DNA of 64,000 bases from Lentisphaeria bacterium (GCA_041690595.1 JAWLHB010000002.1:186001-250000); one strand, 5' to 3'. Numbered from the stretch's first letter, positions 1 to 64,000 are shown. Translations and numbers: made by a program. The notes: a model not told the origin generated them from the sequence alone.

Positions 1-128
1 GTCCGACACGTCTCCTTTCGCCTCGTCCCTCCCCAACCTGCCCCGTCCGCAAAGCAATAGCCGGAACAGGAAGCCAGCCCGGGCGACCGGAGCCAACCCG
101 GACTGGGGGTTCCCCCGAGCACATTACG

Positions 129-893
129 CTACTTGAGCACGACCGTCGTCATGTCCATGCCCGAATTACCGTTGCTCGGATCCAGGGCCATCACCCGCAC
201 GACATAGGTGCCGGGACCGTCCGGCGTGAACTGACCGCTGAACTGGCTCGGACTCCCCGCATAGCTCATGGTCAAGCGCTCGTGTTCCACCCCATTCTTG
301 AGCACCTCCGCCCAGATCTTGTATCGCTTCGCGTCCCATATCCCATCCGGCTCAACCGGACAACCGCACATCATCATGACCGCAGCCTTCAACTCGATTG
401 GCTGCGCCTCCTGCACCTGCACGTGAACAGGCGGCGCCAGCACGTCCACGACGAAGCCGGCGAGATCGAGCAGAATTCCATCGCCCTGCTCGATGTGCTC
501 ACCAGGAAAGATCCATTGCGTCACTGTCGTTCGATTGGCGGCCTGGCGCTGGGCAAGCGGCCCGTACGCCTCGATTTCAACCCGCGCGGGTTCGTCTATC
601 TCCAGCGTCGCGACGAAACGCGCCGCGTCATCACTGGTCAGATGGCGGTGCCGCTCATGAGGCTGCTTCATGATGCGCTCGGTATCGCCGGTGCTGCCTG
701 CCGTCACCCCTTTCGCGAGGATCTCGCTGGTATCCGCATCGCGCACCACAATCTGAACGCCGCCCATGCTGCTGCCGACGAATTTGCCATCCTTGCTCTT
801 CACATGAATCACCACTCGGGTAGGTTCAGCTTGAGCCAGCGCGGCAAAGAGCAGCACCATGCACACCATGTATACACGCATTCTCATCTCCAT
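129..893 (-). CDS. Secreted conserved hypothetical protein with MMMCGCP motif
   Basis: 254-aa ORF; N-terminal signal peptide (…VLLFAALAQA|EP); natural protein composition; exact start Met uncertain. Confidence 0.7.
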   Translation of the reverse strand: MEMRMRVYMVCMVLLFAALAQAEPTRVVIHVKSKDGKFVGSSMGGVQIVVRDADTSEILAKGVTAGSTGDTERIMKQPHERHRHLTSDDAARFVATLEIDEPARVEIEAYGPLAQRQAANRTTVTQWIFPGEHIEQGDGILLDLAGFVVDVLAPPVHVQVQEAQPIELKAAVMMMCGCPVEPDGIWDAKRYKIWAEVLKNGVEHERLTMSYAGSPSQFSGQFTPDGPGTYVVRVMALDPSNGNSGMDMTTVVLK

Positions 894-997
894 CCTGAAG
901 AGTTGAAATAGCAGACAAAGATACTATAGCGTGATTTCGTCGATGGTGTATCTTCTCCGTCGGCCCCGTTCGTTTTCACTATCGGCAGAGAACCATC

Positions 998-1882
998 ATG
1001 AGCACGGCAATCGGCGTCGACATCGGCGGCACCAAGGGAGCTGTCATCGCCTTCGACACCTCCACCTGGCAGGTGCGGGACAAGCGTCTCGTCGCGGCGG
1101 CTCCCTGCCGGCACTATCTTGCCGCCATTCGCCAGGCCATCGCCGAACTGACCCGAGAGGATCCGCCAATCGCCGTCGGCATCGCCTGCGGCGGCCCCCT
1201 CGATCTGCGTACAGGAACCGTGCTCGCCCCACCCCACCTGACGGACTGGGACACCATTCCCATCGTCGCCGAACTCTCCGCGGCCGCCAATTGCCCCGCC
1301 ATCCTGCAGAACGACGCCAACGCCGGCGCCATGGCCGAACGCTACTGGGGCGCCGGCAGAGCCGTCGATGACCTTGTCTTCATCACCTTCGGTACGGGCT
1401 TCGGCGCCGGCATCATCGCCAACGGCCGTCTGGTGGCGGGCCACTCGGGACAGGCGGGCGAGATCGGCCACGTGCGCTTGCAGCCGGATGGCCCGCCCCT
1501 CTATGGCAAGGCAGGCTCCATCGAGGGGCTCTGCAGCGGCGGCGGCATCGCCAGTCGCTTCAAACGCGATCCCCGCGAACTCTTCACCGCCGCCACCGCA
1601 CGGGAGCCGCAAGCCCGCGAGCAGCTCCGCCAACTCGGCGAGGATGTCGGCCGCGCCCTGGCTATCCTGGTCGACCTGCTCAATCCCCGGCGCATCATCT
1701 TGGGAGGGATCTACGCGCGCCATCACCAGCTGCTGCACCAGCCGCTGCGGCGCGGCCTGACCACCGAAGCGCTGCCCCTCAACTGCCGCGACGTCGAGAT
1801 CGTTCCCGCGGAACTGGGCGAAGCCATCGGCGATCATGCAACCATGGCCATTGTCCGCGATCACCTTGAGCGGAACCCATGA
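998..1882 (+). CDS. ROK family sugar kinase
   Basis: IGVDIGGTK, LQNDANAGAMAE, TFGTGFGAGII, AGEIGH motifs; no N-terminal HTH. Confidence 0.9.
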   Translation: MSTAIGVDIGGTKGAVIAFDTSTWQVRDKRLVAAAPCRHYLAAIRQAIAELTREDPPIAVGIACGGPLDLRTGTVLAPPHLTDWDTIPIVAELSAAANCPAILQNDANAGAMAERYWGAGRAVDDLVFITFGTGFGAGIIANGRLVAGHSGQAGEIGHVRLQPDGPPLYGKAGSIEGLCSGGGIASRFKRDPRELFTAATAREPQAREQLRQLGEDVGRALAILVDLLNPRRIILGGIYARHHQLLHQPLRRGLTTEALPLNCRDVEIVPAELGEAIGDHATMAIVRDHLERNP

Positions 1883-2268
1883 AGAGTCCCCCCACCTCCA
1901 CCGTCGATCTCGTCAGCGATCTCAGCCGGGGCTTCGCGATCCTGCTCGCCTTTCTCGGCGGCGGCGACTGGATCAGCCGGAGCGCCGGGCTGCCGATCCC
2001 CGGCAGTGTCATCGGCATGGCCCTGCTGACCATTGCTCTGCTGACCGGCCTGGTCAAGATGCGGTGGGTGGAAGCGGCCTCGGCGGCGCTGCTCTCGCGG
2101 CTGGGCCTCTTCTTCATCCCCCCGGGCGTCGGCGTCATGCTCTACTTCGAACTTATCGCCCGCCAATGGCTACCTATTCTGGGCGCCATGATCGGCAGCA
2201 CGCTGGCCGTACTCTGGGTCACCGCCGGCCTAGCCCAGTGGCTCATTCAGGAGGACCAGACACCATGA
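1879..2268 (+). CDS. lrgA: CidA/LrgA family membrane protein
   Basis: LPIPGSVIGM and LGLFFIPPGVGVM motifs; ATGA overlap with the ROK gene. Confidence 0.9.
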   Translation: MKSPPTSTVDLVSDLSRGFAILLAFLGGGDWISRSAGLPIPGSVIGMALLTIALLTGLVKMRWVEAASAALLSRLGLFFIPPGVGVMLYFELIARQWLPILGAMIGSTLAVLWVTAGLAQWLIQEDQTP

Positions 2269-2972
2269 CGATGCTCACCGCGGCGCCTTGGTTCGGCATC
2301 CTGATCACCCTCGCCATCTGGCACGTCGCCCTCCAGCTCAACCAACGCTGGCGCACCCCCCTGCTCAATCCCGTCTTCGTCAGCATCACCGCCATCATTC
2401 TGCTCCTGCTGGCTGGCGGAATCAGCTTTGAAAACTACAACGTGGGCGGCAAATGGCTCAGTTTCCTTCTGCAGCCGGCCGTGGTCGCACTGGCGATTCC
2501 GCTCACCCGCCAGATCCGGCTGGTGCACGCCAACCGCCGGGCCGTCGCCATCTCCATGCTCTGCGGCTCAGTCTGCGGCATTGTCACCGCCACTGTCTTC
2601 GCCCTCCTGCTCGGGGGAAGTGAAGAGCTTGCCCGGACCATCGCGCCCAAGTCCGTCACCACCCCCATTGCCATGAGCATAGCCGCGCAGACCGGCGGCC
2701 ATCCTTCGCTGACCGCGGCGATCGTGATCATCACCGGCATCTTCGGAGCCATGATCGGACCCGAAGCCGTCCGCCTGCTGCGGCTGCGCGGCCCGATCCC
2801 GATTGGCCTGGCAGTCGGCGCCGCCGCTCACGGCATCGGCACCGCCCGCATCCTCCAGGACGAGGGACATCTGGCCGGCGCCTTCAGCGGCATCGCCATG
2901 ACCCTCAACGGTCTTCTCACCGCCATCATCCTGCCCTACCTCCTCCCCCTCATCCTCAAGCTCTTCACCTGA
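2265..2972 (+). CDS. lrgB: LrgB/CidB family membrane protein
   Basis: PLLNP, LLQPAVVALAIPL, APKSVTTPIA, AHGIGTAR motifs; start taken at ATG 2265 overlapping the lrgA stop. Confidence 0.9.
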   Translation: MTMLTAAPWFGILITLAIWHVALQLNQRWRTPLLNPVFVSITAIILLLLAGGISFENYNVGGKWLSFLLQPAVVALAIPLTRQIRLVHANRRAVAISMLCGSVCGIVTATVFALLLGGSEELARTIAPKSVTTPIAMSIAAQTGGHPSLTAAIVIITGIFGAMIGPEAVRLLRLRGPIPIGLAVGAAAHGIGTARILQDEGHLAGAFSGIAMTLNGLLTAIILPYLLPLILKLFT

Positions 2973-2976
2973 CGCC

Positions 2977-3699
2977 ATGGCCCGCTTTCTTTATCTCACC
3001 GATACCCTGCTCGGCGCTCCACACACCGCCGCCCTCCACACCCGCTGCCTCCCCGAGCTTTTCCAACTCCTTCACGACTGGATGCGCCGGCGAGGACCCT
3101 TCGACTTCGTCCTTCACGGGGGCAATCTTGTCGCCACCCCAACTTCCGAAAACATCCGTCACGCGGTCGAACTCGTTGATCTGCCCGCCCCACTCTACCT
3201 GTCGCCCGGACAAAGCGACCTCCTCCCGCCAGCCGCGGAAGAGAACTGGCTGACGCATGCGCCCGCCTTTTTCCCCGGTGGCCGTCTCGCCTGGCAACTC
3301 GACCACCCCGGCTTTCGCCTGCACGCCATTCCGCCCGACAACCAGGGCATCGAACCGCTCCTCTCTCCCTGCGACGACCTCTACCGCGTTGTCTGCACCC
3401 ATCAGCCGCTGATTGGTCAGCCCGCCGCTCGCGATCACCAGCGCTCCCTGGGTGACCGGCTGGTGACCAACAGCCAGCTTCGCCTTCTCCTTGCCAGCCA
3501 CAATCGCTTCACCTCGCACGTCACCAGAAACGAGATACCGATCCTGGCCCTTTCACCCTTTGTCTCACCCCCATACACCTTTGCCGAACTCGCCTCTGCC
3601 GACGGTCGCGCCTGGTCGATCCAGCTCCACGATCTCCCCTTCGCCGGTCCTCCCGAACCTCCCACCTCCACTGTCTATCCAGGCGCCGCCGATTACTGA
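2977..3699 (+). CDS. Calcineurin-like metallophosphoesterase-fold protein with degenerate metal ligands
   Basis: Motif spacing matches the family (LYLTDTLLG, VLHGGNLV, SPGQSD, THQP, ASHNR) but canonical D/H/N residues are altered. Confidence 0.6.
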   Translation: MARFLYLTDTLLGAPHTAALHTRCLPELFQLLHDWMRRRGPFDFVLHGGNLVATPTSENIRHAVELVDLPAPLYLSPGQSDLLPPAAEENWLTHAPAFFPGGRLAWQLDHPGFRLHAIPPDNQGIEPLLSPCDDLYRVVCTHQPLIGQPAARDHQRSLGDRLVTNSQLRLLLASHNRFTSHVTRNEIPILALSPFVSPPYTFAELASADGRAWSIQLHDLPFAGPPEPPTSTVYPGAADY

Positions 3700-3791
3700 C
3701 TCTGATCACTCGGCGAAAAGTGCTGCCTGAACGGCACAAAACGCCAGACTTGCGCTGGTAATAGCCCTTTTGTTGATCAATCTTATCCCAA

Positions 3792-4691
3792 ATGGGAGAT
3801 GACACCGTGAAACTTGCCTGTCTGATACTACCTGTTCTGGTCATTTGGATGAACTCTCTGCCGCTGCATGCCGGCGCGGTCATCGCCAGCGACAATGCCA
3901 TCAGCGTCGGTGAGGTCACCGAGGACGGGGAGAGCATCATGCTCAAGATGGAATACGGGCGGGTCAAATATAACCGCTCCCAGCTGCTCTGGTATACGAC
4001 CGATCCGCGGGTGGTCAACGTCATTTCGGCGGCTGCCGCCGCCAGTCGTGAAGAGGCGTGGGGGCCAACGCGGCTGCTTCTTCTCGAGACGATTGCGCGC
4101 GAACCCACCAACCGCGCTCTTGCCGAGAAGATGCTCGACAAGCTCTCGAAACGGCTGGCTCCCGCTCCGGCTGTCGTCGAGCATCCCGTCGCCAACGCCG
4201 AACCGGCGGCGAGCACGGACGAGCCTGCCGAAGACGTCATCACCCGCCTGGTAGCCGATGAGCTGGTGGTTTTCTCCGGTGGCGACTTCACCGACATCGC
4301 GAAGAACAGCTTCACACCCAGGAAGTACTATGCGATCTACACGTCGGCCCACTGGTGTCCTCCGTGCCGAGGCTTCACGCCGAAGTTGGTCAAGTTCTAC
4401 ACGACCATGCAGGAGAGCCATGGGCAGCTCTTCGATGTCATCTTCTGCAGCCGCGACAAGACCGGTGGCGAGATGGCAACCTATATGGATGAGTTCAAGA
4501 TGCCGTGGCCGGCCATCCGCTACAACAAGCGCTTCATGCTGAAGCAGTACGCCGCCAACGCCATACCCTGCCTCGTCATCGTCGACGGGCAAGGCGAGAT
4601 TCTGGCACATTCCTATCCGGAAGACGGCCCGCGCATTGGCGCCAGCGCCGTCCTCGAGAAGCTGCGCGAGTTGCTCGACGCGGAGAAGTGA
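3792..4691 (+). CDS. Secreted thioredoxin-like (nucleoredoxin/tryparedoxin-type) protein with N-terminal extension
   Basis: SAHWCPPCRGFTPKL, IFCSRD, MPWPAI, AIPCLVIVD motifs; N-terminal signal-like segment. Confidence 0.8.
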   Translation: MGDDTVKLACLILPVLVIWMNSLPLHAGAVIASDNAISVGEVTEDGESIMLKMEYGRVKYNRSQLLWYTTDPRVVNVISAAAAASREEAWGPTRLLLLETIAREPTNRALAEKMLDKLSKRLAPAPAVVEHPVANAEPAASTDEPAEDVITRLVADELVVFSGGDFTDIAKNSFTPRKYYAIYTSAHWCPPCRGFTPKLVKFYTTMQESHGQLFDVIFCSRDKTGGEMATYMDEFKMPWPAIRYNKRFMLKQYAANAIPCLVIVDGQGEILAHSYPEDGPRIGASAVLEKLRELLDAEK

Positions 4692-5534
4692 TCAGCGCTC
4701 CCACTTGGGCGAGAAGGCAGGCGCAATGAAGCGGCGGTTTTCGTCCAGCTTGAAGATGGCAGCCATCTCCTTTTCGCTCAAGAAAAAGTCGAAGAGATCG
4801 AAGTTGGCCGTGCGGTGCTCGGCTGTCGCCGCCTTGGGGATGACGCAAACCTTCTCCTGCTGCAGCAGCCAGCGCAACGCGACCTGAGCCGGAGACTTGC
4901 CATGGGCCTGGCCAATGGCGACGAGGCTCTCATTGTCCATGACTGCACCTCGCGCGAGTGGACTGTAGGCAGTGAGCATGAAGTCCTGCTCGCGGGCCAT
5001 CTCCAGCAGCTTGTTCTGGGCGAGGAAGGGATGGTACTCCACCTGGTTGGCGAAGATCTTCGCATGACGCCTTGCCTCTCTCATCAGAGTTGGCGTGAAA
5101 TTGCTGACGCCGATGAAGCGGACCTTGCCTGCGTCCTGCAGGCTGCGCATGGCTCCCAGCGTCTCCGCCAGAGATACCTCGGCGTTCGGCCAATGGATGA
5201 GCAGAAGATCGACATACTCCGTCCGCAGCTGCTTCAGACTGGCCTCGGCGGTCGAGCGCACATCGTCAGCATGAAGGCTCTCCCGCCACAGCTTGGTGGT
5301 GAGGAAAATCTCCCCGCGCTCGATTCCAGCGGCCTTCATGGCTTTACCAACGCGGTCCTCGTTGCCATAAGCCTGAGCGGTGTCGAAATGGCGATAACCA
5401 ATCTCCAGCGCATGACGCACTCCGACTTCACAGGCATCGTCGCGGAGTTGAAAGGTCCCAAATCCAAGCGCCGGCACGCGCTCTCCCTGCACAGTCACAA
5501 CATTCATAATGGGTAGCTCTCCTGTTTCTTGCAT
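4692..5534 (-). CDS. Aldo/keto reductase (DkgA/B-like)
   Basis: LGFGTF, HFDTAQAYGNE, FLTTKLW, LLLIHWP, IGVSNF, AYSPL, VIPK motifs; start may be 5507. Confidence 0.93.
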   Translation of the reverse strand: MQETGELPIMNVVTVQGERVPALGFGTFQLRDDACEVGVRHALEIGYRHFDTAQAYGNEDRVGKAMKAAGIERGEIFLTTKLWRESLHADDVRSTAEASLKQLRTEYVDLLLIHWPNAEVSLAETLGAMRSLQDAGKVRFIGVSNFTPTLMREARRHAKIFANQVEYHPFLAQNKLLEMAREQDFMLTAYSPLARGAVMDNESLVAIGQAHGKSPAQVALRWLLQQEKVCVIPKAATAEHRTANFDLFDFFLSEKEMAAIFKLDENRRFIAPAFSPKWER

Positions 5535-5567
5535 GATCGCTCTGCTGATTACTATAGCCCAACCTTT

Positions 5568-6995
5568 TCATCCAAAGGGGGCCCACCCCGTCTGCGCCGG
5601 CGGTGTCAGGTCAAAGAGACGTTCGCGTCGCTGCCGCAGATCAGCCAGGCGCGGCGCCTGTTCCGGCTCGCCGGCCAGATTCCGAAGCTCATGCGGGTCG
5701 CTGACCAGATCGTAGAGAGCCTCGGTCGCCGTGGATGCTTCGGAAGTCGCCGGAAAACGCACATACTTCCATCGCTCGCCGACCAGCGCCTGATAGTGGG
5801 TGCGGCATTCGGAGAAGGCGAAATCGCGTATGCCTTCCGTCTCGCCGCGAACGATTGGCATGAGGGACCGGCAAGGTACCCGGTCATGGTAAGCGGGCCA
5901 AGCCTTCGCCAGAGCCTCCTCCGCCCGCAGCCCCGCCACGTCGAGGATGGTCGCCGTCAGATCGGTCAGTTCCACGGGGGAGTCGCAGCGCGCACCGCGC
6001 AGATGCTCCGGATGCCGGATCGCCGTGGGCACGATCATGGCCTGCTGCCATGGCTGGGCCTTCGACATGCGATTATGGTCGCCCAGCATCTCGCCATGAT
6101 CGCTGGTGAAGAGCAGCACCGTCTCGTCGAGCAGCTCCTCCGCCTCCAGTTGCCGCAGAAGTCGCCCGACCTGCAGGTCAACGCAATGAATCATTGCCCG
6201 GTAAGCCCGGCGGACGCTGTAGAGCCGCTTCTTGACGGCATCGCTCATCGGCTCGCCGTCCACGATGAAGTCGTCCCGCTCATCTGGCGGAACCGCGTCG
6301 AGGCAGCTCAGCGGTGGATCGTACGGCTTGTGCGGCCCGCAGAAGGAGACAAAGAGAAAGAAGGGGCGATCCTTCGGCCGCGCCGCCAACGCCGCCAACG
6401 CTTCATCACCGATGACATTGTCGACGTAATGCGCCTCGTCAAAGGGCCACGGCTCGCCCGTCCAACGGGTGCGCTCCGGGATCTGCAAATTGGGTCCCCG
6501 CGAGGCCACATGCTCCCGATAAGCGGCCAGCAGGCCACGGCCGTCCAGGTAGCGGGCGTAGTCGCAATAGTTGGGTACGGCGAGCTGCTTGCCGGCCGCT
6601 TCCCACAGGTAGTCAAGGCCATATTCCTTGATCTGCTCCCTCAGCGCCACCAGGTCGTGTCCCTTGCCGGCCGGCGTTCCCCACGGCCAGTTCTGGTTCC
6701 AATGCAATTTGCCGACCGCCCCCGTCCAGTAACCGCACTCCCGCAGGGCGCGCAGATAGGTGGGATGCTCGGGATGCAGATCACCCGACATGTCGAGCAT
6801 GCCGATCTGGTGCGTGTACTTGCCGGTGAGCAGGGCCGTCCGCGCTGGGGTGCATATCGGGTTGACGCTGACGCAGCGGCTGAAGGCGACGCTTCCCGCG
6901 ATACGGTCAATATTTGGTGTCGCCACCTTACCTTCCGGCAGAAACGAGACATGATCCGCCCGATGCTGATCGGTCATGATGAAGATGATATTCAC
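5568..6995 (-). CDS. Sulfatase (formylglycine-dependent, S1)
   Basis: NIIFIMTDQHR, CTPARTALLTG (CxPxR), VGKLH, FTSDHGEMLGDH motifs. Confidence 0.92.
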   Translation of the reverse strand: MNIIFIMTDQHRADHVSFLPEGKVATPNIDRIAGSVAFSRCVSVNPICTPARTALLTGKYTHQIGMLDMSGDLHPEHPTYLRALRECGYWTGAVGKLHWNQNWPWGTPAGKGHDLVALREQIKEYGLDYLWEAAGKQLAVPNYCDYARYLDGRGLLAAYREHVASRGPNLQIPERTRWTGEPWPFDEAHYVDNVIGDEALAALAARPKDRPFFLFVSFCGPHKPYDPPLSCLDAVPPDERDDFIVDGEPMSDAVKKRLYSVRRAYRAMIHCVDLQVGRLLRQLEAEELLDETVLLFTSDHGEMLGDHNRMSKAQPWQQAMIVPTAIRHPEHLRGARCDSPVELTDLTATILDVAGLRAEEALAKAWPAYHDRVPCRSLMPIVRGETEGIRDFAFSECRTHYQALVGERWKYVRFPATSEASTATEALYDLVSDPHELRNLAGEPEQAPRLADLRQRRERLFDLTPPAQTGWAPFG

Positions 6996-7164
6996 GGCTC
7001 TGCCTTTCCTCCGTGGACTGGTGTTTGGGTGGCCTCGCCCGACACCCCTCCGGGCCTGGCTTCAAAAATTCATCCGCCACCATGGTTGGAGCGGATTCCC
7101 CGCCGGTAGTACAGTAACGTCTTGCCATCATTCCACCACCTTTCGATACCGGAGAGAGACGAAG

Positions 7165-8136
7165 ATGCTGCTTGGATTTCTCATGCTTGCCGGCGGCTTC
7201 ATCGCCCTGATCAAGGGCGCCGACTGGCTGGTGACGGGAGCCGCCGCACTCGCCCGCAGGTTGCATATCTCGGAACTGATCATCGGCCTCACCATCGTCG
7301 CCCTCGGAACCTCGATGCCCGAACTGACGGTGAGCGTCATCGCGGCCGTTCAGGGCAACGGCGAGATCGCTCTGGGCAACATCCTCGGCAGCAATGTCGC
7401 CAACGTCCTGCTGATCCTCGGCATCGCCTCATGCATGGTGCCACTGAAGGTCACCCTGCAGACCGTCCGTTTCGAGATCCCCCTATGCGTGCTGGCCGGG
7501 CTCGTCTTGCTGATCCAGGCCCTCGATCCCTGGATGGGCGGCGGCTCCATTGCGCTCCTCGAGCGTACGGAAGGGCTGGTCCTCCTCGTCTTCTTCATGA
7601 TGTTCATGTACTACATCTGGAACATGGCCCGCGCCGGCAGCCAGGATGTCCTGCCGGAGGTCGAGGGAGGCGAAACGTCCGTCGGCAAGGCGACATTGCT
7701 GCTCGGCATCGGCCTCGCGCTGCTCATCCTCGGCGGCAAGCTGGCTGTTGACGGCGCCGTCCGCGTGGCCTCCGGACTCGGCATGAGCGAGAGCATCATC
7801 GGGCTGACGGTAGTCGCTATCGGCACCTCACTCCCGGAACTGGCAACCTCGGTGGTTGCGGCCCGCAAGGGTAATGCCGATATCGCGGTGGGCAACATCG
7901 TCGGTTCGAACATCATGAATGTCTTCCTGATCCTGGGCATCACCACAGCGATCACGCCGGTGGCGATGAGCGGTGAAGCTCTGATCGCCACCGGTATGGT
8001 GATGCTCGCCTCTCTCCTGCTGCTGACCGCCATGTTTACTGGCCGGCGCTACGTGCTCGAACGGTGGGAGGGCGCGGTGATGCTTGCCATCTACCTCGGC
8101 TACATGGTCTATCTCGGGGCCGGCGGCATCGGCTGA
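7165..8136 (+). CDS. Ca2+/Na+ antiporter (CaCA/YrbG family)
   Basis: Two alpha repeats GTSMPEL/GTSLPEL and GNILGSN/GNIVGSN; start at ATG 7165 after a GGAGAG RBS. Confidence 0.92.
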   Translation: MLLGFLMLAGGFIALIKGADWLVTGAAALARRLHISELIIGLTIVALGTSMPELTVSVIAAVQGNGEIALGNILGSNVANVLLILGIASCMVPLKVTLQTVRFEIPLCVLAGLVLLIQALDPWMGGGSIALLERTEGLVLLVFFMMFMYYIWNMARAGSQDVLPEVEGGETSVGKATLLLGIGLALLILGGKLAVDGAVRVASGLGMSESIIGLTVVAIGTSLPELATSVVAARKGNADIAVGNIVGSNIMNVFLILGITTAITPVAMSGEALIATGMVMLASLLLLTAMFTGRRYVLERWEGAVMLAIYLGYMVYLGAGGIG

Positions 8137-8140
8137 CCGA

Positions 8141-8710
8141 CTACAGCTTTTCGGGCCTGGCAACGATCTGCACGGTGCTGGCTTGCGGCCCGTCTTCGCC
8201 GGACTCCTCGACGAAACGCACGCCGACTCCTTTTCGCAGTTCATCCCAGTCGCCGTGGAGCACGCTGTTGCGATGGAAATAGATTTCGCGGCCGTCAATC
8301 GACCGTATGAAGCCATAGCCCTCTTCGCGGTGGATGGAGTCGACGATCGCCGCCGTCTCCTGCTCGGGATGCTTTTTGATCGCCCCGTGCAGCTGCTCGT
8401 CGAGCTTGCGAAGGTTACGCCAGGCAATCTTGAAGGTGTCGCGGATGATGTAATGGAGCGTATCGGTGATGGCGCCATCTCCCGGCTCATGGCGAACCAC
8501 AATCTCGTGACCGGGGGCAACCCGCATGTCGATCGTTATCCGGAAAGGACTCCCCGAACGCTGATGCTCGTGCGGCTTCTCGACGATGACGCGGCAGCTG
8601 TGCAACGCCCTGCAGACGTCCTCCAGCTTCCGAGCTTTCTCCTCGATCAGATTCTGCAGATCATCGCTCTTCGCGATGTTCTTGAAAGCAACTTCCAACG
8701 GGACATCCAT
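8141..8710 (-). CDS. HPF/RaiA (S30AE) domain fused to a cold-shock domain
   Basis: N-terminal S30AE-like region (PHEHQRSGSPFRITI); C-terminal CSD (EGYGFI, EIYFHRNSV, GPQASTV). Confidence 0.88.
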   Translation of the reverse strand: MDVPLEVAFKNIAKSDDLQNLIEEKARKLEDVCRALHSCRVIVEKPHEHQRSGSPFRITIDMRVAPGHEIVVRHEPGDGAITDTLHYIIRDTFKIAWRNLRKLDEQLHGAIKKHPEQETAAIVDSIHREEGYGFIRSIDGREIYFHRNSVLHGDWDELRKGVGVRFVEESGEDGPQASTVQIVARPEKL

Positions 8711-8924
8711 ACTCGTGCCTCATGGTATAGGGTGACAGGAAGGATTACCGACTACCAGAGAAGAAAAGCATATCTCCTGCCAAGACCCCGCCGGTACCCT
8801 TTCAACCGGAATTCGTGTGACTTCCTTTCCACCGGCGTAAGCCAAACCGTACGACTTCCGCCACGACTGTTGCAGCGCTGCCTCATCGTCATTACCTTAC
8901 CCAGCAAACCAAGGAGGGCAGACG

Positions 8925-10433
8925 ATGATCCCGGATACCTATCTGCAAGATGAACCGTTGCGTTTGTCGCCAGGACCGCAACTGCTGATCGACGACTATC
9001 TGGTGGAAGATCGGCTCGAAGTCGAGCGGGTCCTGCATCGCCCCGTCAAGCATGCCCACAATCCCATCCTGCAATGCGACAAGCCCTGGGAAGGGAGCGG
9101 CGCCACCCGCCCGCAGGTGATCTGGGATCCCGAGCGCAAGCTCTACCGCATGTGGTACCAATGCGCCAACCTCAACAACTACTACCTCGGCAAAGACTAC
9201 ATCTACTACATCGGCTATGCCGAGAGCGAAGATGGCTTCCGCTGGGAGAAACCCCACCTCCAGGATTTCCCCTTCCTTGGCTATCCCGCCACCAACATCG
9301 TCTATGCCGGCAACATGCCCGATGCAAAGGGGGCTTACCGCTTCAGCATCGGCCAGATCTTTCGCGATGAAGACGACCCCGATCCCCAACGCCGATACAA
9401 GATGATCGGACTCGATGGTCGGCCGCACCCCCGTCATCCCCGCGACGTCAACACCGAACCAAGCATCGTCTGCTCCCCCGATGGCCTTCACTGGAAACTC
9501 AGTGGCGACCGCTCCATCCTCGATCATCACAGCGACACCGCCAATCACCTGGTTTACGACCCGGAACGGAAACGCTGGCTCCTCTATTGCCGGCCGACCG
9601 TTCATGCGAGCGGCCTCGAGTACGACGACCTGCAGCGCCATCCCCGCCGCCGCGTCAGCGTCATGACCAGCCCCGATCTCGTCAACTGGAGCTACCCGCG
9701 CATCATTCTCCATGGCGATGAGCACGATCTGGTCGACATCGATCACTGTCGCGTCTTCCGCTACGGCAGCCACTTCCTGATGCTCTACGCCGCCATGGAC
9801 GGCGACTACATCGGCCGCTTCCACACCCGTCTGGCCTCGTCTTCCGACGGCATTCACTGGGAGCGCTTCCACACGCGTGAAGACTTCCTGCCGCAAGGGC
9901 TGGAAGGCAGTTGGGATGCAGGCATGATCGGCCCCAGTTGCCCACCGGTCCCTCAGGGGCACAAACTCCTCATCTACTACATCGGCGGCAACATCGGCCA
10001 AGGGGAAACCGCCACCGCACGCACCCTGCGTACCACCGGCAGCGGAGTCGCCACCATGGCAGCCGACCGTTTCGTTGCCCAGCGCGCCGGCGACCGCACC
10101 GGCTACCTGCTGACCCGCGAATTCATTCTTGAAGGGGATCAACTCCGCGTCAACATGCTCCCGCTTGGCCTCGCCTACCGCAAGGCCTCGCTGCGCGTCG
10201 AGGTCCTGCGGCATCCGCCTCTTGGCGAGCATGCCGACTACTGGTACAAGGAGCATGAGTACACCTACGCCTGGGATGGCTTCCGCCTCGCCGACTGCAT
10301 CCCAGTCGACGGCGATGCCACCACCATCCCCATACGCTGGAAGGAGCACACCCTCGCGGAGCTTAAGGGCCGCCCCGTCTATCTCCGCTTCGAGCTTCGC
10401 AACATGGACCTCTTCAGCTTCCGCATCGAGTAG
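8925..10433 (+). CDS. Beta-propeller glycoside-hydrolase-like protein (GH32/43/130-like clan)
   Basis: Repeated Asp-box-like motifs ESEDGFRWEK, CSPDGLHW, TSPDLVNW, SSSDGIHW; AGGAGG RBS. Confidence 0.7.
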   Translation: MIPDTYLQDEPLRLSPGPQLLIDDYLVEDRLEVERVLHRPVKHAHNPILQCDKPWEGSGATRPQVIWDPERKLYRMWYQCANLNNYYLGKDYIYYIGYAESEDGFRWEKPHLQDFPFLGYPATNIVYAGNMPDAKGAYRFSIGQIFRDEDDPDPQRRYKMIGLDGRPHPRHPRDVNTEPSIVCSPDGLHWKLSGDRSILDHHSDTANHLVYDPERKRWLLYCRPTVHASGLEYDDLQRHPRRRVSVMTSPDLVNWSYPRIILHGDEHDLVDIDHCRVFRYGSHFLMLYAAMDGDYIGRFHTRLASSSDGIHWERFHTREDFLPQGLEGSWDAGMIGPSCPPVPQGHKLLIYYIGGNIGQGETATARTLRTTGSGVATMAADRFVAQRAGDRTGYLLTREFILEGDQLRVNMLPLGLAYRKASLRVEVLRHPPLGEHADYWYKEHEYTYAWDGFRLADCIPVDGDATTIPIRWKEHTLAELKGRPVYLRFELRNMDLFSFRIE

Positions 10434-10575
10434 GTTGTGGCCTGAACGGCAAGGGGAATGCTTCCGCCAGAGATACAATAACCCTTGCCGTGTGTTAATC
10501 CTGAAGGATTTTGGCGACCTGCCCTTGAAGCAGGATCCAGCGTGCGTTACAGTATCTCCAGCAATGGAGGACGTG

Positions 10576-11682
10576 ATGGCGGTGAAGCAGGACGCACGTG
10601 CTACTCTTGAAGATATAGCAAACCGGGTCGGGGTCACGAAGATGACCGTATCGCGTGCCTTGCGCGGGGTCGGGCGCATCAGCGAGCCGACGCGGCGCCA
10701 CGTACGCAAGGTGGCGGAGGAGCTGGGATACCTGGCCACGAATCAGGGTGTTCTTGCGGCTCCGGCGCATCGCGGTGGCAGTGATCTTCGGCTGCAGCTT
10801 CTGGTGGCTCGTACCAGCCATGAGGAGAACGACCTGAGCAGGGAGTTGTTGCGCGGCATGCAGGATCGGCTCGCACTCACCGCCGGTCATATCGAGACGC
10901 TGGTTTGCACCTCACTGCCTGACTTGCTGGATGCCTGGGATGCATGCCGGGCGCATGCCCTCATCCTGCGCAATCAGTTGCCTGCCGCCTGGGTGGAGCA
11001 CCTGTTGCGGCGTGGGCCAGTGGTCTATGCCACCTCCAATGACGTCTATGCCGGCGTGGATGCCGTCTACTGTACGGAACTGCGCACGGCGACGCTGGTG
11101 GCTCGCCACCTTGCCGACCGCGATCATCGCGTCCTGAGCTGGTTTGGCTTTTTCGATACCCATACCGGAAATGAGCTTCTGGATGAAGATGAAGCGGATG
11201 ACGGCCGCATTGCCAGCATACACGGCCCACGGTATGCGGCCTGGAACTACGTTTCCCACTATGGATCGCGGCGCGATACCCATTCTCTGGTTCTTCTCGA
11301 ACGCGATTGGCGCTCCGATTCGCTGGCCGATGTGGTGCGTCGCGGCCTGGCGGCAATCCTGACTGCGCGGCCCCGGCCAACCGCGGTGGTTGTCCCCACG
11401 GATTGTGTCGGGGTGGCCATGATCGAACAGGCAAGGGAAGTCGGCCTGCGCGTGCCGGAAGACTTGAGCATTGTCGCCTACGGCGGCACGGATGCGGCGC
11501 ACGTGACGACGCCAGTACTGACCTGCGTCAAGCTACCGTTCTACACCATCGGACGGGCGATCCCCGAGCTGGTCGAGAGGCGCCTCGCCGATCCCCAAGC
11601 TACGCCGGTGACCCTGCAGTTTGAGGCAACTATTGAACCTGGCGCCTCGGTCGCCACCCTATCTGGAAGTACGACACAATGA
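10576..11682 (+). CDS. LacI family transcriptional regulator
   Basis: TLEDIANRVGVTKMTVSRAL HTH; GLRVPEDLSIV C-terminal motif; GGAGG RBS at 10566. Confidence 0.9.
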   Translation: MAVKQDARATLEDIANRVGVTKMTVSRALRGVGRISEPTRRHVRKVAEELGYLATNQGVLAAPAHRGGSDLRLQLLVARTSHEENDLSRELLRGMQDRLALTAGHIETLVCTSLPDLLDAWDACRAHALILRNQLPAAWVEHLLRRGPVVYATSNDVYAGVDAVYCTELRTATLVARHLADRDHRVLSWFGFFDTHTGNELLDEDEADDGRIASIHGPRYAAWNYVSHYGSRRDTHSLVLLERDWRSDSLADVVRRGLAAILTARPRPTAVVVPTDCVGVAMIEQAREVGLRVPEDLSIVAYGGTDAAHVTTPVLTCVKLPFYTIGRAIPELVERRLADPQATPVTLQFEATIEPGASVATLSGSTTQ

Positions 11683-14528
11683 CACACTGTCTTGCTGGAA
11701 TCCTCGCCATGCTGACTGCTCTTTCGTTCGCTCAGGCCGACGAAGCCGTTTACCGGCCATCACCCGCCATGGCACTCTACCTCGTCAAAGCCGATGCCGC
11801 CCCGGAACCGCTGGCGCTGCGTCTGTATCGGGGCAACCGGCCTCAGGGGGACCGCATCACTCTCCGCCTCTTCGATCCCGAGGAAAACCTTGTACTCCGC
11901 CAGCATCTGGAACCCGGACAGGAGTTCCTCCATACCCTGCCTGGATCTGGAGAGATTGAGGGTATTCCGCTGCCCGCCTTTGACGCACCGGCCAGACCGC
12001 ATGAGTCGATGGCAACGACCCGCGTGGTGCTTGACGCGCCCGGCATCTGGCAAGCTCGGGTAGTCGGCGGCGACCACAACACCGTCGTTCATGTGGATCT
12101 TGACGCAAGCGTGCGTCGTGGGGTATCCTTTCAGAATGGCCGCTTCACACCGTGGCGCAACGATCTTTCGCAAGCCTGGTTCTATATTCCCCGCAATGCC
12201 CGTCGGCTGACCCTGCGCGGAGTTGGCGTGGAAGCCTGGGACCATCTGGGCGAGCGCCGCTTTCCGCCGGAGGAATACGATCCCAAAGGCCCTTTCACGA
12301 TCGATCTTGAAGCTACCGACGTCGTCTGGACACTGCGGTTTGCCGATCCGGCAACATGGCATTTCGTCGCCTCGGGCATCCCACTCATCCTGACGGAAGA
12401 TGAAGCGACGGCCCGCGCCATCGGCGGCTCGGTGGAGGTTCTCGACGATGGAACTGTCGTGGCCCACCGCTTTCAACGCCGCCTGGCAGAGCTACTGCCG
12501 CGTCTGCTGGAGCCAGCCAATGTGGGAGATACGGAAGAGCTTATCGCCCTCTTCGATTCGGAGCCGGAGCAATGGCTGGAAGGCAACCCGCTGCGAAACC
12601 AGCTGTTGCGGCAGCCCTACGGTTTCTTTCCACACCTCCTTTTCGCGCTTCGCGAGCAGCTGCTCGATCCGGAGAGCCACTGGGCGGGCACGATTGGCAA
12701 GGCGGTTTGGGCCGAGAGCCTGGCAGCCACGACGCCGGAGGACCGATGGGACTCCTTTCTGGGGGTACATCATGGGCAGGGCCGCAGTGGCACCTCGAGC
12801 AGTGCCTATGCGAAATACCTTGCCGACGCCTATACGCTGGACGCGCCATTCAATCCCTACCGTGGACGCCGGGAAGTCCTGTATCGAGCCGCCGCGGCGG
12901 CGTTTCGCGACTTGATGCTGCTTAACGAAAGCGAGATTTTTCCCGGAGCCGGCTCCGATCTCGACACCTATCCGGGCATGCCGGGTTTCGTCTATGGTGG
13001 GAGGCATTTCCCGGAGTTCGCCAAGGCCGCGCCTCATCTGCCGGAGGAGATTCGCGAGGCCTGGGCAGCGGGACTCCGCCGCATCGTCGACCGCCACTGG
13101 CCAGACGGCCTGGTAAGCTGTCGCAATCAGAGTTCCCATTTTCTGGTGGCGTGGCAGAACTTCGCGCTGGGCACCGGAGAGGCTGCCGATGCGGATCTGG
13201 CGCGCCGATTCGCGGCCCGCTTCGCACGCACCGCCATGCCCGCGGGCTACCATCGTGAGGCCGGCGGTCCCTGCGGTACATATCCCGGCATTCAACACTT
13301 CTACATGGCCGAGTATTATCGGCTCTCCGGCGACGCGGAGATGCTGGAATCGATCCGCCGCTCGTACAGATTCTACAATCATACCGTCGCACCCGAGCCG
13401 GACGGCAGAGTATTTGGCGGTTACAACTATACCCATCGTACGCCGCGCGGCTTCCATCAGGAACAATATGGAGGGGCCAGAAGGATCCTTGCGGATATCC
13501 TTCCGGAAGTCGGGTTGTGGGCACCGGAGCCTCCCAGCGAAGCAGAACAAGCCAAGAGCGCAGAAGCCCTTCAGGCCAGTGTCGGCAGGCCCTTTCCAGA
13601 GAAGCATCATTGCCTGGAATTGAACCTGAATGCCTGGCGCTACTGGACGGAGACGCCGAACCGAAGCGGCGTCTGGCCGGCCCGCGAGAAGGCCTCGTTC
13701 GTTCGTGATTTCGGTGGTGAGCTGATTGCCGTCAAGCGGCCGGGCTGGTATGCCGCCTTTTATGTCGGCAAACCCGCGGGGAGCCCCTTCTATCTCTATG
13801 GCGCGCATGGCGGCACCCGCCCGTTGCCCGATCATGCGGAAGATGCCGGCGGCGACATGTGGGCAACCTACACGACCAAGGGGACCGCGCGAGCTTTCAA
13901 CAATGGTGGCCTTACCCTCTTCTGGACTCCCGACTACGGCAACGCCATGCTGGCCGGCAAGACGGCGTTGACGCGCCATGGCCTCGTGGCTTTTGCCGAT
14001 GACAACACCCGCCATGCCGAAGATTATTTCCGAGTGGCCTATCAGCTTGACGAATCCGCCGGCACGCTCCGCTGCACCGGCCAGATGGAGAACCTGCCTC
14101 TTGCCTACGAACGCCTCTATACCTTTCACGACGATCACCTCCAGGTCGATCTGAAACTCACCGCCTCCGGCGACGTCACGTATCGCCGCCTGGTGGAAAA
14201 TCTCCCAGTCGCTGGGGGAAGCTGCAAGAGCGCCGGTGTCACGATTGCCGTCGACGGGGACGAATCGGCGGTGCAGCCGGAGGGAGTCGACGAGGCGCTT
14301 GGGGCACGCATCGAGCTGGCCACGGCGGCCACCGCCAGCGCTTCGCTTACCGATGACGATGGGCGTGGCCTGGATATCATCTTCGATAAGGCGCGCCCGA
14401 TTCGGCTTTGCCGAAGCGGCTTGGTCAACGGCGACATTCAGCACAATCGGCTCGAAATCGAGCTGCCCGCGACGCTGGCAGCTGGCGACACACTCACCTT
14501 GTCCTATCAACTCATCCCCAGGAGGTAA
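11679..14528 (+). CDS. Large secreted hypothetical protein (possible carbohydrate-active enzyme, helical core plus beta C-terminus)
   Basis: 949-aa ORF; signal peptide (…ALSFAQA); ATGA coupling to the LacI gene; no recognised catalytic signature. Confidence 0.7.
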   Translation: MTHCLAGILAMLTALSFAQADEAVYRPSPAMALYLVKADAAPEPLALRLYRGNRPQGDRITLRLFDPEENLVLRQHLEPGQEFLHTLPGSGEIEGIPLPAFDAPARPHESMATTRVVLDAPGIWQARVVGGDHNTVVHVDLDASVRRGVSFQNGRFTPWRNDLSQAWFYIPRNARRLTLRGVGVEAWDHLGERRFPPEEYDPKGPFTIDLEATDVVWTLRFADPATWHFVASGIPLILTEDEATARAIGGSVEVLDDGTVVAHRFQRRLAELLPRLLEPANVGDTEELIALFDSEPEQWLEGNPLRNQLLRQPYGFFPHLLFALREQLLDPESHWAGTIGKAVWAESLAATTPEDRWDSFLGVHHGQGRSGTSSSAYAKYLADAYTLDAPFNPYRGRREVLYRAAAAAFRDLMLLNESEIFPGAGSDLDTYPGMPGFVYGGRHFPEFAKAAPHLPEEIREAWAAGLRRIVDRHWPDGLVSCRNQSSHFLVAWQNFALGTGEAADADLARRFAARFARTAMPAGYHREAGGPCGTYPGIQHFYMAEYYRLSGDAEMLESIRRSYRFYNHTVAPEPDGRVFGGYNYTHRTPRGFHQEQYGGARRILADILPEVGLWAPEPPSEAEQAKSAEALQASVGRPFPEKHHCLELNLNAWRYWTETPNRSGVWPAREKASFVRDFGGELIAVKRPGWYAAFYVGKPAGSPFYLYGAHGGTRPLPDHAEDAGGDMWATYTTKGTARAFNNGGLTLFWTPDYGNAMLAGKTALTRHGLVAFADDNTRHAEDYFRVAYQLDESAGTLRCTGQMENLPLAYERLYTFHDDHLQVDLKLTASGDVTYRRLVENLPVAGGSCKSAGVTIAVDGDESAVQPEGVDEALGARIELATAATASASLTDDDGRGLDIIFDKARPIRLCRSGLVNGDIQHNRLEIELPATLAAGDTLTLSYQLIPRR

Positions 14529-14534
14529 CCCGCC

Positions 14535-15236
14535 ATGAACAAGAGCAAGCAGATGATTCGGTTCACCCTGATTGAGCTTCTGGTCGTCGTGGCGATTATC
14601 GCGATTCTGGCATCGCTGCTACTGCCGGCCCTGACGCGCGCGCGCAGCATGGCCAAGGGAGCTTCCTGCCTCAACAACCTGAAGCAGATCGGCATGGCGG
14701 AGATGATGTACGAGAGCGAGCAAGACGCGATGGCCTACAACGGCACGATCCTTGACTGGCCCGGACAGAACTCTCCACATCTCTGGGCGTATCCTGTCTT
14801 CTTTCCCTATATGGGTCTTCCGGCCAACGGTGCCGGCAAGATCAAGAGCGCCTATTACTGCCCGGGAACTATCGGCGAATGGCGCACCAACGGCGTACGG
14901 TCCACGTCGTACGGACGAAATGCCCGCCAATGGACGTACAACAACAACGCCAATGGCGCCACCTCGAACTATATGTTTGCCATCCGTTCGAGCCGGGTTG
15001 CCAATACTGACCAGATCATCCTGCACTTCGAGAGCCATGCCGCCGGTTGGACGACCGGTCCGCCGACGACATACAATGCTGCCACTTACGCCGATTGGCA
15101 GCGCGGCTGGCACGATCCCAACCGCATCAACACCCTCTACTGGGACGGACATGCGGCACAGCATGTTTTTCCCATTCCTGCACCCTACTTCGGGGCAGCC
15201 AAGAAAGCACCCTGGGGGAACGACCTGTTCAACTGA
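14535..15236 (+). CDS. Prepilin-type N-terminal cleavage/methylation protein with C-terminal H-X9-DG-like motif
   Basis: [40 protein letters not shown]…[10 protein letters not shown]. Confidence 0.9.
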
Positions 15237-15266
15237 AGCCGGGGTGGCGCTCTCCGCATTCCCCGC

Positions 15267-15956
15267 TCAGAAATCCGCGCGCCAGTAGCGTTCTGGCACA
15301 ACGTAGTGGCCCGTGGGATTCAGTTCGTTCTTCCACCATCCGACATGGCCGTCCATGTAGACGCTGTTGACCCCGCCACGGTGGCGATAGCCAATGCTGT
15401 TCCCGTTGATGTAGTAGGGATGGAAACCGGTGCAGGCGGCGACTTGGGCATTAGCCTCGGAACCAGTGTCCATGATGTAAAGCTTGTCGGAGGGATTCCT
15501 CGCGGCGCCCCAGCGCGTCGCCCCTCGCCAACTGGTCCAGATCTCCGGAAAGTCGCGCACCTTGTTGTCCCAGTACAGCCAGAGCGCCAGGCCGTTCATG
15601 AAGTAGTTGGAGCCATGGTACCAGGTGGTCCAGCCGTACCGGTCAAAGTAATCGGGTGTCACCCGTTCCGAAGGGCAGAGGAAGACTTTGGTGTCATTGA
15701 TGTATTCCGCCCGCATGCGTTCGCGCCAGTCCCACAGGTAACTGCCGCCAATGCGGGCGGCGGTGGGAGGCGTGGCATCGTCATGATCGCTGCCGTAGAG
15801 CTGTCCGGCCGTGCCCAGTTGCCGCAGGTTGGACATGCAGTTGATCTCACGGGCGCGATCCCTTGCCTTGCTCAAGGCTGGCAACAGCATGCTCGCCAGA
15901 ACCGCAATCACAGCCACCACGACAAGAAGCTCGATCAGAGTGAAACGCTTGATCAT
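15267..15956 (-). CDS. Prepilin-type N-terminal cleavage/methylation protein with H-X9-DG motif
   Basis: [57 protein letters not shown]. Confidence 0.9.
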
Positions 15957-16141
15957 GAAAGAGAAGTGGGACCGATGGCTGAGGATCACTATACTGACTC
16001 CCGCAGGCAGATTATTGGGTTCACATAAAAAGGCATCATCCTGCGCAAGACGCTTGATCCGCGCTGTTCCTTACGCCATAATAGCCTGAACAACCCTGAA
16101 TTCAAGCCGCACAGCCATACACATAATCATACTTCTTCGCT

Positions 16142-16753
16142 TCAGCTGTTGCGGCGGCAGGAGCGGGCGAGATCGACGATGGTACGGCGACGGGCGTCGG
16201 GGGACTCTTCGTTGGCGGGCTCAGACGGATAGGCCACCGCCAGATCGCCGGCAAAGTTCTCCAGGCAGTGGCGACGCTCGGCGCCGAAGGCGGCGTCGGC
16301 CTTCAGGAAGTCGAGGCGAAGCTGCTCCTGCCGGGCCTGAGGCAGCGCCTTCTGGGCCAGAGGATAAAGGACGCGATCTTCTTTGTGGATGTGGTCGGCA
16401 TAGGTCGACGCCACGGCGCGGAGCAGCCCGGACAGTTCCGCGCCGTGGGATCCGGCTCGCAGCCGCGCGACCAGCTTGCGCGCCTCTTCATGTTCATGAC
16501 GCATCACGCCGAGGGGACAACCGTCACGCGGAAAACCTTCCGCTTCCAACGCAGGAAAGAGCAGCTCCTCTTCCTTGTTGTGATGGCAGCAGTCGGCATA
16601 ATCCTGCATGAAATGGGCAATGCGCCGTGGCAGATACACGTCGATCGGATCCCCGGCGTCGAGGGTCCGGGCCAGAGATTCGCAGGCCCCGGCGACGGCT
16701 TCAATGTGGCGATGCTCGCGCATGAGCACCTCGATCAGGCTTTCTTCAACCAT
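16142..16753 (-). CDS. Hemerythrin (HHE) domain protein
   Basis: LMREHRHI, HHNKEEELLFP, MRHEHEEAR, HIHKEDRVLYP motifs. Confidence 0.9.
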   Translation of the reverse strand: MVEESLIEVLMREHRHIEAVAGACESLARTLDAGDPIDVYLPRRIAHFMQDYADCCHHNKEEELLFPALEAEGFPRDGCPLGVMRHEHEEARKLVARLRAGSHGAELSGLLRAVASTYADHIHKEDRVLYPLAQKALPQARQEQLRLDFLKADAAFGAERRHCLENFAGDLAVAYPSEPANEESPDARRRTIVDLARSCRRNS

Positions 16754-17309
16754 TGGGGCTCCTCCGCTCAGGTGTGTGCAGACGAAAAGGAGAGGGGCGG
16801 GCTTCGCAGAAGTCGATGCAAAGGCCGCAGCCCACGCAGCGCTCTGAATTGAGTTCGGGGGTGCGACCTCCGCTCAGGGTGATGGCGCCCACGCCCGGTG
16901 GGCACGCGTAGGCGCAGTCGCTGCAGAGGGTCCCCTCGCGGGTCAGGCAGAAATCCAGGTCGAGGCTCACGCGCGCCAACGGCGACGGCGGGGCGGCTGT
17001 TGGTAAGAGAGCGCCCGACGGGCATGCCTGAGCGCAGGGAAAGTCGTCGCACCAGTGGCAGGGATTCTGGGCTGGCTGCATGGCGGGGGTTCCTTCTTCC
17101 GTCCCCGCTGCCGGCCCCAACGCCCGAATCGCCTGGTGCGGGCAGGAGTCGATGCAGGCGCTGCAACGCCGACAGGCCGCCACGAAGGCCTCCTCATCCG
17201 CCAGCGCGCAGGGAGGTCGGATTCGCGCCGACGGCGCCTTCACAGGGGCGGCCTCGAGCAAGCCCAGCGGGCCGAGACGCAGAAACTGTCGTCGAGAAAG
17301 AGCCGTCAT
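16746..17309 (-). CDS. NapF/MauM-like 4Fe-4S ferredoxin
   Basis: C-terminal part of ORF 16746..18872: MTALSRRQFL, IRPP, CRRCSACIDSCP, CHWCDDFPCAQACP, CSDCAYACP, CVGCGLCIDFC. Confidence 0.85.
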   Translation of the reverse strand: MTALSRRQFLRLGPLGLLEAAPVKAPSARIRPPCALADEEAFVAACRRCSACIDSCPHQAIRALGPAAGTEEGTPAMQPAQNPCHWCDDFPCAQACPSGALLPTAAPPSPLARVSLDLDFCLTREGTLCSDCAYACPPGVGAITLSGGRTPELNSERCVGCGLCIDFCEARPSPFRLHTPERRSPNG

Positions 17310-17317
17310 TCTTGACC

Positions 17318-18946
17318 TCACATACCGGTACGCATTTCCATCGGCTGGGCAATCAGCCAGACACTGAAACAGGAATAGAGTATCATGGTCACAAGCAGCG
17401 GTATCAGGCTGCGCCGCGCATCGCCCTGATTCTTGAAGAGGGTGTGCGCCACCCTTGCCGAAACCAATACTCCATAGACATGGCCGATGACGATAAAGGC
17501 AATCTGCAGGCACCAGATCGTCCTGAGGCTGAGCAGCGGTGCATAACCGCGACGGGCCGTACCGAAGAGGTTCCAGCCAAGCCCGAAGGGGTCGCTCAGC
17601 ACGGGCAGCAGGAATTGTCCTTCCATGAAGAAGTGCATGCCGTTGTGGGCAAGATGATAAAAGAGAGCGACCGGAATCACCGCATAAGCGAAGGCGGTGA
17701 AGATCCTGCCGGTGCTGACGCCGGCGCCGGGGGTGAGACCGCGCGCCGCTGCCGCGGTCATCCAGAAGAGGAGGATGGGCGCGGCGGTCATGGCCGTCAT
17801 CAGGAGGGTAAAGATCAGCTTCGGGCCCAACCCGAGATTGACGCGCATGAGGTCGCTGAGGCGCCACCAGATCGGCGTCATGGTGAGCCCGTGAAAGCTG
17901 GTCAAGGCCAGCATGACGATGGCCAGGATCGCCTCGTCCTTCTGGAAGCGTACTTTGTGGAAAAGATCGGCGCCGGGCGGTCGCAGGTTGATGGCGAGAT
18001 TGTCGCTGGGGCAGGCACGGACGCATTCCGTGCACAGGGTGCAGTACGTGTTCTCCTCCAGCTTGCCGGGATAGAGGCCGGTCGGGCACCCCACCGCCAG
18101 CTCGTTTCCCCGTACACAACTCTTTTCCGTGCAGGAGCCGCAGACATCCTGGGAGCGCGCGCGCAGTTCCAGTGGGCTGAAGAGGGCATAGAGGCCACTG
18201 ATCCGCCCGACCAGGCAGGCATGGCGGCAGAAGCCGCGCCGCTCGAAGATCACCGCCGCGCCAACCGCCAACGCCATCATGATCAGCGCCATCACCGCCG
18301 TCATCGCCGGCGATTTGGTCACGCCGTAGCCCAGCTCGAACCAGGTGAGCAGGATGAAGAGGATGAGCGCCGGGTAGACGTTGCGGGCAATTTTCGGCCA
18401 GGGCAGTTCGAAGCCCAGCTTCTTCCGGCGCGTGCGCAGCGAGCCTGCCGTCAGTAGCGAAGCCAACCCTTCCCAGGGGCAGATCGTGCAGAAGGCCTTG
18501 CCCAATCCGAGGATGAGGAAGATCAGCAGCGCCCACCACCAGGTCCACGTCAGGACCGTGGCGATATTGAGCCGCTGACTGCCGAAGAGGCCGGCGGAGA
18601 CAATCAGCAGCAGCGCCAGGATGGAGAGGCTCTGGGCGATCAGGGGAAAGGCCGGCCGCTTGATCAGCCCGGCAAGACGCGGTGAGCGCAGCAGGTCCAG
18701 GCGCCACGCGCGCCGTGCGGTGGCCGGACGTGGCGCGGTGAAGAGGTGGGATATGGCGATGATCGCCACCACCCCGACGATCGCCATCCAGATCGGAATT
18801 CCTTCCATGGTATGGGAGCTGACGGTCGTGCCGTCGCCCATATCGATGACCGTGGCATGCGAGCCTTCGCACATGCCGTTGGAACCTTCCATGCCGTAGG
18901 AGCCTTCCTGCATGGCGGGGGGATCCGCGATTTGATCAGCTGGCAT
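17318..18946 (-). CDS. Polytopic membrane protein with 4Fe-4S motifs (polyferredoxin, NapH/FtrD-like)
   Basis: FCTICPW, FCRHACLVG, CTLCTECVRACP motifs; about 10 hydrophobic helices; Met/His-rich N-terminus. Confidence 0.8.
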   Translation of the reverse strand: MPADQIADPPAMQEGSYGMEGSNGMCEGSHATVIDMGDGTTVSSHTMEGIPIWMAIVGVVAIIAISHLFTAPRPATARRAWRLDLLRSPRLAGLIKRPAFPLIAQSLSILALLLIVSAGLFGSQRLNIATVLTWTWWWALLIFLILGLGKAFCTICPWEGLASLLTAGSLRTRRKKLGFELPWPKIARNVYPALILFILLTWFELGYGVTKSPAMTAVMALIMMALAVGAAVIFERRGFCRHACLVGRISGLYALFSPLELRARSQDVCGSCTEKSCVRGNELAVGCPTGLYPGKLEENTYCTLCTECVRACPSDNLAINLRPPGADLFHKVRFQKDEAILAIVMLALTSFHGLTMTPIWWRLSDLMRVNLGLGPKLIFTLLMTAMTAAPILLFWMTAAAARGLTPGAGVSTGRIFTAFAYAVIPVALFYHLAHNGMHFFMEGQFLLPVLSDPFGLGWNLFGTARRGYAPLLSLRTIWCLQIAFIVIGHVYGVLVSARVAHTLFKNQGDARRSLIPLLVTMILYSCFSVWLIAQPMEMRTGM

Positions 18947-19547
18947 GATGAATACGGGGGTTGGTGGTTTCCGCTTGCACGGCTTGACGGCGATCCACCT
19001 GAATGCGGGCGCGCCGAGCCCCGATGATCAGGATCGCCACCAGCAGGCCGAGCGACAGGGCGATCCACTTGCCCCAGTGGATCTTCTGCGAGCTGAGCGC
19101 AAAGGGCATGATGATGGGCTCCACCTGCCCGGGCAGGTCGACGGCGAGCGCATACTTGCCGCCGGGTGGTAACTGGTCTTGAAGCGTATAGAGATTCTCC
19201 AGTTCGGAGGAGGCAAAGCGCAGGGAGCGCAAAGGCTTGTCGTCGCGCAGCAGCGTCAGGGTGAGCGGTCCGTCGTAGAGGCGGTTGTGGCGCAGATTGA
19301 AGAGGACCAGAAAGAGCCGCACCTCCTCGGGCTGCTGCGCATCCATCTTGTCGATGCCCTGGAAGTCGTAGACTACCAGCGAAAGCTCGTAGTCGTCGCT
19401 CTGCGCCAGGTACTCCTCGAGCGGTACCTGGGGATAGTTGTCGAAGTAGTTGAAATGAGGCAACCCCTTGAAGTGATGGCCGGGCGCGGGCGACACGCCG
19501 GCCAGAGTCGCCAGCAGTATGATCAGGTACAGCGATAGTCGATTCAT
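18936..19547 (-). CDS. Hypothetical exported protein with C-terminal membrane anchor
   Basis: Signal-like N-terminus followed by HHFKGLPHFNYF; C-terminal TM helix WIALSLGLLVAILIIG; overlaps both neighbours in the operon. Confidence 0.7.
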   Translation of the reverse strand: MNRLSLYLIILLATLAGVSPAPGHHFKGLPHFNYFDNYPQVPLEEYLAQSDDYELSLVVYDFQGIDKMDAQQPEEVRLFLVLFNLRHNRLYDGPLTLTLLRDDKPLRSLRFASSELENLYTLQDQLPPGGKYALAVDLPGQVEPIIMPFALSSQKIHWGKWIALSLGLLVAILIIGARRARIQVDRRQAVQAETTNPRIHHAS

Positions 19548-20482
19548 CGTGATTTCACTCCAACATGCAGACAGTTGACAGGACAGACCACCAGACATTC
19601 CCCGCAGAGGGAACAGTCGCGCGTTTCATCCGCACGAGGATTCACCCCCATCGGGCAGATCGTGGCGCACGAGTTGCAGCGGGACGGACAGGCGGGCGCG
19701 TGCCGATGCAGCCGCACCAGAGGGCGGCTGCCGATGGCCCCGAGCAGGCGGCCGGTCGGGCAGAGGTTGCGGCAGGTGAATTGCGAACCGAAGACCATAT
19801 CCAGGAGGGCGAAGACCAGGATGGCCCCAATACCGGCACTGAGCACCCCGAAGGCGAGTCCCTGAAAGAGGGTATGCCCGACGGCAAGATAGGGCAGGAG
19901 CAGGGCCCACAGCCCTTGGCCAAAGAGCCAGGTGGCTCCCAGTCCGCCCAGCAGCAGTCCCCACGCCACCCCCCGGTTCAGCGTGATCTCCGGCAAGAGC
20001 AGGAAGCGCCGGCAGGCCCGTCGAAGGCGACCGATCGTGAAGAAGAGCAGCGACGCCGGGCAGATGTAGCTGCAGAAGACCCGCCCGAAGAGCAGGGCCA
20101 GGAGCAGCGGCACCAGCAGCCCCAGCGCGAAGCCAAGCTCCAGGCCATGGCCGCGGCTGAGCACCGTCAGCGCCGCGATGGGATCCGTAAAAGGAACCCC
20201 CATCAAGCGGATCGACCAGGTCATGCCGCCGCTGCTTTGCGCTATCAGCAGTGGGTCGCCAAACAAGCCGAAGAAGGCCTCGGCCCGTTCGTAGAAGAAA
20301 CGTGTGGTGGAGCCCGCGCTCAACTCCACCAGCCGAGCGTTGTTGTGCGCCACCTTGAAGTTGATGTAGATGGTGTTCCAGGCAATCCCGCAGAGCAGCA
20401 GCAGTACGCCGACCCGTGTGACCACGGAGGTCAGGAGCAGGACCATGCCGCTCGGGAAGCGCTTGCGAAGGGGTGCAGCCAT
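19544..20482 (-). CDS. napH: NapH/MauN-like quinol dehydrogenase membrane subunit
   Basis: FTDP, GRVFCSYICP, CRNLCPTG, CNSCATICPMG, CSLCGECLVVCP; TGATG coupling with the napG-like gene. Confidence 0.8.
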   Translation of the reverse strand: MAAPLRKRFPSGMVLLLTSVVTRVGVLLLLCGIAWNTIYINFKVAHNNARLVELSAGSTTRFFYERAEAFFGLFGDPLLIAQSSGGMTWSIRLMGVPFTDPIAALTVLSRGHGLELGFALGLLVPLLLALLFGRVFCSYICPASLLFFTIGRLRRACRRFLLLPEITLNRGVAWGLLLGGLGATWLFGQGLWALLLPYLAVGHTLFQGLAFGVLSAGIGAILVFALLDMVFGSQFTCRNLCPTGRLLGAIGSRPLVRLHRHAPACPSRCNSCATICPMGVNPRADETRDCSLCGECLVVCPVNCLHVGVKSR

Positions 20483-21087
20483 CAGCTCGCGCCTCCATTG
20501 CCCGATGACCGTTGGTAACCGCGGGGCATGACCCGTATCGCCTGCGGCATCTGAACGCACGCCTGCTCGCACAGCCCGCATCCCACGCAATAGTCCGAGT
20601 TGACCTTGGGCTGTTCATAGAGCCCCACAGTCATGGCCTTTCCCGGCAGCGGGCAGGCATGATAGCATGACCCGCAGGTGCGCCCTGAAAAGGAATAACA
20701 GAGATCTTCCGATACTACCGCCGTTCCCATCCGCACCGCCAGCATGCCTTCCTGCGTCGCGGGAAGCTTCCGCAAGGCCCCCGTCGGGCAGACCTGGGTG
20801 CAGGCCATGCAGAGGATACACGCCTTCGCCCGCGGCTGGATGACCGGCGTCGCCAGATCATCCAGCCCCCGTTCGAAGTTCAGCATCCTGATGCAGGTGT
20901 TCGGGCAGACGCTCGCGCACTGACCGCACCCGATGCACAGATCGGCGAACTCCTCTTCCGGTCTGGCGCCGGGGGGACGCAACACCCGGTGCAGGCGCCA
21001 CCGCTCCGGCAACCGGCCAAGCAGCGCCAGCCCAAGCGGAGCGGCTGCCCCGGCAAGCAGACTGAGAATGAAGTTACGACGTTTCAT
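20482..21087 (-). CDS. napG: NapG/MauM-like periplasmic ferredoxin
   Basis: Tat-like MKRRNFI; LRPPGA; CIGCGQCASVCP, CILCMACTQVCP, CGSCYHACP, CVGCGLCEQAC. Confidence 0.82.
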   Translation of the reverse strand: MKRRNFILSLLAGAAAPLGLALLGRLPERWRLHRVLRPPGARPEEEFADLCIGCGQCASVCPNTCIRMLNFERGLDDLATPVIQPRAKACILCMACTQVCPTGALRKLPATQEGMLAVRMGTAVVSEDLCYSFSGRTCGSCYHACPLPGKAMTVGLYEQPKVNSDYCVGCGLCEQACVQMPQAIRVMPRGYQRSSGNGGAS

Positions 21088-21102
21088 GGCGTGGGGACGA
21101 CA

Positions 21103-23724
21103 TCATAGCAGCTCGACGCGAGCCGCGCATTTCTTGAAGTCGGCCTGTCCGGAGATCGGATCGAAGGCGCGGTGAGTGGTGCCGTTGGCCAGCCATCGGT
21201 TCTTTTCCGGATCCGCCGAATCGGCTACCGAAAGATTCCACGGGCTGAAGAGGAAGCCCTTCGGCACCGTATTTCTCGCCGGCCGAACCTTGGAGTCGAG
21301 GCCGATCGAGACCCGCGCCTCGATTGCCCCGCGACGGGTGGTGATGCGCACCCACTGTCCATCCTTGACCCCCAGCTCGGCAGCATCGTCGGGATGCATC
21401 TCGACGTACATCTCCGGCACGAGCTTGCTGGTGGTACCGGCGCGGATGGTCTTGCTGGTGTGGAAGTGTTCGTAGACGACGCCAGTGGCCCACCAGAAGG
21501 GATACTTGTCGGCCGGTACGGTGCCCGCCTTCTTGCCGAGAAACTCATGGTGCGGCAGTTCCGGTGTCAGTCCGGCATCCCGCGCCTTGACCAGCAGGTC
21601 GTAGCGGTCGATGATGTGCGCATTCGGTTCGACACCGTACTTCGAGAGTTCGTCCGTAATCTCGCGGTAGTTCGTGTAGTCCTGATGGCACATGTGAATG
21701 TGCAGCTTCCCGTCAGCGTGACGAAAGGCCCCGTACGGCTTGCCTGGCCAGTCGCCTTCCTGAGACATGTAACGCCGCTTGATGCCGCCGGCTTTCGCGA
21801 TTGCCGCCGTCGGCGCCGGCCACATGATACCGCGCAACTCCCGAATCTGCTGGTAGGGCGACTTGCCCGTCTCCTTCTCCACTTCCAGGATACCGGTCAG
21901 ATCCGAATCCGTCCCCTTCGAGGCTTTGATGAAATCCCGGAAGACATCCTCCGGATCATAGAAACCGTTGGCCTTCCGCTGGTAGGGGAAGATCTTCTTG
22001 CCGTCCAGCCCCAGCCGGTCGGCGATCATGATACCCTTGTCAATCACCATGTCCATGTCTGGGCGGCATCCCTTCACCGGATTGCCGGTGCCATCGGTAA
22101 CGAAAAGCCGCCGCTCCGACTGGACATAAAGGCCGCCCACCCACTCGCCCCAGGTGGCGGCGGGAAGGATCACGTCCGCATACAGGTTGTTCGGCGCATC
22201 CTTGTAGATCTCCTGCACCACGCAGAAGGTCTTGCTCAGGGCCGGCCGAACCAGATTGTTCACATCCGGCAGGTCGATATGTGTTGCATAGATCAGGAAC
22301 ATCACCAGAACATCATCCTTGAGCGCGCGCTCCATCATGCCCACTGCCATGCCTTTGTTTTCCATCTCCGCGACCGCGGCCAGCCGTTCCCGCGGGATGC
22401 CCCAGCAATCGGCCATGCGGTTGCGGTGCTCGACGTTGTCCAGCCCCTCGTTGAAGGGAAGTCGGCCCGTCAGGCCGCCGGTGAAGCGTTCGCCCATGGC
22501 GTTAGGCTGCCCGGTCTGCGAATGCGGCCCACAGCCGGGGCGCCCCACGTTGCCGGTCAGTGCCATCAGGTTGATGATGCTCACGGTGTTGTTCTGACCG
22601 TGCAGGTGCTGATTATAGCCGATGCCCCAGATACAGAGGACACCGCCCGTTCCCCGCTTGCGACCTTTCATCGTGGCTTCCGCCCAGTGGCGCGCGATCT
22701 CGTAGATCTTCTCCGCGGGGACCATCGTCCGGTCCTCGACCTCACTCGGCTTGTAACCCTTCTTCACCTCCTCGACGTAACTCTCCCAGCCGGCGGTGTG
22801 CTCCTTGAGGAAGGTCCAGTCGATTGCCTCCGGGTGCCGCTCGAGGAGCGCGTACGCGATCGCGTTATGGATCGAGATGTCACCATTGATGGTGGGGAAG
22901 TGGTAGCTGTTGTTCGAGTTGACCGCCTCCAGTCCCTGCACCGTCCCCGTCCGCCGGGGATCGACCACCAGCGTCGGAATATCGTTCTTCGACTTGTGGT
23001 CGGCGACCCGCCAGAAGAGGATGGGATGCGATCCGCGGGCATTGTGTCCCCAGAAGCAGATCATGTCGGCAAGCTCCACGTCATCGTAGCAGGTGGGCGG
23101 CGTATCCGAGCCCAGGGACTTGTAGTAACCCGTCACTGCTGAGGTCATGCACATGCGCGCATTCGCCTCGATGGTATTGGAGCCGATGATGCCCTTCATC
23201 AGGATGTTTTCCAGGTACTGCCCTTCCAGCGTCAGCTGCCCGGAGCCATAGAGCCCTACGCTGTTGCCCCCGCGCGCCTTGACGATTTCGGCCACCCGAT
23301 CGGCGATCAGCTCCTCGGCCTCGTGCCAGCTCGCTTCACGGAAGTGTTGCGGATCGAAGGAGCCCTTCGTCGCCGACACATGTCCCCGCAGGGGATCCGA
23401 CATGTCCTTGCGGATCAATGGCTTATCCAGGCGGTTGACATAGATCGCCTCCGCCGAGGTCAACCCCTTGATGCACTGCAGCCCTTTGTTCGTCGGGTGA
23501 TCCTTGTCTGGAATGATGTTGGTGATCCGGCCCTTGCGCGTCTGAATGATGGTGCCGCAGCCGACACCGCAGTAAGGACAGGCAGCCAGAAGATTGGTTG
23601 GCGCTTCCTGTTTCTCCAGTTCGATCTCTTCCCCTGGGGCGACGGCCCAGCCTTTGCTTGAGGCAAGCGCAGCCGCGGTGGCGGCAGTGGCGGCGGTTCC
23701 CTGGATGAATGTACGTCGTTTCAT
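21103..23724 (-). CDS. Tat-exported Mo-bisPGD oxidoreductase of the nitrate reductase (NapA/NasA) family
   Basis: MKRRTFIQG Tat signal; CPYCGVGC…CIKG 4Fe-4S motif; YGSGQL; EANARMCMTSA (Cys Mo ligand); TGQPNAMG; C-terminal VEMHPDDA, FDPISGQADFKKCA. Confidence 0.9.
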   Translation of the reverse strand: MKRRTFIQGTAATAATAAALASSKGWAVAPGEEIELEKQEAPTNLLAACPYCGVGCGTIIQTRKGRITNIIPDKDHPTNKGLQCIKGLTSAEAIYVNRLDKPLIRKDMSDPLRGHVSATKGSFDPQHFREASWHEAEELIADRVAEIVKARGGNSVGLYGSGQLTLEGQYLENILMKGIIGSNTIEANARMCMTSAVTGYYKSLGSDTPPTCYDDVELADMICFWGHNARGSHPILFWRVADHKSKNDIPTLVVDPRRTGTVQGLEAVNSNNSYHFPTINGDISIHNAIAYALLERHPEAIDWTFLKEHTAGWESYVEEVKKGYKPSEVEDRTMVPAEKIYEIARHWAEATMKGRKRGTGGVLCIWGIGYNQHLHGQNNTVSIINLMALTGNVGRPGCGPHSQTGQPNAMGERFTGGLTGRLPFNEGLDNVEHRNRMADCWGIPRERLAAVAEMENKGMAVGMMERALKDDVLVMFLIYATHIDLPDVNNLVRPALSKTFCVVQEIYKDAPNNLYADVILPAATWGEWVGGLYVQSERRLFVTDGTGNPVKGCRPDMDMVIDKGIMIADRLGLDGKKIFPYQRKANGFYDPEDVFRDFIKASKGTDSDLTGILEVEKETGKSPYQQIRELRGIMWPAPTAAIAKAGGIKRRYMSQEGDWPGKPYGAFRHADGKLHIHMCHQDYTNYREITDELSKYGVEPNAHIIDRYDLLVKARDAGLTPELPHHEFLGKKAGTVPADKYPFWWATGVVYEHFHTSKTIRAGTTSKLVPEMYVEMHPDDAAELGVKDGQWVRITTRRGAIEARVSIGLDSKVRPARNTVPKGFLFSPWNLSVADSADPEKNRWLANGTTHRAFDPISGQADFKKCAARVELL

Positions 23725-23754
23725 GGGGTACTCCTTCGTGTAAATCGATACGGG

Positions 23755-25803
23755 TTAATCTTGCTGATGACGCAGATAGGTGATGATGTCGTGCACATCG
23801 TCCTCCTGAAGCGAAGCCAGCCCCTCCGCGCCGATAAAGGCGCGCATGGCAGTGCCAACTCTTCCCTGGCGGACCGTTTGAATGATGTAGTCGTCGCTGG
23901 CTGCTTTCAGGAAACCGGGAAGGCCGATCCCGGGTCCGACGCCGCCGGCGCTGTAGCCCTTCCCGCCCGGCGCGTGGCACGAGGAGCAGTACTGCTGGTA
24001 GGCCGCCTTGCCGGCCCCAACATCTCCATGCACCCGCTTGGTGTTGTCGACATGGATGCTGACTGGATTCTCCGGCGGATTGGCACGCAGCCACGCCAGG
24101 ATGTCGTTCACGTCATCCTCGCTCAGATCCGGCCGCGGCACCATGGCCGTTCCCGTCCTGCCTTCACGAATGGCGGTTCTGATAAAGCTGTCCGAGGCGA
24201 TGGCCAGAAAATCGCGGTTGCGGATGGCCGGTGCCATCCCCGGCTTGCCTTGTCCATCGTCCTGATGGCAGGACGAACAATTGGCGCTGAAGAGCTTCTT
24301 GCCGTGAACCGGATCAAGGGTTGTCTTCGGCGCCTGGCTGACCGGTGCCGAAGGGGCCGGAACGCGCGGTACTTCCAGGCTGCGCAGGTAGGCTACGATA
24401 TCCCTCGCATCGTCCTCAGAGAGGTTCGCCAGACCATTGGCCCCAACAAACGACCGCATCGGCGTTCCCGCGCGGCCGAGCTTCAGCGTCTGCATGATGA
24501 AATCGTCACTGGCTACATTGAGGAAGCCGTCCAGCCCGATACCCGGACCGCTGCTGCCTGCGCTGTAGCCTTCGCCCCGCGGCCCATGGCAGGAGGAGCA
24601 GTAGCGGACATAATGGCCGGCCCCGGCCGCCACGTCACCGTTGTACACCTTGTGCGGGTCAACCGTGACCTGCACCGGATTGGCGGTCGGCATGGCACGA
24701 AGCCAGGCGACGATGGCCGACAGCTCCTCCTCACCAAGATCCTTCCGCGCCGCCATCGTGGTGCCCGGTCGCCCCTCCTGAATGGTCGCCTTAATGAAGT
24801 CATCCGACGCCAACGCCAGAAAGTCACGGTTGCGAATGCTGGGAGCGAGGCCGACCCGGCCGAATCCATCATCCTGATGGCAGGAGGAGCAGTTGGCGGC
24901 AAAGAGCTTGCCGCCGGCGGCCACCGGACTCAACCCCGCGATGTCAATGCCGCCCTGATCGCCCGATCCATCAGCCAATGAGCCCGCGCCGGGGAGAGCA
25001 AGCGTCGCGAGGTAAGAGGCCAGATCGCGCATCTGTCCATCATCCAGCGCCTGAGCCATCGGCCGCATCATCGCGCCGGCGGCATCCTTGGGATCGCTAC
25101 CGCGAATCCCTTCCTTGAAATTCCGCATCTGCGTCAGCAGATACCAGTCGTACTGACCGGCGAGGGGGGGTGCGTTCAACGCCTTGTTGCCGCCGGCGTC
25201 CGCCCCATGGCACGAAACACAGGTGCCATACAATTGTTTTCCGCGTGCCACATCACCATCGAGCGATGGCGCCGGCGCGGCAACCTTCGCCTCTCGCATC
25301 GACGCAATGTAGTCCGCCACCTGGCTTACCGCCTCTTTCGTGGAGAGCCCCTGGACCATGCCGGTCATCTGGGAACCAAGCGTATCGCGCGGGTCGCCGC
25401 CACGCACTTTGTTGCGATAATTATCCACCTGTCGCTCGATATACCAGCTATCCAGTTGGCGCAGAGACGGCGCTTTCAGTTGCGCGTTGCCCTCGCCGGA
25501 CTGACCGTGGCAGGCGCCGCACGCCAGGTAATGGCTCTTGCCGGGGTGCTTTCCACCCGCCGACACCACCAGTGCCTGTGGTGCCGAGTCCGCCAGCCCC
25601 ATGGAAAGCCGGGCTTCATAGGTCGCGATCTTTTCCCGATCCTGCGAGATCCGTTCGCGAGCCTGCCAGTACAGATTCAAGACGCCGAAGAAGATGACGC
25701 TGAAAAGCACCCCGCCCGCCACCAGAAGGATCTCCAGAAAGAAACGGGGTACGGGCAAGCGCCGGGCAGATGATTCGTCGGTTGGTTCGGGAGCGCTGGA
25801 CAT
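23755..25803 (-). CDS. Membrane-anchored six-haem class I cytochrome c (c4-like dihaem plus duplicated dihaem module)
   Basis: Six CxxCH motifs (CGACH, CVSCH, 4x CSSCH), each followed by a candidate distal Met; N-terminal TM helix. Confidence 0.9.
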   Translation of the reverse strand: MSSAPEPTDESSARRLPVPRFFLEILLVAGGVLFSVIFFGVLNLYWQARERISQDREKIATYEARLSMGLADSAPQALVVSAGGKHPGKSHYLACGACHGQSGEGNAQLKAPSLRQLDSWYIERQVDNYRNKVRGGDPRDTLGSQMTGMVQGLSTKEAVSQVADYIASMREAKVAAPAPSLDGDVARGKQLYGTCVSCHGADAGGNKALNAPPLAGQYDWYLLTQMRNFKEGIRGSDPKDAAGAMMRPMAQALDDGQMRDLASYLATLALPGAGSLADGSGDQGGIDIAGLSPVAAGGKLFAANCSSCHQDDGFGRVGLAPSIRNRDFLALASDDFIKATIQEGRPGTTMAARKDLGEEELSAIVAWLRAMPTANPVQVTVDPHKVYNGDVAAGAGHYVRYCSSCHGPRGEGYSAGSSGPGIGLDGFLNVASDDFIMQTLKLGRAGTPMRSFVGANGLANLSEDDARDIVAYLRSLEVPRVPAPSAPVSQAPKTTLDPVHGKKLFSANCSSCHQDDGQGKPGMAPAIRNRDFLAIASDSFIRTAIREGRTGTAMVPRPDLSEDDVNDILAWLRANPPENPVSIHVDNTKRVHGDVGAGKAAYQQYCSSCHAPGGKGYSAGGVGPGIGLPGFLKAASDDYIIQTVRQGRVGTAMRAFIGAEGLASLQEDDVHDIITYLRHQQD

Positions 25804-25890
25804 AAGGCTTCTCGTCAGTTCAAAATGTTGATCTCTGGGTGAATCTCCCGACCGTCCGCAGCGCGCAGACAGGTTGGCATTAAAGGAATA

Positions 25891-25908
25891 TCAGTATTCT
25901 AGTACTGA
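25891..25908. promoter_or_regulatory. Palindromic candidate operator in the divergent promoter
   Basis: TCAGTA-ttctag-TACTGA inverted repeat in the AT-rich spacer between the cytochrome gene and moeA. Confidence 0.35.
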
Positions 25909-26007
25909 AATGCAAGTTTGCTCTTGAAAAAAGTCTTTTCGCGGTGCAGCTTGATCTGGAGAACGCAGCCCCTCCCCTGCTGCACAAGCGATAAGGAGAT
26001 CGCGATA

Positions 26008-27234
26008 ATGATCACTCTGGAAGAAGCCTGGACAAGAATTCTGGCCGCATCCACGGCCCTGCCGCCGGTGGTTCTGCCACTGGAGGAAGCCGCGGACAGG
26101 TGGCTGGCTTCGCATGTCGCCGCCGATCGCGACATGCCGCCGCACGATCGCGCAGCCATGGATGGTTTCGCGGTCGCCAGCAGGGATCTGCGCGATGGCC
26201 CGACTACTCTGCGCGTGGCGGGTGAAGTGGCCGCCGGCGCGAAGATGTCAACGCCACTCACCCCCGGCGCCTGCCTGCGGATCTACACCGGCGCGAATCT
26301 ACCCCCAGGCTGTGACGCGGTCGTACCGGTGGAAGTGACCTCACAGCGCACCTTCAGCGACACCATGCAGGCGGAAGTCACCTTCAGCGGTCCAGTGGAG
26401 TCCGGCGCCCACATCTTCAAACAGGGCGAGAACGGGCGGCAGGGCGATGCGATTCTGAGAACCGGCTCCCGCCTCGAGGCAATCCAGATCGGCCTTTGCG
26501 CGGCGGTCGGCCAGACGCAGGTCATGGTCCACGGCCTGCCGCGCGTCTCGATCCTCACCACCGGCGCCGAGTTGGTCTCCTCCACCGTCGCCGCCGCCGT
26601 TCATCAGACACGTGACAGCAATGGGCCGCTGCTCGAGGCCGCCCTGCTTCAGGCTGGTTTTCCGGCGCACCCGCCGCGCCGGGTCCCGGACGATGCCGCG
26701 GCCACCGTGCAGGCGTTGCGCCAGAGTGCCGGCCAGGCGGAGGTTGTCATCATCACCGGCGGCGTCTCCGCGGGGCGTCACGACTATGTGCCCGGCGCGA
26801 TGGCGGCGCTGGCGACCATCCACTATCACGGCGTCGCCATGAAGCCCGGCAAGCCTCAGCTCTTTGCTGCCTCCGCCGACGGCACCCTCTTCTTCGGCCT
26901 CCCCGGCAATCCGGTGAGCGCCCTCTGCGGACTCCACGAGTTCATCCTGCCGACCCTGCGCCGGCTGGCGGGCTGCCTACCTGAAGCCTGTCGTCCATGC
27001 TGGCGCATGCCACTTGCCTCTCCGGTCAAGGGGCGTGCGGATCGGCAGCGCCTCATGATGGCCCGCCTCGTCACGACCCAGCATGGCCTGTCCGCCGATC
27101 CCGTGAGCAACAGGGGATCTGCCGATCTGGTGGCTGCGGCGATGGCCGACGGCGTCATCGTACTCCCCTGTCGCGATGTCGCGCTGTCGGCAGGCGACCA
27201 GATCGATTTCCGCCCCTGGAGAAGCTTCCGATGA
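26008..27234 (+). CDS. moeA: Molybdopterin molybdotransferase MoeA
   Basis: PPHDRAAMDGFA, IYTGA, TGAEL, DSNG, TGGVSAG…DYV, MKPGKP, GLPGNPVS; AAGGAG RBS. Confidence 0.95.
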   Translation: MITLEEAWTRILAASTALPPVVLPLEEAADRWLASHVAADRDMPPHDRAAMDGFAVASRDLRDGPTTLRVAGEVAAGAKMSTPLTPGACLRIYTGANLPPGCDAVVPVEVTSQRTFSDTMQAEVTFSGPVESGAHIFKQGENGRQGDAILRTGSRLEAIQIGLCAAVGQTQVMVHGLPRVSILTTGAELVSSTVAAAVHQTRDSNGPLLEAALLQAGFPAHPPRRVPDDAAATVQALRQSAGQAEVVIITGGVSAGRHDYVPGAMAALATIHYHGVAMKPGKPQLFAASADGTLFFGLPGNPVSALCGLHEFILPTLRRLAGCLPEACRPCWRMPLASPVKGRADRQRLMMARLVTTQHGLSADPVSNRGSADLVAAAMADGVIVLPCRDVALSAGDQIDFRPWRSFR

Positions 27235-28193
27235 AAGAGCCATCGACCGGTTGCTCGCTGCGCCTTTCGGTTACCGACCGCTGTCAGTTTCGCTGCAGCT
27301 ACTGCCTGCCCCGCCAGGGGGTTCACTTTCTGCCCCGACGAGAGTTGCTGAGTGACGTGCAACTGGTTGCCTGCGTGACGCGCCTCCATGAGGCGGTCGG
27401 TCTCAACAAGCTACGCATCACGGGCGGCGAGCCCCTCTTGCGGCCGCGCCTCCCTGAGCTGATTGGCGCCATGGCCAGCCTCGGCATTCCAGAGATCGCG
27501 ATGACCACCAACGGCCAGCTTCTGGCGAAGCACGCTACGGAGCTGCGCCGCCAGGGTCTTCAGCGCCTCAACGTCAGCCTCGATTCACTCCAACCTGAAA
27601 TCTTCGCGAAGCTCTCCCATGGGGGCAGCCTCGCCGCCACACTTGCCGGCATCGACGCCGCACTGGAGGCCGGTCTGCGGCCACTCAAGCTCAACACCGT
27701 CGTGATGCGCGGCATCAATGACCACGAGGTGCCCGACCTGGTCGATTTTGCCATGGGGCGCGGCTGCACCATCCGCTTTCTCGAACTGATGCCGATCGGT
27801 CCGGCTGCCGCCGACTTCCAGACCCTCTTTGTACCGGCGGCCGAGGTACAGAGCCGGCTCGAAGCATGCTACACGCTCAGCCAGCTCCCCTATCGCGCCG
27901 GTGGCACCAGCCGCGACTTCCAAGCCGTCGATGGCGGCGGACGTACAACCACCGTCGGTTTCATCTCCGCCACATCCAAGCCCTTCTGCGGCGGTTGTCG
28001 GCGACTTCGCCTGACCGCAACAGGCGAGCTGATTGGCTGCCTGGCCCGCTCCAAAGGAATCAGCCTGCGCCCCCTGCTCGACGCCGGCGCCGAACCTTCG
28101 GCGGTCGCCGCCGCCATCACCGACGCGCTGGCCCAGAAGCGTCACCGCCCCGTCTTCGAGCAAGGGCACACGATGGCCACCATGGGAGGCTGA
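27231..28193 (+). CDS. moaA: GTP 3',8-cyclase MoaA
   Basis: LRLSVTDRCQFRCSYC, RITGGEPL, TTNG, FLELMP, FCGGCRRLRLT…C, terminal MGG. Confidence 0.95.
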   Translation: MKEPSTGCSLRLSVTDRCQFRCSYCLPRQGVHFLPRRELLSDVQLVACVTRLHEAVGLNKLRITGGEPLLRPRLPELIGAMASLGIPEIAMTTNGQLLAKHATELRRQGLQRLNVSLDSLQPEIFAKLSHGGSLAATLAGIDAALEAGLRPLKLNTVVMRGINDHEVPDLVDFAMGRGCTIRFLELMPIGPAAADFQTLFVPAAEVQSRLEACYTLSQLPYRAGGTSRDFQAVDGGGRTTTVGFISATSKPFCGGCRRLRLTATGELIGCLARSKGISLRPLLDAGAEPSAVAAAITDALAQKRHRPVFEQGHTMATMGG

Positions 28194-28194
28194 G

Positions 28195-29400
28195 ATGAGC
28201 GTGATGACCGGGATCTTGCGCCCGCTCGCTCCGGCTCCGGGAGCCATGCGTTTCAATCGCCGTGAAATCGCCGGCGCTTTCGGCGACATCGGCACCGATC
28301 TGCCCCTCATCACCGGCATGCTTCTAGTCTCGAACCTCGATGCCGCGAGCGTGCTGATCGTCTTCGGCATCTGCCAACTGGCGGCGGCCTGGCACTACGG
28401 CATGCCAATGCCGGTGCAGCCTCTCAAGGCGGTCGCCGCGCTGGTCATCGTGCAAGGCATTCAGGCGGAAGTTGTCGCCGGCGCGGGTCTCGCCATCGGC
28501 GCCCTGATGCTCATCCTGACCCTCACCGGGCTGATCGATCGTCTCGCTGCTCTCATCCCCAAGGCAGTGATTCGCGGCATACAGTTGGGTCTGGGACTGA
28601 AGCTCGGCTGGCTGGCGCTCGGCAGCTACGTGCCTGCCGATGGCTGGCCGGGCGTGCTGCTGGCGCTGGCCTGTCTGCTCGCGATGGCGCTTCTGCAGGG
28701 CAACCGGCACCTGCCTCCCGCCATGGCGGCAATCGCGCTGGGCATCGGCTATGCCGTATGGCTGAAGGTGGATCCAACCGCCATTGCCGCCGGCATCGGC
28801 TTCACCCTGCCAACCCCCGTTGTGCCGGGGCTGGCCGACATCTGGATTGGCTTCCTCGTCCTCGCCCTCCCTCAGGTTCCTCTCTCGCTCGGCAACTCCA
28901 TCTTCGCCACCGGGCAACTGGCTGAGCAGCTTTACCCCGAGCGCAAGGTCACCGTACGCCGCATTGGCTGGACCTATTCGCTGAACAATCTGGTGGCGCC
29001 ACTCTTCGGCGGAGTTCCCGTCTGCCACGGCTGCGGTGGACTGGCGGGCCACCACGCCTTTGGCGGCCGAACGGGCGGATCGGTCGTGATCTACGGTTTC
29101 TTCTACCTTATCCTCGGCCTCTTCTTCAGTGGCAGCTTCCAGGCGGTCGTGCAGATCTTTCCCCTCCCCGTGCTTGGCGTCATACTCCTGGTCGAATCGA
29201 CGGTCCTGATGCGCCTGACGCGCGATGTCATACCGCGTCGACTCGAGTTCGCCACCGCTCTGGGCACCGGGGTGATTGCCTTCGCCATGCCTCAGGGCTT
29301 TCTCATCGCCATGATCGTCGGCACGCTCTTCCTCTTCGCATCCCGCTGCCTCCAACCAGCCCCCACCACCACGGAGATCTCCCCCGATGTCATTACCTGA
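28195..29400 (+). CDS. MOT1-type molybdate transporter
   Basis: EIAGAFGDIGT, PMPVQPLK, PQVPLSLGNS, PVCHGCGGLAG…FGGR motifs; lies within the Moco operon. Confidence 0.85.
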   Translation: MSVMTGILRPLAPAPGAMRFNRREIAGAFGDIGTDLPLITGMLLVSNLDAASVLIVFGICQLAAAWHYGMPMPVQPLKAVAALVIVQGIQAEVVAGAGLAIGALMLILTLTGLIDRLAALIPKAVIRGIQLGLGLKLGWLALGSYVPADGWPGVLLALACLLAMALLQGNRHLPPAMAAIALGIGYAVWLKVDPTAIAAGIGFTLPTPVVPGLADIWIGFLVLALPQVPLSLGNSIFATGQLAEQLYPERKVTVRRIGWTYSLNNLVAPLFGGVPVCHGCGGLAGHHAFGGRTGGSVVIYGFFYLILGLFFSGSFQAVVQIFPLPVLGVILLVESTVLMRLTRDVIPRRLEFATALGTGVIAFAMPQGFLIAMIVGTLFLFASRCLQPAPTTTEISPDVIT

Positions 29401-29896
29401 TACACCACACCCAGACTTTGCTCACCTCGATGAAAAGGGCCACATCCGGATGGTCAATGTCGGCAAGAAGGTCATCACGCACCGGACCGCCAGCGCCAAG
29501 AGCTCGGTTCATCTCGGTCCCGAGATCGCCCCTTTGCTGGCGAATGGCGGCTCCGTTGCCAAAGGCAATGTCCTCGAAACAGCTCGACTGGCCGGAATCA
29601 TGGCCGCCAAACGCACCGCCGAGCTGATTCCCCTCTGCCATCAACTCCTGCTCACCGGTATCGATGTGGATCTTCACCTCGATGGCGAAACCCTGCGCAT
29701 AAGCTCCACCATCACCTGCGATGGCAAGACCGGCGCGGAAATGGAAGCTCTTACCGCGGTCTCCGTCGCCGCGCTCACTGTTTACGACATGTGCAAATCT
29801 GCCGGCAAGGAGATGGTGATCGGACCTACCCGGCTCGTGGAGAAAACCGGCGGCAAGTCCGGACACTGGACTCTTTACCCTGAGGAAAAAGAATAA
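29387..29896 (+). CDS. moaC: Cyclic pyranopterin monophosphate synthase MoaC
   Basis: [47 protein letters not shown]. Confidence 0.96.
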
Positions 29897-30855
29897 TGGC
29901 TACGTTAGACGCAATCTGCATCAGCGAACGCAAAGGCACGCAGAAATCCATCATCCCACACGCGAGGCTGCTCCTCAACCATGGCATCGAAGGGGACGCC
30001 CATGCGGGTGAGTGGCACCGGCAGGTCAGCCTGCTTGCCCATGAGGATGTCGAGATGATGCGCGGCAAAGGGCTGCGCGAACTCAAGCACGGAGATTTCG
30101 GCGAGAACCTCGTGATTCGCGGTCTCGAGCTGGGTGAACTCGGGCTCGGCAGCCGCCTGCGGGTGGGCGCCAGCGCTGAATTGAGCATCACCCAGATCGG
30201 CAAGACCTGTCACCACCGGTGCGCCATCTATCATCGCGCCGGTGACTGCATCATGCCGTCGCGAGGCATCTTCGCGCGGGTCGTACGGCAAGGCGAGATC
30301 GCCGTCGGCGATCCTCTCGAACTCCTGCACGCCGTCTACCGCCGAAGCTGGCAGGCTGTCGTCCTGACCATCAGCGATCGCTGCTCGCGCGGCACGACGG
30401 TCGATACCGCTGGACCCGCCGTGGCCCATCTGCTCGGCGACCAGCTCGGCGCCAACCTCTACGCCTGCGAGATCCTGCCGGACGAGAAGCCCCGCATCGA
30501 GGAACGCCTGCGCCATTATGCGGCCGGGCATTCGATCGATCTGGTCATCACCGTCGGCGGCACCGGCTTTGCCCCGCGCGATGTCACGCCGGAAGCCGTT
30601 ACCGCCGTGATTGACCGCCCCACGCCCGGCCTGGATGAAGCGATGCGGCAGGCGTCCCTGGCGGTAACGCCACGAGCCATGCTGTCGCGCGCCGTCTCCG
30701 GCATTGCCGGCAACACGCTCATCGTCAGCCTTCCGGGTTCAGAGCGGGGTGCCACCCAGAACCTCGCGGTCATCCTGCCCGAACTTGCGCACGGCCTCGC
30801 CATGATGCGGGGGGAAAGCGCCGACTGCGGGCGTCCCGCGGGGACCGCGGCATGA
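29896..30855 (+). CDS. MOSC domain-MogA/MoaB (molybdopterin adenylyltransferase) fusion
   Basis: N-terminal GIEGDAH, RQVSLL, FGENL, TQIGKTCH..C; C-terminal LTISD, DTAGP, GGTGFAPRDVTPEA, AMLSR, LPGS. Confidence 0.9.
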   Translation: MATLDAICISERKGTQKSIIPHARLLLNHGIEGDAHAGEWHRQVSLLAHEDVEMMRGKGLRELKHGDFGENLVIRGLELGELGLGSRLRVGASAELSITQIGKTCHHRCAIYHRAGDCIMPSRGIFARVVRQGEIAVGDPLELLHAVYRRSWQAVVLTISDRCSRGTTVDTAGPAVAHLLGDQLGANLYACEILPDEKPRIEERLRHYAAGHSIDLVITVGGTGFAPRDVTPEAVTAVIDRPTPGLDEAMRQASLAVTPRAMLSRAVSGIAGNTLIVSLPGSERGATQNLAVILPELAHGLAMMRGESADCGRPAGTAA

Positions 30856-31892
30856 AGCTCCCGGACAATCTCCCGCTTCTGGCGATCTGCGGCTTCAGCG
30901 GCGCTGGAAAGACAACCGTTGTGGAGGAGTTAGTCCGGCGGCTCACTACGGCGGGTCTGCGGATAGCCGTCATCAAGCATGATGCCCATCGCCTCGACAT
31001 GGATCGACCGGGCAAGGACAGCGACCGATTTTTCCAGGCGGGCGCGACCATTGCCGTACACGACCGCGACCAGTTCGTCCTTCGCCTTCACAAGCACGAG
31101 CAGGAGCAGGCACATCTGGAGAACCTGGTGCGCGACCTTGCCCGGAGTCATGATCTGGTGATTGTCGAAGGGCACAAGGACACCGCTCTGCCCATGAAGG
31201 TATGGCTGCGGCGCGATGCGGAGGATGCCCCGCCGCCAGAGGTGGGGCCCGTCGTGCTCGATCTGGGTCGCGAGCTCCCACGTGTGGAGCTGGTCGAAGA
31301 GCTTCTGAATGTCTGGCTCCCGAAGCAATGGCAGCGACGCCCGGTGCGCGGCGCCATCCTGCTGGGTGGAGAATCCCGCCGCATGGGGGAGCCCAAGCAC
31401 CTCCTTCGCCACGGCCCTGCCAGCTGGCTCGCCTGTGTTCAGGATGCCCTCGGAGCGTGCCTTGGCGAGCTGGTCCTGCTGGGCAGTGGCGAGTTGCCGC
31501 CCGATGTCCGCCCGGCGACCCGCCTTCCAGATGCGCCGGAGTTGCAGGGTCCACTGGCCGGCCTCCTGGCCGCCATGCGCTGGGCGCCTGACTATGCATG
31601 GATCGTTGCGGCCTGTGATCAACCCTTGCTCACCGCGGACGCCATCGCCTGGCTTCTGGCTCAGCGCCGGCCCGGGGTGCGCGCGATCCTGCCGCGCCAT
31701 CCCGTCAGTGGCCGGATCGACCCCTTTCCGGGCCTCTACGAGCCCTGTTGCCGTCCCCTCCTCGAACAGCTCGATGGACCGGCAAAAATGGCCGGGCTGA
31801 AAGGGGTGATTTCCCCCGTACTGCCGGACCAGCACCTGGCATCTTGGGCCAATTTCAATACGCCGGAGGCGGCGGCGGCAATCAGCTTCTGA
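30852..31892 (+). CDS. MobB-MobA fusion (molybdopterin-guanine dinucleotide biosynthesis)
   Basis: N-terminal GFSGAGKTT, IKHDAH, DRPGKDS, VEGHK; C-terminal LLGGESRRMG..K, GPLAG, ACDQP, NFNTP. Confidence 0.9.
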   Translation: MKLPDNLPLLAICGFSGAGKTTVVEELVRRLTTAGLRIAVIKHDAHRLDMDRPGKDSDRFFQAGATIAVHDRDQFVLRLHKHEQEQAHLENLVRDLARSHDLVIVEGHKDTALPMKVWLRRDAEDAPPPEVGPVVLDLGRELPRVELVEELLNVWLPKQWQRRPVRGAILLGGESRRMGEPKHLLRHGPASWLACVQDALGACLGELVLLGSGELPPDVRPATRLPDAPELQGPLAGLLAAMRWAPDYAWIVAACDQPLLTADAIAWLLAQRRPGVRAILPRHPVSGRIDPFPGLYEPCCRPLLEQLDGPAKMAGLKGVISPVLPDQHLASWANFNTPEAAAAISF

Positions 31893-32973
31893 ACGGAATG
31901 GTGCTGGCGCGCTGAACGAGCTTCGGCTGCAGAAAAATTCCTTTGCCGGCGCGCGTCTTTCCCGTCATCAAGGCCACCAGCAACTTCGCCGCGCGAGCGC
32001 CCATCTGGTACTTGGACTGCGCGATCGTGGTCAGCGGCACCTCGTACTGGGCTGCGTCGGGATTGTCATCGACACCCACCACCGACATCCGCCCGGGCAC
32101 CTGCACACCGCGGGCTTTCAGCTCGTTGCAGAGGTGAATGGCCGTCGCGTCGTTGACACAGAATATGCCGGTTGGGGGATCCTCGCTCAGCATCCGCTCC
32201 ACAAGCGCCGGTAGCTCCTCGTGCGAATGGTTACTGTTGAGGATGCGCGGCTTGAGCCCCGCCCGCCGCATCGCCACGCAATAGCCTTCCGCCCGCTCGT
32301 CCACCGACGTGACATCTTCGCGATAGGTGACGTGGACGATATCGCGGTGCCCCAACGAGAGCAGGTGCTCCGTCGCCATGATGCCGACCTCCTCGTTGTC
32401 GGAGACGACGTAGTTGGCGTTGAGTTCCTGCGGATAGCGGTCGATAAAGACAATCGGGAAGCGCTGCTCGTGCAGTTTTCCCAGGACCTCGTGCGCCCGG
32501 GCGGTCATGGTGCTGAAGAGAATGATGCCATGAACCGTTGCCGCCAGCTTCGGCAGGACGTCGGCCTCTTCCATCTCGGGCACGTGGATGTGCTTGTGCA
32601 ACAGCAGGTATTGATCGCCATCGAGGGTTTCTTCGATTCCCAGGCTGATCTCCCGCATGAAGCGATCATCATGGATGAAGGGCGATACATAGCCGATCAG
32701 CCGGATGCTCTGACGCTTGCGCTCCACAACCAGCGGGTGATCCGGATCCTTCACGAAGGTGCCGCGCCCCTGCACCTGATAAATCACCCCCGCGGCCACC
32801 ATCTCTTCCACAGCCTTGCGCACCGTCGACTTGCTCACCTGTAACTGGTCGGCATAGGTATGTTCCGTCCAGATCTGATCGTCCGCCTTCAGGCCGGCGG
32901 CAATCTGCTCCAGCACGAAATGGCGCACCTGCTCCTTCTTGCCTACCAGACGCGGCGGCGTGTCTCGATTCAT
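31882..32973 (-). CDS. GntR wHTH plus LacI-type sugar-binding domain regulator (AraR-like)
   Basis: TEH…VSKSTVRKA…QGRGTFV; VFIDR, SDN, LGHR, VPGRMSVVGVD. Confidence 0.9.
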   Translation of the reverse strand: MNRDTPPRLVGKKEQVRHFVLEQIAAGLKADDQIWTEHTYADQLQVSKSTVRKAVEEMVAAGVIYQVQGRGTFVKDPDHPLVVERKRQSIRLIGYVSPFIHDDRFMREISLGIEETLDGDQYLLLHKHIHVPEMEEADVLPKLAATVHGIILFSTMTARAHEVLGKLHEQRFPIVFIDRYPQELNANYVVSDNEEVGIMATEHLLSLGHRDIVHVTYREDVTSVDERAEGYCVAMRRAGLKPRILNSNHSHEELPALVERMLSEDPPTGIFCVNDATAIHLCNELKARGVQVPGRMSVVGVDDNPDAAQYEVPLTTIAQSKYQMGARAAKLLVALMTGKTRAGKGIFLQPKLVQRASTIPFRS

Positions 32974-33178
32974 GAGGTCCCCTTCTGACGGTTTGTGCCA
33001 GCCGATACTATAGATGAAGCATCACTTACTTCAAAAGCAATCGTGCTTTCAACGGCCGCAAGAAGCGTCTGAGTTCAGGTTGAAGCCGGAAAACGGTTGC
33101 AATCGAGGCGAGGATCGATATCTTAATGCACTTGGACGTCACCTCCGCCAGGCACCGTATTCGAAGGCAAGGGAAATA

Positions 33179-34468
33179 ATGCCGAAACTGATCGTTCAGC
33201 AGGGTTACAGCGTCAAGAGTGATCTTGAGATCGACGAAGGGGAAACCGTCATCGGCCGTGATCCGGCATGTGGGTTCGTGATACCCGACGGCGAGGTGTC
33301 GCGGCAGCATGCGCGCATCATCCGTGAAGGGGACAAGGTCTTCCTGGAGGATCTCGACAGTATCAACGGCACTTTTCTCAATTCCGCCCCGATCACCGGC
33401 CGCCAGCCGCTCAAGCATTCGGACATCGTCCAAGTGTGCGGGAATGTCTTCGTCTTCAATGAGGAAAAAGCCGTTGAAGACCAAGCGGACCGGCAGCAGC
33501 GTACCGCCGAATTCTACACGCTCCCCTTCCTCAAGCGGACCATCAACCTGATCGAACGCAACGTCGAACAGGTCTTCATGGGCAAGGAAATTGTCATCCG
33601 CAATGTGCTGCTCTGCCTGCTGGCGGACGGGCACGCCCTCATCGAGGATGCGCCCGGCGTCGGCAAGAGCATCCTCGCTCAGTCAATCGCCAAGTCGATC
33701 CACGGCATTTACAAGCGAATTCAGTTCACGCCGGACATGCTGCCCAGTGACATCAGCGGCATCAGCATGTATGACGACAAGGAGCGGGAATTCCGTTTCA
33801 TCCCGGGCCCCATCTTCGGCAACATCATCCTCGCTGACGAGATCAACCGCACCACCCCGCGCACTCAATCCAGTCTTCTCGAATGCATGACCGACTCCGT
33901 CGTCACCATTGACGGCACGCCCCACGTCCTGCCAAAGCCCTTCTTCGTGATGGCGACCCAGAATCCGCTCGAATACCATGGCACCTATCCCCTCCCCGAG
34001 GCACAGCTCGATCGTTTCCTGATGCGTATCGGCATCGGCTATCCCACGGAAGCAGTGGAGCGCCAGATCCTCGGCAGCCAGACACGCATGCACCCGATCA
34101 ACACGATCACGTACGTGGCGCGGGCCATGGATATCGTGCAGTGCCAGGCATTGGTGCGCCAGGTGCATGTCTCCGACAAGGTCAAGGATTTCATCATCGC
34201 CATCGCTCATGCGACGCGGAATCATCCAGCCCTGTCGACCGGCGTCAGTCCCCGTGCATCCCTGGCTCTGATGCGGGCAAGCCAGGCACTGGCCGCGTAC
34301 CACAGCCGCGACTACGTTTTGCCCAAGGATGTGCGCGAGCTGGCCCCGCCAGTACTTGCCCATCGCATCAACCTCAAGTTGCGCGCGCAGAATCAATTCC
34401 CCGACACGGCAGCGGTCATCGATGCCATCATCGAGCGGATACCGGTCGACAACGCTGAGGACGTCTGA
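33179..34468 (+). CDS. FHA domain-MoxR AAA+ ATPase fusion
   Basis: FHA motifs IGRD, VSRQHA, DLDSINGTF; MoxR motifs EDAPGVGKS, RIQFTPDMLPSD, ADEINR, ATQNP, PLPEAQLDRF, SPRAS. Confidence 0.92.
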   Translation: MPKLIVQQGYSVKSDLEIDEGETVIGRDPACGFVIPDGEVSRQHARIIREGDKVFLEDLDSINGTFLNSAPITGRQPLKHSDIVQVCGNVFVFNEEKAVEDQADRQQRTAEFYTLPFLKRTINLIERNVEQVFMGKEIVIRNVLLCLLADGHALIEDAPGVGKSILAQSIAKSIHGIYKRIQFTPDMLPSDISGISMYDDKEREFRFIPGPIFGNIILADEINRTTPRTQSSLLECMTDSVVTIDGTPHVLPKPFFVMATQNPLEYHGTYPLPEAQLDRFLMRIGIGYPTEAVERQILGSQTRMHPINTITYVARAMDIVQCQALVRQVHVSDKVKDFIIAIAHATRNHPALSTGVSPRASLALMRASQALAAYHSRDYVLPKDVRELAPPVLAHRINLKLRAQNQFPDTAAVIDAIIERIPVDNAEDV

Positions 34469-35676
34469 TGTTTGCTCGCCCGACGAAACGGGGTTGGCTG
34501 GCACTGGTGATCGCCACCGGCACCTTCTTCGTGGCCATGGTCAATGTCTCCATGACGGCCACCATCGTCTCCGCGCTCCTTTGGGCGCTTCTTCCCATCA
34601 GCCTGCTCATGGCCTGTTTCTCGCTGCACGGGATCACCGTCCAGCGCGAGCCGCTGCAGGACGGCGTACGGCTGCGATCCCTCCCCATGCCGGTGACGAT
34701 CGTCAATCATCAGCGCCGTTACCGCCAGGCGATCGTTATTGGGGAACGCTGTGGCTTTTCGCGGCCCGAGCTGGTCTTCACCATGGTCCAGCCACTCAAG
34801 CCCCATGAGCGGCGATACATCATGCGCAGCATCCTCCCGGTTCACCGCGGAGAATACGACCTCGACGAGATCCTGCTGCGCGGTGGGGATCCCGCCGGCC
34901 TCTTCTATCGGGAGAAACGCTTTTCCTTTCCCCAGCATGTCGCCATCTTTCCATCCATCTCCCATCTGAACAACGTGCCGCTGCAGCTGCGTAACCGGGT
35001 GATTGCATCGAGCACGGGACAGCCCATCGGCGTTTCCGGTCTCGGCCAGGAATTCTTCGGCGTTCGCCCCTATCGGCCGACGGACGGCATCCGCTTCATT
35101 CACTGGAAGGCCAGCGCCCGGCAACACGAGTTGATGGTGCGGGAGTTCGAAGAAAACACCGTCAATCAGGTCAGTCTCTTTCTGGACACCTCCGCCGACT
35201 CGATCGGTGGCCATGGCGACGAGACGAATTTCGAGCGTCTGGTGGAAACCGCCGCCAGCCTCATCAGCTACCTCAGCGGCGTTTATTGCCGCATGCTCTT
35301 CGTCACCAACCTTCCTCAGGGTGTGCTGGTACGCTACGGGAGCGGTCCCGATCTCAGCAACGAGATCATGCGCGACCTGGCCAACCTGCGGCCAGTCCAG
35401 CGGCACCTTATCGATGCCTTCGATCAGACGCTCGAAAAGGTCTCCCCCAACTCCGTCGTCTACCTCCTCTCGCTATCCGACAGCAGCGACCTGAGCGGGG
35501 TCATCGATGCCCTCTTCCGCCTCAACGCCGACATCCGCTATGTGGTGGCGACAGCCCAGAGCTTCCGCCCCAGCCGACGACCACACGCGCATCCCGAGAG
35601 CGCCACGGAGAGGCAACCCACCCCCGTCTACCTCACCCCCACCTCAGACCTTGCCAGGATCCTTGGCCATGCCTGA
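34468..35676 (+). CDS. DUF58 membrane protein (VWA-like MoxR partner)
   Basis: RGEY, DPAGLF, EFFGVRPYRPTD..RFIHWKASAR, LMVREFE, LDTS, FE..VETAAS. Confidence 0.9.
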   Translation: MFARPTKRGWLALVIATGTFFVAMVNVSMTATIVSALLWALLPISLLMACFSLHGITVQREPLQDGVRLRSLPMPVTIVNHQRRYRQAIVIGERCGFSRPELVFTMVQPLKPHERRYIMRSILPVHRGEYDLDEILLRGGDPAGLFYREKRFSFPQHVAIFPSISHLNNVPLQLRNRVIASSTGQPIGVSGLGQEFFGVRPYRPTDGIRFIHWKASARQHELMVREFEENTVNQVSLFLDTSADSIGGHGDETNFERLVETAASLISYLSGVYCRMLFVTNLPQGVLVRYGSGPDLSNEIMRDLANLRPVQRHLIDAFDQTLEKVSPNSVVYLLSLSDSSDLSGVIDALFRLNADIRYVVATAQSFRPSRRPHAHPESATERQPTPVYLTPTSDLARILGHA

Positions 35677-38170
35677 TGCGCACCTTCGCCAGAAGCCCGA
35701 GCGTATGCCCATGCACTGGGCATACTTTCTGCTGTACGAGCTCGGTCTCGTCTCCGGTCTCTGGCTGCACGGCGATTCCAGGTTGACGCTGGCGCTGATG
35801 CTGCTGACCATACCGCTGGCCTGCGTCGTCTATATTCCGTACCGCTGGTTCAATGAAGACTTCCGCCAGCTGAGCCATTATCTGATGGCGGCGGCAGCGC
35901 TCGCGTGGGCGATTTACCGCTTTGTGCAACATCCGCCCGTCGATATTCTCCTGATCGAGATGTTCTCGATCATGGGACTCAGCTTTGCCTTCACCAACCA
36001 CCGGCGCGGCTACTACTACATGCTGATGATCGGCATTGTGCTGGCGCTTTATGGATCCGTGGTACCGCCGCGCGAGCTGTATGTCTACATGATGCCGCTG
36101 GCATTTCTACTGGCCATGCTGCTGCTCTACCAGACCCGTCCCGCGGCCCTGGCCAACGACCCGGAGCTTTCCACCTATCGGGCCGCCAATCGCTACAATC
36201 TTCCGTGGATGATCGTGCATGCGCTGGGGGTGATTTTCGTCTGGGTTCTTCTGGTGGTGGTCTTTCCCGCGCCAAACTGGCAATCGCCCGGTTTTATCCC
36301 AGTATCGCAGCTACACAACAACCTCTCGCTGGCACCGCCCCGCCTGGATACCTGGTTCAGCTCCCGCCGGCATGCACCGGACCGGCGAGGAAATCGCTAT
36401 CGGCAATTGCGGGAACCCACGGATCTCTCCTCCCAGGCCAGCATGCGAATCCAGACAGACGTCTGGGTTCCCAGCATGGATGGTGAAGGGGGCGGCCCTC
36501 CTGGCGAAGATCTCGTGATGCGGGTCCAGTCGCCGCTCAAACTCTACTGGCTCGGTCGTCTCTATGACGTGTATGACGGCACCAGCTGGCAAGTCACCCC
36601 AATTCTGCAGCGACAGCACATGCGCTCCATGGACATGCCCGAAAGCGCGCTGAAAACGGTCCGGCAGCGCTTCATCATCGACAAGTGGATCAGCAGGCAG
36701 CTCTTCTCCGGCTACCTGCGCACGGGGCCTCTGGTCTTGAGCAGCGCCGACGTACAGCTCAAGTATGGATTCGGTACCGTGCGCATTGCGCAGGAGGATG
36801 CACAGCTGCCGATTCCCTTCTCCTATGAGGTCAGATCCCTGGTCGATCTTCACCTGAAGCCATCGGAAAGCAGTGAGGGACTGATCGGCTGGTATGAGGT
36901 ACGCCCCCCTTCCGATTACCTTCAGTTGCCGCAAAAGGAAATCAGCGCCCGGCTGAAGCATGAGGTCGAGCTACTGGTGGAAGGCAAGACGCTGCCGCTG
37001 GAAAAGGCCTACGCCCTGCGCGACTATTTCCGCGACAACTTCACCTATTCCCTTTCCACACCCACGCCCCCGGAGGGACGAGAAGCCGTCGACTACTTCG
37101 TCTTCGAGCTGCGCGAGGGACATTGCGAGTACTTTGCGTCGTCTCTGGCGGTGATGGCTCGCCTGGCAGGATTACCGGCACGTGTAGCCACTGGCTTTTC
37201 ACCCGGCAACTTCAACGTGCTGACCGGAATGTTCGAAGTCTTTGAGTATCATGCGCATGCCTGGACCCAGATCTTCGTGGAGGGCGCCGGCTGGCTGACC
37301 ATGGATGGCACCCCTCCGGGATCCATGCCCAATCGTTCACGCACCTCCCCCGCCGTCATCGGCAATCTGCGCGACCCATTCTCGGACGAGTGGCGCATCC
37401 GCTCACCGGAACTGAGCAAGGAGACGCTCTCCTACCTGCGCCAGCAGGTCGCTCTGTCGCGTGCCGGCTCCGAGAGCGCCAACCAGGCACAGGAGCGAGC
37501 GGCAAACACCGCCAACGAGCAGACCGCCGAAAGTCCAACGGCTGCCGGCAATGCCGAAGTGCTGCGAGCACAGATCGAGAGGGAGCGGCAGATTCGCCGC
37601 GAGAACGCATCGGAGAACATGTTCAACATGTTCGGCGCGAATTTCGTCGGTCTTCTGAAGCGCCTGGGGCACGCCGCACTCAGCGTAGGCAACCAACTCC
37701 TGCGGTTGATCTTCAACTGGAACGCGATCCTCATCCTGACCGGCTTCCTGGTTATCCGTCTGATCTACCCCTACTGGCGTCGCTCCCGTCACCACAATCG
37801 GCGTCTGCGCACCTGCGAAAGGTGGTATCTGGATGCCGAGCGGCTGGCCCCGGTCGATCCCGCCGAGAGCATCGCCCGAGGCTTCAATGCCGCGCGGCTC
37901 ATGCTGGAAATGGGCGGTTATCACAAGGAGAATCGGCAGGACCTCGATGAGTATACACGCCTGACGGTGGCGCGAGAACTCCAGACACCGGCAGCGGCCA
38001 TCTTCAACATCTACATCAAGATCAGCTATCGCCCCGCCCAACCCACCGTGGCCGATGCCAAACGCGTCTGCCAGGGGCTGACGGTCATTCGCGCCATCCT
38101 CCTGCCCCGCTTGCAGAAACCACCCGATCGCGATACCAGTATCGACATGACACCGCTCGTCCGGCACTAG
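35669..38170 (+). CDS. Membrane transglutaminase-like protein (TgpA/DUF3488 type)
   Basis: Multi-TM N-terminus; YWLGRLYDVYDG; GHCEYFAS, ARVATGF, HAHAW, LTMDGTP (Cys-His-Asp triad). Confidence 0.9.
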   Translation: MPDAHLRQKPERMPMHWAYFLLYELGLVSGLWLHGDSRLTLALMLLTIPLACVVYIPYRWFNEDFRQLSHYLMAAAALAWAIYRFVQHPPVDILLIEMFSIMGLSFAFTNHRRGYYYMLMIGIVLALYGSVVPPRELYVYMMPLAFLLAMLLLYQTRPAALANDPELSTYRAANRYNLPWMIVHALGVIFVWVLLVVVFPAPNWQSPGFIPVSQLHNNLSLAPPRLDTWFSSRRHAPDRRGNRYRQLREPTDLSSQASMRIQTDVWVPSMDGEGGGPPGEDLVMRVQSPLKLYWLGRLYDVYDGTSWQVTPILQRQHMRSMDMPESALKTVRQRFIIDKWISRQLFSGYLRTGPLVLSSADVQLKYGFGTVRIAQEDAQLPIPFSYEVRSLVDLHLKPSESSEGLIGWYEVRPPSDYLQLPQKEISARLKHEVELLVEGKTLPLEKAYALRDYFRDNFTYSLSTPTPPEGREAVDYFVFELREGHCEYFASSLAVMARLAGLPARVATGFSPGNFNVLTGMFEVFEYHAHAWTQIFVEGAGWLTMDGTPPGSMPNRSRTSPAVIGNLRDPFSDEWRIRSPELSKETLSYLRQQVALSRAGSESANQAQERAANTANEQTAESPTAAGNAEVLRAQIERERQIRRENASENMFNMFGANFVGLLKRLGHAALSVGNQLLRLIFNWNAILILTGFLVIRLIYPYWRRSRHHNRRLRTCERWYLDAERLAPVDPAESIARGFNAARLMLEMGGYHKENRQDLDEYTRLTVARELQTPAAAIFNIYIKISYRPAQPTVADAKRVCQGLTVIRAILLPRLQKPPDRDTSIDMTPLVRH

Positions 38171-38209
38171 CCGCACCCTCAATTCTACCTTCGTACTACG
38201 GATATCGCC

Positions 38210-39598
38210 ATGGCCCTTTGGGGAGGACGTTTCACCGCATCTACCGACGCACTGGTCACTCGCCTGAGCGAGTCCATTTCTTATGATCGCCGGCTCTATT
38301 CGCAGGATATCCGCGGGAGTATCGCCCATGTGCGCATGCTCGCCCGTTGCGGCATCATTCCTGGCGAAGACAGCGAACGCATCCAGGAAGAACTCAAGCG
38401 TATCGAGGAAGAGATCCGCGGTGGCAACTTCGACTTCCAGGAGGCGCTGGAAGATGTCCACATGAACATCGAGTCGCGTCTCATCCGTGAACTCGGCGAT
38501 CAGGGGGCACGTGTCCACACGGCGCGCAGCCGCAACGACCAGGTGGCGACCGATTTTCGCCTCTATCTGCGCGACGAAATCGATTACCTCACCGAGCTTC
38601 TTCATCACTTTCAGAGCAGCCTTGTGGAGTTGGGCAAGCGCAACGTCAAGGCCATCCTGCCGGGCCTGACTCACCTGCAGTATGCGCAGCCCGTCCTCTT
38701 CGCGCATCACCTGCTGGCTTACGTCGAAATGGCGGAACGGGATATCGACCGCCTTGCCGACTGCCGCCGGCGGCTCAACCGCCTTCCACTGGGCGCGGGC
38801 GCGCTCGCCGGTTCGACGCTGCCCATCGATCGCGAGAGCGTCGCCGAAGAGCTTGGCTTCGACGCCGTCATCGCCAACAGCATGGATGCGGTGGCCGATC
38901 GCGATTTTGCCATCGAGCTGCTGAGCGCCCTGGCGATCCTCATGATGCACCTCTCCCGCCTCTCCGAAGACCTCATTCTGTGGATGTCGCAGAGTTGCCG
39001 CTACATTCGCATCGGCGACGGTTTCTGCACGGGCTCCAGCCTGATGCCGCAGAAGAAGAATCCGGATGTTGCCGAGCTGACTCGCGGCAAGACCGGGCGC
39101 GTCTATGGCGACCTGATCAGCCTTCTGACCGTCATGAAGGGGTTGCCACTCTGCTACAACCGGGACATGCAGGAGGACAAGGAACCGGTCTTCGATGCGG
39201 TGGACACCGTCAAACTCTGTCTGGCGGCTGTCGCGCCCATGCTGTTGACCATCGAGATTGACGACCGGCGCATGCTCGAAGCGGCCAGCGATCCGGGTCT
39301 GATGGCAACGGATCTGGCTGAATGGCTGGTCCAGCAAGGCGTTCCTTTCCGTACCGCCCATCACCGCGTCGGGCGCTACGTCGCCTGGTGCGCGGAGAAG
39401 GGCAAGAAGCTCAACGAGACGACTCTCGCGGAGATGCGCGAGAGCATTCCGGAGGCGGCCGCCGAGGCGCTCGAACTCTTCGAAGCCCGGCGCAGCGTCG
39501 AGGCGCGCAACATCACGGGCGGCACCTCATCCATGCAGGTGAAGCGTCAACTGGCTGCGTGGTCCGAGAAACTGGAGTCCCTGCTGGCGAAAGCGTGA
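38210..39598 (+). CDS. argH: Argininosuccinate lyase
   Basis: LWGGRF, EDVHMNIE, HTARSRNDQV, TGSSLMPQKKNPD, YNRDMQEDKE. Confidence 0.97.
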   Translation: MALWGGRFTASTDALVTRLSESISYDRRLYSQDIRGSIAHVRMLARCGIIPGEDSERIQEELKRIEEEIRGGNFDFQEALEDVHMNIESRLIRELGDQGARVHTARSRNDQVATDFRLYLRDEIDYLTELLHHFQSSLVELGKRNVKAILPGLTHLQYAQPVLFAHHLLAYVEMAERDIDRLADCRRRLNRLPLGAGALAGSTLPIDRESVAEELGFDAVIANSMDAVADRDFAIELLSALAILMMHLSRLSEDLILWMSQSCRYIRIGDGFCTGSSLMPQKKNPDVAELTRGKTGRVYGDLISLLTVMKGLPLCYNRDMQEDKEPVFDAVDTVKLCLAAVAPMLLTIEIDDRRMLEAASDPGLMATDLAEWLVQQGVPFRTAHHRVGRYVAWCAEKGKKLNETTLAEMRESIPEAAAEALELFEARRSVEARNITGGTSSMQVKRQLAAWSEKLESLLAKA

Positions 39599-40554
39599 TG
39601 GATGAAGCAGTCGACAATGCGACGCCACTACGGGTGCTGATCATTGGCACGGGCGCGCTGGGCAGCCTCTATGGGGCCATGCTCGCCCGCGCCGGCGCTG
39701 ATGTCTCGGCGGTCTGCCGCTCCGCCCATGCGGTCGCCGCCAGCACCGGCCTGCGAATTCGCAGCATCTGGGGAGACATGACCCTGCGGCCGCGCCAGGT
39801 TCTGCGTGGAGCCCGCGAGTATCAGGGGAGGGCCGACATCCTGCTGGTTGCGCTGAAGGTGCATCCGGAGATTCCCGTCGTCGAGTTGTTGCGGCCGGCG
39901 GTCAAGCCGGGGACTCACATCGTCCTGCTGCAGAACGGGGTCGAGATCGAAGCGGCGATCGCGAGTGCCTTTCCGCGGAACCCTGTGATAAGCGCCCTCG
40001 CCTTTGTCTGCTGCAATCGCCTCGGGGACGGCTACTTCCACCACCTGGACTACGGTCGCCTGACGCTTGGCAGCTGGCCCGGCGGCATCTCCCCCATGGT
40101 TCGGCGGCTGGCGTCGGACTGGGAGCAGGCTGGAGTGCCGGTCACGATCACGGAGGATATCGTGCAGGCGCGCTGGAAGAAGCTGGTGTGGAATGCGCCC
40201 TTCAACCCTCTTTCCGTGCTGACCGGCGGCCGAACCACCCGCGAAATCCTGGACGATCCGGCCAGCGCCGAGTTGACCCGTCGCGTCATGGAGGAAGTCT
40301 GCGCCATCGCCGCCGCCGCCGGCCATCCGCTTCCGCCGACCGTCGTCGACGAGATGCTTGCCGACACGCAAGCCATGAAGCCCTACAAGACCAGCATGCT
40401 GCTCGATCATGAAGCGGGCCGCCCCATGGAAGTGGAAGCGATCCTGGGCAATGCGCTTCGCGCCGCGGAACGCGGCAATGTACCCGCGCCTCACCTTCGC
40501 ACCCTTTACGCGCTGATGCGCCACCTGGAGCGCCGCAACTCAGCCCAGGCGTAG
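39598..40554 (+). CDS. panE: 2-dehydropantoate 2-reductase (PanE/ApbA family)
   Basis: IIGTGALG, LLQNG, WKKLVWNAPFN, TSMLLD…GRPMEVEAI; TGATG coupling to argH. Confidence 0.9.
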   Translation: MDEAVDNATPLRVLIIGTGALGSLYGAMLARAGADVSAVCRSAHAVAASTGLRIRSIWGDMTLRPRQVLRGAREYQGRADILLVALKVHPEIPVVELLRPAVKPGTHIVLLQNGVEIEAAIASAFPRNPVISALAFVCCNRLGDGYFHHLDYGRLTLGSWPGGISPMVRRLASDWEQAGVPVTITEDIVQARWKKLVWNAPFNPLSVLTGGRTTREILDDPASAELTRRVMEEVCAIAAAAGHPLPPTVVDEMLADTQAMKPYKTSMLLDHEAGRPMEVEAILGNALRAAERGNVPAPHLRTLYALMRHLERRNSAQA

Positions 40555-40555
40555 G
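40509..40555 (+). repeat. 47-bp direct repeat, left copy (3' end of panE)
   Basis: cgcgctgatgcgccacctggagcgccgcaactcagcccaggcgtagg; matches 43355-43401 at 44/47 positions. Confidence 0.9.
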
Positions 40556-40847
40556 CGAAGTTGCCGCCCGGATTCGTGGGGGGCGCAGTTCCATACGTTA
40601 GCCACGACAGGCCTGTAGCGATACAGTTTTTGATTTATGGTCATTCAGAATCGTTCTACGGCTAAAGGTTCGTTATTATGCATAATAGAGACTGGACGTG
40701 CTACAGAAGAGAGCTATTGTCCATAATGACGGATCCTCAGGCATAGGATCAGTGTCTTTTGGAGGCTGCAACCGTTGATCGGTTGAAGGGGACGCCAGAA
40801 CGCTGGGGGAGGATGAAACAGCTGATGATGGATAAGCGCTCTGCACC

Positions 40848-42100
40848 ATGAACACGCTAACGATCATAATCGTTGTGTTCCTTACCGTTGTTCCGACGCC
40901 AATCATCGCTGGGGGAAGCAGCTCTGCCTATTGGGAGTTTGAGCTTCATGGGAAAAGCACCGGGGGAACATTAGGAATACGAACGTTCAGATCACAAGAT
41001 CCGTTGGTCGCTGATATACCACCAAGCGTATCGTCTGACGAGGCTGAAAAACTCCTTGTAGAGGCTCTTCATGCCAAGCCAAGAAGGAACTATTTTTGTA
41101 CGTCAGAAAACGGCACATCACTGATTATGTGGGGGGCACCGTCTTTTGTTCACACCTTTGGAACAGAAACGGGATTTGGCATTCCCCCCCCCCCCCACTA
41201 AACCTTTCCGCGGTTGCTGATGCCGACAAGCTTGTAATTAGCTGGGAGCCTCAAGGAGAAGTGGATCGCTACATCATCGCATTCGATGGATGGCCGCTTT
41301 CAACCGCTCAGGGAACAGAGACTGAAGTTTCGATCAGTCTGCCGATTCTCGCCAAAAGTTATCATGCCAGAGCTGACAGGGTAACCATTCACGTTGTTGG
41401 CCATCGAAAGGAGGTGGCATCTTGTGCTGGGTATGTAAGGCTTTATCGTGGCACTCTCATGGAATCCATGGGAATACCGTTCTATATGAATACCACTCCC
41501 AACTGGAGCCGTTGGGAGGTGGCGGATACTGGGTCTACGCTGCTGCTGCGGGAGGGGCATCGGGAAGTGAGTCAAGTGGAGTTTCTATCCAATACGCCAG
41601 ACGGCAAGCCATCCTACCAGATCATCGGCAGCACGGGAGAAGAGGTGAATGGTGGCATCTGTCGCAAGTTCATTGGGCTGGAATCGGGGAGGACGTACAA
41701 GGTTACGGTTCGGCTCAACACCATGACCATGTCAGCTGGTGACTGGTCCTACACCTATCACGCCGCGATCAACGATTCGGCGCGGACGGCCTTGACCGTC
41801 GACCAGATGGCGGGTACCGCGGCCCTGCCCGATGGCGCCTCCGGTACCGATGCTGGCTGTTTCGCCAGATACGGAAAGACGACGACTGGTGGTGAGTGGG
41901 TATTCCAGTCGACCGCCGATACCGCCACCCCAGAGCAGATTGCCCATATCTACCTTCCTGAAGGCCATGACACCTTCACCGTCTGGTCCCGCCTGCAAGC
42001 CACGGGCACGCCCGTCGAGGGTGTCGCCTTCGACTGGATATCCGTGGAACCGGTAAGCGAAGCCCTGACAGCAACCCCAGTAACCAGACCTGAAGATTGA
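40848..42100 (+). pseudogene. Secreted protein gene with FN3-like segment, frameshifted at a C13 tract (phase-variable, pseudogene or sequencing error)
   Basis: ORF 40848..41201 (signal peptide) ends right after C13 at 41184-41196; ORF 41096..42100 continues PPLNLSAVADADKLVISWE; C11 or C14 would fuse them. Confidence 0.65.
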
Positions 42101-42283
42101 ACACGCTCGAGGGACAATCAATAGATTCAAGTTCAGATTGTGTTCCTCATGCTGCAAAGGTGCACCCGCCTCAGTCGTCGCGGATCGCGGGCAGGGTGAC
42201 AAGCGGGCGCTGTCACTGCTTCCACAGAGGTCACAGAGGAAGACGCATGAGCTTGCCGCGAGGAAGGATCGACGTTTTGGACG

Positions 42284-42383
42284 CAACCCCGCCATGGGGT
42301 TGATGGGTGGGCGGGAGTTTACCCAGGGTAGCACCGCCTTTGGCGGCACAACCCTGGGCTATAGGACGCAGCCCCGTCGGGGC
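42284..42383. repeat. Palindromic MITE/REP-like element
   Basis: Three stem-loops: caacccc-gccat-ggggttg; cccaggg…ccgcc-ttt-ggcgg…ccctggg; gcccc-gtc-ggggc. Confidence 0.6.
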
Positions 42384-42520
42384 AAGGGGCAAGGGGGCAC
42401 GATCTCGACGGTTTTCGACAGAGTCGATTCATTCGATCACCTCGACAGCCCCCCAGGGAGCAGCAGGTCGCCCCTCCCACATTGTCGGCTCCGTCGCTGC
42501 TCGGAGAGCCCTCACTAATA

Positions 42521-43354
42521 AGTCCCATGGAATTGAGCTTGCGCGGGGAGGGGGCAATGGCAATGGCAGGGCCGTTGGGGCAACAGCCCAATCGCGGTTC
42601 GGAGAACCCCTCCCACATTGAGGGCTGCGCCGCTCGGGGAGCGGCTCCAGTTGGTGGCGAGGCGATATGAGGGGAACCAGGCGCAGGGGAGTGGCAATGT
42701 CCAACGCCGGAGTCCGTCGGTGGACGGACGTGGCCGCCCTTCAGGCGAGTGGCGTGCCCAGGATGGGGTGGCCGTTCAGAGAGCGGCTCACTACATAATG
42801 AGTCCCATGGAATTGAGCGTACGCGGTGGAGGGGGCAAAGGCAATGGCAGGGCCGTTGGGACAACAGCCCAATCGCGGTTCGGAGAACCTCTCCCACATT
42901 GAGGGCTGCGCCGCTCGGGGAGCGGCTCCAGTTGGTGGCGAGGAGATATGAGGGGAACCAAGCGCAGGGGAGTGGCAATGTCCAACGCCGGAGCCACTCA
43001 GGCGAGTGGCGTGCCCAGGATGGGGTGGCCGTTCAGAGAGCGGCTCACTACATACTGAGTCCCATGGAATTGAGCGTACGCGGTGGAGGGGGCAATGGCA
43101 ATGGCAGGGCCGTTGGGACAACAGCCCAATCGCGGTTCGGAGAACCCCTCCCACATTGAGGGCTGCGCCGCTCGGGGAGCGGCTCCAGTTGGTGGCGAGG
43201 AGATATGAGGGGAACCAGACGCAGGGGAGTGGCAATGTCCAACGCCGGAGCCACTCAGGCGAGTGGCGTGCCCAGGGGGCGCGGGAGGAGTGATGGAGGT
43301 TGGGGAAGGGGCAACGAACAACGCCGGAGCCACTCAGGCGAGTGGCGTGCCCAG
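42521..43354. repeat. Tandem array of about three 257-280 bp REP-mosaic (BIME-like) units
   Basis: Units start with agtcccatggaattgagc at 42521, 42801 and 43058; near-identical; contain gccactc-aggc-gagtggc hairpins and atcgcggttcggagaacc.ctcccaca. Confidence 0.9.
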
Positions 43355-43401
43355 CGCGCTGATGCGCCACCTGGATCGGCGAAACTCAGCCCAGGCGTAG
43401 G
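43355..43401 (+). repeat. 47-bp direct repeat, right copy (overlaps the 3' end of the GH51 gene)
   Basis: cgcgctgatgcgccacctggatcggcgaaactcagcccaggcgtagg. Confidence 0.9.
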
Positions 43402-44873
43402 GTCATGGCAACGAAGGAGAGCGGTGGAAGCCGGCAACAGGCCCCGCTCGGCCGCACCTTGAGATCCGAGAATGGCACGGGCGCCACGGTTGTCGGCGCT
43501 TCCCATGTGTTGGCGGCCTTGGCATCGGCAGCCGTCAGCAGTTCCCCGTTCTCCAGAGCGAGAATGGTCGCGTTGGCGAGACGGATATCCACCTCGGCGT
43601 CGTGATCCATGCTGCGATTGGTGAGGAAAAGCTGCAGACAGCCATCGCCCAGGATGGCACTTGCATCGATGTTGGGGACCTTGCCGTGCTCCGCCATCTC
43701 CACTCCCGGCCCCTCCACCGCGAGTCGCAGGGAGATGCCCTCACGCCGGGAGGAGATCATCGCGAAGGGATGGAAGATCGACTGTACGAGGAGACGGTCT
43801 CCATCCGTAAGGAGGGGGGCGATGACGTTGACGATCTGGGCCAGGTTGGCGATCTTCAGGACGTCCGCATGGCGCAGAAAGCTCTGCAGGAAGCCTGCCA
43901 CGACCAGCGCATCCTCCAGATTGTAGATCTCCTCGATGAGATGGGGTGCGAAGGTTCCAGCCCCGTTTGTCTGGTGGTTCTTGTACCAGACATTCCATTC
44001 ATCGAAGCAGAGCCAGGCGCGTTTGCGGCGGCGGCCCTTGGCCTGAACGAAGCGGCAGGCGGCGTCCATCTGCTGGATCTGGCGATCGATGTCGGCGGTA
44101 ACCGCCAGGTAGGCGGGAGTATCGTCGGCGGCATTACCGACATAGCGATGGAGGCTCACGTAGTCGGCGGCATCGCCCAGATAGTCGAGCACCTCCCGGT
44201 CCCACTCCATGTAGGAGGGCATGGCGGGACTGCAGGAGCCGGCGGCGACCAGTTCGATCGAGGGATCGGTATCCTTCATCATCTTGGCGGCCTGCTGCGC
44301 GCGGATGGCATACTCCCGCGCGGGGACATGACCGAGCTGCCAGGCGCCGTCCATCTCGTTTCCCAGGCACCAGAGCTTCACCGCGTGTGGTTCGCCGTTC
44401 CCGTTGGCCGCGCGCAGATCGGCATAGCGGGTGCCGCATGGGCTGTTGCAGTATTCGACCCAGTTGCGCGCCTCTTCCGGGCTTCCCGTGCCCAGATTGA
44501 CCGTCAGCATGGGTGTCCAGCCCATCTTGCGGCAAAGGGCGATGAACTCATCGGTACCAAAATGGTTTGTCTCGATGCTCTGCCACGCCAGTTCACGCAC
44601 GGTTGGTCGCGCCTGGCGCGGCCCGACACCGTCCTGCCAGTGATAGCCCGAGGCGAAGTTGCCGCCCGGATAGCGCATGGCGGTCATGGCCAGCCGGCGT
44701 AACTGATCCAGGACATCCTGGCGCAGACCATCCGCGTCCGCATGCAGGCTGGATGGATGGTAGATCCCTTCGTGGACAGCGCGGCCCATGTGTTCGAGAA
44801 AGCCGCCGAAGAGGCGCGGATCGACGGCGCCAATGTGGAACTTCGTGTGCACGTGGAGGGTCGTACTCTGCAT
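43386..44873 (-). CDS. abfA: Alpha-L-arabinofuranosidase (GH51)
   Basis: FGGFLEHMGR, RYPGGNFASGYHWQDG, WCLGNEMDG, FDEWNVWY, ANLAQIVNVI. Confidence 0.93.
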   Translation of the reverse strand: MQSTTLHVHTKFHIGAVDPRLFGGFLEHMGRAVHEGIYHPSSLHADADGLRQDVLDQLRRLAMTAMRYPGGNFASGYHWQDGVGPRQARPTVRELAWQSIETNHFGTDEFIALCRKMGWTPMLTVNLGTGSPEEARNWVEYCNSPCGTRYADLRAANGNGEPHAVKLWCLGNEMDGAWQLGHVPAREYAIRAQQAAKMMKDTDPSIELVAAGSCSPAMPSYMEWDREVLDYLGDAADYVSLHRYVGNAADDTPAYLAVTADIDRQIQQMDAACRFVQAKGRRRKRAWLCFDEWNVWYKNHQTNGAGTFAPHLIEEIYNLEDALVVAGFLQSFLRHADVLKIANLAQIVNVIAPLLTDGDRLLVQSIFHPFAMISSRREGISLRLAVEGPGVEMAEHGKVPNIDASAILGDGCLQLFLTNRSMDHDAEVDIRLANATILALENGELLTAADAKAANTWEAPTTVAPVPFSDLKVRPSGACCRLPPLSFVAMTLRLG

Positions 44874-45016
44874 ATCCTCATTCCTTTGGTTTACAGCTTT
44901 CCCGGCGACCGGAGTGGCGACAAAGTATACAGCTGGAAGAGGGCGATTGCTGCTGTAACCATTGATTTTCCGTCTCAGGCCTCTATAGTCTTTCCCACTA
45001 CAGGAGACTGCCTGCC

Positions 45017-45661
45017 ATGCGCTTACGACATGCTTTGACTGCTTGCCTCCTGCTGGTACTATCCGCCGGCTCGCATGCTGCTGTCCTGCTCTATACCGGA
45101 TCTCTGGTGCAGCGAACCCACGGCGGCGGCACCAGCAGTGTCGAGCGACTCAACCTCATTCTCATCGTCGACACGGAGCTGGTGGATCCCTTCTCGCAGA
45201 AGCCGAACGCCACCCTTTTTGTTTATCTTACCCGAGCAGGCGGCGGTTACATTCCTCTTGCCATACATGAGCTCGATGATAGGTATGACACCTTTCTCCT
45301 GGCCGAGGTGACTGGCGGCGCGGGAACTCGCCTCTCCCTGACTGGCCAGAACCCCGTTGACGAGGAGAGCGACCTCTTCAGCAACCTGCATCTCAGCGGC
45401 AATCAGGTCACGGTGAATCTTTATCGGAATGAGGAGCAGCAGGTGGTACAGGCAGCCGTTCCCCTCACTCTGGAAGGCACCGGGGTCGAACGCTATTTCG
45501 ACACCGAGAACCAGCCGCGCCTGCGGGAGTCCACCTATTCCTTCCGCATACACGGCATGACACTTTCACTAAACACAGGCAGTCCAGAAGATTTCGACAA
45601 CGCGGTCGAAACCATCAATCTGCTGTTGATCGGCAGCCCGAGCAACCCAAGCACCAACTGA
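45017..45661 (+). CDS. Secreted hypothetical protein
   Basis: 214-aa ORF; AGGAG RBS; signal peptide (…LSAGSHA). Confidence 0.6.
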   Translation: MRLRHALTACLLLVLSAGSHAAVLLYTGSLVQRTHGGGTSSVERLNLILIVDTELVDPFSQKPNATLFVYLTRAGGGYIPLAIHELDDRYDTFLLAEVTGGAGTRLSLTGQNPVDEESDLFSNLHLSGNQVTVNLYRNEEQQVVQAAVPLTLEGTGVERYFDTENQPRLRESTYSFRIHGMTLSLNTGSPEDFDNAVETINLLLIGSPSNPSTN

Positions 45662-45695
45662 TCATTCCAACTCACATTCGATCACAGGTATCCAT

Positions 45696-46622
45696 ATGCA
45701 CAAGAAAGCTTATGTTATCGCTCTCGTCATTGCCCTGTCCGGCATACTTTATTCCGGCTGCAAGAAGCCCCAGGAACCCGATGTTCCCGAACGGCAGATC
45801 GGCGACCGTCAGGCACCGGGACCGGGCGACCGCTCCAGCGCCTCCCCAAATCCGGCCGCCGGCGATCCCTTCGGGCAGCCTCAATCCCTGAGTGAGGCTT
45901 TCGGCGCTCTGCAGCAGCAGCGCCAGTCGGTCGACCTGACCGCCGATCAACTCGAACGGCTGAACCGCCTGCAGAATGACATTGCCGGCGGCTTGCCAAG
46001 CGCGGACAAGATCGCCATGCTGGGCGCCGCCGCCGACATCCATTCCGCTGAGCTGCTCGAGATCATCCAGAAGGCATTGGAAGATGAGGATCCGCAGGTG
46101 CGTCTGGCGGCGTTGGCCCTCCTTGGCAACACTCAGGATGGCGACATCATGCCCCTTGTCACCAAGGCCATGAGCGACAAGGACGAGCACGTTCGCCAGG
46201 CGGCGCTGAGTCAAGTCGCGCAGATGGAGGACGACGAGCGCGTTGGTGAAGTGCTCGAGAAAGGCATCGCCGACGACTCCTTTTTTGTGCGCAAGACGGC
46301 GGTGGAGATGATCGCCCAGCAGCCCGCGGAGAGCCGCTACAAGCTCTACGACAAAGCCATCATGAACGAGCACAAAGACGTGCATTTCGAGACGGTGACC
46401 GGGCTTCAGAAGGAGTCCTCGCACGCCACGATGGACGTCCTGATCAAGGGACTCCAGCATCCGGACGAGCAGTTTCGCCAGGACGTGCAGGGGTCGATCG
46501 ATTTTCTGATCCAGAAGCGCTTCGATAGCTATGAAGAAGCGAAAGCGTGGTGGGACGCGAACAAGAACAACTACAACAGCCAGCTTTTCGACAAGTCGCT
46601 TGGCTTCCCGGAGGCCCCCTGA
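45696..46622 (+). CDS. HEAT-repeat lipoprotein
   Basis: Lipobox-like LYSGC; repeats ALEDEDPQVRLAA, AMSDKDEHVRQAA, GIADDSFFVRKTA. Confidence 0.8.
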   Translation: MHKKAYVIALVIALSGILYSGCKKPQEPDVPERQIGDRQAPGPGDRSSASPNPAAGDPFGQPQSLSEAFGALQQQRQSVDLTADQLERLNRLQNDIAGGLPSADKIAMLGAAADIHSAELLEIIQKALEDEDPQVRLAALALLGNTQDGDIMPLVTKAMSDKDEHVRQAALSQVAQMEDDERVGEVLEKGIADDSFFVRKTAVEMIAQQPAESRYKLYDKAIMNEHKDVHFETVTGLQKESSHATMDVLIKGLQHPDEQFRQDVQGSIDFLIQKRFDSYEEAKAWWDANKNNYNSQLFDKSLGFPEAP

Positions 46623-46630
46623 TACCGATC

Positions 46631-47491
46631 ATGTCTGACCGCACTGCCCTGGCGCTGGGCAGCCTGGAAATCCGCTGGTACGGCGTCTTTGTTGCCCTCG
46701 GCTTCATCGCCGGCATGCTGCTCATGCAGTGGCGTGCCCGCAAGACCAACTATGCGGTGGGGCAGATTCCAGACCTGGTCGTTCTGGCCATCGTTGGCGG
46801 GCTCCTTGGCGCCCGGCTCTTCTATGTCATCACGTTCTGGAGCTATTTCCGGCAGCATCCGGGGCAGATCATACGGATCGACCAGGGGGGACTCGTCTTT
46901 TACGGGGGATTCTTCTGCGCGGCGCTGACGCTGGTGATCTACTGCAGAATGCGGAAGCTCGATCCCTGGCGAATCGCGGACATCGTGGCCTTCGGGCTTC
47001 CCGTGGGGCAGGCATTCGGCCGCATTGGCTGCTTCATCAATGGGTGTTGCTTTGGCAGACCGATCGGCGGTCCCCTCGGCGTCACCTACCTGAAGCCGCC
47101 GCACGACATCATTTTCGAGATTCAACTGGCGAAGGGGCAGATTCATCCGGGCAACATCGACCAGTTGATCCATCCGGGAAGCACCGTCCATTCCTGCCTT
47201 CCGGTAGCGCCCGTCCAGCTTTCGCAGGGCTTGACCAACCTCCTCGTCTTTGGCATCATCCTGTGGCTGTCCACCAAGGTGAAACGGCCGGGACTTCTCT
47301 TTGCAGCCTATTTGGTTTTCTACGCCATCGGGCGTTTTCTGAACGAGTTCAACCGCGGCGACTATGAGCATCTTCGGGCCGGACTGACGAATGCGCAGGT
47401 CATCTGTCTCATCCTTCTTCCTGTCGGTATCATCATGTATCTCTACCGCCGCCGCGCGCCACTTCCGGAGAAGGATGTGGCAGCCGCATGA
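46631..47491 (+). CDS. lgt: Prolipoprotein diacylglyceryl transferase
   Basis: IRWYG, GARLFYV, GGLVFYGG, GQAFGRIGCFING, RFLNEF.R. Confidence 0.93.
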   Translation: MSDRTALALGSLEIRWYGVFVALGFIAGMLLMQWRARKTNYAVGQIPDLVVLAIVGGLLGARLFYVITFWSYFRQHPGQIIRIDQGGLVFYGGFFCAALTLVIYCRMRKLDPWRIADIVAFGLPVGQAFGRIGCFINGCCFGRPIGGPLGVTYLKPPHDIIFEIQLAKGQIHPGNIDQLIHPGSTVHSCLPVAPVQLSQGLTNLLVFGIILWLSTKVKRPGLLFAAYLVFYAIGRFLNEFNRGDYEHLRAGLTNAQVICLILLPVGIIMYLYRRRAPLPEKDVAAA

Positions 47492-48444
47492 GGTCGCCGC
47501 AACGCATACTGGTCCGCGACGACGAAGTCGGTCTGCGCCTCGATCGCCTGCTGGCGCAGCACCTCGACGACTTTTCGCGCAGTCACCTCCAACGCCTGAT
47601 CGAGCAGGCTCGGGTGAGGGTGAACGGCACGATCACCACGCGCCGCGATCTCTCGTTGCAGAGCGGCGACGAGGTGACCATCCAGTTGCCGGATGAGGAG
47701 GAACCCGCGCTGCTGCCGGAAGACTTCGATCTGCCGATTCTGTATGAAGATGACGATCTGCTGGTCATCAACAAGCCCGCGGGGCTGACCGTGCATCCGG
47801 GAGCCGGCACCGCCGGAACCAAGACGCTGGTCAATGCGCTACTCGGCTACGATTTCGAGCAATTCGCCGAAATGATGGACGACGAGCGGCGACCGGGCAT
47901 CGTCCACCGGCTGGACAAGGATACATCCGGGGTGCTGGTCATTGCCCGCAATGCACAGGCCCAGGCGCGAGTCGCCGCGCAGTTCGGCAAGCGCACGGTG
48001 CGCAAGCTCTACCTGGCGCTGGTGGCCGGCGTACCGAAACCGGCGGCGGCGACCATCGATGCGCCCATTGGCCGTCATCCCACGCAACGCTACAAGATGA
48101 CGGTTCAGCCCGATCGCGGCCGCCCGGCGGTGAGCCATTACCGGCTCCTTGCCTCCGGGGGCGACGCCTCGCTCCTGCAGGTACGCATCGAGACGGGGCG
48201 CACCCATCAGATCCGCGTGCACCTCACCAGCCGCGGGCATCCGGTGATCGGCGACACGATCTATGGACGCAGGCAGCCGGCCGAGTCGCGGCAGATGCTC
48301 CACGCGTGGTCGCTGCGTCTCACGCATCCCAGAAGCGGGCTGATCCTGAAGATTCTGGCGCCACCGCCCGACGACTTCGTCGAAGCCTGTACCAAGCGCG
48401 GACTCGCCCTGCCCTCGCAACCAGTGGAGGAGGAAGATGACTGA
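47488..48444 (+). CDS. rluD: RluA/RluD family pseudouridine synthase with S4 domain
   Basis: RLDRLLA, ILYEDDDLLVINKPAG, RPGIVHRLDKDTSG, TGRTHQIRVH. Confidence 0.9.
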   Translation: MRSPQRILVRDDEVGLRLDRLLAQHLDDFSRSHLQRLIEQARVRVNGTITTRRDLSLQSGDEVTIQLPDEEEPALLPEDFDLPILYEDDDLLVINKPAGLTVHPGAGTAGTKTLVNALLGYDFEQFAEMMDDERRPGIVHRLDKDTSGVLVIARNAQAQARVAAQFGKRTVRKLYLALVAGVPKPAAATIDAPIGRHPTQRYKMTVQPDRGRPAVSHYRLLASGGDASLLQVRIETGRTHQIRVHLTSRGHPVIGDTIYGRRQPAESRQMLHAWSLRLTHPRSGLILKILAPPPDDFVEACTKRGLALPSQPVEEEDD

Positions 48445-49060
48445 TCCGGATCCCAGCCGCGTCACCGGGATATTCGGCGGCACCTTCGACCCGGTGCACA
48501 AGGGGCATCTCGACCTGGCGCATCAGCTTTGCGATGGGGGGCACCTCGAGCAGGTGCTCTTTCTGCCGGCGTATGTGCCCCCACACAAACGCGATCGCGA
48601 GATCACCCCCGCACACCATCGGTTGGCCATGCTGCATCTCGCCATCGACGAGATCCCCCACTTCTTCCTTTCCGAGCACGAGATCAGCGCCGGCACGACC
48701 GTCTATACCATTGACACGGCCGCTCATTTCGCGCAGTGCCTCGGGGACCGGCTGCGCCTGATCATCGGCATGGATAGCCTGCGCGATCTCCACAAGTGGT
48801 ACCGGGCGAGCGACCTCATCCAGAACTATCGACTCCTGATCTACCGCCGGCCCGGCTATCCGATTCCCTCCGTCCGTGAGCTTCAGGAACGCTTCGGGGA
48901 GAGCGCGGCGGCCACCTTGGCGGAAGCCATGGTCGACGGTCCTGAATACGATGTCAGTTCGACTGAAATCCGCGAGAAGGTCCGCCAGGGGGGCAGCGTC
49001 GATGCCTTGCTACCTGACGGCGTTGCACAGTATATTCATTCACACGGCCTGTACCGCTAA
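48437..49060 (+). CDS. nadD: Nicotinate-nucleotide adenylyltransferase
   Basis: GIFGGTFDPVHKGH, PPHK, YTIDT, IIGMDS, VSSTEIR. Confidence 0.95.
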   Translation: MTDPDPSRVTGIFGGTFDPVHKGHLDLAHQLCDGGHLEQVLFLPAYVPPHKRDREITPAHHRLAMLHLAIDEIPHFFLSEHEISAGTTVYTIDTAAHFAQCLGDRLRLIIGMDSLRDLHKWYRASDLIQNYRLLIYRRPGYPIPSVRELQERFGESAAATLAEAMVDGPEYDVSSTEIREKVRQGGSVDALLPDGVAQYIHSHGLYR

Positions 49061-49086
49061 AACTCCAGAAGGAGGCATCCAAATCC

Positions 49087-49455
49087 ATGGATTCTGAGGC
49101 GCTTATCACCACATGCATAAAAGTCTGCGAAGACCATCACGCCGTCGATCTTCACGTCTATGACGTCAGGGGTAAGAACATCCTTACCGATTACTATCTG
49201 ATCTGTACCGGCAATTCCACCACTCACCTCCACGCGCTTCAGCAAAACCTCGACAAGACCCTGAAAGGAGTCGATGTCCTTCCACGATCCGCGGAAGGGA
49301 CACCGGAGAGCGAATGGATCCTCATCGACTACAACGATGTTCTGGTCCACCTCTTTTCCGGCACCTCCCGCGCCAGCTACAACATCGAAGCGCTCCTCGA
49401 CGACGCCCAGCGCATCTTTCCGGTCGATCAGGAAGCAGAGGCCGAAGCCTCCTGA
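49087..49455 (+). CDS. rsfS: Ribosome silencing factor RsfS (Iojap)
   Basis: DV…TDYYLICTGNS, EG….WILIDYNDVLVHLF….R..YNIE; follows nadD. Confidence 0.93.
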   Translation: MDSEALITTCIKVCEDHHAVDLHVYDVRGKNILTDYYLICTGNSTTHLHALQQNLDKTLKGVDVLPRSAEGTPESEWILIDYNDVLVHLFSGTSRASYNIEALLDDAQRIFPVDQEAEAEAS

Positions 49456-49498
49456 AGCAGACGCGCCACGCCGTGGAGTTGCTCACCGTCCGATGCAT

Positions 49499-49536
49499 GA
49501 AAAAGCCCTTCTCCGCCGGTGCGGGGAGAAGGGCTT
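49499..49536 (-). terminator. Rho-independent terminator between convergent rsfS and pfp
   Basis: Stem aagcccttctcc/ggagaagggctt with an adjacent A-run (U-run on the minus strand). Confidence 0.75.
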
Positions 49537-49560
49537 GAGAGGATTACCTCAGGCTGGCGA

Positions 49561-51207
49561 TCAGGCGTTTTCCAGCTCCAGAGTCTTGGTGGGGGCATCA
49601 CAGACTTCGGTGGGGCCGAAGTACTGAATGGGGCCAACGAAGACGTAGTCGTCGTCGATCGCCCACTCTTCGCGATGCGCGACGAAGGTGGAGAAGGGTT
49701 TCCCGTCCAGCTCGACGAGGGCCTTCTTGATGACGGGCTTGTTCTTGCCGTGCCGGCGCTCGATGTTCATCATCGAGGTGAGCGGGATACCGCCGGCGAT
49801 CCATTCGCCTGTCGGCTTGTCGATGTTCTGAATGGATGAGATGTAGCCGCTCTTGCCGGCGCCGATCAGCGCGGCAGCGGTGTAGCCGAGGGAGTAGCAG
49901 TAGTTGGCGTCGAAGTTCGACGGCGGTGCGCAACGTCCCTCGTACCCGAAGAAGTGGGCCTGTGCGTTGAACTTGCCTGCGTACTTCTCTTCGGCCTTCC
50001 ACTCCCGCAGCAGATCGCCCACGAGGTCGATGAGCAGCTTTTCGGTCTCGATGCGGGAGACCTGCACGTTGCCGTGCGGATCGCGATCGCTGAGCAGCTG
50101 CAGCTGGATGTTGAGGGGGAGCGTGCTGAACGCCTGGGAGGAAGCAGCCTCAAGCTTGTTGTTGACGAACTGCAAGCGGTCGTCGTCGGACGTCTGCGCC
50201 TTGAAGGCTTTCTCGTGCTTGGCGAGGACGTCGTTCAACTCGGCGATGAGGGCCTTCATCTCGGGGATGAACTCCAGCAAGCCTTCGGGAATCAGGGCGA
50301 CGCCGAAGTTCTTACCCTTGGCGGCGCGACGGGCGACGATGTCGGCAATGTAGGCGACGACTTCGCGCAGGGTGGTCTTCTTTGCGGCAATCTCTTCGGA
50401 GATCAGGCAGACGTTCGGGTGCGTCTGCAGGGCGCATTCGAGAGCGATGTGAGAGGCGCTGCGGCCCATCAGCTTGATGACGTGCCAGTACTTCTTGGCG
50501 GAGAGGGCATCGCGCTCGATGTTGCTGATCAGCTCGCTGTAGACTTTGCAGGCGGTATCGAAGCCGAAGGAGGCGCCGATGAACTTGTTCTTCATGTCGC
50601 CGTCGATCGTCTTCGGGCAGCCGATGACCTGAATGTCGCCCCAGTAGTTTTCGGCGAGCATGCAGGCGTTGGTATTGGAATCATCGCCGCCGATGACGAC
50701 AAAGGCCTTGATGTCGAGCTTGGCGCAGTTGTCGCGAACGGCGAGGATCTGCTCGGGGCTCTCGATCTTGTCGCGGCCGCTGCCGATCATGTCGAAGCCG
50801 CCGGTGTTGCGATAGTCGTCGATCATCTTGCCATCGAGGAGCATGCACTTGCCTTTCATGGGGCCGGCGGGGCCGCCGAGGAAGCCGATCAACTCGTTCT
50901 GTGGATTGAGGGACTTGAGGCCGTCATAGAGGCCGGCGATGACGTTGTGACCGCCGGGCGCCTGACCGCCGGAGAGGATGACGCCGACCTTGATGGGCTG
51001 GCTGCCGGCGCCCTTTTCCGGGGAAAAGGCGACGGTCGGAAGGCCATAGGTGCTGGGGAAGAGCTGCTTGAGTTCGTCACGATCGGTGTCCGGCAAGCTG
51101 AGGTCGCCATCGTGTGATTTGACGGCGGCGCCGTGCTGGTGAAAGACTGCCGGCAGGGCGGGCTTGAAGGCGCCGCGGGCACGCTGCAAGGTAGAGAGAG
51201 TAGGCAT
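49561..51207 (-). CDS. pfp: Pyrophosphate-dependent phosphofructokinase (long clade)
   Basis: SGGQAPGGHN, GGDDSNT, PKTIDGD, KLMGRSASH, FFGYEGRC, GPIQY. Confidence 0.95.
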   Translation of the reverse strand: MPTLSTLQRARGAFKPALPAVFHQHGAAVKSHDGDLSLPDTDRDELKQLFPSTYGLPTVAFSPEKGAGSQPIKVGVILSGGQAPGGHNVIAGLYDGLKSLNPQNELIGFLGGPAGPMKGKCMLLDGKMIDDYRNTGGFDMIGSGRDKIESPEQILAVRDNCAKLDIKAFVVIGGDDSNTNACMLAENYWGDIQVIGCPKTIDGDMKNKFIGASFGFDTACKVYSELISNIERDALSAKKYWHVIKLMGRSASHIALECALQTHPNVCLISEEIAAKKTTLREVVAYIADIVARRAAKGKNFGVALIPEGLLEFIPEMKALIAELNDVLAKHEKAFKAQTSDDDRLQFVNNKLEAASSQAFSTLPLNIQLQLLSDRDPHGNVQVSRIETEKLLIDLVGDLLREWKAEEKYAGKFNAQAHFFGYEGRCAPPSNFDANYCYSLGYTAAALIGAGKSGYISSIQNIDKPTGEWIAGGIPLTSMMNIERRHGKNKPVIKKALVELDGKPFSTFVAHREEWAIDDDYVFVGPIQYFGPTEVCDAPTKTLELENA

Positions 51208-51327
51208 TGATGTCCCTTTGCGATAGGTAGTGATGCTGCATGTTGGAGGGGCTTGTCCGCCGAGTGTCCGCCTCCTCCCCGAAGGCCATGGTACACAAGG
51301 CGGGCGACAGGGAACCGGCGCCTCCCC

Positions 51328-52479
51328 TCAGGTCACCGATTCACGACGCGGCAGGGCGCGGCCAAGCAGCTTGCTGATCCGCTCGGTGCTGTCCAACAAC
51401 CGCGATACAGACTTATCCTGATTGAAGACGCGAATGAACTTGGCGATGAACTTGGTGACATCCACCGGCACAAACCATTCCCGCTCGAGAAGCTCCGGGG
51501 GGATGTAGGTGCCGTTGGTGCCGAAAACCTTGTCGAACATGCCGGCCTTGTATGCCTCATCGTAGGCTTCGAAGCCTTCGGAGAAGAGAACATAGGTGAC
51601 CGACAGATAGATGTGCCTGGCGCCGCGCTTCTTCAGCTCTTCGGAGACTTCCAGCAGGCTGCCGCCGCTCGCCAGCAAGTCGTCAACCACGAGCACCGAC
51701 TTGTCTTTGACGTCGGCGCCCAGAAACTTGTGTTCGAGGATCGGGTTCTTGCCCTTGACGACGCGGGTCAGGTCGCGCTGTTTGTAGAAGCCGGCGAGGT
51801 GAACCTGGAAATGCTCGGCGAAGTAGCGGGCCCGCTCCATGCCGCCCAGATCGGGACTACAGACGAGGAGGCTGTCCGGATGTATGCGAACTTCGCCGTT
51901 GGTGACCTGCAGGAAGGCTTTGATGAGCTGGTAGGTGGCGTGAAGATTTTCCAGGCCAGTCATGGGGATGGCGTTCATCACATGGGAATTATGGGCGTCG
52001 ATGGTCATGATGGCCTCAACGCCGAGATTGACCAACTCCTGGAGGGCCATGGCGCAATCGAGTGACTCTCGGCCGTGCATCTTGTGCTGCCGGCTCTCGT
52101 AGAGGAGGGGCATCACGACGGTGGTGCGCTGGCTGACATTCTTGACCGCGCCCAGCAACCGCTTCAGATCCTGAAAATGTTCATCGGGGCTCATCGAGAC
52201 GACGACCCCGTGCCGAATATAGCTGACCCCATAGTTGGCGGGATCGACGATTATGTACAGGTCGGTGCCGCGAATGGAATCCAGGATGACGCCTTTGCCC
52301 TCACCGTTCTGGAAGCGGTGGCAGAGGCTGTTGCGCAGAAAGGTGGGCGGAGCTGGCTCGCCGTTCTCGCTGAAGAGCCCCTTGAGCTGACGGTCCACCG
52401 ATTCGGCGAGGTGCTGTCCTCCCGGAGTCGTGAGGATGGCGATCGGAAAGCCTCGAATATTACCATGTGCACTGATCAT
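51328..52479 (-). CDS. prs: Ribose-phosphate pyrophosphokinase
   Basis: RFQNGEG, SIRG.D, TIDAH, SPDLGGMERA, VVDDLLASGGS PRPP-binding motif. Confidence 0.9.
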   Translation of the reverse strand: MISAHGNIRGFPIAILTTPGGQHLAESVDRQLKGLFSENGEPAPPTFLRNSLCHRFQNGEGKGVILDSIRGTDLYIIVDPANYGVSYIRHGVVVSMSPDEHFQDLKRLLGAVKNVSQRTTVVMPLLYESRQHKMHGRESLDCAMALQELVNLGVEAIMTIDAHNSHVMNAIPMTGLENLHATYQLIKAFLQVTNGEVRIHPDSLLVCSPDLGGMERARYFAEHFQVHLAGFYKQRDLTRVVKGKNPILEHKFLGADVKDKSVLVVDDLLASGGSLLEVSEELKKRGARHIYLSVTYVLFSEGFEAYDEAYKAGMFDKVFGTNGTYIPPELLEREWFVPVDVTKFIAKFIRVFNQDKSVSRLLDSTERISKLLGRALPRRESVT

Positions 52480-52642
52480 TTTTATCCTTCTCCCGCGGTT
52501 CAGCGATAAGATGACATGGCCCCGCCCAATGTCAACCGGCGGAAAGCCCCTATACGTCACTTGCAAAGTGTTCAGCCAGTGATCCTTTAGTCAGACAGGG
52601 TTGGTACCTCTTCAAAAATTCCGCGATCAAGGAAGCAGTTTC

Positions 52643-53599
52643 ATGACGCCACGCGAGAGTTTCATCCATGCGCTCGAGCTTCGGCAGCCGGGCCCCGGCG
52701 CCAGTATCCCCCACTTCGAACTGGTCTTTTTTCTGACGATGGAAGCTTTCGGGCGGGTGCACCCCAGCCATCGGCAGTACGGGCAGTGGGGGCAGATGGA
52801 GGAGAAGGAGCGGCAGCTTCATCGGCAGGACATGGCCGATCTGTACATCCGCACCGCCGAGACGTATGAGCACTCGGCCATCTTTCTGCATCCCAATCCG
52901 GGAGATGTGGAGGAGGTCATGCGTCTGGTGGACATCGTGCGGGAGCGAACCGGCGACACCTATTTCCTCATGATCCACGGGGATGCCACCTACGGCATTC
53001 CGAACGGCGACCAGATGACGGAGTTTGCCACGCAGCTGGTGGAGGAGCCGGAGAAGCTCAAGTCGAATGCCGGGAAGATGGTGGAGGCGACGCTGAAACG
53101 TGGGGCGAAGCTGAAGGAGCATGGCGGGCTGGATGGCTTTGCCCTCTGCGCCGACTACTGTTTCAACACCGGCCCCTTCATGCGCCCCAGCCAGTTCTCG
53201 GAGTTTGTCGCTCCCTACCTCAAGTCGCTGATTGCCGGCTATCGCGAACAGGGGTACTACACCATCAAGCACACGGATGGAAACATCCTGCCGATTCTCG
53301 ACGACCTGCTTGCCGCCAGGCCCCACGCGCTGCACTCGCTGGATCCGCAGGGCGGCGTGGACATCCAGCAGCTCAAGCGGGAGCACGGCAGCGAGGTCTG
53401 CCTCATCGGCAATGTCAACTGCGGCTTGCTGGACACGGGGACGGAAGAAGAGGCACGAGCCAGTGCCCGCTATTGCCTGACGCACGGCAAACCGAACGGC
53501 GGTTACATCTTCAGCACGAGCAACTGCGTTTACACGGGCATGCGGCTCTCGCGCTACGAAGCCATTCTCGAAGAATGGCGCCGGCACCGAGACTACTGA
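52643..53599 (+). CDS. Uroporphyrinogen decarboxylase (URO-D/MtbA-like) family protein
   Basis: MTPRE, ADYCFNTGPFMRP, IKHTDGN, LHSLDP, LIGNV, GGYIFSTSN. Confidence 0.85.
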   Translation: MTPRESFIHALELRQPGPGASIPHFELVFFLTMEAFGRVHPSHRQYGQWGQMEEKERQLHRQDMADLYIRTAETYEHSAIFLHPNPGDVEEVMRLVDIVRERTGDTYFLMIHGDATYGIPNGDQMTEFATQLVEEPEKLKSNAGKMVEATLKRGAKLKEHGGLDGFALCADYCFNTGPFMRPSQFSEFVAPYLKSLIAGYREQGYYTIKHTDGNILPILDDLLAARPHALHSLDPQGGVDIQQLKREHGSEVCLIGNVNCGLLDTGTEEEARASARYCLTHGKPNGGYIFSTSNCVYTGMRLSRYEAILEEWRRHRDY

Positions 53600-53653
53600 G
53601 GCCAGCCGCAACGATTGCCCCCCGCTCAGGTTTAGTTCCCGCCACTTTTATTC

Positions 53654-53668
53654 ATATCATCTTGATAT
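53654..53668. promoter_or_regulatory. Palindromic candidate operator upstream of the GntR/LacI gene
   Basis: ATATCA-tct-TGATAT overlapping a TATAAT -10-like hexamer in an AT-rich spacer. Confidence 0.35.
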
Positions 53669-53716
53669 AATTCGTCCTTCGGTTTAGGTTGAAAGAAACC
53701 GGGAGAGGAATGAGAG

Positions 53717-54823
53717 ATGGGAAAGCAGCAGGTACAGTTGAGCAGCAAGCGGGGTCAGGTACGTGAGCACGTGATCGGGCAGATTGCGGCTGGGCTGGGG
53801 CAGGGGGATCAACTGCCGACGGAGCAATCGCTGGCGGATCAGCTCGGGGTGAGCAAATCGACGGTCCGTAAGGCCTTTGTGGACCTGGTCCAGGCGGGGG
53901 TCATTTATCAGGAGCAGGGGCGCGGGACCTTCGTGAAGGATGAGTTTCATCCTCTGGTGCGACAGCACTTCCACCAGCAGGTGCACATGATCGGCTATGT
54001 GGCGCCCTTCGAGTTCGATGACCGCTTCATGGCGGAGATCACCCTCGGGGTGGAAGAGGCGCTCGATCATGATCGATTCCTGCTGATGAGCAAGCATATA
54101 CATATTCCCACTTATGCCGAGGCGGAGATCCTGCCACGCCTGCTGGACAAGATGAGCGGCCTGATCCTCATGTCGACCATGGCGCCGGCAAGCGCGGCCA
54201 TCATCCGCGAGCTGCATGAGCGCCGCTATCCCCTGGTGCTGATCGACCGTTATCTGCCGGATATCCCGGTGAGCCATGTCGTGAGCGACAACATCGAGAT
54301 CGGGGTAGTGGCCACGGAGTACCTGATCGAGCTTGGGCACCGTCGCATCCTGCAGGTGGCGGCGGGAGACGAGCTGACCAGTGTGCGGGATCGCCTGGAG
54401 GGATATCGGCTGGCCATGCAGCGGCACGGTCTGGAGCCGTGGGTGGAACAGCTTGGCGACTTGAAGGAGCAAGAGCAGGCGGCCGAACGGCTGATCGATC
54501 GTCTCGTGGCGAATGAGTTGCCGACGGCGATCTTCGCGATGTGCGATTCTCTGGCAATCCAGCTCTACCGGCTGCTCCGCGAACGGCGGGTGCGGGTTCC
54601 GGAGGAGGTCTCCATCATCGGCGTTGACGGCAACCCGGAGGGCGCCCTGCTCGACGTGCCCCTGACGACGGTGGCGCAGCCTAAGTTCCAGATGGGCTAC
54701 AAAGCCGCGCGCCTGTTGGAAGATCTCATCCTGGGGCGCAGCCGCCCGGGTATCGGCATTCAACTGCAACCCAAACTGATGGTCCGCGCCTCGACGGCGC
54801 CGCCAACGGAGAAGAGACCATGA
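53717..54823 (+). CDS. GntR wHTH plus LacI-type sugar-binding domain regulator (paralog of 31882..32973)
   Basis: LPTEQSLA..LGVSKSTVRKA…QGRGTFV; LIDR, SDN, LGHR, VPEEVSIIGVD. Confidence 0.9.
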   Translation: MGKQQVQLSSKRGQVREHVIGQIAAGLGQGDQLPTEQSLADQLGVSKSTVRKAFVDLVQAGVIYQEQGRGTFVKDEFHPLVRQHFHQQVHMIGYVAPFEFDDRFMAEITLGVEEALDHDRFLLMSKHIHIPTYAEAEILPRLLDKMSGLILMSTMAPASAAIIRELHERRYPLVLIDRYLPDIPVSHVVSDNIEIGVVATEYLIELGHRRILQVAAGDELTSVRDRLEGYRLAMQRHGLEPWVEQLGDLKEQEQAAERLIDRLVANELPTAIFAMCDSLAIQLYRLLRERRVRVPEEVSIIGVDGNPEGALLDVPLTTVAQPKFQMGYKAARLLEDLILGRSRPGIGIQLQPKLMVRASTAPPTEKRP

Positions 54824-57800
54824 CCATGAAGAGATCGTCTCTGGTGTTTATCAGCCTCCTGACATGGCTGCTTGCCATCGTGCCGATGCGTGCGGAGCTG
54901 TCGCTGGATTTCGAGCCGGATGGCACGGCGCTGCTGGGCAACAGCATGGTGAAGCTGCGCGTCACCAGCGGTACGGGGCGAGCGGACGGCATTCGCGGCT
55001 GGCATTTCGTCCCCACCGGTTATGAGATGGTGGATGTGCTTTACCGCCAACTCGATGCCGATGGGGGGCACCTGCTGGGGTTGCTGTGGGACGGCGTTGC
55101 CATGGGCGACCACAAGCAGGGACGGCCCAACTGTGGTCCGATCTTCATTCCCCGTCTGGCAGCCATTGACGCCGCCGGCCGGGGGGCGATGCTGATGCAG
55201 ACGGCCGAGGCGGAATACCGGCTCACGCGTACGCTCATCCTGCGGCGTGATCTGTCGACGCTGGAGGCCCGGTTCACGCTGGAGAATGTGCAGGGTTCGC
55301 CGGTGGGCACCTCGTTGCGGCTGCACAACGTCGCCAGTCCAGGAGCGCGGGGTCAGTACCAGGCGGGCAACGACGTGCTCTTCATGCAGGCTCGCGGGGG
55401 GCTGCAGGCATGGAAGCAGGATCTGCCGCTGGATCTTTTCAAGACAACCTACGGGAGCGATCGCTGCATGCTGGCCCTTGCCGCCGATCAGCCCGCCAGC
55501 ATCTGGACGCGCGTCACCCCCACCACCCCCGAACTGACGGACAACTTCGCGGCACTGGTGAACCCGGACCATGGGGACGGTCTCGTCTTCCTGGTTGAGC
55601 CCGAGCATCTTCTTGGTTTTTACAACTGCCCCAACATCACGCTGGAACCGCTCTTTCGCGGCATCGTGCTGCAGCCGGGTGAACGCTGGGAAACACGGAT
55701 CTTCATCAGCGCCTTCAGCGGTGCGCGCGGCAAGGAAGTGCACAAGGCAAACCCACTGGCGATCGAAACGCAACGGTTGACGCATGCGGAGGGCCGCCTG
55801 CGGGGGGAGATCATTCCTGCTTTCCGCGGCACGTTGCGGATCCTCTCCGCCGACGGGAGCATCGCGGCCGAGCAGAGCAGCTCGCCGGACACGGCGTTGA
55901 CGATCGATGCCGCCGTAGCTGGGGATTGGCAACTGGTGGCGCTCGACAGCCGAGGCGCGGAAATCGGTCGCCTGCGGGCGGATGGTGGATTTGAGCTTTA
56001 TCAACCGGATGTGACGGTGACGGAGCCGGTGCGACCGGAAGTGACGGAGAGCGTGCATGAGCCCGATCCGGCCACTGTGGCGGCCTTTGTGGCGGCGCGG
56101 GATTATGTCATCCAGGTGGATGCCACGGCAACGGAGCGGGTACGGCTGCTGGCTGCCCGGATGGCCCGGCACCTCGGGGTCGGTTTTGCGCCTACTGCCA
56201 GGTATCGCGGCAAGATGATCGCGTTCGGGAGTCCGGCGCACAGCAGTACGGTACGCAATGCGGGACTGCTCAAGCATTCGGTGGACGCTACATGGCCCGG
56301 GGCGGGCAAGGGAGTGATCCTGGCTTACGACAACTTCGAGAGCACGGCCAAACCGCTGCTGCTGGTGGCCGGCAGCGATGGGGATGGCGCTTATGCGGCC
56401 GCCATGGCCTTTGCGGCGCGGCACGTGGAGCCGCTCCCGCCGGCTCGCGGCTGGCAACTGTGGGGGACGCCCCTTTCCACGCATGCGTATGTGTGGAGCC
56501 GCCCCTCCACCGAGCCGACCCTCGACGTGATCCGGCTGAGCGCGGCGCGCAATGAGTACGAGTCCGCCCAGCTGGTGATCACGCCCTGGGAGGAACTGAC
56601 CGGCATTCAGGCGCGGGTGGAACCCTTTGTCCATGTGGAGTCCGGCGAGGAGCTGGCAAAGCCGGTCCAGACGGTGCATCGCAAGCGTACACCCAATCCG
56701 CTCCTGCGTTGGGCGGATGCCTTCCCGCTGACCAGCAGCGACGGCTGGCCGGGCACCCCTGACGCGCTGCTGATGCGGCCGGAGACGTTGCTGCCGGCGG
56801 GCCGTTCCAAGGTGCTCTGGCTGACCACTCTGGTCGGCTTGAACGCCAAGCCGGGCCTCTATCGCAGCGCGGTGACCGTCACCGCCAATGGGGAAAGTCA
56901 GCGCGTGCAGGTGGAACTGGAGGTCCTCGACTTTGCGTTGCCGGCGACCGGGTTGAAGGGGGAAGCGTATATGGCGATGCACCTGATGGCGGCGGACGGC
57001 AAGACGCGGCCGGCGCACATCGATCGGCTGATCCGCACGCTGGTGGAGCACCGGTTCCGGATCATTCATCTTGGGGAACCCGGCATGCTCCGGTGGCATG
57101 TCAGCGAAAGCGGCGCCTTCAAGGGATTTGCCGCGCCGGGCTTCATGACCAGCGCTGACGGCGCCTTGATGCTCGACGCCTCCCGCTTCCAGGAGTTGGT
57201 GGACCGCATTGACATGGCCGCGACCCCGTTCTCGCTGGAGATCATCGTACCAGGCTTGCAGGTGCTCGGCTGGCCCGAGGCAATCCATGTTTTCAGGCGC
57301 AGCTTTCCGGACCGCCACGCCGACAAGCCGGAGCGCGGGGGCCACACGATGCAGAGCCATCATGCGCAGGAGATGATGGAACTCTTCCGCCAGTACCTGG
57401 AGTCGCGGGGGTTGCGGGATCGAGTTCTGGTGAAGATCGGCGACGAGCCGGCCGGCTTCGATACCTGGTGGTTCGACTTTGCAACGGCGGCGCGCGAATC
57501 GGGCCTGCGTTTCGGGACGGCATTCAACAGCATCGACTGGCAGCAGGCGGAGAAGTCGCTCGGGAGCAATCTGGCGCTGTACCAGCCGCTCTACCAGCGC
57601 TTCGATGCGGAGTTTGCGCGACGCGCCCAGGAAGCTGGGCAACAGGTGGGCTGGTACAACTGCGGGCCGCCGCCCAAGATCGGGATCGGCACGTCGGCGG
57701 CCGAGCTGCGGGCCTATTACTGGCAGGCAGCGCGGCATAAGCTGGACTTCGTTGCGCGCTGGGGAATCCAGTGCTGGGGGACGGAAGGAACCAGCCCCTA

Positions 57801-58173
57801 CAATGTGTGGACCTTCCCCTATGCCCACCATCACAGCGTGCTCTATCCGGAGCATCCGGAGAAGCCGGCCTACACGGTCGAGGGCCGTGGCTGGATCGAT
57901 ACGGCGCCGCTGGACAGCATTCGCTTCGAGCTGATCCGCGAGGGCATCGAAGATGCGGATTATGTGCGCGTCCTGCGCGATCGCATCGACCGCGCCCACC
58001 GCCAGGGTGCCACGCAGCTCGCGGAGGAGGCTGAAGCTCTCCTGGAGTCGATCTGGGGGGGGACCTTCCCCTCCCTGAACCACTACAATCCGCCGTACGC
58101 GGAGATCATGGAGCATCGCCGCCGAATCGCGGAGGCGATCGTTAACCTGCATGCATACGCCGTGGACGAATGA
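54820..58173 (+). CDS. Large secreted multidomain glycoside hydrolase-like protein (GH123/DUF4091-like C-terminus)
   Basis: Signal peptide; SAARNEYESAQLVI, KVLWLT, VLDFALP, GDEP, WYNCG, DSIRFELIREGIEDADY. Confidence 0.75.
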   Translation: MTMKRSSLVFISLLTWLLAIVPMRAELSLDFEPDGTALLGNSMVKLRVTSGTGRADGIRGWHFVPTGYEMVDVLYRQLDADGGHLLGLLWDGVAMGDHKQGRPNCGPIFIPRLAAIDAAGRGAMLMQTAEAEYRLTRTLILRRDLSTLEARFTLENVQGSPVGTSLRLHNVASPGARGQYQAGNDVLFMQARGGLQAWKQDLPLDLFKTTYGSDRCMLALAADQPASIWTRVTPTTPELTDNFAALVNPDHGDGLVFLVEPEHLLGFYNCPNITLEPLFRGIVLQPGERWETRIFISAFSGARGKEVHKANPLAIETQRLTHAEGRLRGEIIPAFRGTLRILSADGSIAAEQSSSPDTALTIDAAVAGDWQLVALDSRGAEIGRLRADGGFELYQPDVTVTEPVRPEVTESVHEPDPATVAAFVAARDYVIQVDATATERVRLLAARMARHLGVGFAPTARYRGKMIAFGSPAHSSTVRNAGLLKHSVDATWPGAGKGVILAYDNFESTAKPLLLVAGSDGDGAYAAAMAFAARHVEPLPPARGWQLWGTPLSTHAYVWSRPSTEPTLDVIRLSAARNEYESAQLVITPWEELTGIQARVEPFVHVESGEELAKPVQTVHRKRTPNPLLRWADAFPLTSSDGWPGTPDALLMRPETLLPAGRSKVLWLTTLVGLNAKPGLYRSAVTVTANGESQRVQVELEVLDFALPATGLKGEAYMAMHLMAADGKTRPAHIDRLIRTLVEHRFRIIHLGEPGMLRWHVSESGAFKGFAAPGFMTSADGALMLDASRFQELVDRIDMAATPFSLEIIVPGLQVLGWPEAIHVFRRSFPDRHADKPERGGHTMQSHHAQEMMELFRQYLESRGLRDRVLVKIGDEPAGFDTWWFDFATAARESGLRFGTAFNSIDWQQAEKSLGSNLALYQPLYQRFDAEFARRAQEAGQQVGWYNCGPPPKIGIGTSAAELRAYYWQAARHKLDFVARWGIQCWGTEGTSPYNVWTFPYAHHHSVLYPEHPEKPAYTVEGRGWIDTAPLDSIRFELIREGIEDADYVRVLRDRIDRAHRQGATQLAEEAEALLESIWGGTFPSLNHYNPPYAEIMEHRRRIAEAIVNLHAYAVDE

Positions 58174-58317
58174 TCCCGCGGGACTCCGATGCTTGCTGGG
58201 AGTGCCGCAAATCGGCGTTGCACCTTGAAATTGCCACAAAAACGTGCACCTTCTACAAGGAACCGTACAACGACCTAGCACCAGTGGCCGGGCAGGTCAC
58301 GCCGACGATAGCGCTCC

Positions 58318-60615
58318 ATGGAATTAGTCTTTACATGTCCCAGTTGCGGCGTGCAGATGCAGATCGAGGCGGCTTACGCCGGACAGCATGCGCAGTGTCC
58401 GCAATGTGAAGCCGACATCAGCATTCCGCCGCTGAATATCGGCCCCAATGTCATATTGGGTGGTTTCCGCCTGGAGAAGAAGCTTGGCAGCGGCTCCATG
58501 GGTGATGTCTATCTGGCGGAGCAGATCACCATGAAGCGGAAGGTGGCGGTAAAGATACTGCCTGCCTCCATGACGCGCGACCCGCAGGCGGTCGAGCGTT
58601 TTCTCCATGAAGTGCAGACGCTGGCGCGCTTCGAGCATCCGAACATCGTAAGCGCCTTCAACGCCGGCGAAGATGACGGGACGTATTATCTGGCCATGGC
58701 TTACGTGAATGGCGAGGATCTTGACAGCATCGTCAAGCGCCAGGGGGTGATGGCGGAGCGGCGGGCACTGGAGATCATCCGCAAGGTATCGATAGCCCTG
58801 CAGTTTGCGTGGCAGGAACACCAACTTCTGCATCGGGACATCAAACCGGAAAACGTCATGATCGACACTCATGGCGAAATCCGCCTCATGGACATGGGCA
58901 TCTCGAAGTCTGCCCATGAGGACAGCAACCTGACCATGCCTGGGGTAGTCTTCGGCACGCCACATTACATGAGCCCGGAGCAGGCCTGGTCGGATGGTCC
59001 GATCGACTTTCGCGCGGATCTTTACTCGCTGGGGGCCTCGTTCTACCGGCTGGTCACGGGCGAGCCACCGTATACCGGTTCCAGTCAGACCGTTTTTGCC
59101 AAGCTGGCCAAGCCCGATCCGTTTCCGATGCCGCGTGAGCTGCGGCCGGATCTGAGTGAAGCATGCGACCACCTGATCCATGTAATGATGGCGCCCAAGC
59201 CGGAACAACGCTACGACAGCTGGGATGCGTGCATCGCGGACATCGATCGCGTTCTCGCCGGTGAATTGCCAAGCATGCCGCGCCCGCCCATGGAAGGTGC
59301 GGCCGCCCAGGCCGCGAAGAGCGTCATCGACAGGGTGCCCGGCTCCAGCCAGAACGAGCAGACGTCGGGGCTTACCGGAACGGGCATGCAGATCATCCAG
59401 CCCAAGGGCGATAAAGGGCGGCAGAAGCCGAAGCTCTCCCTGTCGCGTACGGAACAGATCAAGGCGCCACCGCTCGACGGCGGAGGCGAGCCGGAAGAGG
59501 AGCCGGCCAATGGCGCCTCGAAGCTTTCCCTTCGCGGCAACAAGCCCGCGAAGAAAGAGATGCAGATCCCTCCCAAGCCGGAGGCAGAGAAGCCGCGTGG
59601 AGCAACCTTGGCCGAATGGAAACGTCGACTGCCTGTTATCGCCATGCGTACGGGCAAGATAACGGGCATGGTCGCGGCCGTGGTGCTCTTCCTGGGAGGC
59701 TGCTGGCTCGGCTATCTGCTGATCAATGGCGAGCCGATGCCCTGGACCGAGCGGGAGGAGGCGGCTCCAGAGCCAATCCAACAGGTCAGCACGCCACCGG
59801 TGGCAAAACCGCCTCCGCCCCCGACGACCGTGGTCCGTTCCAAGGTGCCGCAGACGACTGAGACTCCGCCCTTGCCCGCGGACAAGACGGAGCCGACGCG
59901 CGAAGAGATCGAAGAGATGATCCGCGAAGAGTATGAAAAGCGTGCCGCGGCCGTCAAGGTCGATGAGCAGAAGATCGCGCAGCGGTTGAAGCTGAGATAC
60001 CCGGTCCCGCCGCCGACGATGAGTTCCAAGGAGTTGGTGGAGTTGGTTGCCAAACAGGCTGTTCAGGAGGCGGACAAGCGCTTTCCCCTGAAGGAGAAGG
60101 AGCGGGAGTTCAAGCAGGAAGCCGAGGAGAGGTATGGAGCCTTCAAGCCGGGGCAACAGGTGAACCTGCCACTACGAGGTGGAGTTGGAATCCATGCGCA
60201 GGCATCGGGCACGCTTCGCGACATCGGCGTCACCAGCATCCGGGTTGGGGATCGCGAGATCTCTGTTCAGGATCTGGCCGAAGTGGATCGCGAGCGCCTC
60301 GATCCAGCGACGGCGGCCAAGAACGTCCAGAACTACGTCGACTTCAAGATGCGTCAATTACGCCGGGATCACGAGGATTTTGTAGCGCGGTTCAAGCAGA
60401 AGTTCATTCCCGAGGCGCACGCCCGAGATGGATATCTCCTGCACGGCTCACGGTACATCGCCGCCAGCGAATTGCTCAAGCAGGAAGTGGAAAAGGCACG
60501 GGCCGCCCAGTTGGAGAAGCTTCGCGCGCAGCTCGAGGCGCAGTACTACACGAAGTACAATTATACCAACCTCAATGGACTCTGGGTAAAAGCGGCGCCG
60601 GCGTCGGGCGGCTGA
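58318..60615 (+). CDS. Zinc-ribbon Hanks-type Ser/Thr protein kinase with TM helix and extracytoplasmic domain
   Basis: CPSC…CPQC; GSGSMG, VAVK, HRDIKPEN, DMG, GTPHYMSPEQ, ADLYSLG; TM helix MVAAVVLFLGGCWLGYLLI. Confidence 0.92.
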   Translation: MELVFTCPSCGVQMQIEAAYAGQHAQCPQCEADISIPPLNIGPNVILGGFRLEKKLGSGSMGDVYLAEQITMKRKVAVKILPASMTRDPQAVERFLHEVQTLARFEHPNIVSAFNAGEDDGTYYLAMAYVNGEDLDSIVKRQGVMAERRALEIIRKVSIALQFAWQEHQLLHRDIKPENVMIDTHGEIRLMDMGISKSAHEDSNLTMPGVVFGTPHYMSPEQAWSDGPIDFRADLYSLGASFYRLVTGEPPYTGSSQTVFAKLAKPDPFPMPRELRPDLSEACDHLIHVMMAPKPEQRYDSWDACIADIDRVLAGELPSMPRPPMEGAAAQAAKSVIDRVPGSSQNEQTSGLTGTGMQIIQPKGDKGRQKPKLSLSRTEQIKAPPLDGGGEPEEEPANGASKLSLRGNKPAKKEMQIPPKPEAEKPRGATLAEWKRRLPVIAMRTGKITGMVAAVVLFLGGCWLGYLLINGEPMPWTEREEAAPEPIQQVSTPPVAKPPPPPTTVVRSKVPQTTETPPLPADKTEPTREEIEEMIREEYEKRAAAVKVDEQKIAQRLKLRYPVPPPTMSSKELVELVAKQAVQEADKRFPLKEKEREFKQEAEERYGAFKPGQQVNLPLRGGVGIHAQASGTLRDIGVTSIRVGDREISVQDLAEVDRERLDPATAAKNVQNYVDFKMRQLRRDHEDFVARFKQKFIPEAHARDGYLLHGSRYIAASELLKQEVEKARAAQLEKLRAQLEAQYYTKYNYTNLNGLWVKAAPASGG

Positions 60616-60808
60616 TACGACGAGCGGAGGGAGGGTTAGCCTCACGATGGAGTAATTCGCATGGCAGTCGTTGACGCCAGCATTGCGCGCGGCTATCTTG
60701 TACCTGTCTTGTCCGGAAATATGCTAAAATTCGATATGACAGCAAAAATAATAGTCTGGTGTGCAGGCAAGAGCCGGCACTGGAACACAGGCTTTGAGGA
60801 AAACGCCG

Positions 60809-62971
60809 ATGCCAGTACAATTCATCTGCCCGGAGTGCTATCAGGAGATCACCGCTGACGAGGAGATGGTGGGTACGGAAGCAACCTGCCCTACGTGTGA
60901 GACCACTCTGCGCGTACCTGGAGCCGATGATGTGCCCGCGGTGACGCTTGGCGGCTACGTACTTGAGAAATGCCTGGGCGAAGGGCGCATGGGGCTCGTC
61001 TACCGCGCCCGTCAAAGCACCATGAACCGCGTATGCGCGCTGAAGATACTGGCACCGGATCTGACGGACAACGATGAGTACGTGAAGCGTTTTGTGGAGG
61101 AGAGCCGGGTCAATGCGTCCATTGATCATCCGCATGTGGTCAAGTATTACGACGTGGGCGAAGCGGATGGGCGGGTCTACGCGGCGATGGCCTACATAGA
61201 AGGCAAGGATCTGGCGACACGGATCAAGGACGAAGGGCCGCTGCCGGAGAAAGAGGCGCTGGAAATTGGCATGACCATCGCCAAGACGCTGAAGTATGTG
61301 TGGGAGAATCACGAGGTCCTTGCGCAGAACCTCAATCCCACGAATGTGTTCATCGATCGTCACGACCAGGTGAAGCTGATGAACCTGGGTGTAACCCGGC
61401 ACAAGGGGGCCGCTCCGGATGCCTCGGCCTCGCTCAATGCCTCCACCATCGCGTACATGAGCCCGGAGCAGGCCACCGGCGGGGAGACCAGCATTCGCGC
61501 GGATATCTACTCGCTGGGTGTCACCCTCTATCAGGCCGTCACTGGAGTTCTTCCCTTTGGGGACAGCGGCGAGGTTGTCCCCGTTACGCAGCGACGCCAG
61601 GAGATCAGCCAGGAGATGGAGCAGCTGCTCGAAAAGATGACCGCCAGAGCCCCCGTCAATCGGCATGAAGACTGGGATGATCTGCTGAGCGACATGAAGC
61701 GCGTCAGCGAAGAGGCTGTCCCCGTCGCGCTATCTACGGAAGAGGAAGAGGAAGAGGAAGAGCAGAACGAAGCCCGCTCGAAACTGCGTCTGCGCCGCGA
61801 TGCGGAAGACGAGGATGATGAGGTCAAGCCGGCGATCATCAGCACCGCTGCCGCGGAAGAGGCGGAAGCGCGGCATGCCGCCGAGGGGGGAACCCCCACC
61901 ATGCGTGAAACGCGGGAGGATGGCGAGCTCGAGCCCGAGCCGGGGACCGAAAAAACCCCGACATGGAAGAAGGCTTTGCGTGTTGCGCTCCTTCTGCTTG
62001 CCCTGTGGGTCGGCTTTCAGTATGGTTTTGGTCCGCTGCTTTCGGCCTACCGCGGCCGCGAAACGCAGGTCTATATCGTCAACGACAGTCCGGATCAACG
62101 TTACATGGTGCGATTGGGCTGGCGGCGTTTGCGCCAGGAGTTGTATCCCAACGGTGTGGTATCCTTCAAGCTTTTCGTGGGGATGAAGGAACGACAGGGT
62201 CTGGCAATCAAGACCATCGATGAGAACGGCAAGCAGAAGTTTTTGAAGAAGCTGAAGCTCCCGCTGTCGCCCGATGCCCGCGTACTGGTAAATCTGAACC
62301 AGGGGCAGACCTATTACATCTACAAGCCGGAGTTGGTGAAGGAAAAGGAACTGGACAGTGTGGGGCAGCTGACGCGGGAAATTCTCAACATGGAGAAACA
62401 GCTTACCGCGGCGGAAGAGGTTCTGGAAAGCGCCAAGGCCATCGGCCGCCAGGCGTTTGTCGACCAGACGGATGCGGAAGTGATCGATCTGACGGAGTAC
62501 CGCGCTCGCGCCAGTCGGGTCGGCTATACCGCTGAGCAAGAGGATGTCGACTTGCCCGTGTTGACGGATCAGCCCGTCGCGCTCCCCATCGCCAAAGGGG
62601 CCTCGATCTCGTACCATCACGGCAAGCCCGAGACGACGACGGTCAATGTCGTCCTTACTGGTAAGGGAAATCTCGACCTCGGTTCGTACGCGCTGCAGTT
62701 GGAGAATCCACGGGCTACCGTTACGCAGCGCGACGATACCATCGTCGTCAACGTGCAGAGTCAGCGTGTGGACTTGACGGAGCAAGGCAAGACTTTTGGC
62801 GGGCAATGGCGGTACAATGCCACCAAGCGGCCCAAACAGCCGTGGACCTGGGAGTGGCTTTTCGATGCCACGAATCAACAGGGAAACCAGGCTGCCACCC
62901 ACCGTCTGCGTATTCGCGTTCCGAATGTCGGCGAGCCGGAGTCCAAAGTGGAAGCGATCCCGTCGCGTTGA
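60809..62971 (+). CDS. Zinc-ribbon Ser/Thr pseudokinase with TM helix
   Basis: CPEC…CPTC; GEGRMG, CALK, YMSPEQ, ADIYSLG retained; catalytic loop reads AQNLNPTN and DFG reads NLG. Confidence 0.85.
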   Translation: MPVQFICPECYQEITADEEMVGTEATCPTCETTLRVPGADDVPAVTLGGYVLEKCLGEGRMGLVYRARQSTMNRVCALKILAPDLTDNDEYVKRFVEESRVNASIDHPHVVKYYDVGEADGRVYAAMAYIEGKDLATRIKDEGPLPEKEALEIGMTIAKTLKYVWENHEVLAQNLNPTNVFIDRHDQVKLMNLGVTRHKGAAPDASASLNASTIAYMSPEQATGGETSIRADIYSLGVTLYQAVTGVLPFGDSGEVVPVTQRRQEISQEMEQLLEKMTARAPVNRHEDWDDLLSDMKRVSEEAVPVALSTEEEEEEEEQNEARSKLRLRRDAEDEDDEVKPAIISTAAAEEAEARHAAEGGTPTMRETREDGELEPEPGTEKTPTWKKALRVALLLLALWVGFQYGFGPLLSAYRGRETQVYIVNDSPDQRYMVRLGWRRLRQELYPNGVVSFKLFVGMKERQGLAIKTIDENGKQKFLKKLKLPLSPDARVLVNLNQGQTYYIYKPELVKEKELDSVGQLTREILNMEKQLTAAEEVLESAKAIGRQAFVDQTDAEVIDLTEYRARASRVGYTAEQEDVDLPVLTDQPVALPIAKGASISYHHGKPETTTVNVVLTGKGNLDLGSYALQLENPRATVTQRDDTIVVNVQSQRVDLTEQGKTFGGQWRYNATKRPKQPWTWEWLFDATNQQGNQAATHRLRIRVPNVGEPESKVEAIPSR

Positions 62972-62977
62972 GGATCG

Positions 62978-64000
62978 TCACTCGCCCAGGCGTGCAAGCA
63001 ACCATCGGCGCAGCAGCAGCGTCAGCGCAAGTGCTGGGATGGCGACTGCCGCCAGCATGAGCAGGCAAAGCGAGGCGACATCCGAATAGGCGCCCCAGTG
63101 GATCAGGCTGAGAAAGCGCACCGTGACCGTGGTTGTGCCGGGAGGCACGACCAGTACCGATGCGCCGACTTCGCTGAGGGAGAGGATGCAGGCAAGGGCA
63201 AAGGCCAGCGCGACGCTGCGCCAGCAGGCGGGCGTCGTGATATGGATCAGCCGTTGCAACCAGCCAGCGCCGTCCAGGAGCGCGGCCTCGTCCCACTCCC
63301 GGGGCATCGCCTGCAGGGCAGGCAGCAGGATGATCACCGCGAGCGGCAGGCTGCGAATAAGGTGCGCCAGCACCACGATGAGGCTACTGTCGTAGATCAT
63401 GCCCGGCAGTCCCGCATGGTTGAAGAGATGTATCAGCCCCATGCCCACGACGGGCGCCGGCGTCGCCATCAGCAGAATCAGCATGGGCCCCAGGTACCAG
63501 CGGGTTCGCGGCCGCCAGACCATCAGGTTCGCCCAGATGAAACCCACCGTCGCTGCCAGCACGGCGGCCGCCGGCGTCACTTGCAGGTTGAAGAGGAGCT
63601 CCGGATAGACGGCGCCAACGCCATTGGCGAAATTGCTCCAGCTGCCGACCCCCGCGGCCAAGCTGCCCAGCGGCACCAGGAAGATCCCCACCAGCACCCC
63701 CAGAAAGGCCATGGCCAGCAGCCGCATGGCAGGGGGCAGCGGATACAGCGGAGGAGGGCGTGATGTCCGCCAGCGTTCGTGATGACGAAGGTGATACCAG
63801 AGCAGCCAGCCGGCACCCGCCAGCAGGACGATGATCGGCAACGAGGTCGCCGTCCCCCTCCACGGCGAGGCATGCAGCTCGAACTGGACAAAGGTTTCCT
63901 CGGGATAGGTGCGCACCGCCAGCGTATCGGTTACCGTGATATCGGTGAAGGCGAGTACGGAAATGGTCACCGCCGCGGCGGAGATCCCCCAGAGCGCCTG
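62978..64000 (-). CDS. ABC transporter permease (Fe3+/thiamine FbpB-like), 5'-truncated by the window edge
   Basis: ATPAPVVGMGLI, EAA loop WDEAALLDGAG, LSLSEVGASVLVVPPG; frame open to the window end. Confidence 0.85.
   Translation of the reverse strand, partial: QALWGISAAAVTISVLAFTDITVTDTLAVRTYPEETFVQFELHASPWRGTATSLPIIVLLAGAGWLLWYHLRHHERWRTSRPPPLYPLPPAMRLLAMAFLGVLVGIFLVPLGSLAAGVGSWSNFANGVGAVYPELLFNLQVTPAAAVLAATVGFIWANLMVWRPRTRWYLGPMLILLMATPAPVVGMGLIHLFNHAGLPGMIYDSSLIVVLAHLIRSLPLAVIILLPALQAMPREWDEAALLDGAGWLQRLIHITTPACWRSVALAFALACILSLSEVGASVLVVPPGTTTVTVRFLSLIHWGAYSDVASLCLLMLAAVAIPALALTLLLRRWLLARLGE

Follow-up and report, generated by a model that had tools for sequence, protein, structure and literature searches.

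A cluster of eight genes on the minus strand of a Lentisphaeria bacterium encodes a molybdenum enzyme and partners resembling those of the periplasmic nitrate reductase (Nap) system, and raises the question of whether this is a nap operon with low-scoring parts or a system of its own, and of what its enzyme would reduce. The original prediction, made for a window of 64,000 nucleotides (the whole stretch of DNA analysed here), was of close-packed or overlapping genes with a distinct architecture. Gene calls and domain matches bear out the packing, and all eight genes are confirmed at 16142..25803, at the coordinates first assigned to them. The features of the locus are as follows.

23755..25803, minus strand: membrane-anchored hexahaem class-I cytochrome c, 682 aa (Pfam Cytochrom_C and Cytochrome_CBB3; six CXXCH motifs)
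21103..23724, minus strand: Mo-bisPGD catalytic subunit, Tat-exported, 873 aa (Fe4S4, Molybdopterin and Molydop_binding domains)
20482..21087, minus strand: NapG-like periplasmic polyferredoxin with a twin-arginine leader (NCBIfam NapG/MauM, Fer4)
19544..20482, minus strand: NapH-like membrane FeS protein, putative quinol dehydrogenase subunit (NCBIfam NapH, Fer4_5)
18936..19547, minus strand: His-motif protein, exported or bitopic, beta-sandwich (alignment and AF2 model)
17318..18946, minus strand: NapH2, second NapH-like FeS membrane protein (NCBIfam NapH, 32 bits; invariant Cys and His)
16746..17309, minus strand: NapF/NapG-like cytoplasmic polyferredoxin (NCBIfam NapG and NapF, below cut-off)
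16142..16753, minus strand: hemerythrin-domain protein (Pfam Hemerythrin, 84 bits)
25804..25917, no strand: divergent intergenic region between the operon and moeA (sequence reading)
25918..30855, plus strand: MoeA, MoaA, MOT1-type MFS molybdate transporter, MOSC and MoCF_biosynth (Pfam)

Gaps and overlaps between neighbouring genes do not exceed 30 bp, with junctions of the TGATG and ATGA type. For instance, the napH-like ORF is open to position 20590, and its likely ATG overlaps the napG stop codon in a TGATG junction, while the first 8 nt of the hemerythrin gene are also the last of the napF-like gene. The Mo-cofactor and molybdate-uptake genes are transcribed divergently from the operon, and MoaA or MoeA homologues flank some related loci as well. 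An 18-bp palindrome, TCAGTA-N6-TACTGA, lies upstream of the operon at 25891-25908. As a regulatory motif it was set aside, being present as a single copy in the genome and yielding no regulon; it is missing upstream of the other loci, the one other match (locus L036) lying about 8 kb upstream of the Mo gene. Among sequencing runs searched for expression, the matches were four DNA entries from a single study, each with a small share of words; no RNA run matched.

The best NCBIfam model for the catalytic subunit is NapA, with 346 bits against a cut-off of 904 and 323 against 930.55 (NF010055 / TIGR01706), and the closest solved structures are also NapA (2jio, 259 bits). The hallmarks of NapA are present, namely a twin-arginine leader, an N-terminal 4Fe-4S cysteine motif, a cysteine Mo ligand followed by methionine, and the funnel arginine. 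The Mo-ligand core of the NapA/Nas type consists of Cys192, Met193, Asp207 and Arg413, so that Cys140, Met141, Asp155 and Arg354 of Desulfovibrio desulfuricans NapA are retained in the alignment, and this core is invariant in 116 of 116 family members. Models for NasA/NasC/NarB give 291 bits against a cut-off of 1000 and 248 against 1100, and the twin-arginine leader is unlike the cytoplasmic Nas enzymes.

In a tree rooted on formate dehydrogenase (Fdh) representatives, the family groups with the Nap/Nas sequences. Together with four sister representatives it forms a clade of its own (SH-aLRT 100%) on a stem of length 0.85, adjoined by a clade of 11 NapA representatives (99%), with the cytoplasmic Nas representatives in a separate clade. 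A tree constrained to unite the family with the long-form NapA representatives, a grouping chosen after the tree had been seen, is worse by 48.4 lnL (AU test, p-AU 0.009). The nesting inside canonical NapA that had been named as evidence against the original prediction is rejected by this test. Outside the family, identity to the catalytic subunit reaches no more than 54% in the best representatives and falls to about 36-41% in those beyond them. One sister representative, P0122, is from Microaerobacter geothermalis, a nitrate reducer with NarGHJI (PMC9119079); it was dropped as a clue to function because that genome also encodes NarGHJI.

Outside the retained core, seven residues near the pterin and the substrate funnel are altered in 115-116 of the 116 members (T208, I368, F414, R230, G231, V749 and F754 in the catalytic subunit). 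Relative to NapA, Thr replaces Glu156, Leu/Phe replaces Asp/Glu355, Ile replaces Met308, Val replaces Arg720, Phe replaces Trp725, Gly replaces Glu218, and Arg replaces Ala at 230; the funnel residues Glu156 and Asp355 follow the D. desulfuricans numbering. Section 6 of a 2026 review of Nap (PMC13223375) names several of these positions as NapA-conserved, and gives Glu218, Arg720 and Trp725 (E. coli numbering) as common to all solved NapAs. At positions 218, 720, 725, 156 and 355 the family carries Gly, Val, Phe, Thr, and Leu or Phe, respectively, in 115-116 of 116 members, versus E in 10 of 11, R in 10 of 11, W in 11 of 11, E in 10 of 11 and E/D in 11 of 11 NapA representatives. The loss of the two acidic funnel residues could point to a different substrate.

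The cytochrome has its six CXXCH motifs at residues 95, 195, 305, 402, 509 and 606, and besides an N-terminal transmembrane helix it comprises an N-terminal dihaem part and a tandem pair of CcoP-like dihaem units with 62% identity between them. Pfam recognises Cytochrom_C in six stretches and Cytochrome_CBB3 in five, and all six haem domains are of class I with a GTxM-type methionine motif. The nearest solved relatives of one dihaem unit are not NapB; the best match is Pseudomonas stutzeri CcoP (3mk7_C, 54 bits), followed by QcrC and cytochrome c4. These proteins are themselves dihaem cytochromes, but here the units occur alone or in tandem, membrane-anchored, and the gene beside them is that of a Mo enzyme, not of an oxidase or bc complex. 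The proposed replacement of NapB by a six-haem cytochrome holds for the window in its number of haems, but not as a general feature, for the cytochrome has two haems in 23 loci, four in 26, and six in two loci and the window; the hexahaem form is a rare, expanded version of a dihaem class-I unit. We infer that the cytochrome is the electron donor to the Mo enzyme. For Nap, high-potential His/Met cytochromes are unusual donors.

The downstream partners are likewise Nap-like but divergent from the named models. The NapG-like protein has NapG models as its best matches (NF007012, 129 bits against a cut-off of 269; MauM/NapG, 100 bits), has the twin-arginine leader and four cysteine clusters expected of NapG, and is encoded in 73 of 78 loci. 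In the case of the NapH-like protein, encoded in 71 of 78, the best match is NapH (NF007013, 98 bits against a cut-off of 234), and transmembrane helices, CxxCP motifs and two 4Fe-4S motifs are present. The NapF-like ferredoxin (45 of 78 loci) falls below both cut-offs, with 77 bits to NapG and 59 to NapF (TIGR00402, cut-off 102); it carries an N-terminal twin-arginine-like motif, of the RRxLF type in 40 of 49 homologues, that is not followed by a hydrophobic region.

Two extra membrane components had also been predicted, and both are conserved, the His-motif protein in 64 of 78 loci and NapH2 in 54 of 78; neither has characterised relatives. The former carries an invariant HHxKGxPHxxYxxNYPQxP directly after its first hydrophobic helix, and a C-terminal transmembrane helix. 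Its AF2 model is a beta-sandwich (pLDDT 86.6) for which Foldseek against the PDB gives nothing at E≤1e-3 and only generic beta-sandwich matches beyond that threshold (best E 6e-3); there is no NCBIfam match, and no Pfam match even at E≤10. An Atlas search on language-model features alone gives a score of 0.95 to clusters automatically named 'YtkA-like' (the YtkA-like domain being PF13115). NapH2, with a likely start at M12 (position 18913), has a NapH-like N-terminal half in which a CxxCP and a Cx3C motif accompany two 4Fe-4S motifs, and a C-terminal half that forms a helical membrane domain with four invariant histidines (H352, H431, H434 and H438; AF2 pLDDT 91.1). Its only NCBIfam matches at E≤0.01 are weak ones to NapH/MauN (32 bits), and no PDB sequence matches at E≤0.1. 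For the C-terminal domain, Foldseek finds nothing at E≤1e-3 and the Atlas feature search only unnamed clusters (0.85); a wide VIA-align search gave a best Z of 7.7, which is within helical-bundle noise.

Fusions among NapH, the His-motif protein and NapH2, in various combinations, occur in 24 loci (NapH with the His-motif protein in 16, all three in seven, and the His-motif protein with NapH2 in one), and these fusions are new here. Since they are fused in some genomes, the three proteins are probably parts of one complex. A complex of NapH2 with the His-motif protein is weakly predicted, with an ipSAE of 0.51 against 0.00 for the best control, a partner pLDDT of 69, and contacts that agree between runs to at least 54%. 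The hemerythrin-domain protein, in contrast to the original prediction, does not belong to the conserved system: its homologues stand near the Mo enzyme in none of the 78 loci, so that it is an addition specific to the window. It has weak similarity to RIC/DnrN (37 bits against a cut-off of 300).

The arrangement recurs far beyond chance, as judged from the 78 fetched loci, and the neighbourhood survey finds the gene order repeated across phyla. Order was scored in the 54 loci whose downstream sequence reaches 5.5 kb or more: 28 match the window exactly (cytochrome, Mo enzyme, NapG, NapH, His-motif protein, NapH2, NapF), in six more the cytochrome follows the Mo enzyme, and all five downstream genes are present in 36. 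Among representative genomes of 185,579 species, 296 pattern-matched stretches encode a relative, and 3983 of 8000 scored candidate proteins match at E≤0.001. Members are 68-82% identical across MAGs of Verrucomicrobiota, Planctomycetota, Lentisphaerota, Cloacimonadota, Bdellovibrionota, Bacteroidota and Myxococcota, and the isolate Lentisphaera profundi carries a 77% identical copy. Within the window's phylum the enzyme is found in two of 301 genomes, that of the window included, a sample too sparse for co-occurrence statistics. The flanks of the 78 loci hold no recurring nitrate/nitrite transporter, nitrogen-oxide regulator or other nitrate-specific neighbour. An MFS transporter in the flanks of four loci was considered as NarK and proved Tet-like instead. 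The commonest flank family, in 11 of 78 loci, has no Pfam match, and in five loci a YtkA-domain dihaem enzyme of the MauG/MbnH type lies beside the cluster.

The absence of NapB, NapC and NapD from the cluster, as originally described, is upheld by the lack of any match within it, and the search for napB and napD elsewhere gave no match to PF03927 or PF03892 in the 97%-complete genome. No NapC was found in the genome except NrfH, which gives 34 bits to the NapC model. Both NrfA and NrfH are present, whereas NosZ was not found, its single match of 28.6 bits being below the cut-off. The MopB search of the genome found only two genes, encoding the family enzyme and an ArrA-like protein. Among 50 host genomes, canonical NapA exceeds the model cut-off in 10 and lies just under it in three more, which argues against simple redundancy, and NapD-like and/or NapB-like matches adjoin this second, canonical-type NapA. 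At E≤1e-60, 35 of the 50 have no NapA-model match and 48 no NarG match. NrfA, NirK or NirS is encoded in only 13-14 of the 50.

How does this architecture compare with known systems? The 2026 review (PMC13223375) counts only four nap operon types. The epsilonproteobacterial operon (napAGHBFLD of Wolinella succinogenes and Campylobacter jejuni) is similar in its Tat-exported, Cys-ligated Mo-bisPGD subunit, in NapG and NapH in place of NapC, and in its NapF-type ferredoxin; the cluster described here differs in its separate catalytic clade, in class-I di-, tetra- and hexahaem cytochromes that replace NapB, in that NapD was not found, and in the extra His-motif protein and NapH2. Lack of NapB is not new in itself, since NapM-type systems are known, such as the napCMADGH operon of D. 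desulfuricans, napMADGH in Thermosulfurimonas and Dissulfuribacter, and that of Caldithrix (PMC5276818 and PMC5317091). The D. desulfuricans type shares the cytochrome gene directly upstream of the catalytic gene and the presence of NapGH, but has a small tetrahaem NapM and keeps NapD, whereas here the cytochrome consists of CcoP/c4-like His/Met units. The NapA of about 750 aa of that type falls in the canonical clade, by our own labelling of short representatives matching the NapA model.

Other membrane modules offer partial parallels. CcoG/FixG with FixH, and NosR/NirI, combine a NapH-like polyferredoxin in the membrane with a periplasmic domain. They may share with the fused module a NapH-like CxxCP and 4Fe-4S core joined to a periplasmic beta-sandwich or other domain, and the NapH, His-motif and NapH2 fusions would imply a topology of the CcoG/FixH or NosR type. 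The present proteins have no NCBIfam or Pfam match to CcoG, FixH or NosR at the thresholds used, and the four-histidine domain has no solved relative. Clade II nos clusters follow a similar concept, in that a NapGH-like module (NosGH) and class-I c cytochromes (NosC1/NosC2) deliver electrons to a periplasmic reductase, but the terminal enzyme is the copper enzyme NosZ. Literature searches turned up no description of the present architecture, in keeping with the claim of an undescribed system, and its distinctness is supported by the separate clade, by NapB and NapD not being found in the genome, and by a gene order that crosses phyla. The cluster most likely encodes a separate and widespread system that is related to periplasmic nitrate reductase.

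Two readings would assign the enzyme to a familiar class. That the cluster is an ordinary canonical Nap operon with low-scoring parts is suggested by NapA being the top NCBIfam and PDB match and by the NapG, NapH and NapF homologues, but is very improbable given 346 rather than 904 bits, the low identity to non-family representatives, the two extra conserved genes and the failure to find NapB or NapD in the genome; the tree (separate clade, long stem, AU test) and the signature residues contradict it. Less probable still is a periplasmic formate dehydrogenase, for although the Fdh-alpha model (TIGR01591) gives 317 bits, near the NapA score, this is below its cut-off of 666, the residue after the ligand cysteine is Met in 116 of 116 members versus His in two Fdh representatives, and the Fdh-rooted tree puts the family with Nap/Nas.

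The remaining readings concern the substrate and the direction of electron flow. The enzyme is probably a nitrate reductase fed through cytochrome c, as supported by the kept catalytic core, the NapA relatives, the NapG, NapH and NapF partners, their conservation and fusions, the gene content of its own and the host genomes, and the precedent of C. jejuni, whose Nap receives electrons through a cytochrome bc complex (PMC6195509). Counting against nitrate are the altered residues, the co-occurring NapA, the few NrfA, NirK or NirS genes, the lack of nitrate-specific flanks, and the His/Met donors. Several of these points favour reduction of another oxyanion (iodate, chlorate or perchlorate, selenate), a separate respiratory specificity on a Nap scaffold: the substitutions in funnel and pterin patch, among them the loss of Glu156 and Asp/Glu355, are invariant, and canonical NapA co-occurs in 10-13 of 50 host genomes. 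Many host MAG titles indicate marine or low-oxygen waters, the MauG/MbnH-type enzyme adjoins the cluster in five loci, and C. jejuni NapA reduces chlorate and perchlorate (PMC12769810). This reading is nevertheless rather unlikely, as the Cys-Met-Asp-Arg core is that common to NapA and Nas, the known iodate, chlorate and selenate reductases lie in other MopB clades (the AioA model gives only 116 bits), and of the two MopB enzymes found in its own genome the family enzyme is the only candidate nitrate reductase beside NrfHA. Alternatively, the enzyme could run oxidatively, for instance from nitrite to nitrate or with another donor, passing electrons to high-potential c cytochromes and on to an oxidase. 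The six class-I haem domains with GTxM-type motifs and their relatedness to CcoP, QcrC and cytochrome c4 would suit such a role, and C. jejuni NapA reportedly interconverts nitrate and nitrite reversibly. However, the host MAGs are of the heterotroph type, 71-73 of the 78 loci encode a NapGH-type quinol module, and we know of no physiological precedent for nitrite oxidation through a Nap scaffold, making oxidative operation improbable.

If the enzyme is a nitrate reductase, the membrane module of NapH, the His-motif protein and NapH2 would oxidise quinol, and electrons would travel via the Tat-exported polyferredoxin NapG, or might instead come from a bc-type complex. They would then reach the membrane-anchored class-I (His/Met) cytochrome c of one to three dihaem units, and from there the [4Fe-4S] cluster and the Cys-ligated Mo-bisPGD centre, where nitrate would be reduced to nitrite in the periplasm. 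The NapF-like ferredoxin would most likely act in cytoplasmic maturation of the catalytic subunit, and NrfHA of the same genome could carry nitrite on to ammonium.

It is a lesser possibility that the cluster is not a nitrate reductase but the core of an unrecognised marine oxyanion respiration of the iodate/chlorate type, or an enzyme that interconverts nitrate and nitrite reversibly and is coupled to high-potential cytochromes. In that case, the new specificity would be set by the invariant loss of the two acidic residues in the funnel together with the exchanged arginine of the pterin patch, and the fused NapH, His-motif and NapH2 proteins would form a new histidine-rich, metal-bearing transmembrane redox module. 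Either way, no curated model names the family, its members carry source labels such as 'molybdopterin-dependent oxidoreductase', 'ferredoxin-nitrate reductase' and 'selenocysteine-containing dehydrogenase', and it is probably missed by standard gene surveys. If the family respires nitrate, gene-based nitrogen-cycle inventories of low-oxygen waters would undercount nitrate reducers or file them as assimilatory. Entry of electrons into a Nap-type enzyme by way of cytochrome c could, moreover, allow energy to be conserved in periplasmic nitrate reduction, as has been proposed for C. jejuni.

Between positions 16142 and 25803 of the window, the ORF listing and translations reveal eight co-directional minus-strand genes, separated by gaps of no more than 30 bp, with several start codons overlapping stops. 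For instance, napG ends and napH begins on one common base at 20482 (TGATG), ATGA at 19547-19544 joins the end of napH to the ATG of the His-motif protein gene, and the hemerythrin gene shares its first 8 nt with the end of the napF-like gene. With a third-position GC of 0.74-0.82, the cluster frames are marked as coding. The tight packing described in the original prediction is thus borne out, and the region is a genuine cluster of operon-like form, arranged as follows.

Genes of the cluster and its divergent neighbors
23755-25803, minus strand: cytochrome c, 682 aa, one N-terminal TM helix, six CXXCH motifs
21103-23724, minus strand: Mo enzyme, 873 aa, twin-arginine leader, Fe4S4, Molybdopterin and Molydop_binding domains
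20482-21087, minus strand: NapG-like protein, twin-arginine leader, 129 bits against a cut-off of 269
19544-20482, minus strand: NapH-like protein, 98 bits against a cut-off of 234
18936-19547, minus strand: His-motif protein, matches no family
17318-18946, minus strand: NapH2, second NapH-like FeS membrane protein, weak NapH likeness (32 bits)
16746-17309, minus strand: NapF/NapG-like ferredoxin
16142-16753, minus strand: hemerythrin-domain protein
from 25918 onward, divergent from the cluster: MoeA, MoaA, MOT1-type molybdate transporter, MOSC/MoCF protein

Between the operon and moeA, the divergent promoter region contains a perfect 18-bp palindrome (TCAGTA-N6-TACTGA, 25891-25908) that occurs nowhere else in the 8.1-Mb genome and was missing from the sequences upstream of the other loci. 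Elsewhere in the window, two long plus-strand ORFs of high third-position GC (11679-14528, 949 aa; 8925-10433, 502 aa) have no Pfam match at E<=1e-5, and a DUF1559 protein (15267-15989) and a sulfatase (5568-6995) suggest a PVC-type host.

Against NCBIfam models the Mo enzyme scores 346 bits for NapA (cut-off 904), 317 for Fdh-alpha (666) and 291 for NasA (1000), and its closest solved structures are NapA from D. desulfuricans (259 bits), E. coli and C. jejuni. Among 1.84 billion 50%-identity representatives searched, only four were close, the sister representatives P0121 (54% identity), P0122 (49%), P0123 (43%) and P0124 (40%), beyond which lie full-length representatives at about 36-41% identity and at most 335 bits. 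NCBIfam labels were put on 50 representatives, and a quick IQ-TREE run on 47 rows, with two Fdh representatives as the root and SH-aLRT support only, united the window protein, nine family members and the four sisters in one clade (100% support, stem 0.85). The 11 NapA-type representatives, of both long and short forms, fall in a separate clade (99%). A weak node (85%) joins both clades with a single additional sequence, and the cytoplasmic Nas representatives stand apart (100%). Constraining the family with six long-form NapA representatives, a grouping picked after the tree had been seen, cost 48.4 log-likelihood units (p-AU 0.009). Thus, the Mo enzyme lies outside the NapA clade, and by sequence it is placed as a NapA cousin, not a NapA member.

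Active-site residues were read from an alignment to D. desulfuricans NapA and from a 152-row alignment (116 family, 3 sister, 11 NapA, 10 Nas, 10 other periplasmic and 2 Fdh rows).

Residues at active-site, funnel and pterin positions (position; window; family members longer than 850 aa, 116 from 120 listed; NapA representatives)
Cys140 (Mo ligand); C192; C 116/116; C 10/11
Met141; M193; M 116/116; M 10/11
Asp155; D207; D 116/116; D 11/11
Arg354; R413; R 116/116; R 10/11
Glu156; T208; T 115/116; E 10/11
Met308; I368; I 116/116; M 10/11
Asp/Glu355; F414; L, F, I or Y 116/116; E or D 11/11
Ala before E. coli Glu218; R230; R 116/116; A 9/11
Glu218 (E. coli); G231; G 116/116; E 10/11
Arg720 (E. 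coli); V749; V 116/116; R 10/11
Trp725 (E. coli); F754; F 116/116; W 11/11

The chemistry-defining core (Cys140, Met141, Asp155 and Arg354) is common to the family and Nas, and since it is kept, nitrate-reductase-type chemistry is indicated; in place of Met141, the Fdh representatives carry His. A 2026 Nap review describes Glu156, Asp355, Glu218, Arg720 and Trp725 as funnel or conserved pterin-patch residues (PMC13223375), and the Arg720 position is R in Nas (10/10) and Fdh (2/2). As read from the alignment, the family funnel lacks two of the acidic residues of NapA and the surroundings of the pterin are rearranged, and for this reason reduction of another oxyanion is kept as a live rival; against it stands the Cys-Met-Asp-Arg core, which is of the nitrate-reductase type. 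With moderate confidence, nitrate is regarded as the most likely putative substrate.

The 682-aa cytochrome carries CXXCH at residues 95, 195, 305, 402, 509 and 606, and all haem domains are class-I (Pfam Cytochrom_C or Cytochrome_CBB3) with a GTxM-type methionine downstream. Residues 286-485 and 486-682 are a tandem duplicate of a dihaem unit (62% identical), to which the N-terminal dihaem part is 27-28% identical. When CXXCH motifs were counted in the cytochrome frame adjacent to the Mo gene at 55 loci, two haems were found at 23 loci, four at 26, three at 3 and six at 2 (L031 and L043), with one frame truncated. The window cytochrome is therefore an extended and rare version of a conserved dihaem unit, the nearest solved relatives of which are the cbb3 oxidase CcoP (54 bits), actinobacterial QcrC, Cu-nitrite-reductase-fused cytochrome domains and cytochrome c4; NapB is absent among them. 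Hence, a class-I cytochrome would stand in place of NapB, as the original prediction proposed for its six-haem protein, and across the family the haem number is mostly two or four.

The family search with the His-motif protein gave no match even at E<=10. The motif HHxKGxPHxxYxxNYPQxP is invariant directly after its first hydrophobic helix (n=28), and the AF2 model (pLDDT 86.6) has an N-terminal helix, an eight-strand beta-sandwich and a C-terminal TM helix, for which Foldseek returned generic sandwich matches only. The protein lies beside clusters automatically named 'YtkA-like' in Atlas (0.95), a likeness taken as a lead only. NapH2 (n=35 sequences) keeps C153/C156 (CxxCP), C240/C244 and two full 4Fe-4S motifs, and its C-terminal helical domain, modeled at pLDDT 91, has invariant H352, H431, H434 and H438; no recognizable relative of this domain was found among solved structures. 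The histidine clusters may hold a metal or a haem. Read as stop-to-stop frames, 16 loci have NapH and the His-motif protein in a single ORF, L055 has the His-motif protein and NapH2 so joined, and all three are fused at seven loci of a Myxococcota-type group (L057, L058, L065, L068, L071, L072 and L076). Mainly because of these fusions, the three proteins probably act as one membrane complex, with an implied topology that would run from a cytoplasmic FeS domain through a TM helix, a periplasmic sandwich and a second TM helix to NapH2. Complex prediction offers weak backing for the NapH2-His-motif protein pairing (ipSAE 0.51, 0.41 and 0.51, best control 0.00; partner pLDDT 69, contact agreement at least 54%).

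Close homologues of the Mo enzyme, at 68-82% identity, are encoded by MAGs with the titles Verrucomicrobiota, Opitutales, Planctomycetota, Lentisphaeria, Latescibacterota, Cloacimonadota, Omnitrophota, Eisenbacteria, Bdellovibrionota/Oligoflexia, Bacteroidota and Myxococcota, and a 77% identical copy by the isolate Lentisphaera profundi; a relative is encoded in 296 of 300 pattern-matched stretches of species-representative genomes. Within the window's own phylum, only 2 of 301 sampled genomes have the enzyme and its closest relatives are in other phyla, suggesting that the family spread by lateral transfer. In a phmmer survey of six-frame ORFs at 78 loci, many of them cut by contig ends, the window proteins were matched near the Mo gene as follows: NapG at 73, NapH at 71, the cytochrome at 69, the His-motif protein at 64, NapH2 at 54 and the NapF-like protein at 45. 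Seven of the eight genes in the predicted order thus recur, but the hemerythrin gene does not (0/78). At 54 loci the sequence extends at least 5.5 kb downstream of the Mo gene; of these, 28 have the exact window order and 36 have all five downstream genes; the cytochrome follows the Mo gene in 6 (Bdellovibrionota and Bacteroidota loci) and is missing in 2, NapF is missing in 9 at the threshold used, NapH2 in 6, and most components in 3. Reading of the phmmer matches found a second, weaker and more divergent NapG/NapH pair within the cluster at 13/78 loci, inserted between the first NapG and NapH (e.g. L006:13266-13889). At L012, L014, L016, L033 and L051, the cluster adjoins a single protein with an N-terminal Pfam YtkA domain and a dihaem CCP/MauG/MbnH-type enzyme (e.g. 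L033:15349-16857, minus strand); three of these five loci (L012, L014 and L033) are without NapH2.

Molybdopterin-domain genes number only two in the window's own genome (8.1 Mb, 97% complete), that of the window and an ArrA/ArxA-like gene on contig C94 (L080:520-3315, minus strand; 1119 bits against the ArrA cut-off of 1600), a candidate divergent arsenate reductase or arsenite oxidase. The noted absence of NapB, NapC and NapD from the cluster extends to this genome, where none was found and the sole NapC-model match is NrfH. An nrfH-nrfA pair lies on contig C49 (L081:1438-3605, minus strand), with NrfH above cut-off (172 bits) and NrfA, at 397 bits against Pfam, under the NCBIfam equivalog cut-offs; no NosZ scored above cut-off. 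With this gene content, a route from nitrate through nitrite to ammonium, the Mo enzyme acting first, is coherent.

Fifty host genomes of the 78, their completeness not established, were picked for longer contigs and taxonomic spread. NarG is above cut-off in one and below it in another; the NapA model has 10 matches above cut-off, 3 just under and 2 weaker NapA-like ones, leaving 35 genomes without a match at E<=1e-60. NapB-like matches (22-35 bits) number eight, all adjoining second NapA-type genes, as do most, not all, of the seven NapD matches above cut-off. Strong NrfA matches occur in 5 genomes, NirK in 5-6 and NirS in 2-3. The window-type enzyme is the only candidate nitrate reductase in most hosts, and because a sizeable minority keep both systems, their roles are likely non-identical. 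Genomes G320, G324, G329-G333 and G339 have a separate, shorter NapA-type gene (frames of about 775-815 aa) flanked by NapD-like matches and 217-290 aa NapB-like frames, except that in G333 the NapB-like match lies within a 1190-aa frame; a NapB variant or fusion is possible.

In the proposed electron path, quinol would be oxidized by the module of NapH, the His-motif protein and NapH2, and electrons would pass to periplasmic NapG, from there to the membrane-anchored His/Met cytochrome, and on through the [4Fe-4S] cluster to Mo-bisPGD, where nitrate would be reduced. A bc-type complex could be an alternative or additional electron source for the cytochrome, by analogy with C. jejuni Nap, for which such input has been demonstrated genetically (PMC6195509). 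The pathway would then be electrogenic. Of the homologues of the NapF-like protein, 40/49 carry a twin-arginine-like motif but no hydrophobic core. NapF of E. coli and Wolinella are cytoplasmic maturation factors docking on NapA or NapH, and by analogy a maturation role may be assigned here.

Four nap operon types, napEDABC, napDAGHB, napCMADGH and napAGHBFLD, are listed in the 2026 review (PMC13223375). Lack of NapB, put forward as a mark of a new system, applies here but is not distinctive, since two reports describe NapB-less systems with tetrahaem NapM in D. desulfuricans, Thermosulfurimonas/Dissulfuribacter and Caldithrix (PMC5276818, PMC5317091). In contrast to NapB or NapM systems, class-I cytochromes would serve the family's Mo enzyme, and the NapH, His-motif protein and NapH2 module, fused in some genomes, lacks any characterized counterpart. 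The family's clade is not mentioned in the available text of a 2025 NapA phylogeny of 251 homologues from cultured organisms (PMC12769810). A survey of the MopB superfamily handles NapA and Nas as a single group of poor resolution (PMC10100899), and the available text of a paper on some host MAGs names only 'napAB' (PMC10732223). No description of the architecture was found in searches of an open-access paper library, an absence that is not proof. The main claim of the original prediction, a distinct architecture, holds, with a separate catalytic clade and a recurring gene order, and the system is best filed as a Nap-kind variant, whose catalytic subunits form a sister clade marked by an invariant change in the funnel and pterin signature. 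The sister P0122 comes from Microaerobacter geothermalis, a thermophile in culture that reduces nitrate and nitrite and has NarGHJI as well, and this species provides a tractable organism for the wider clade.
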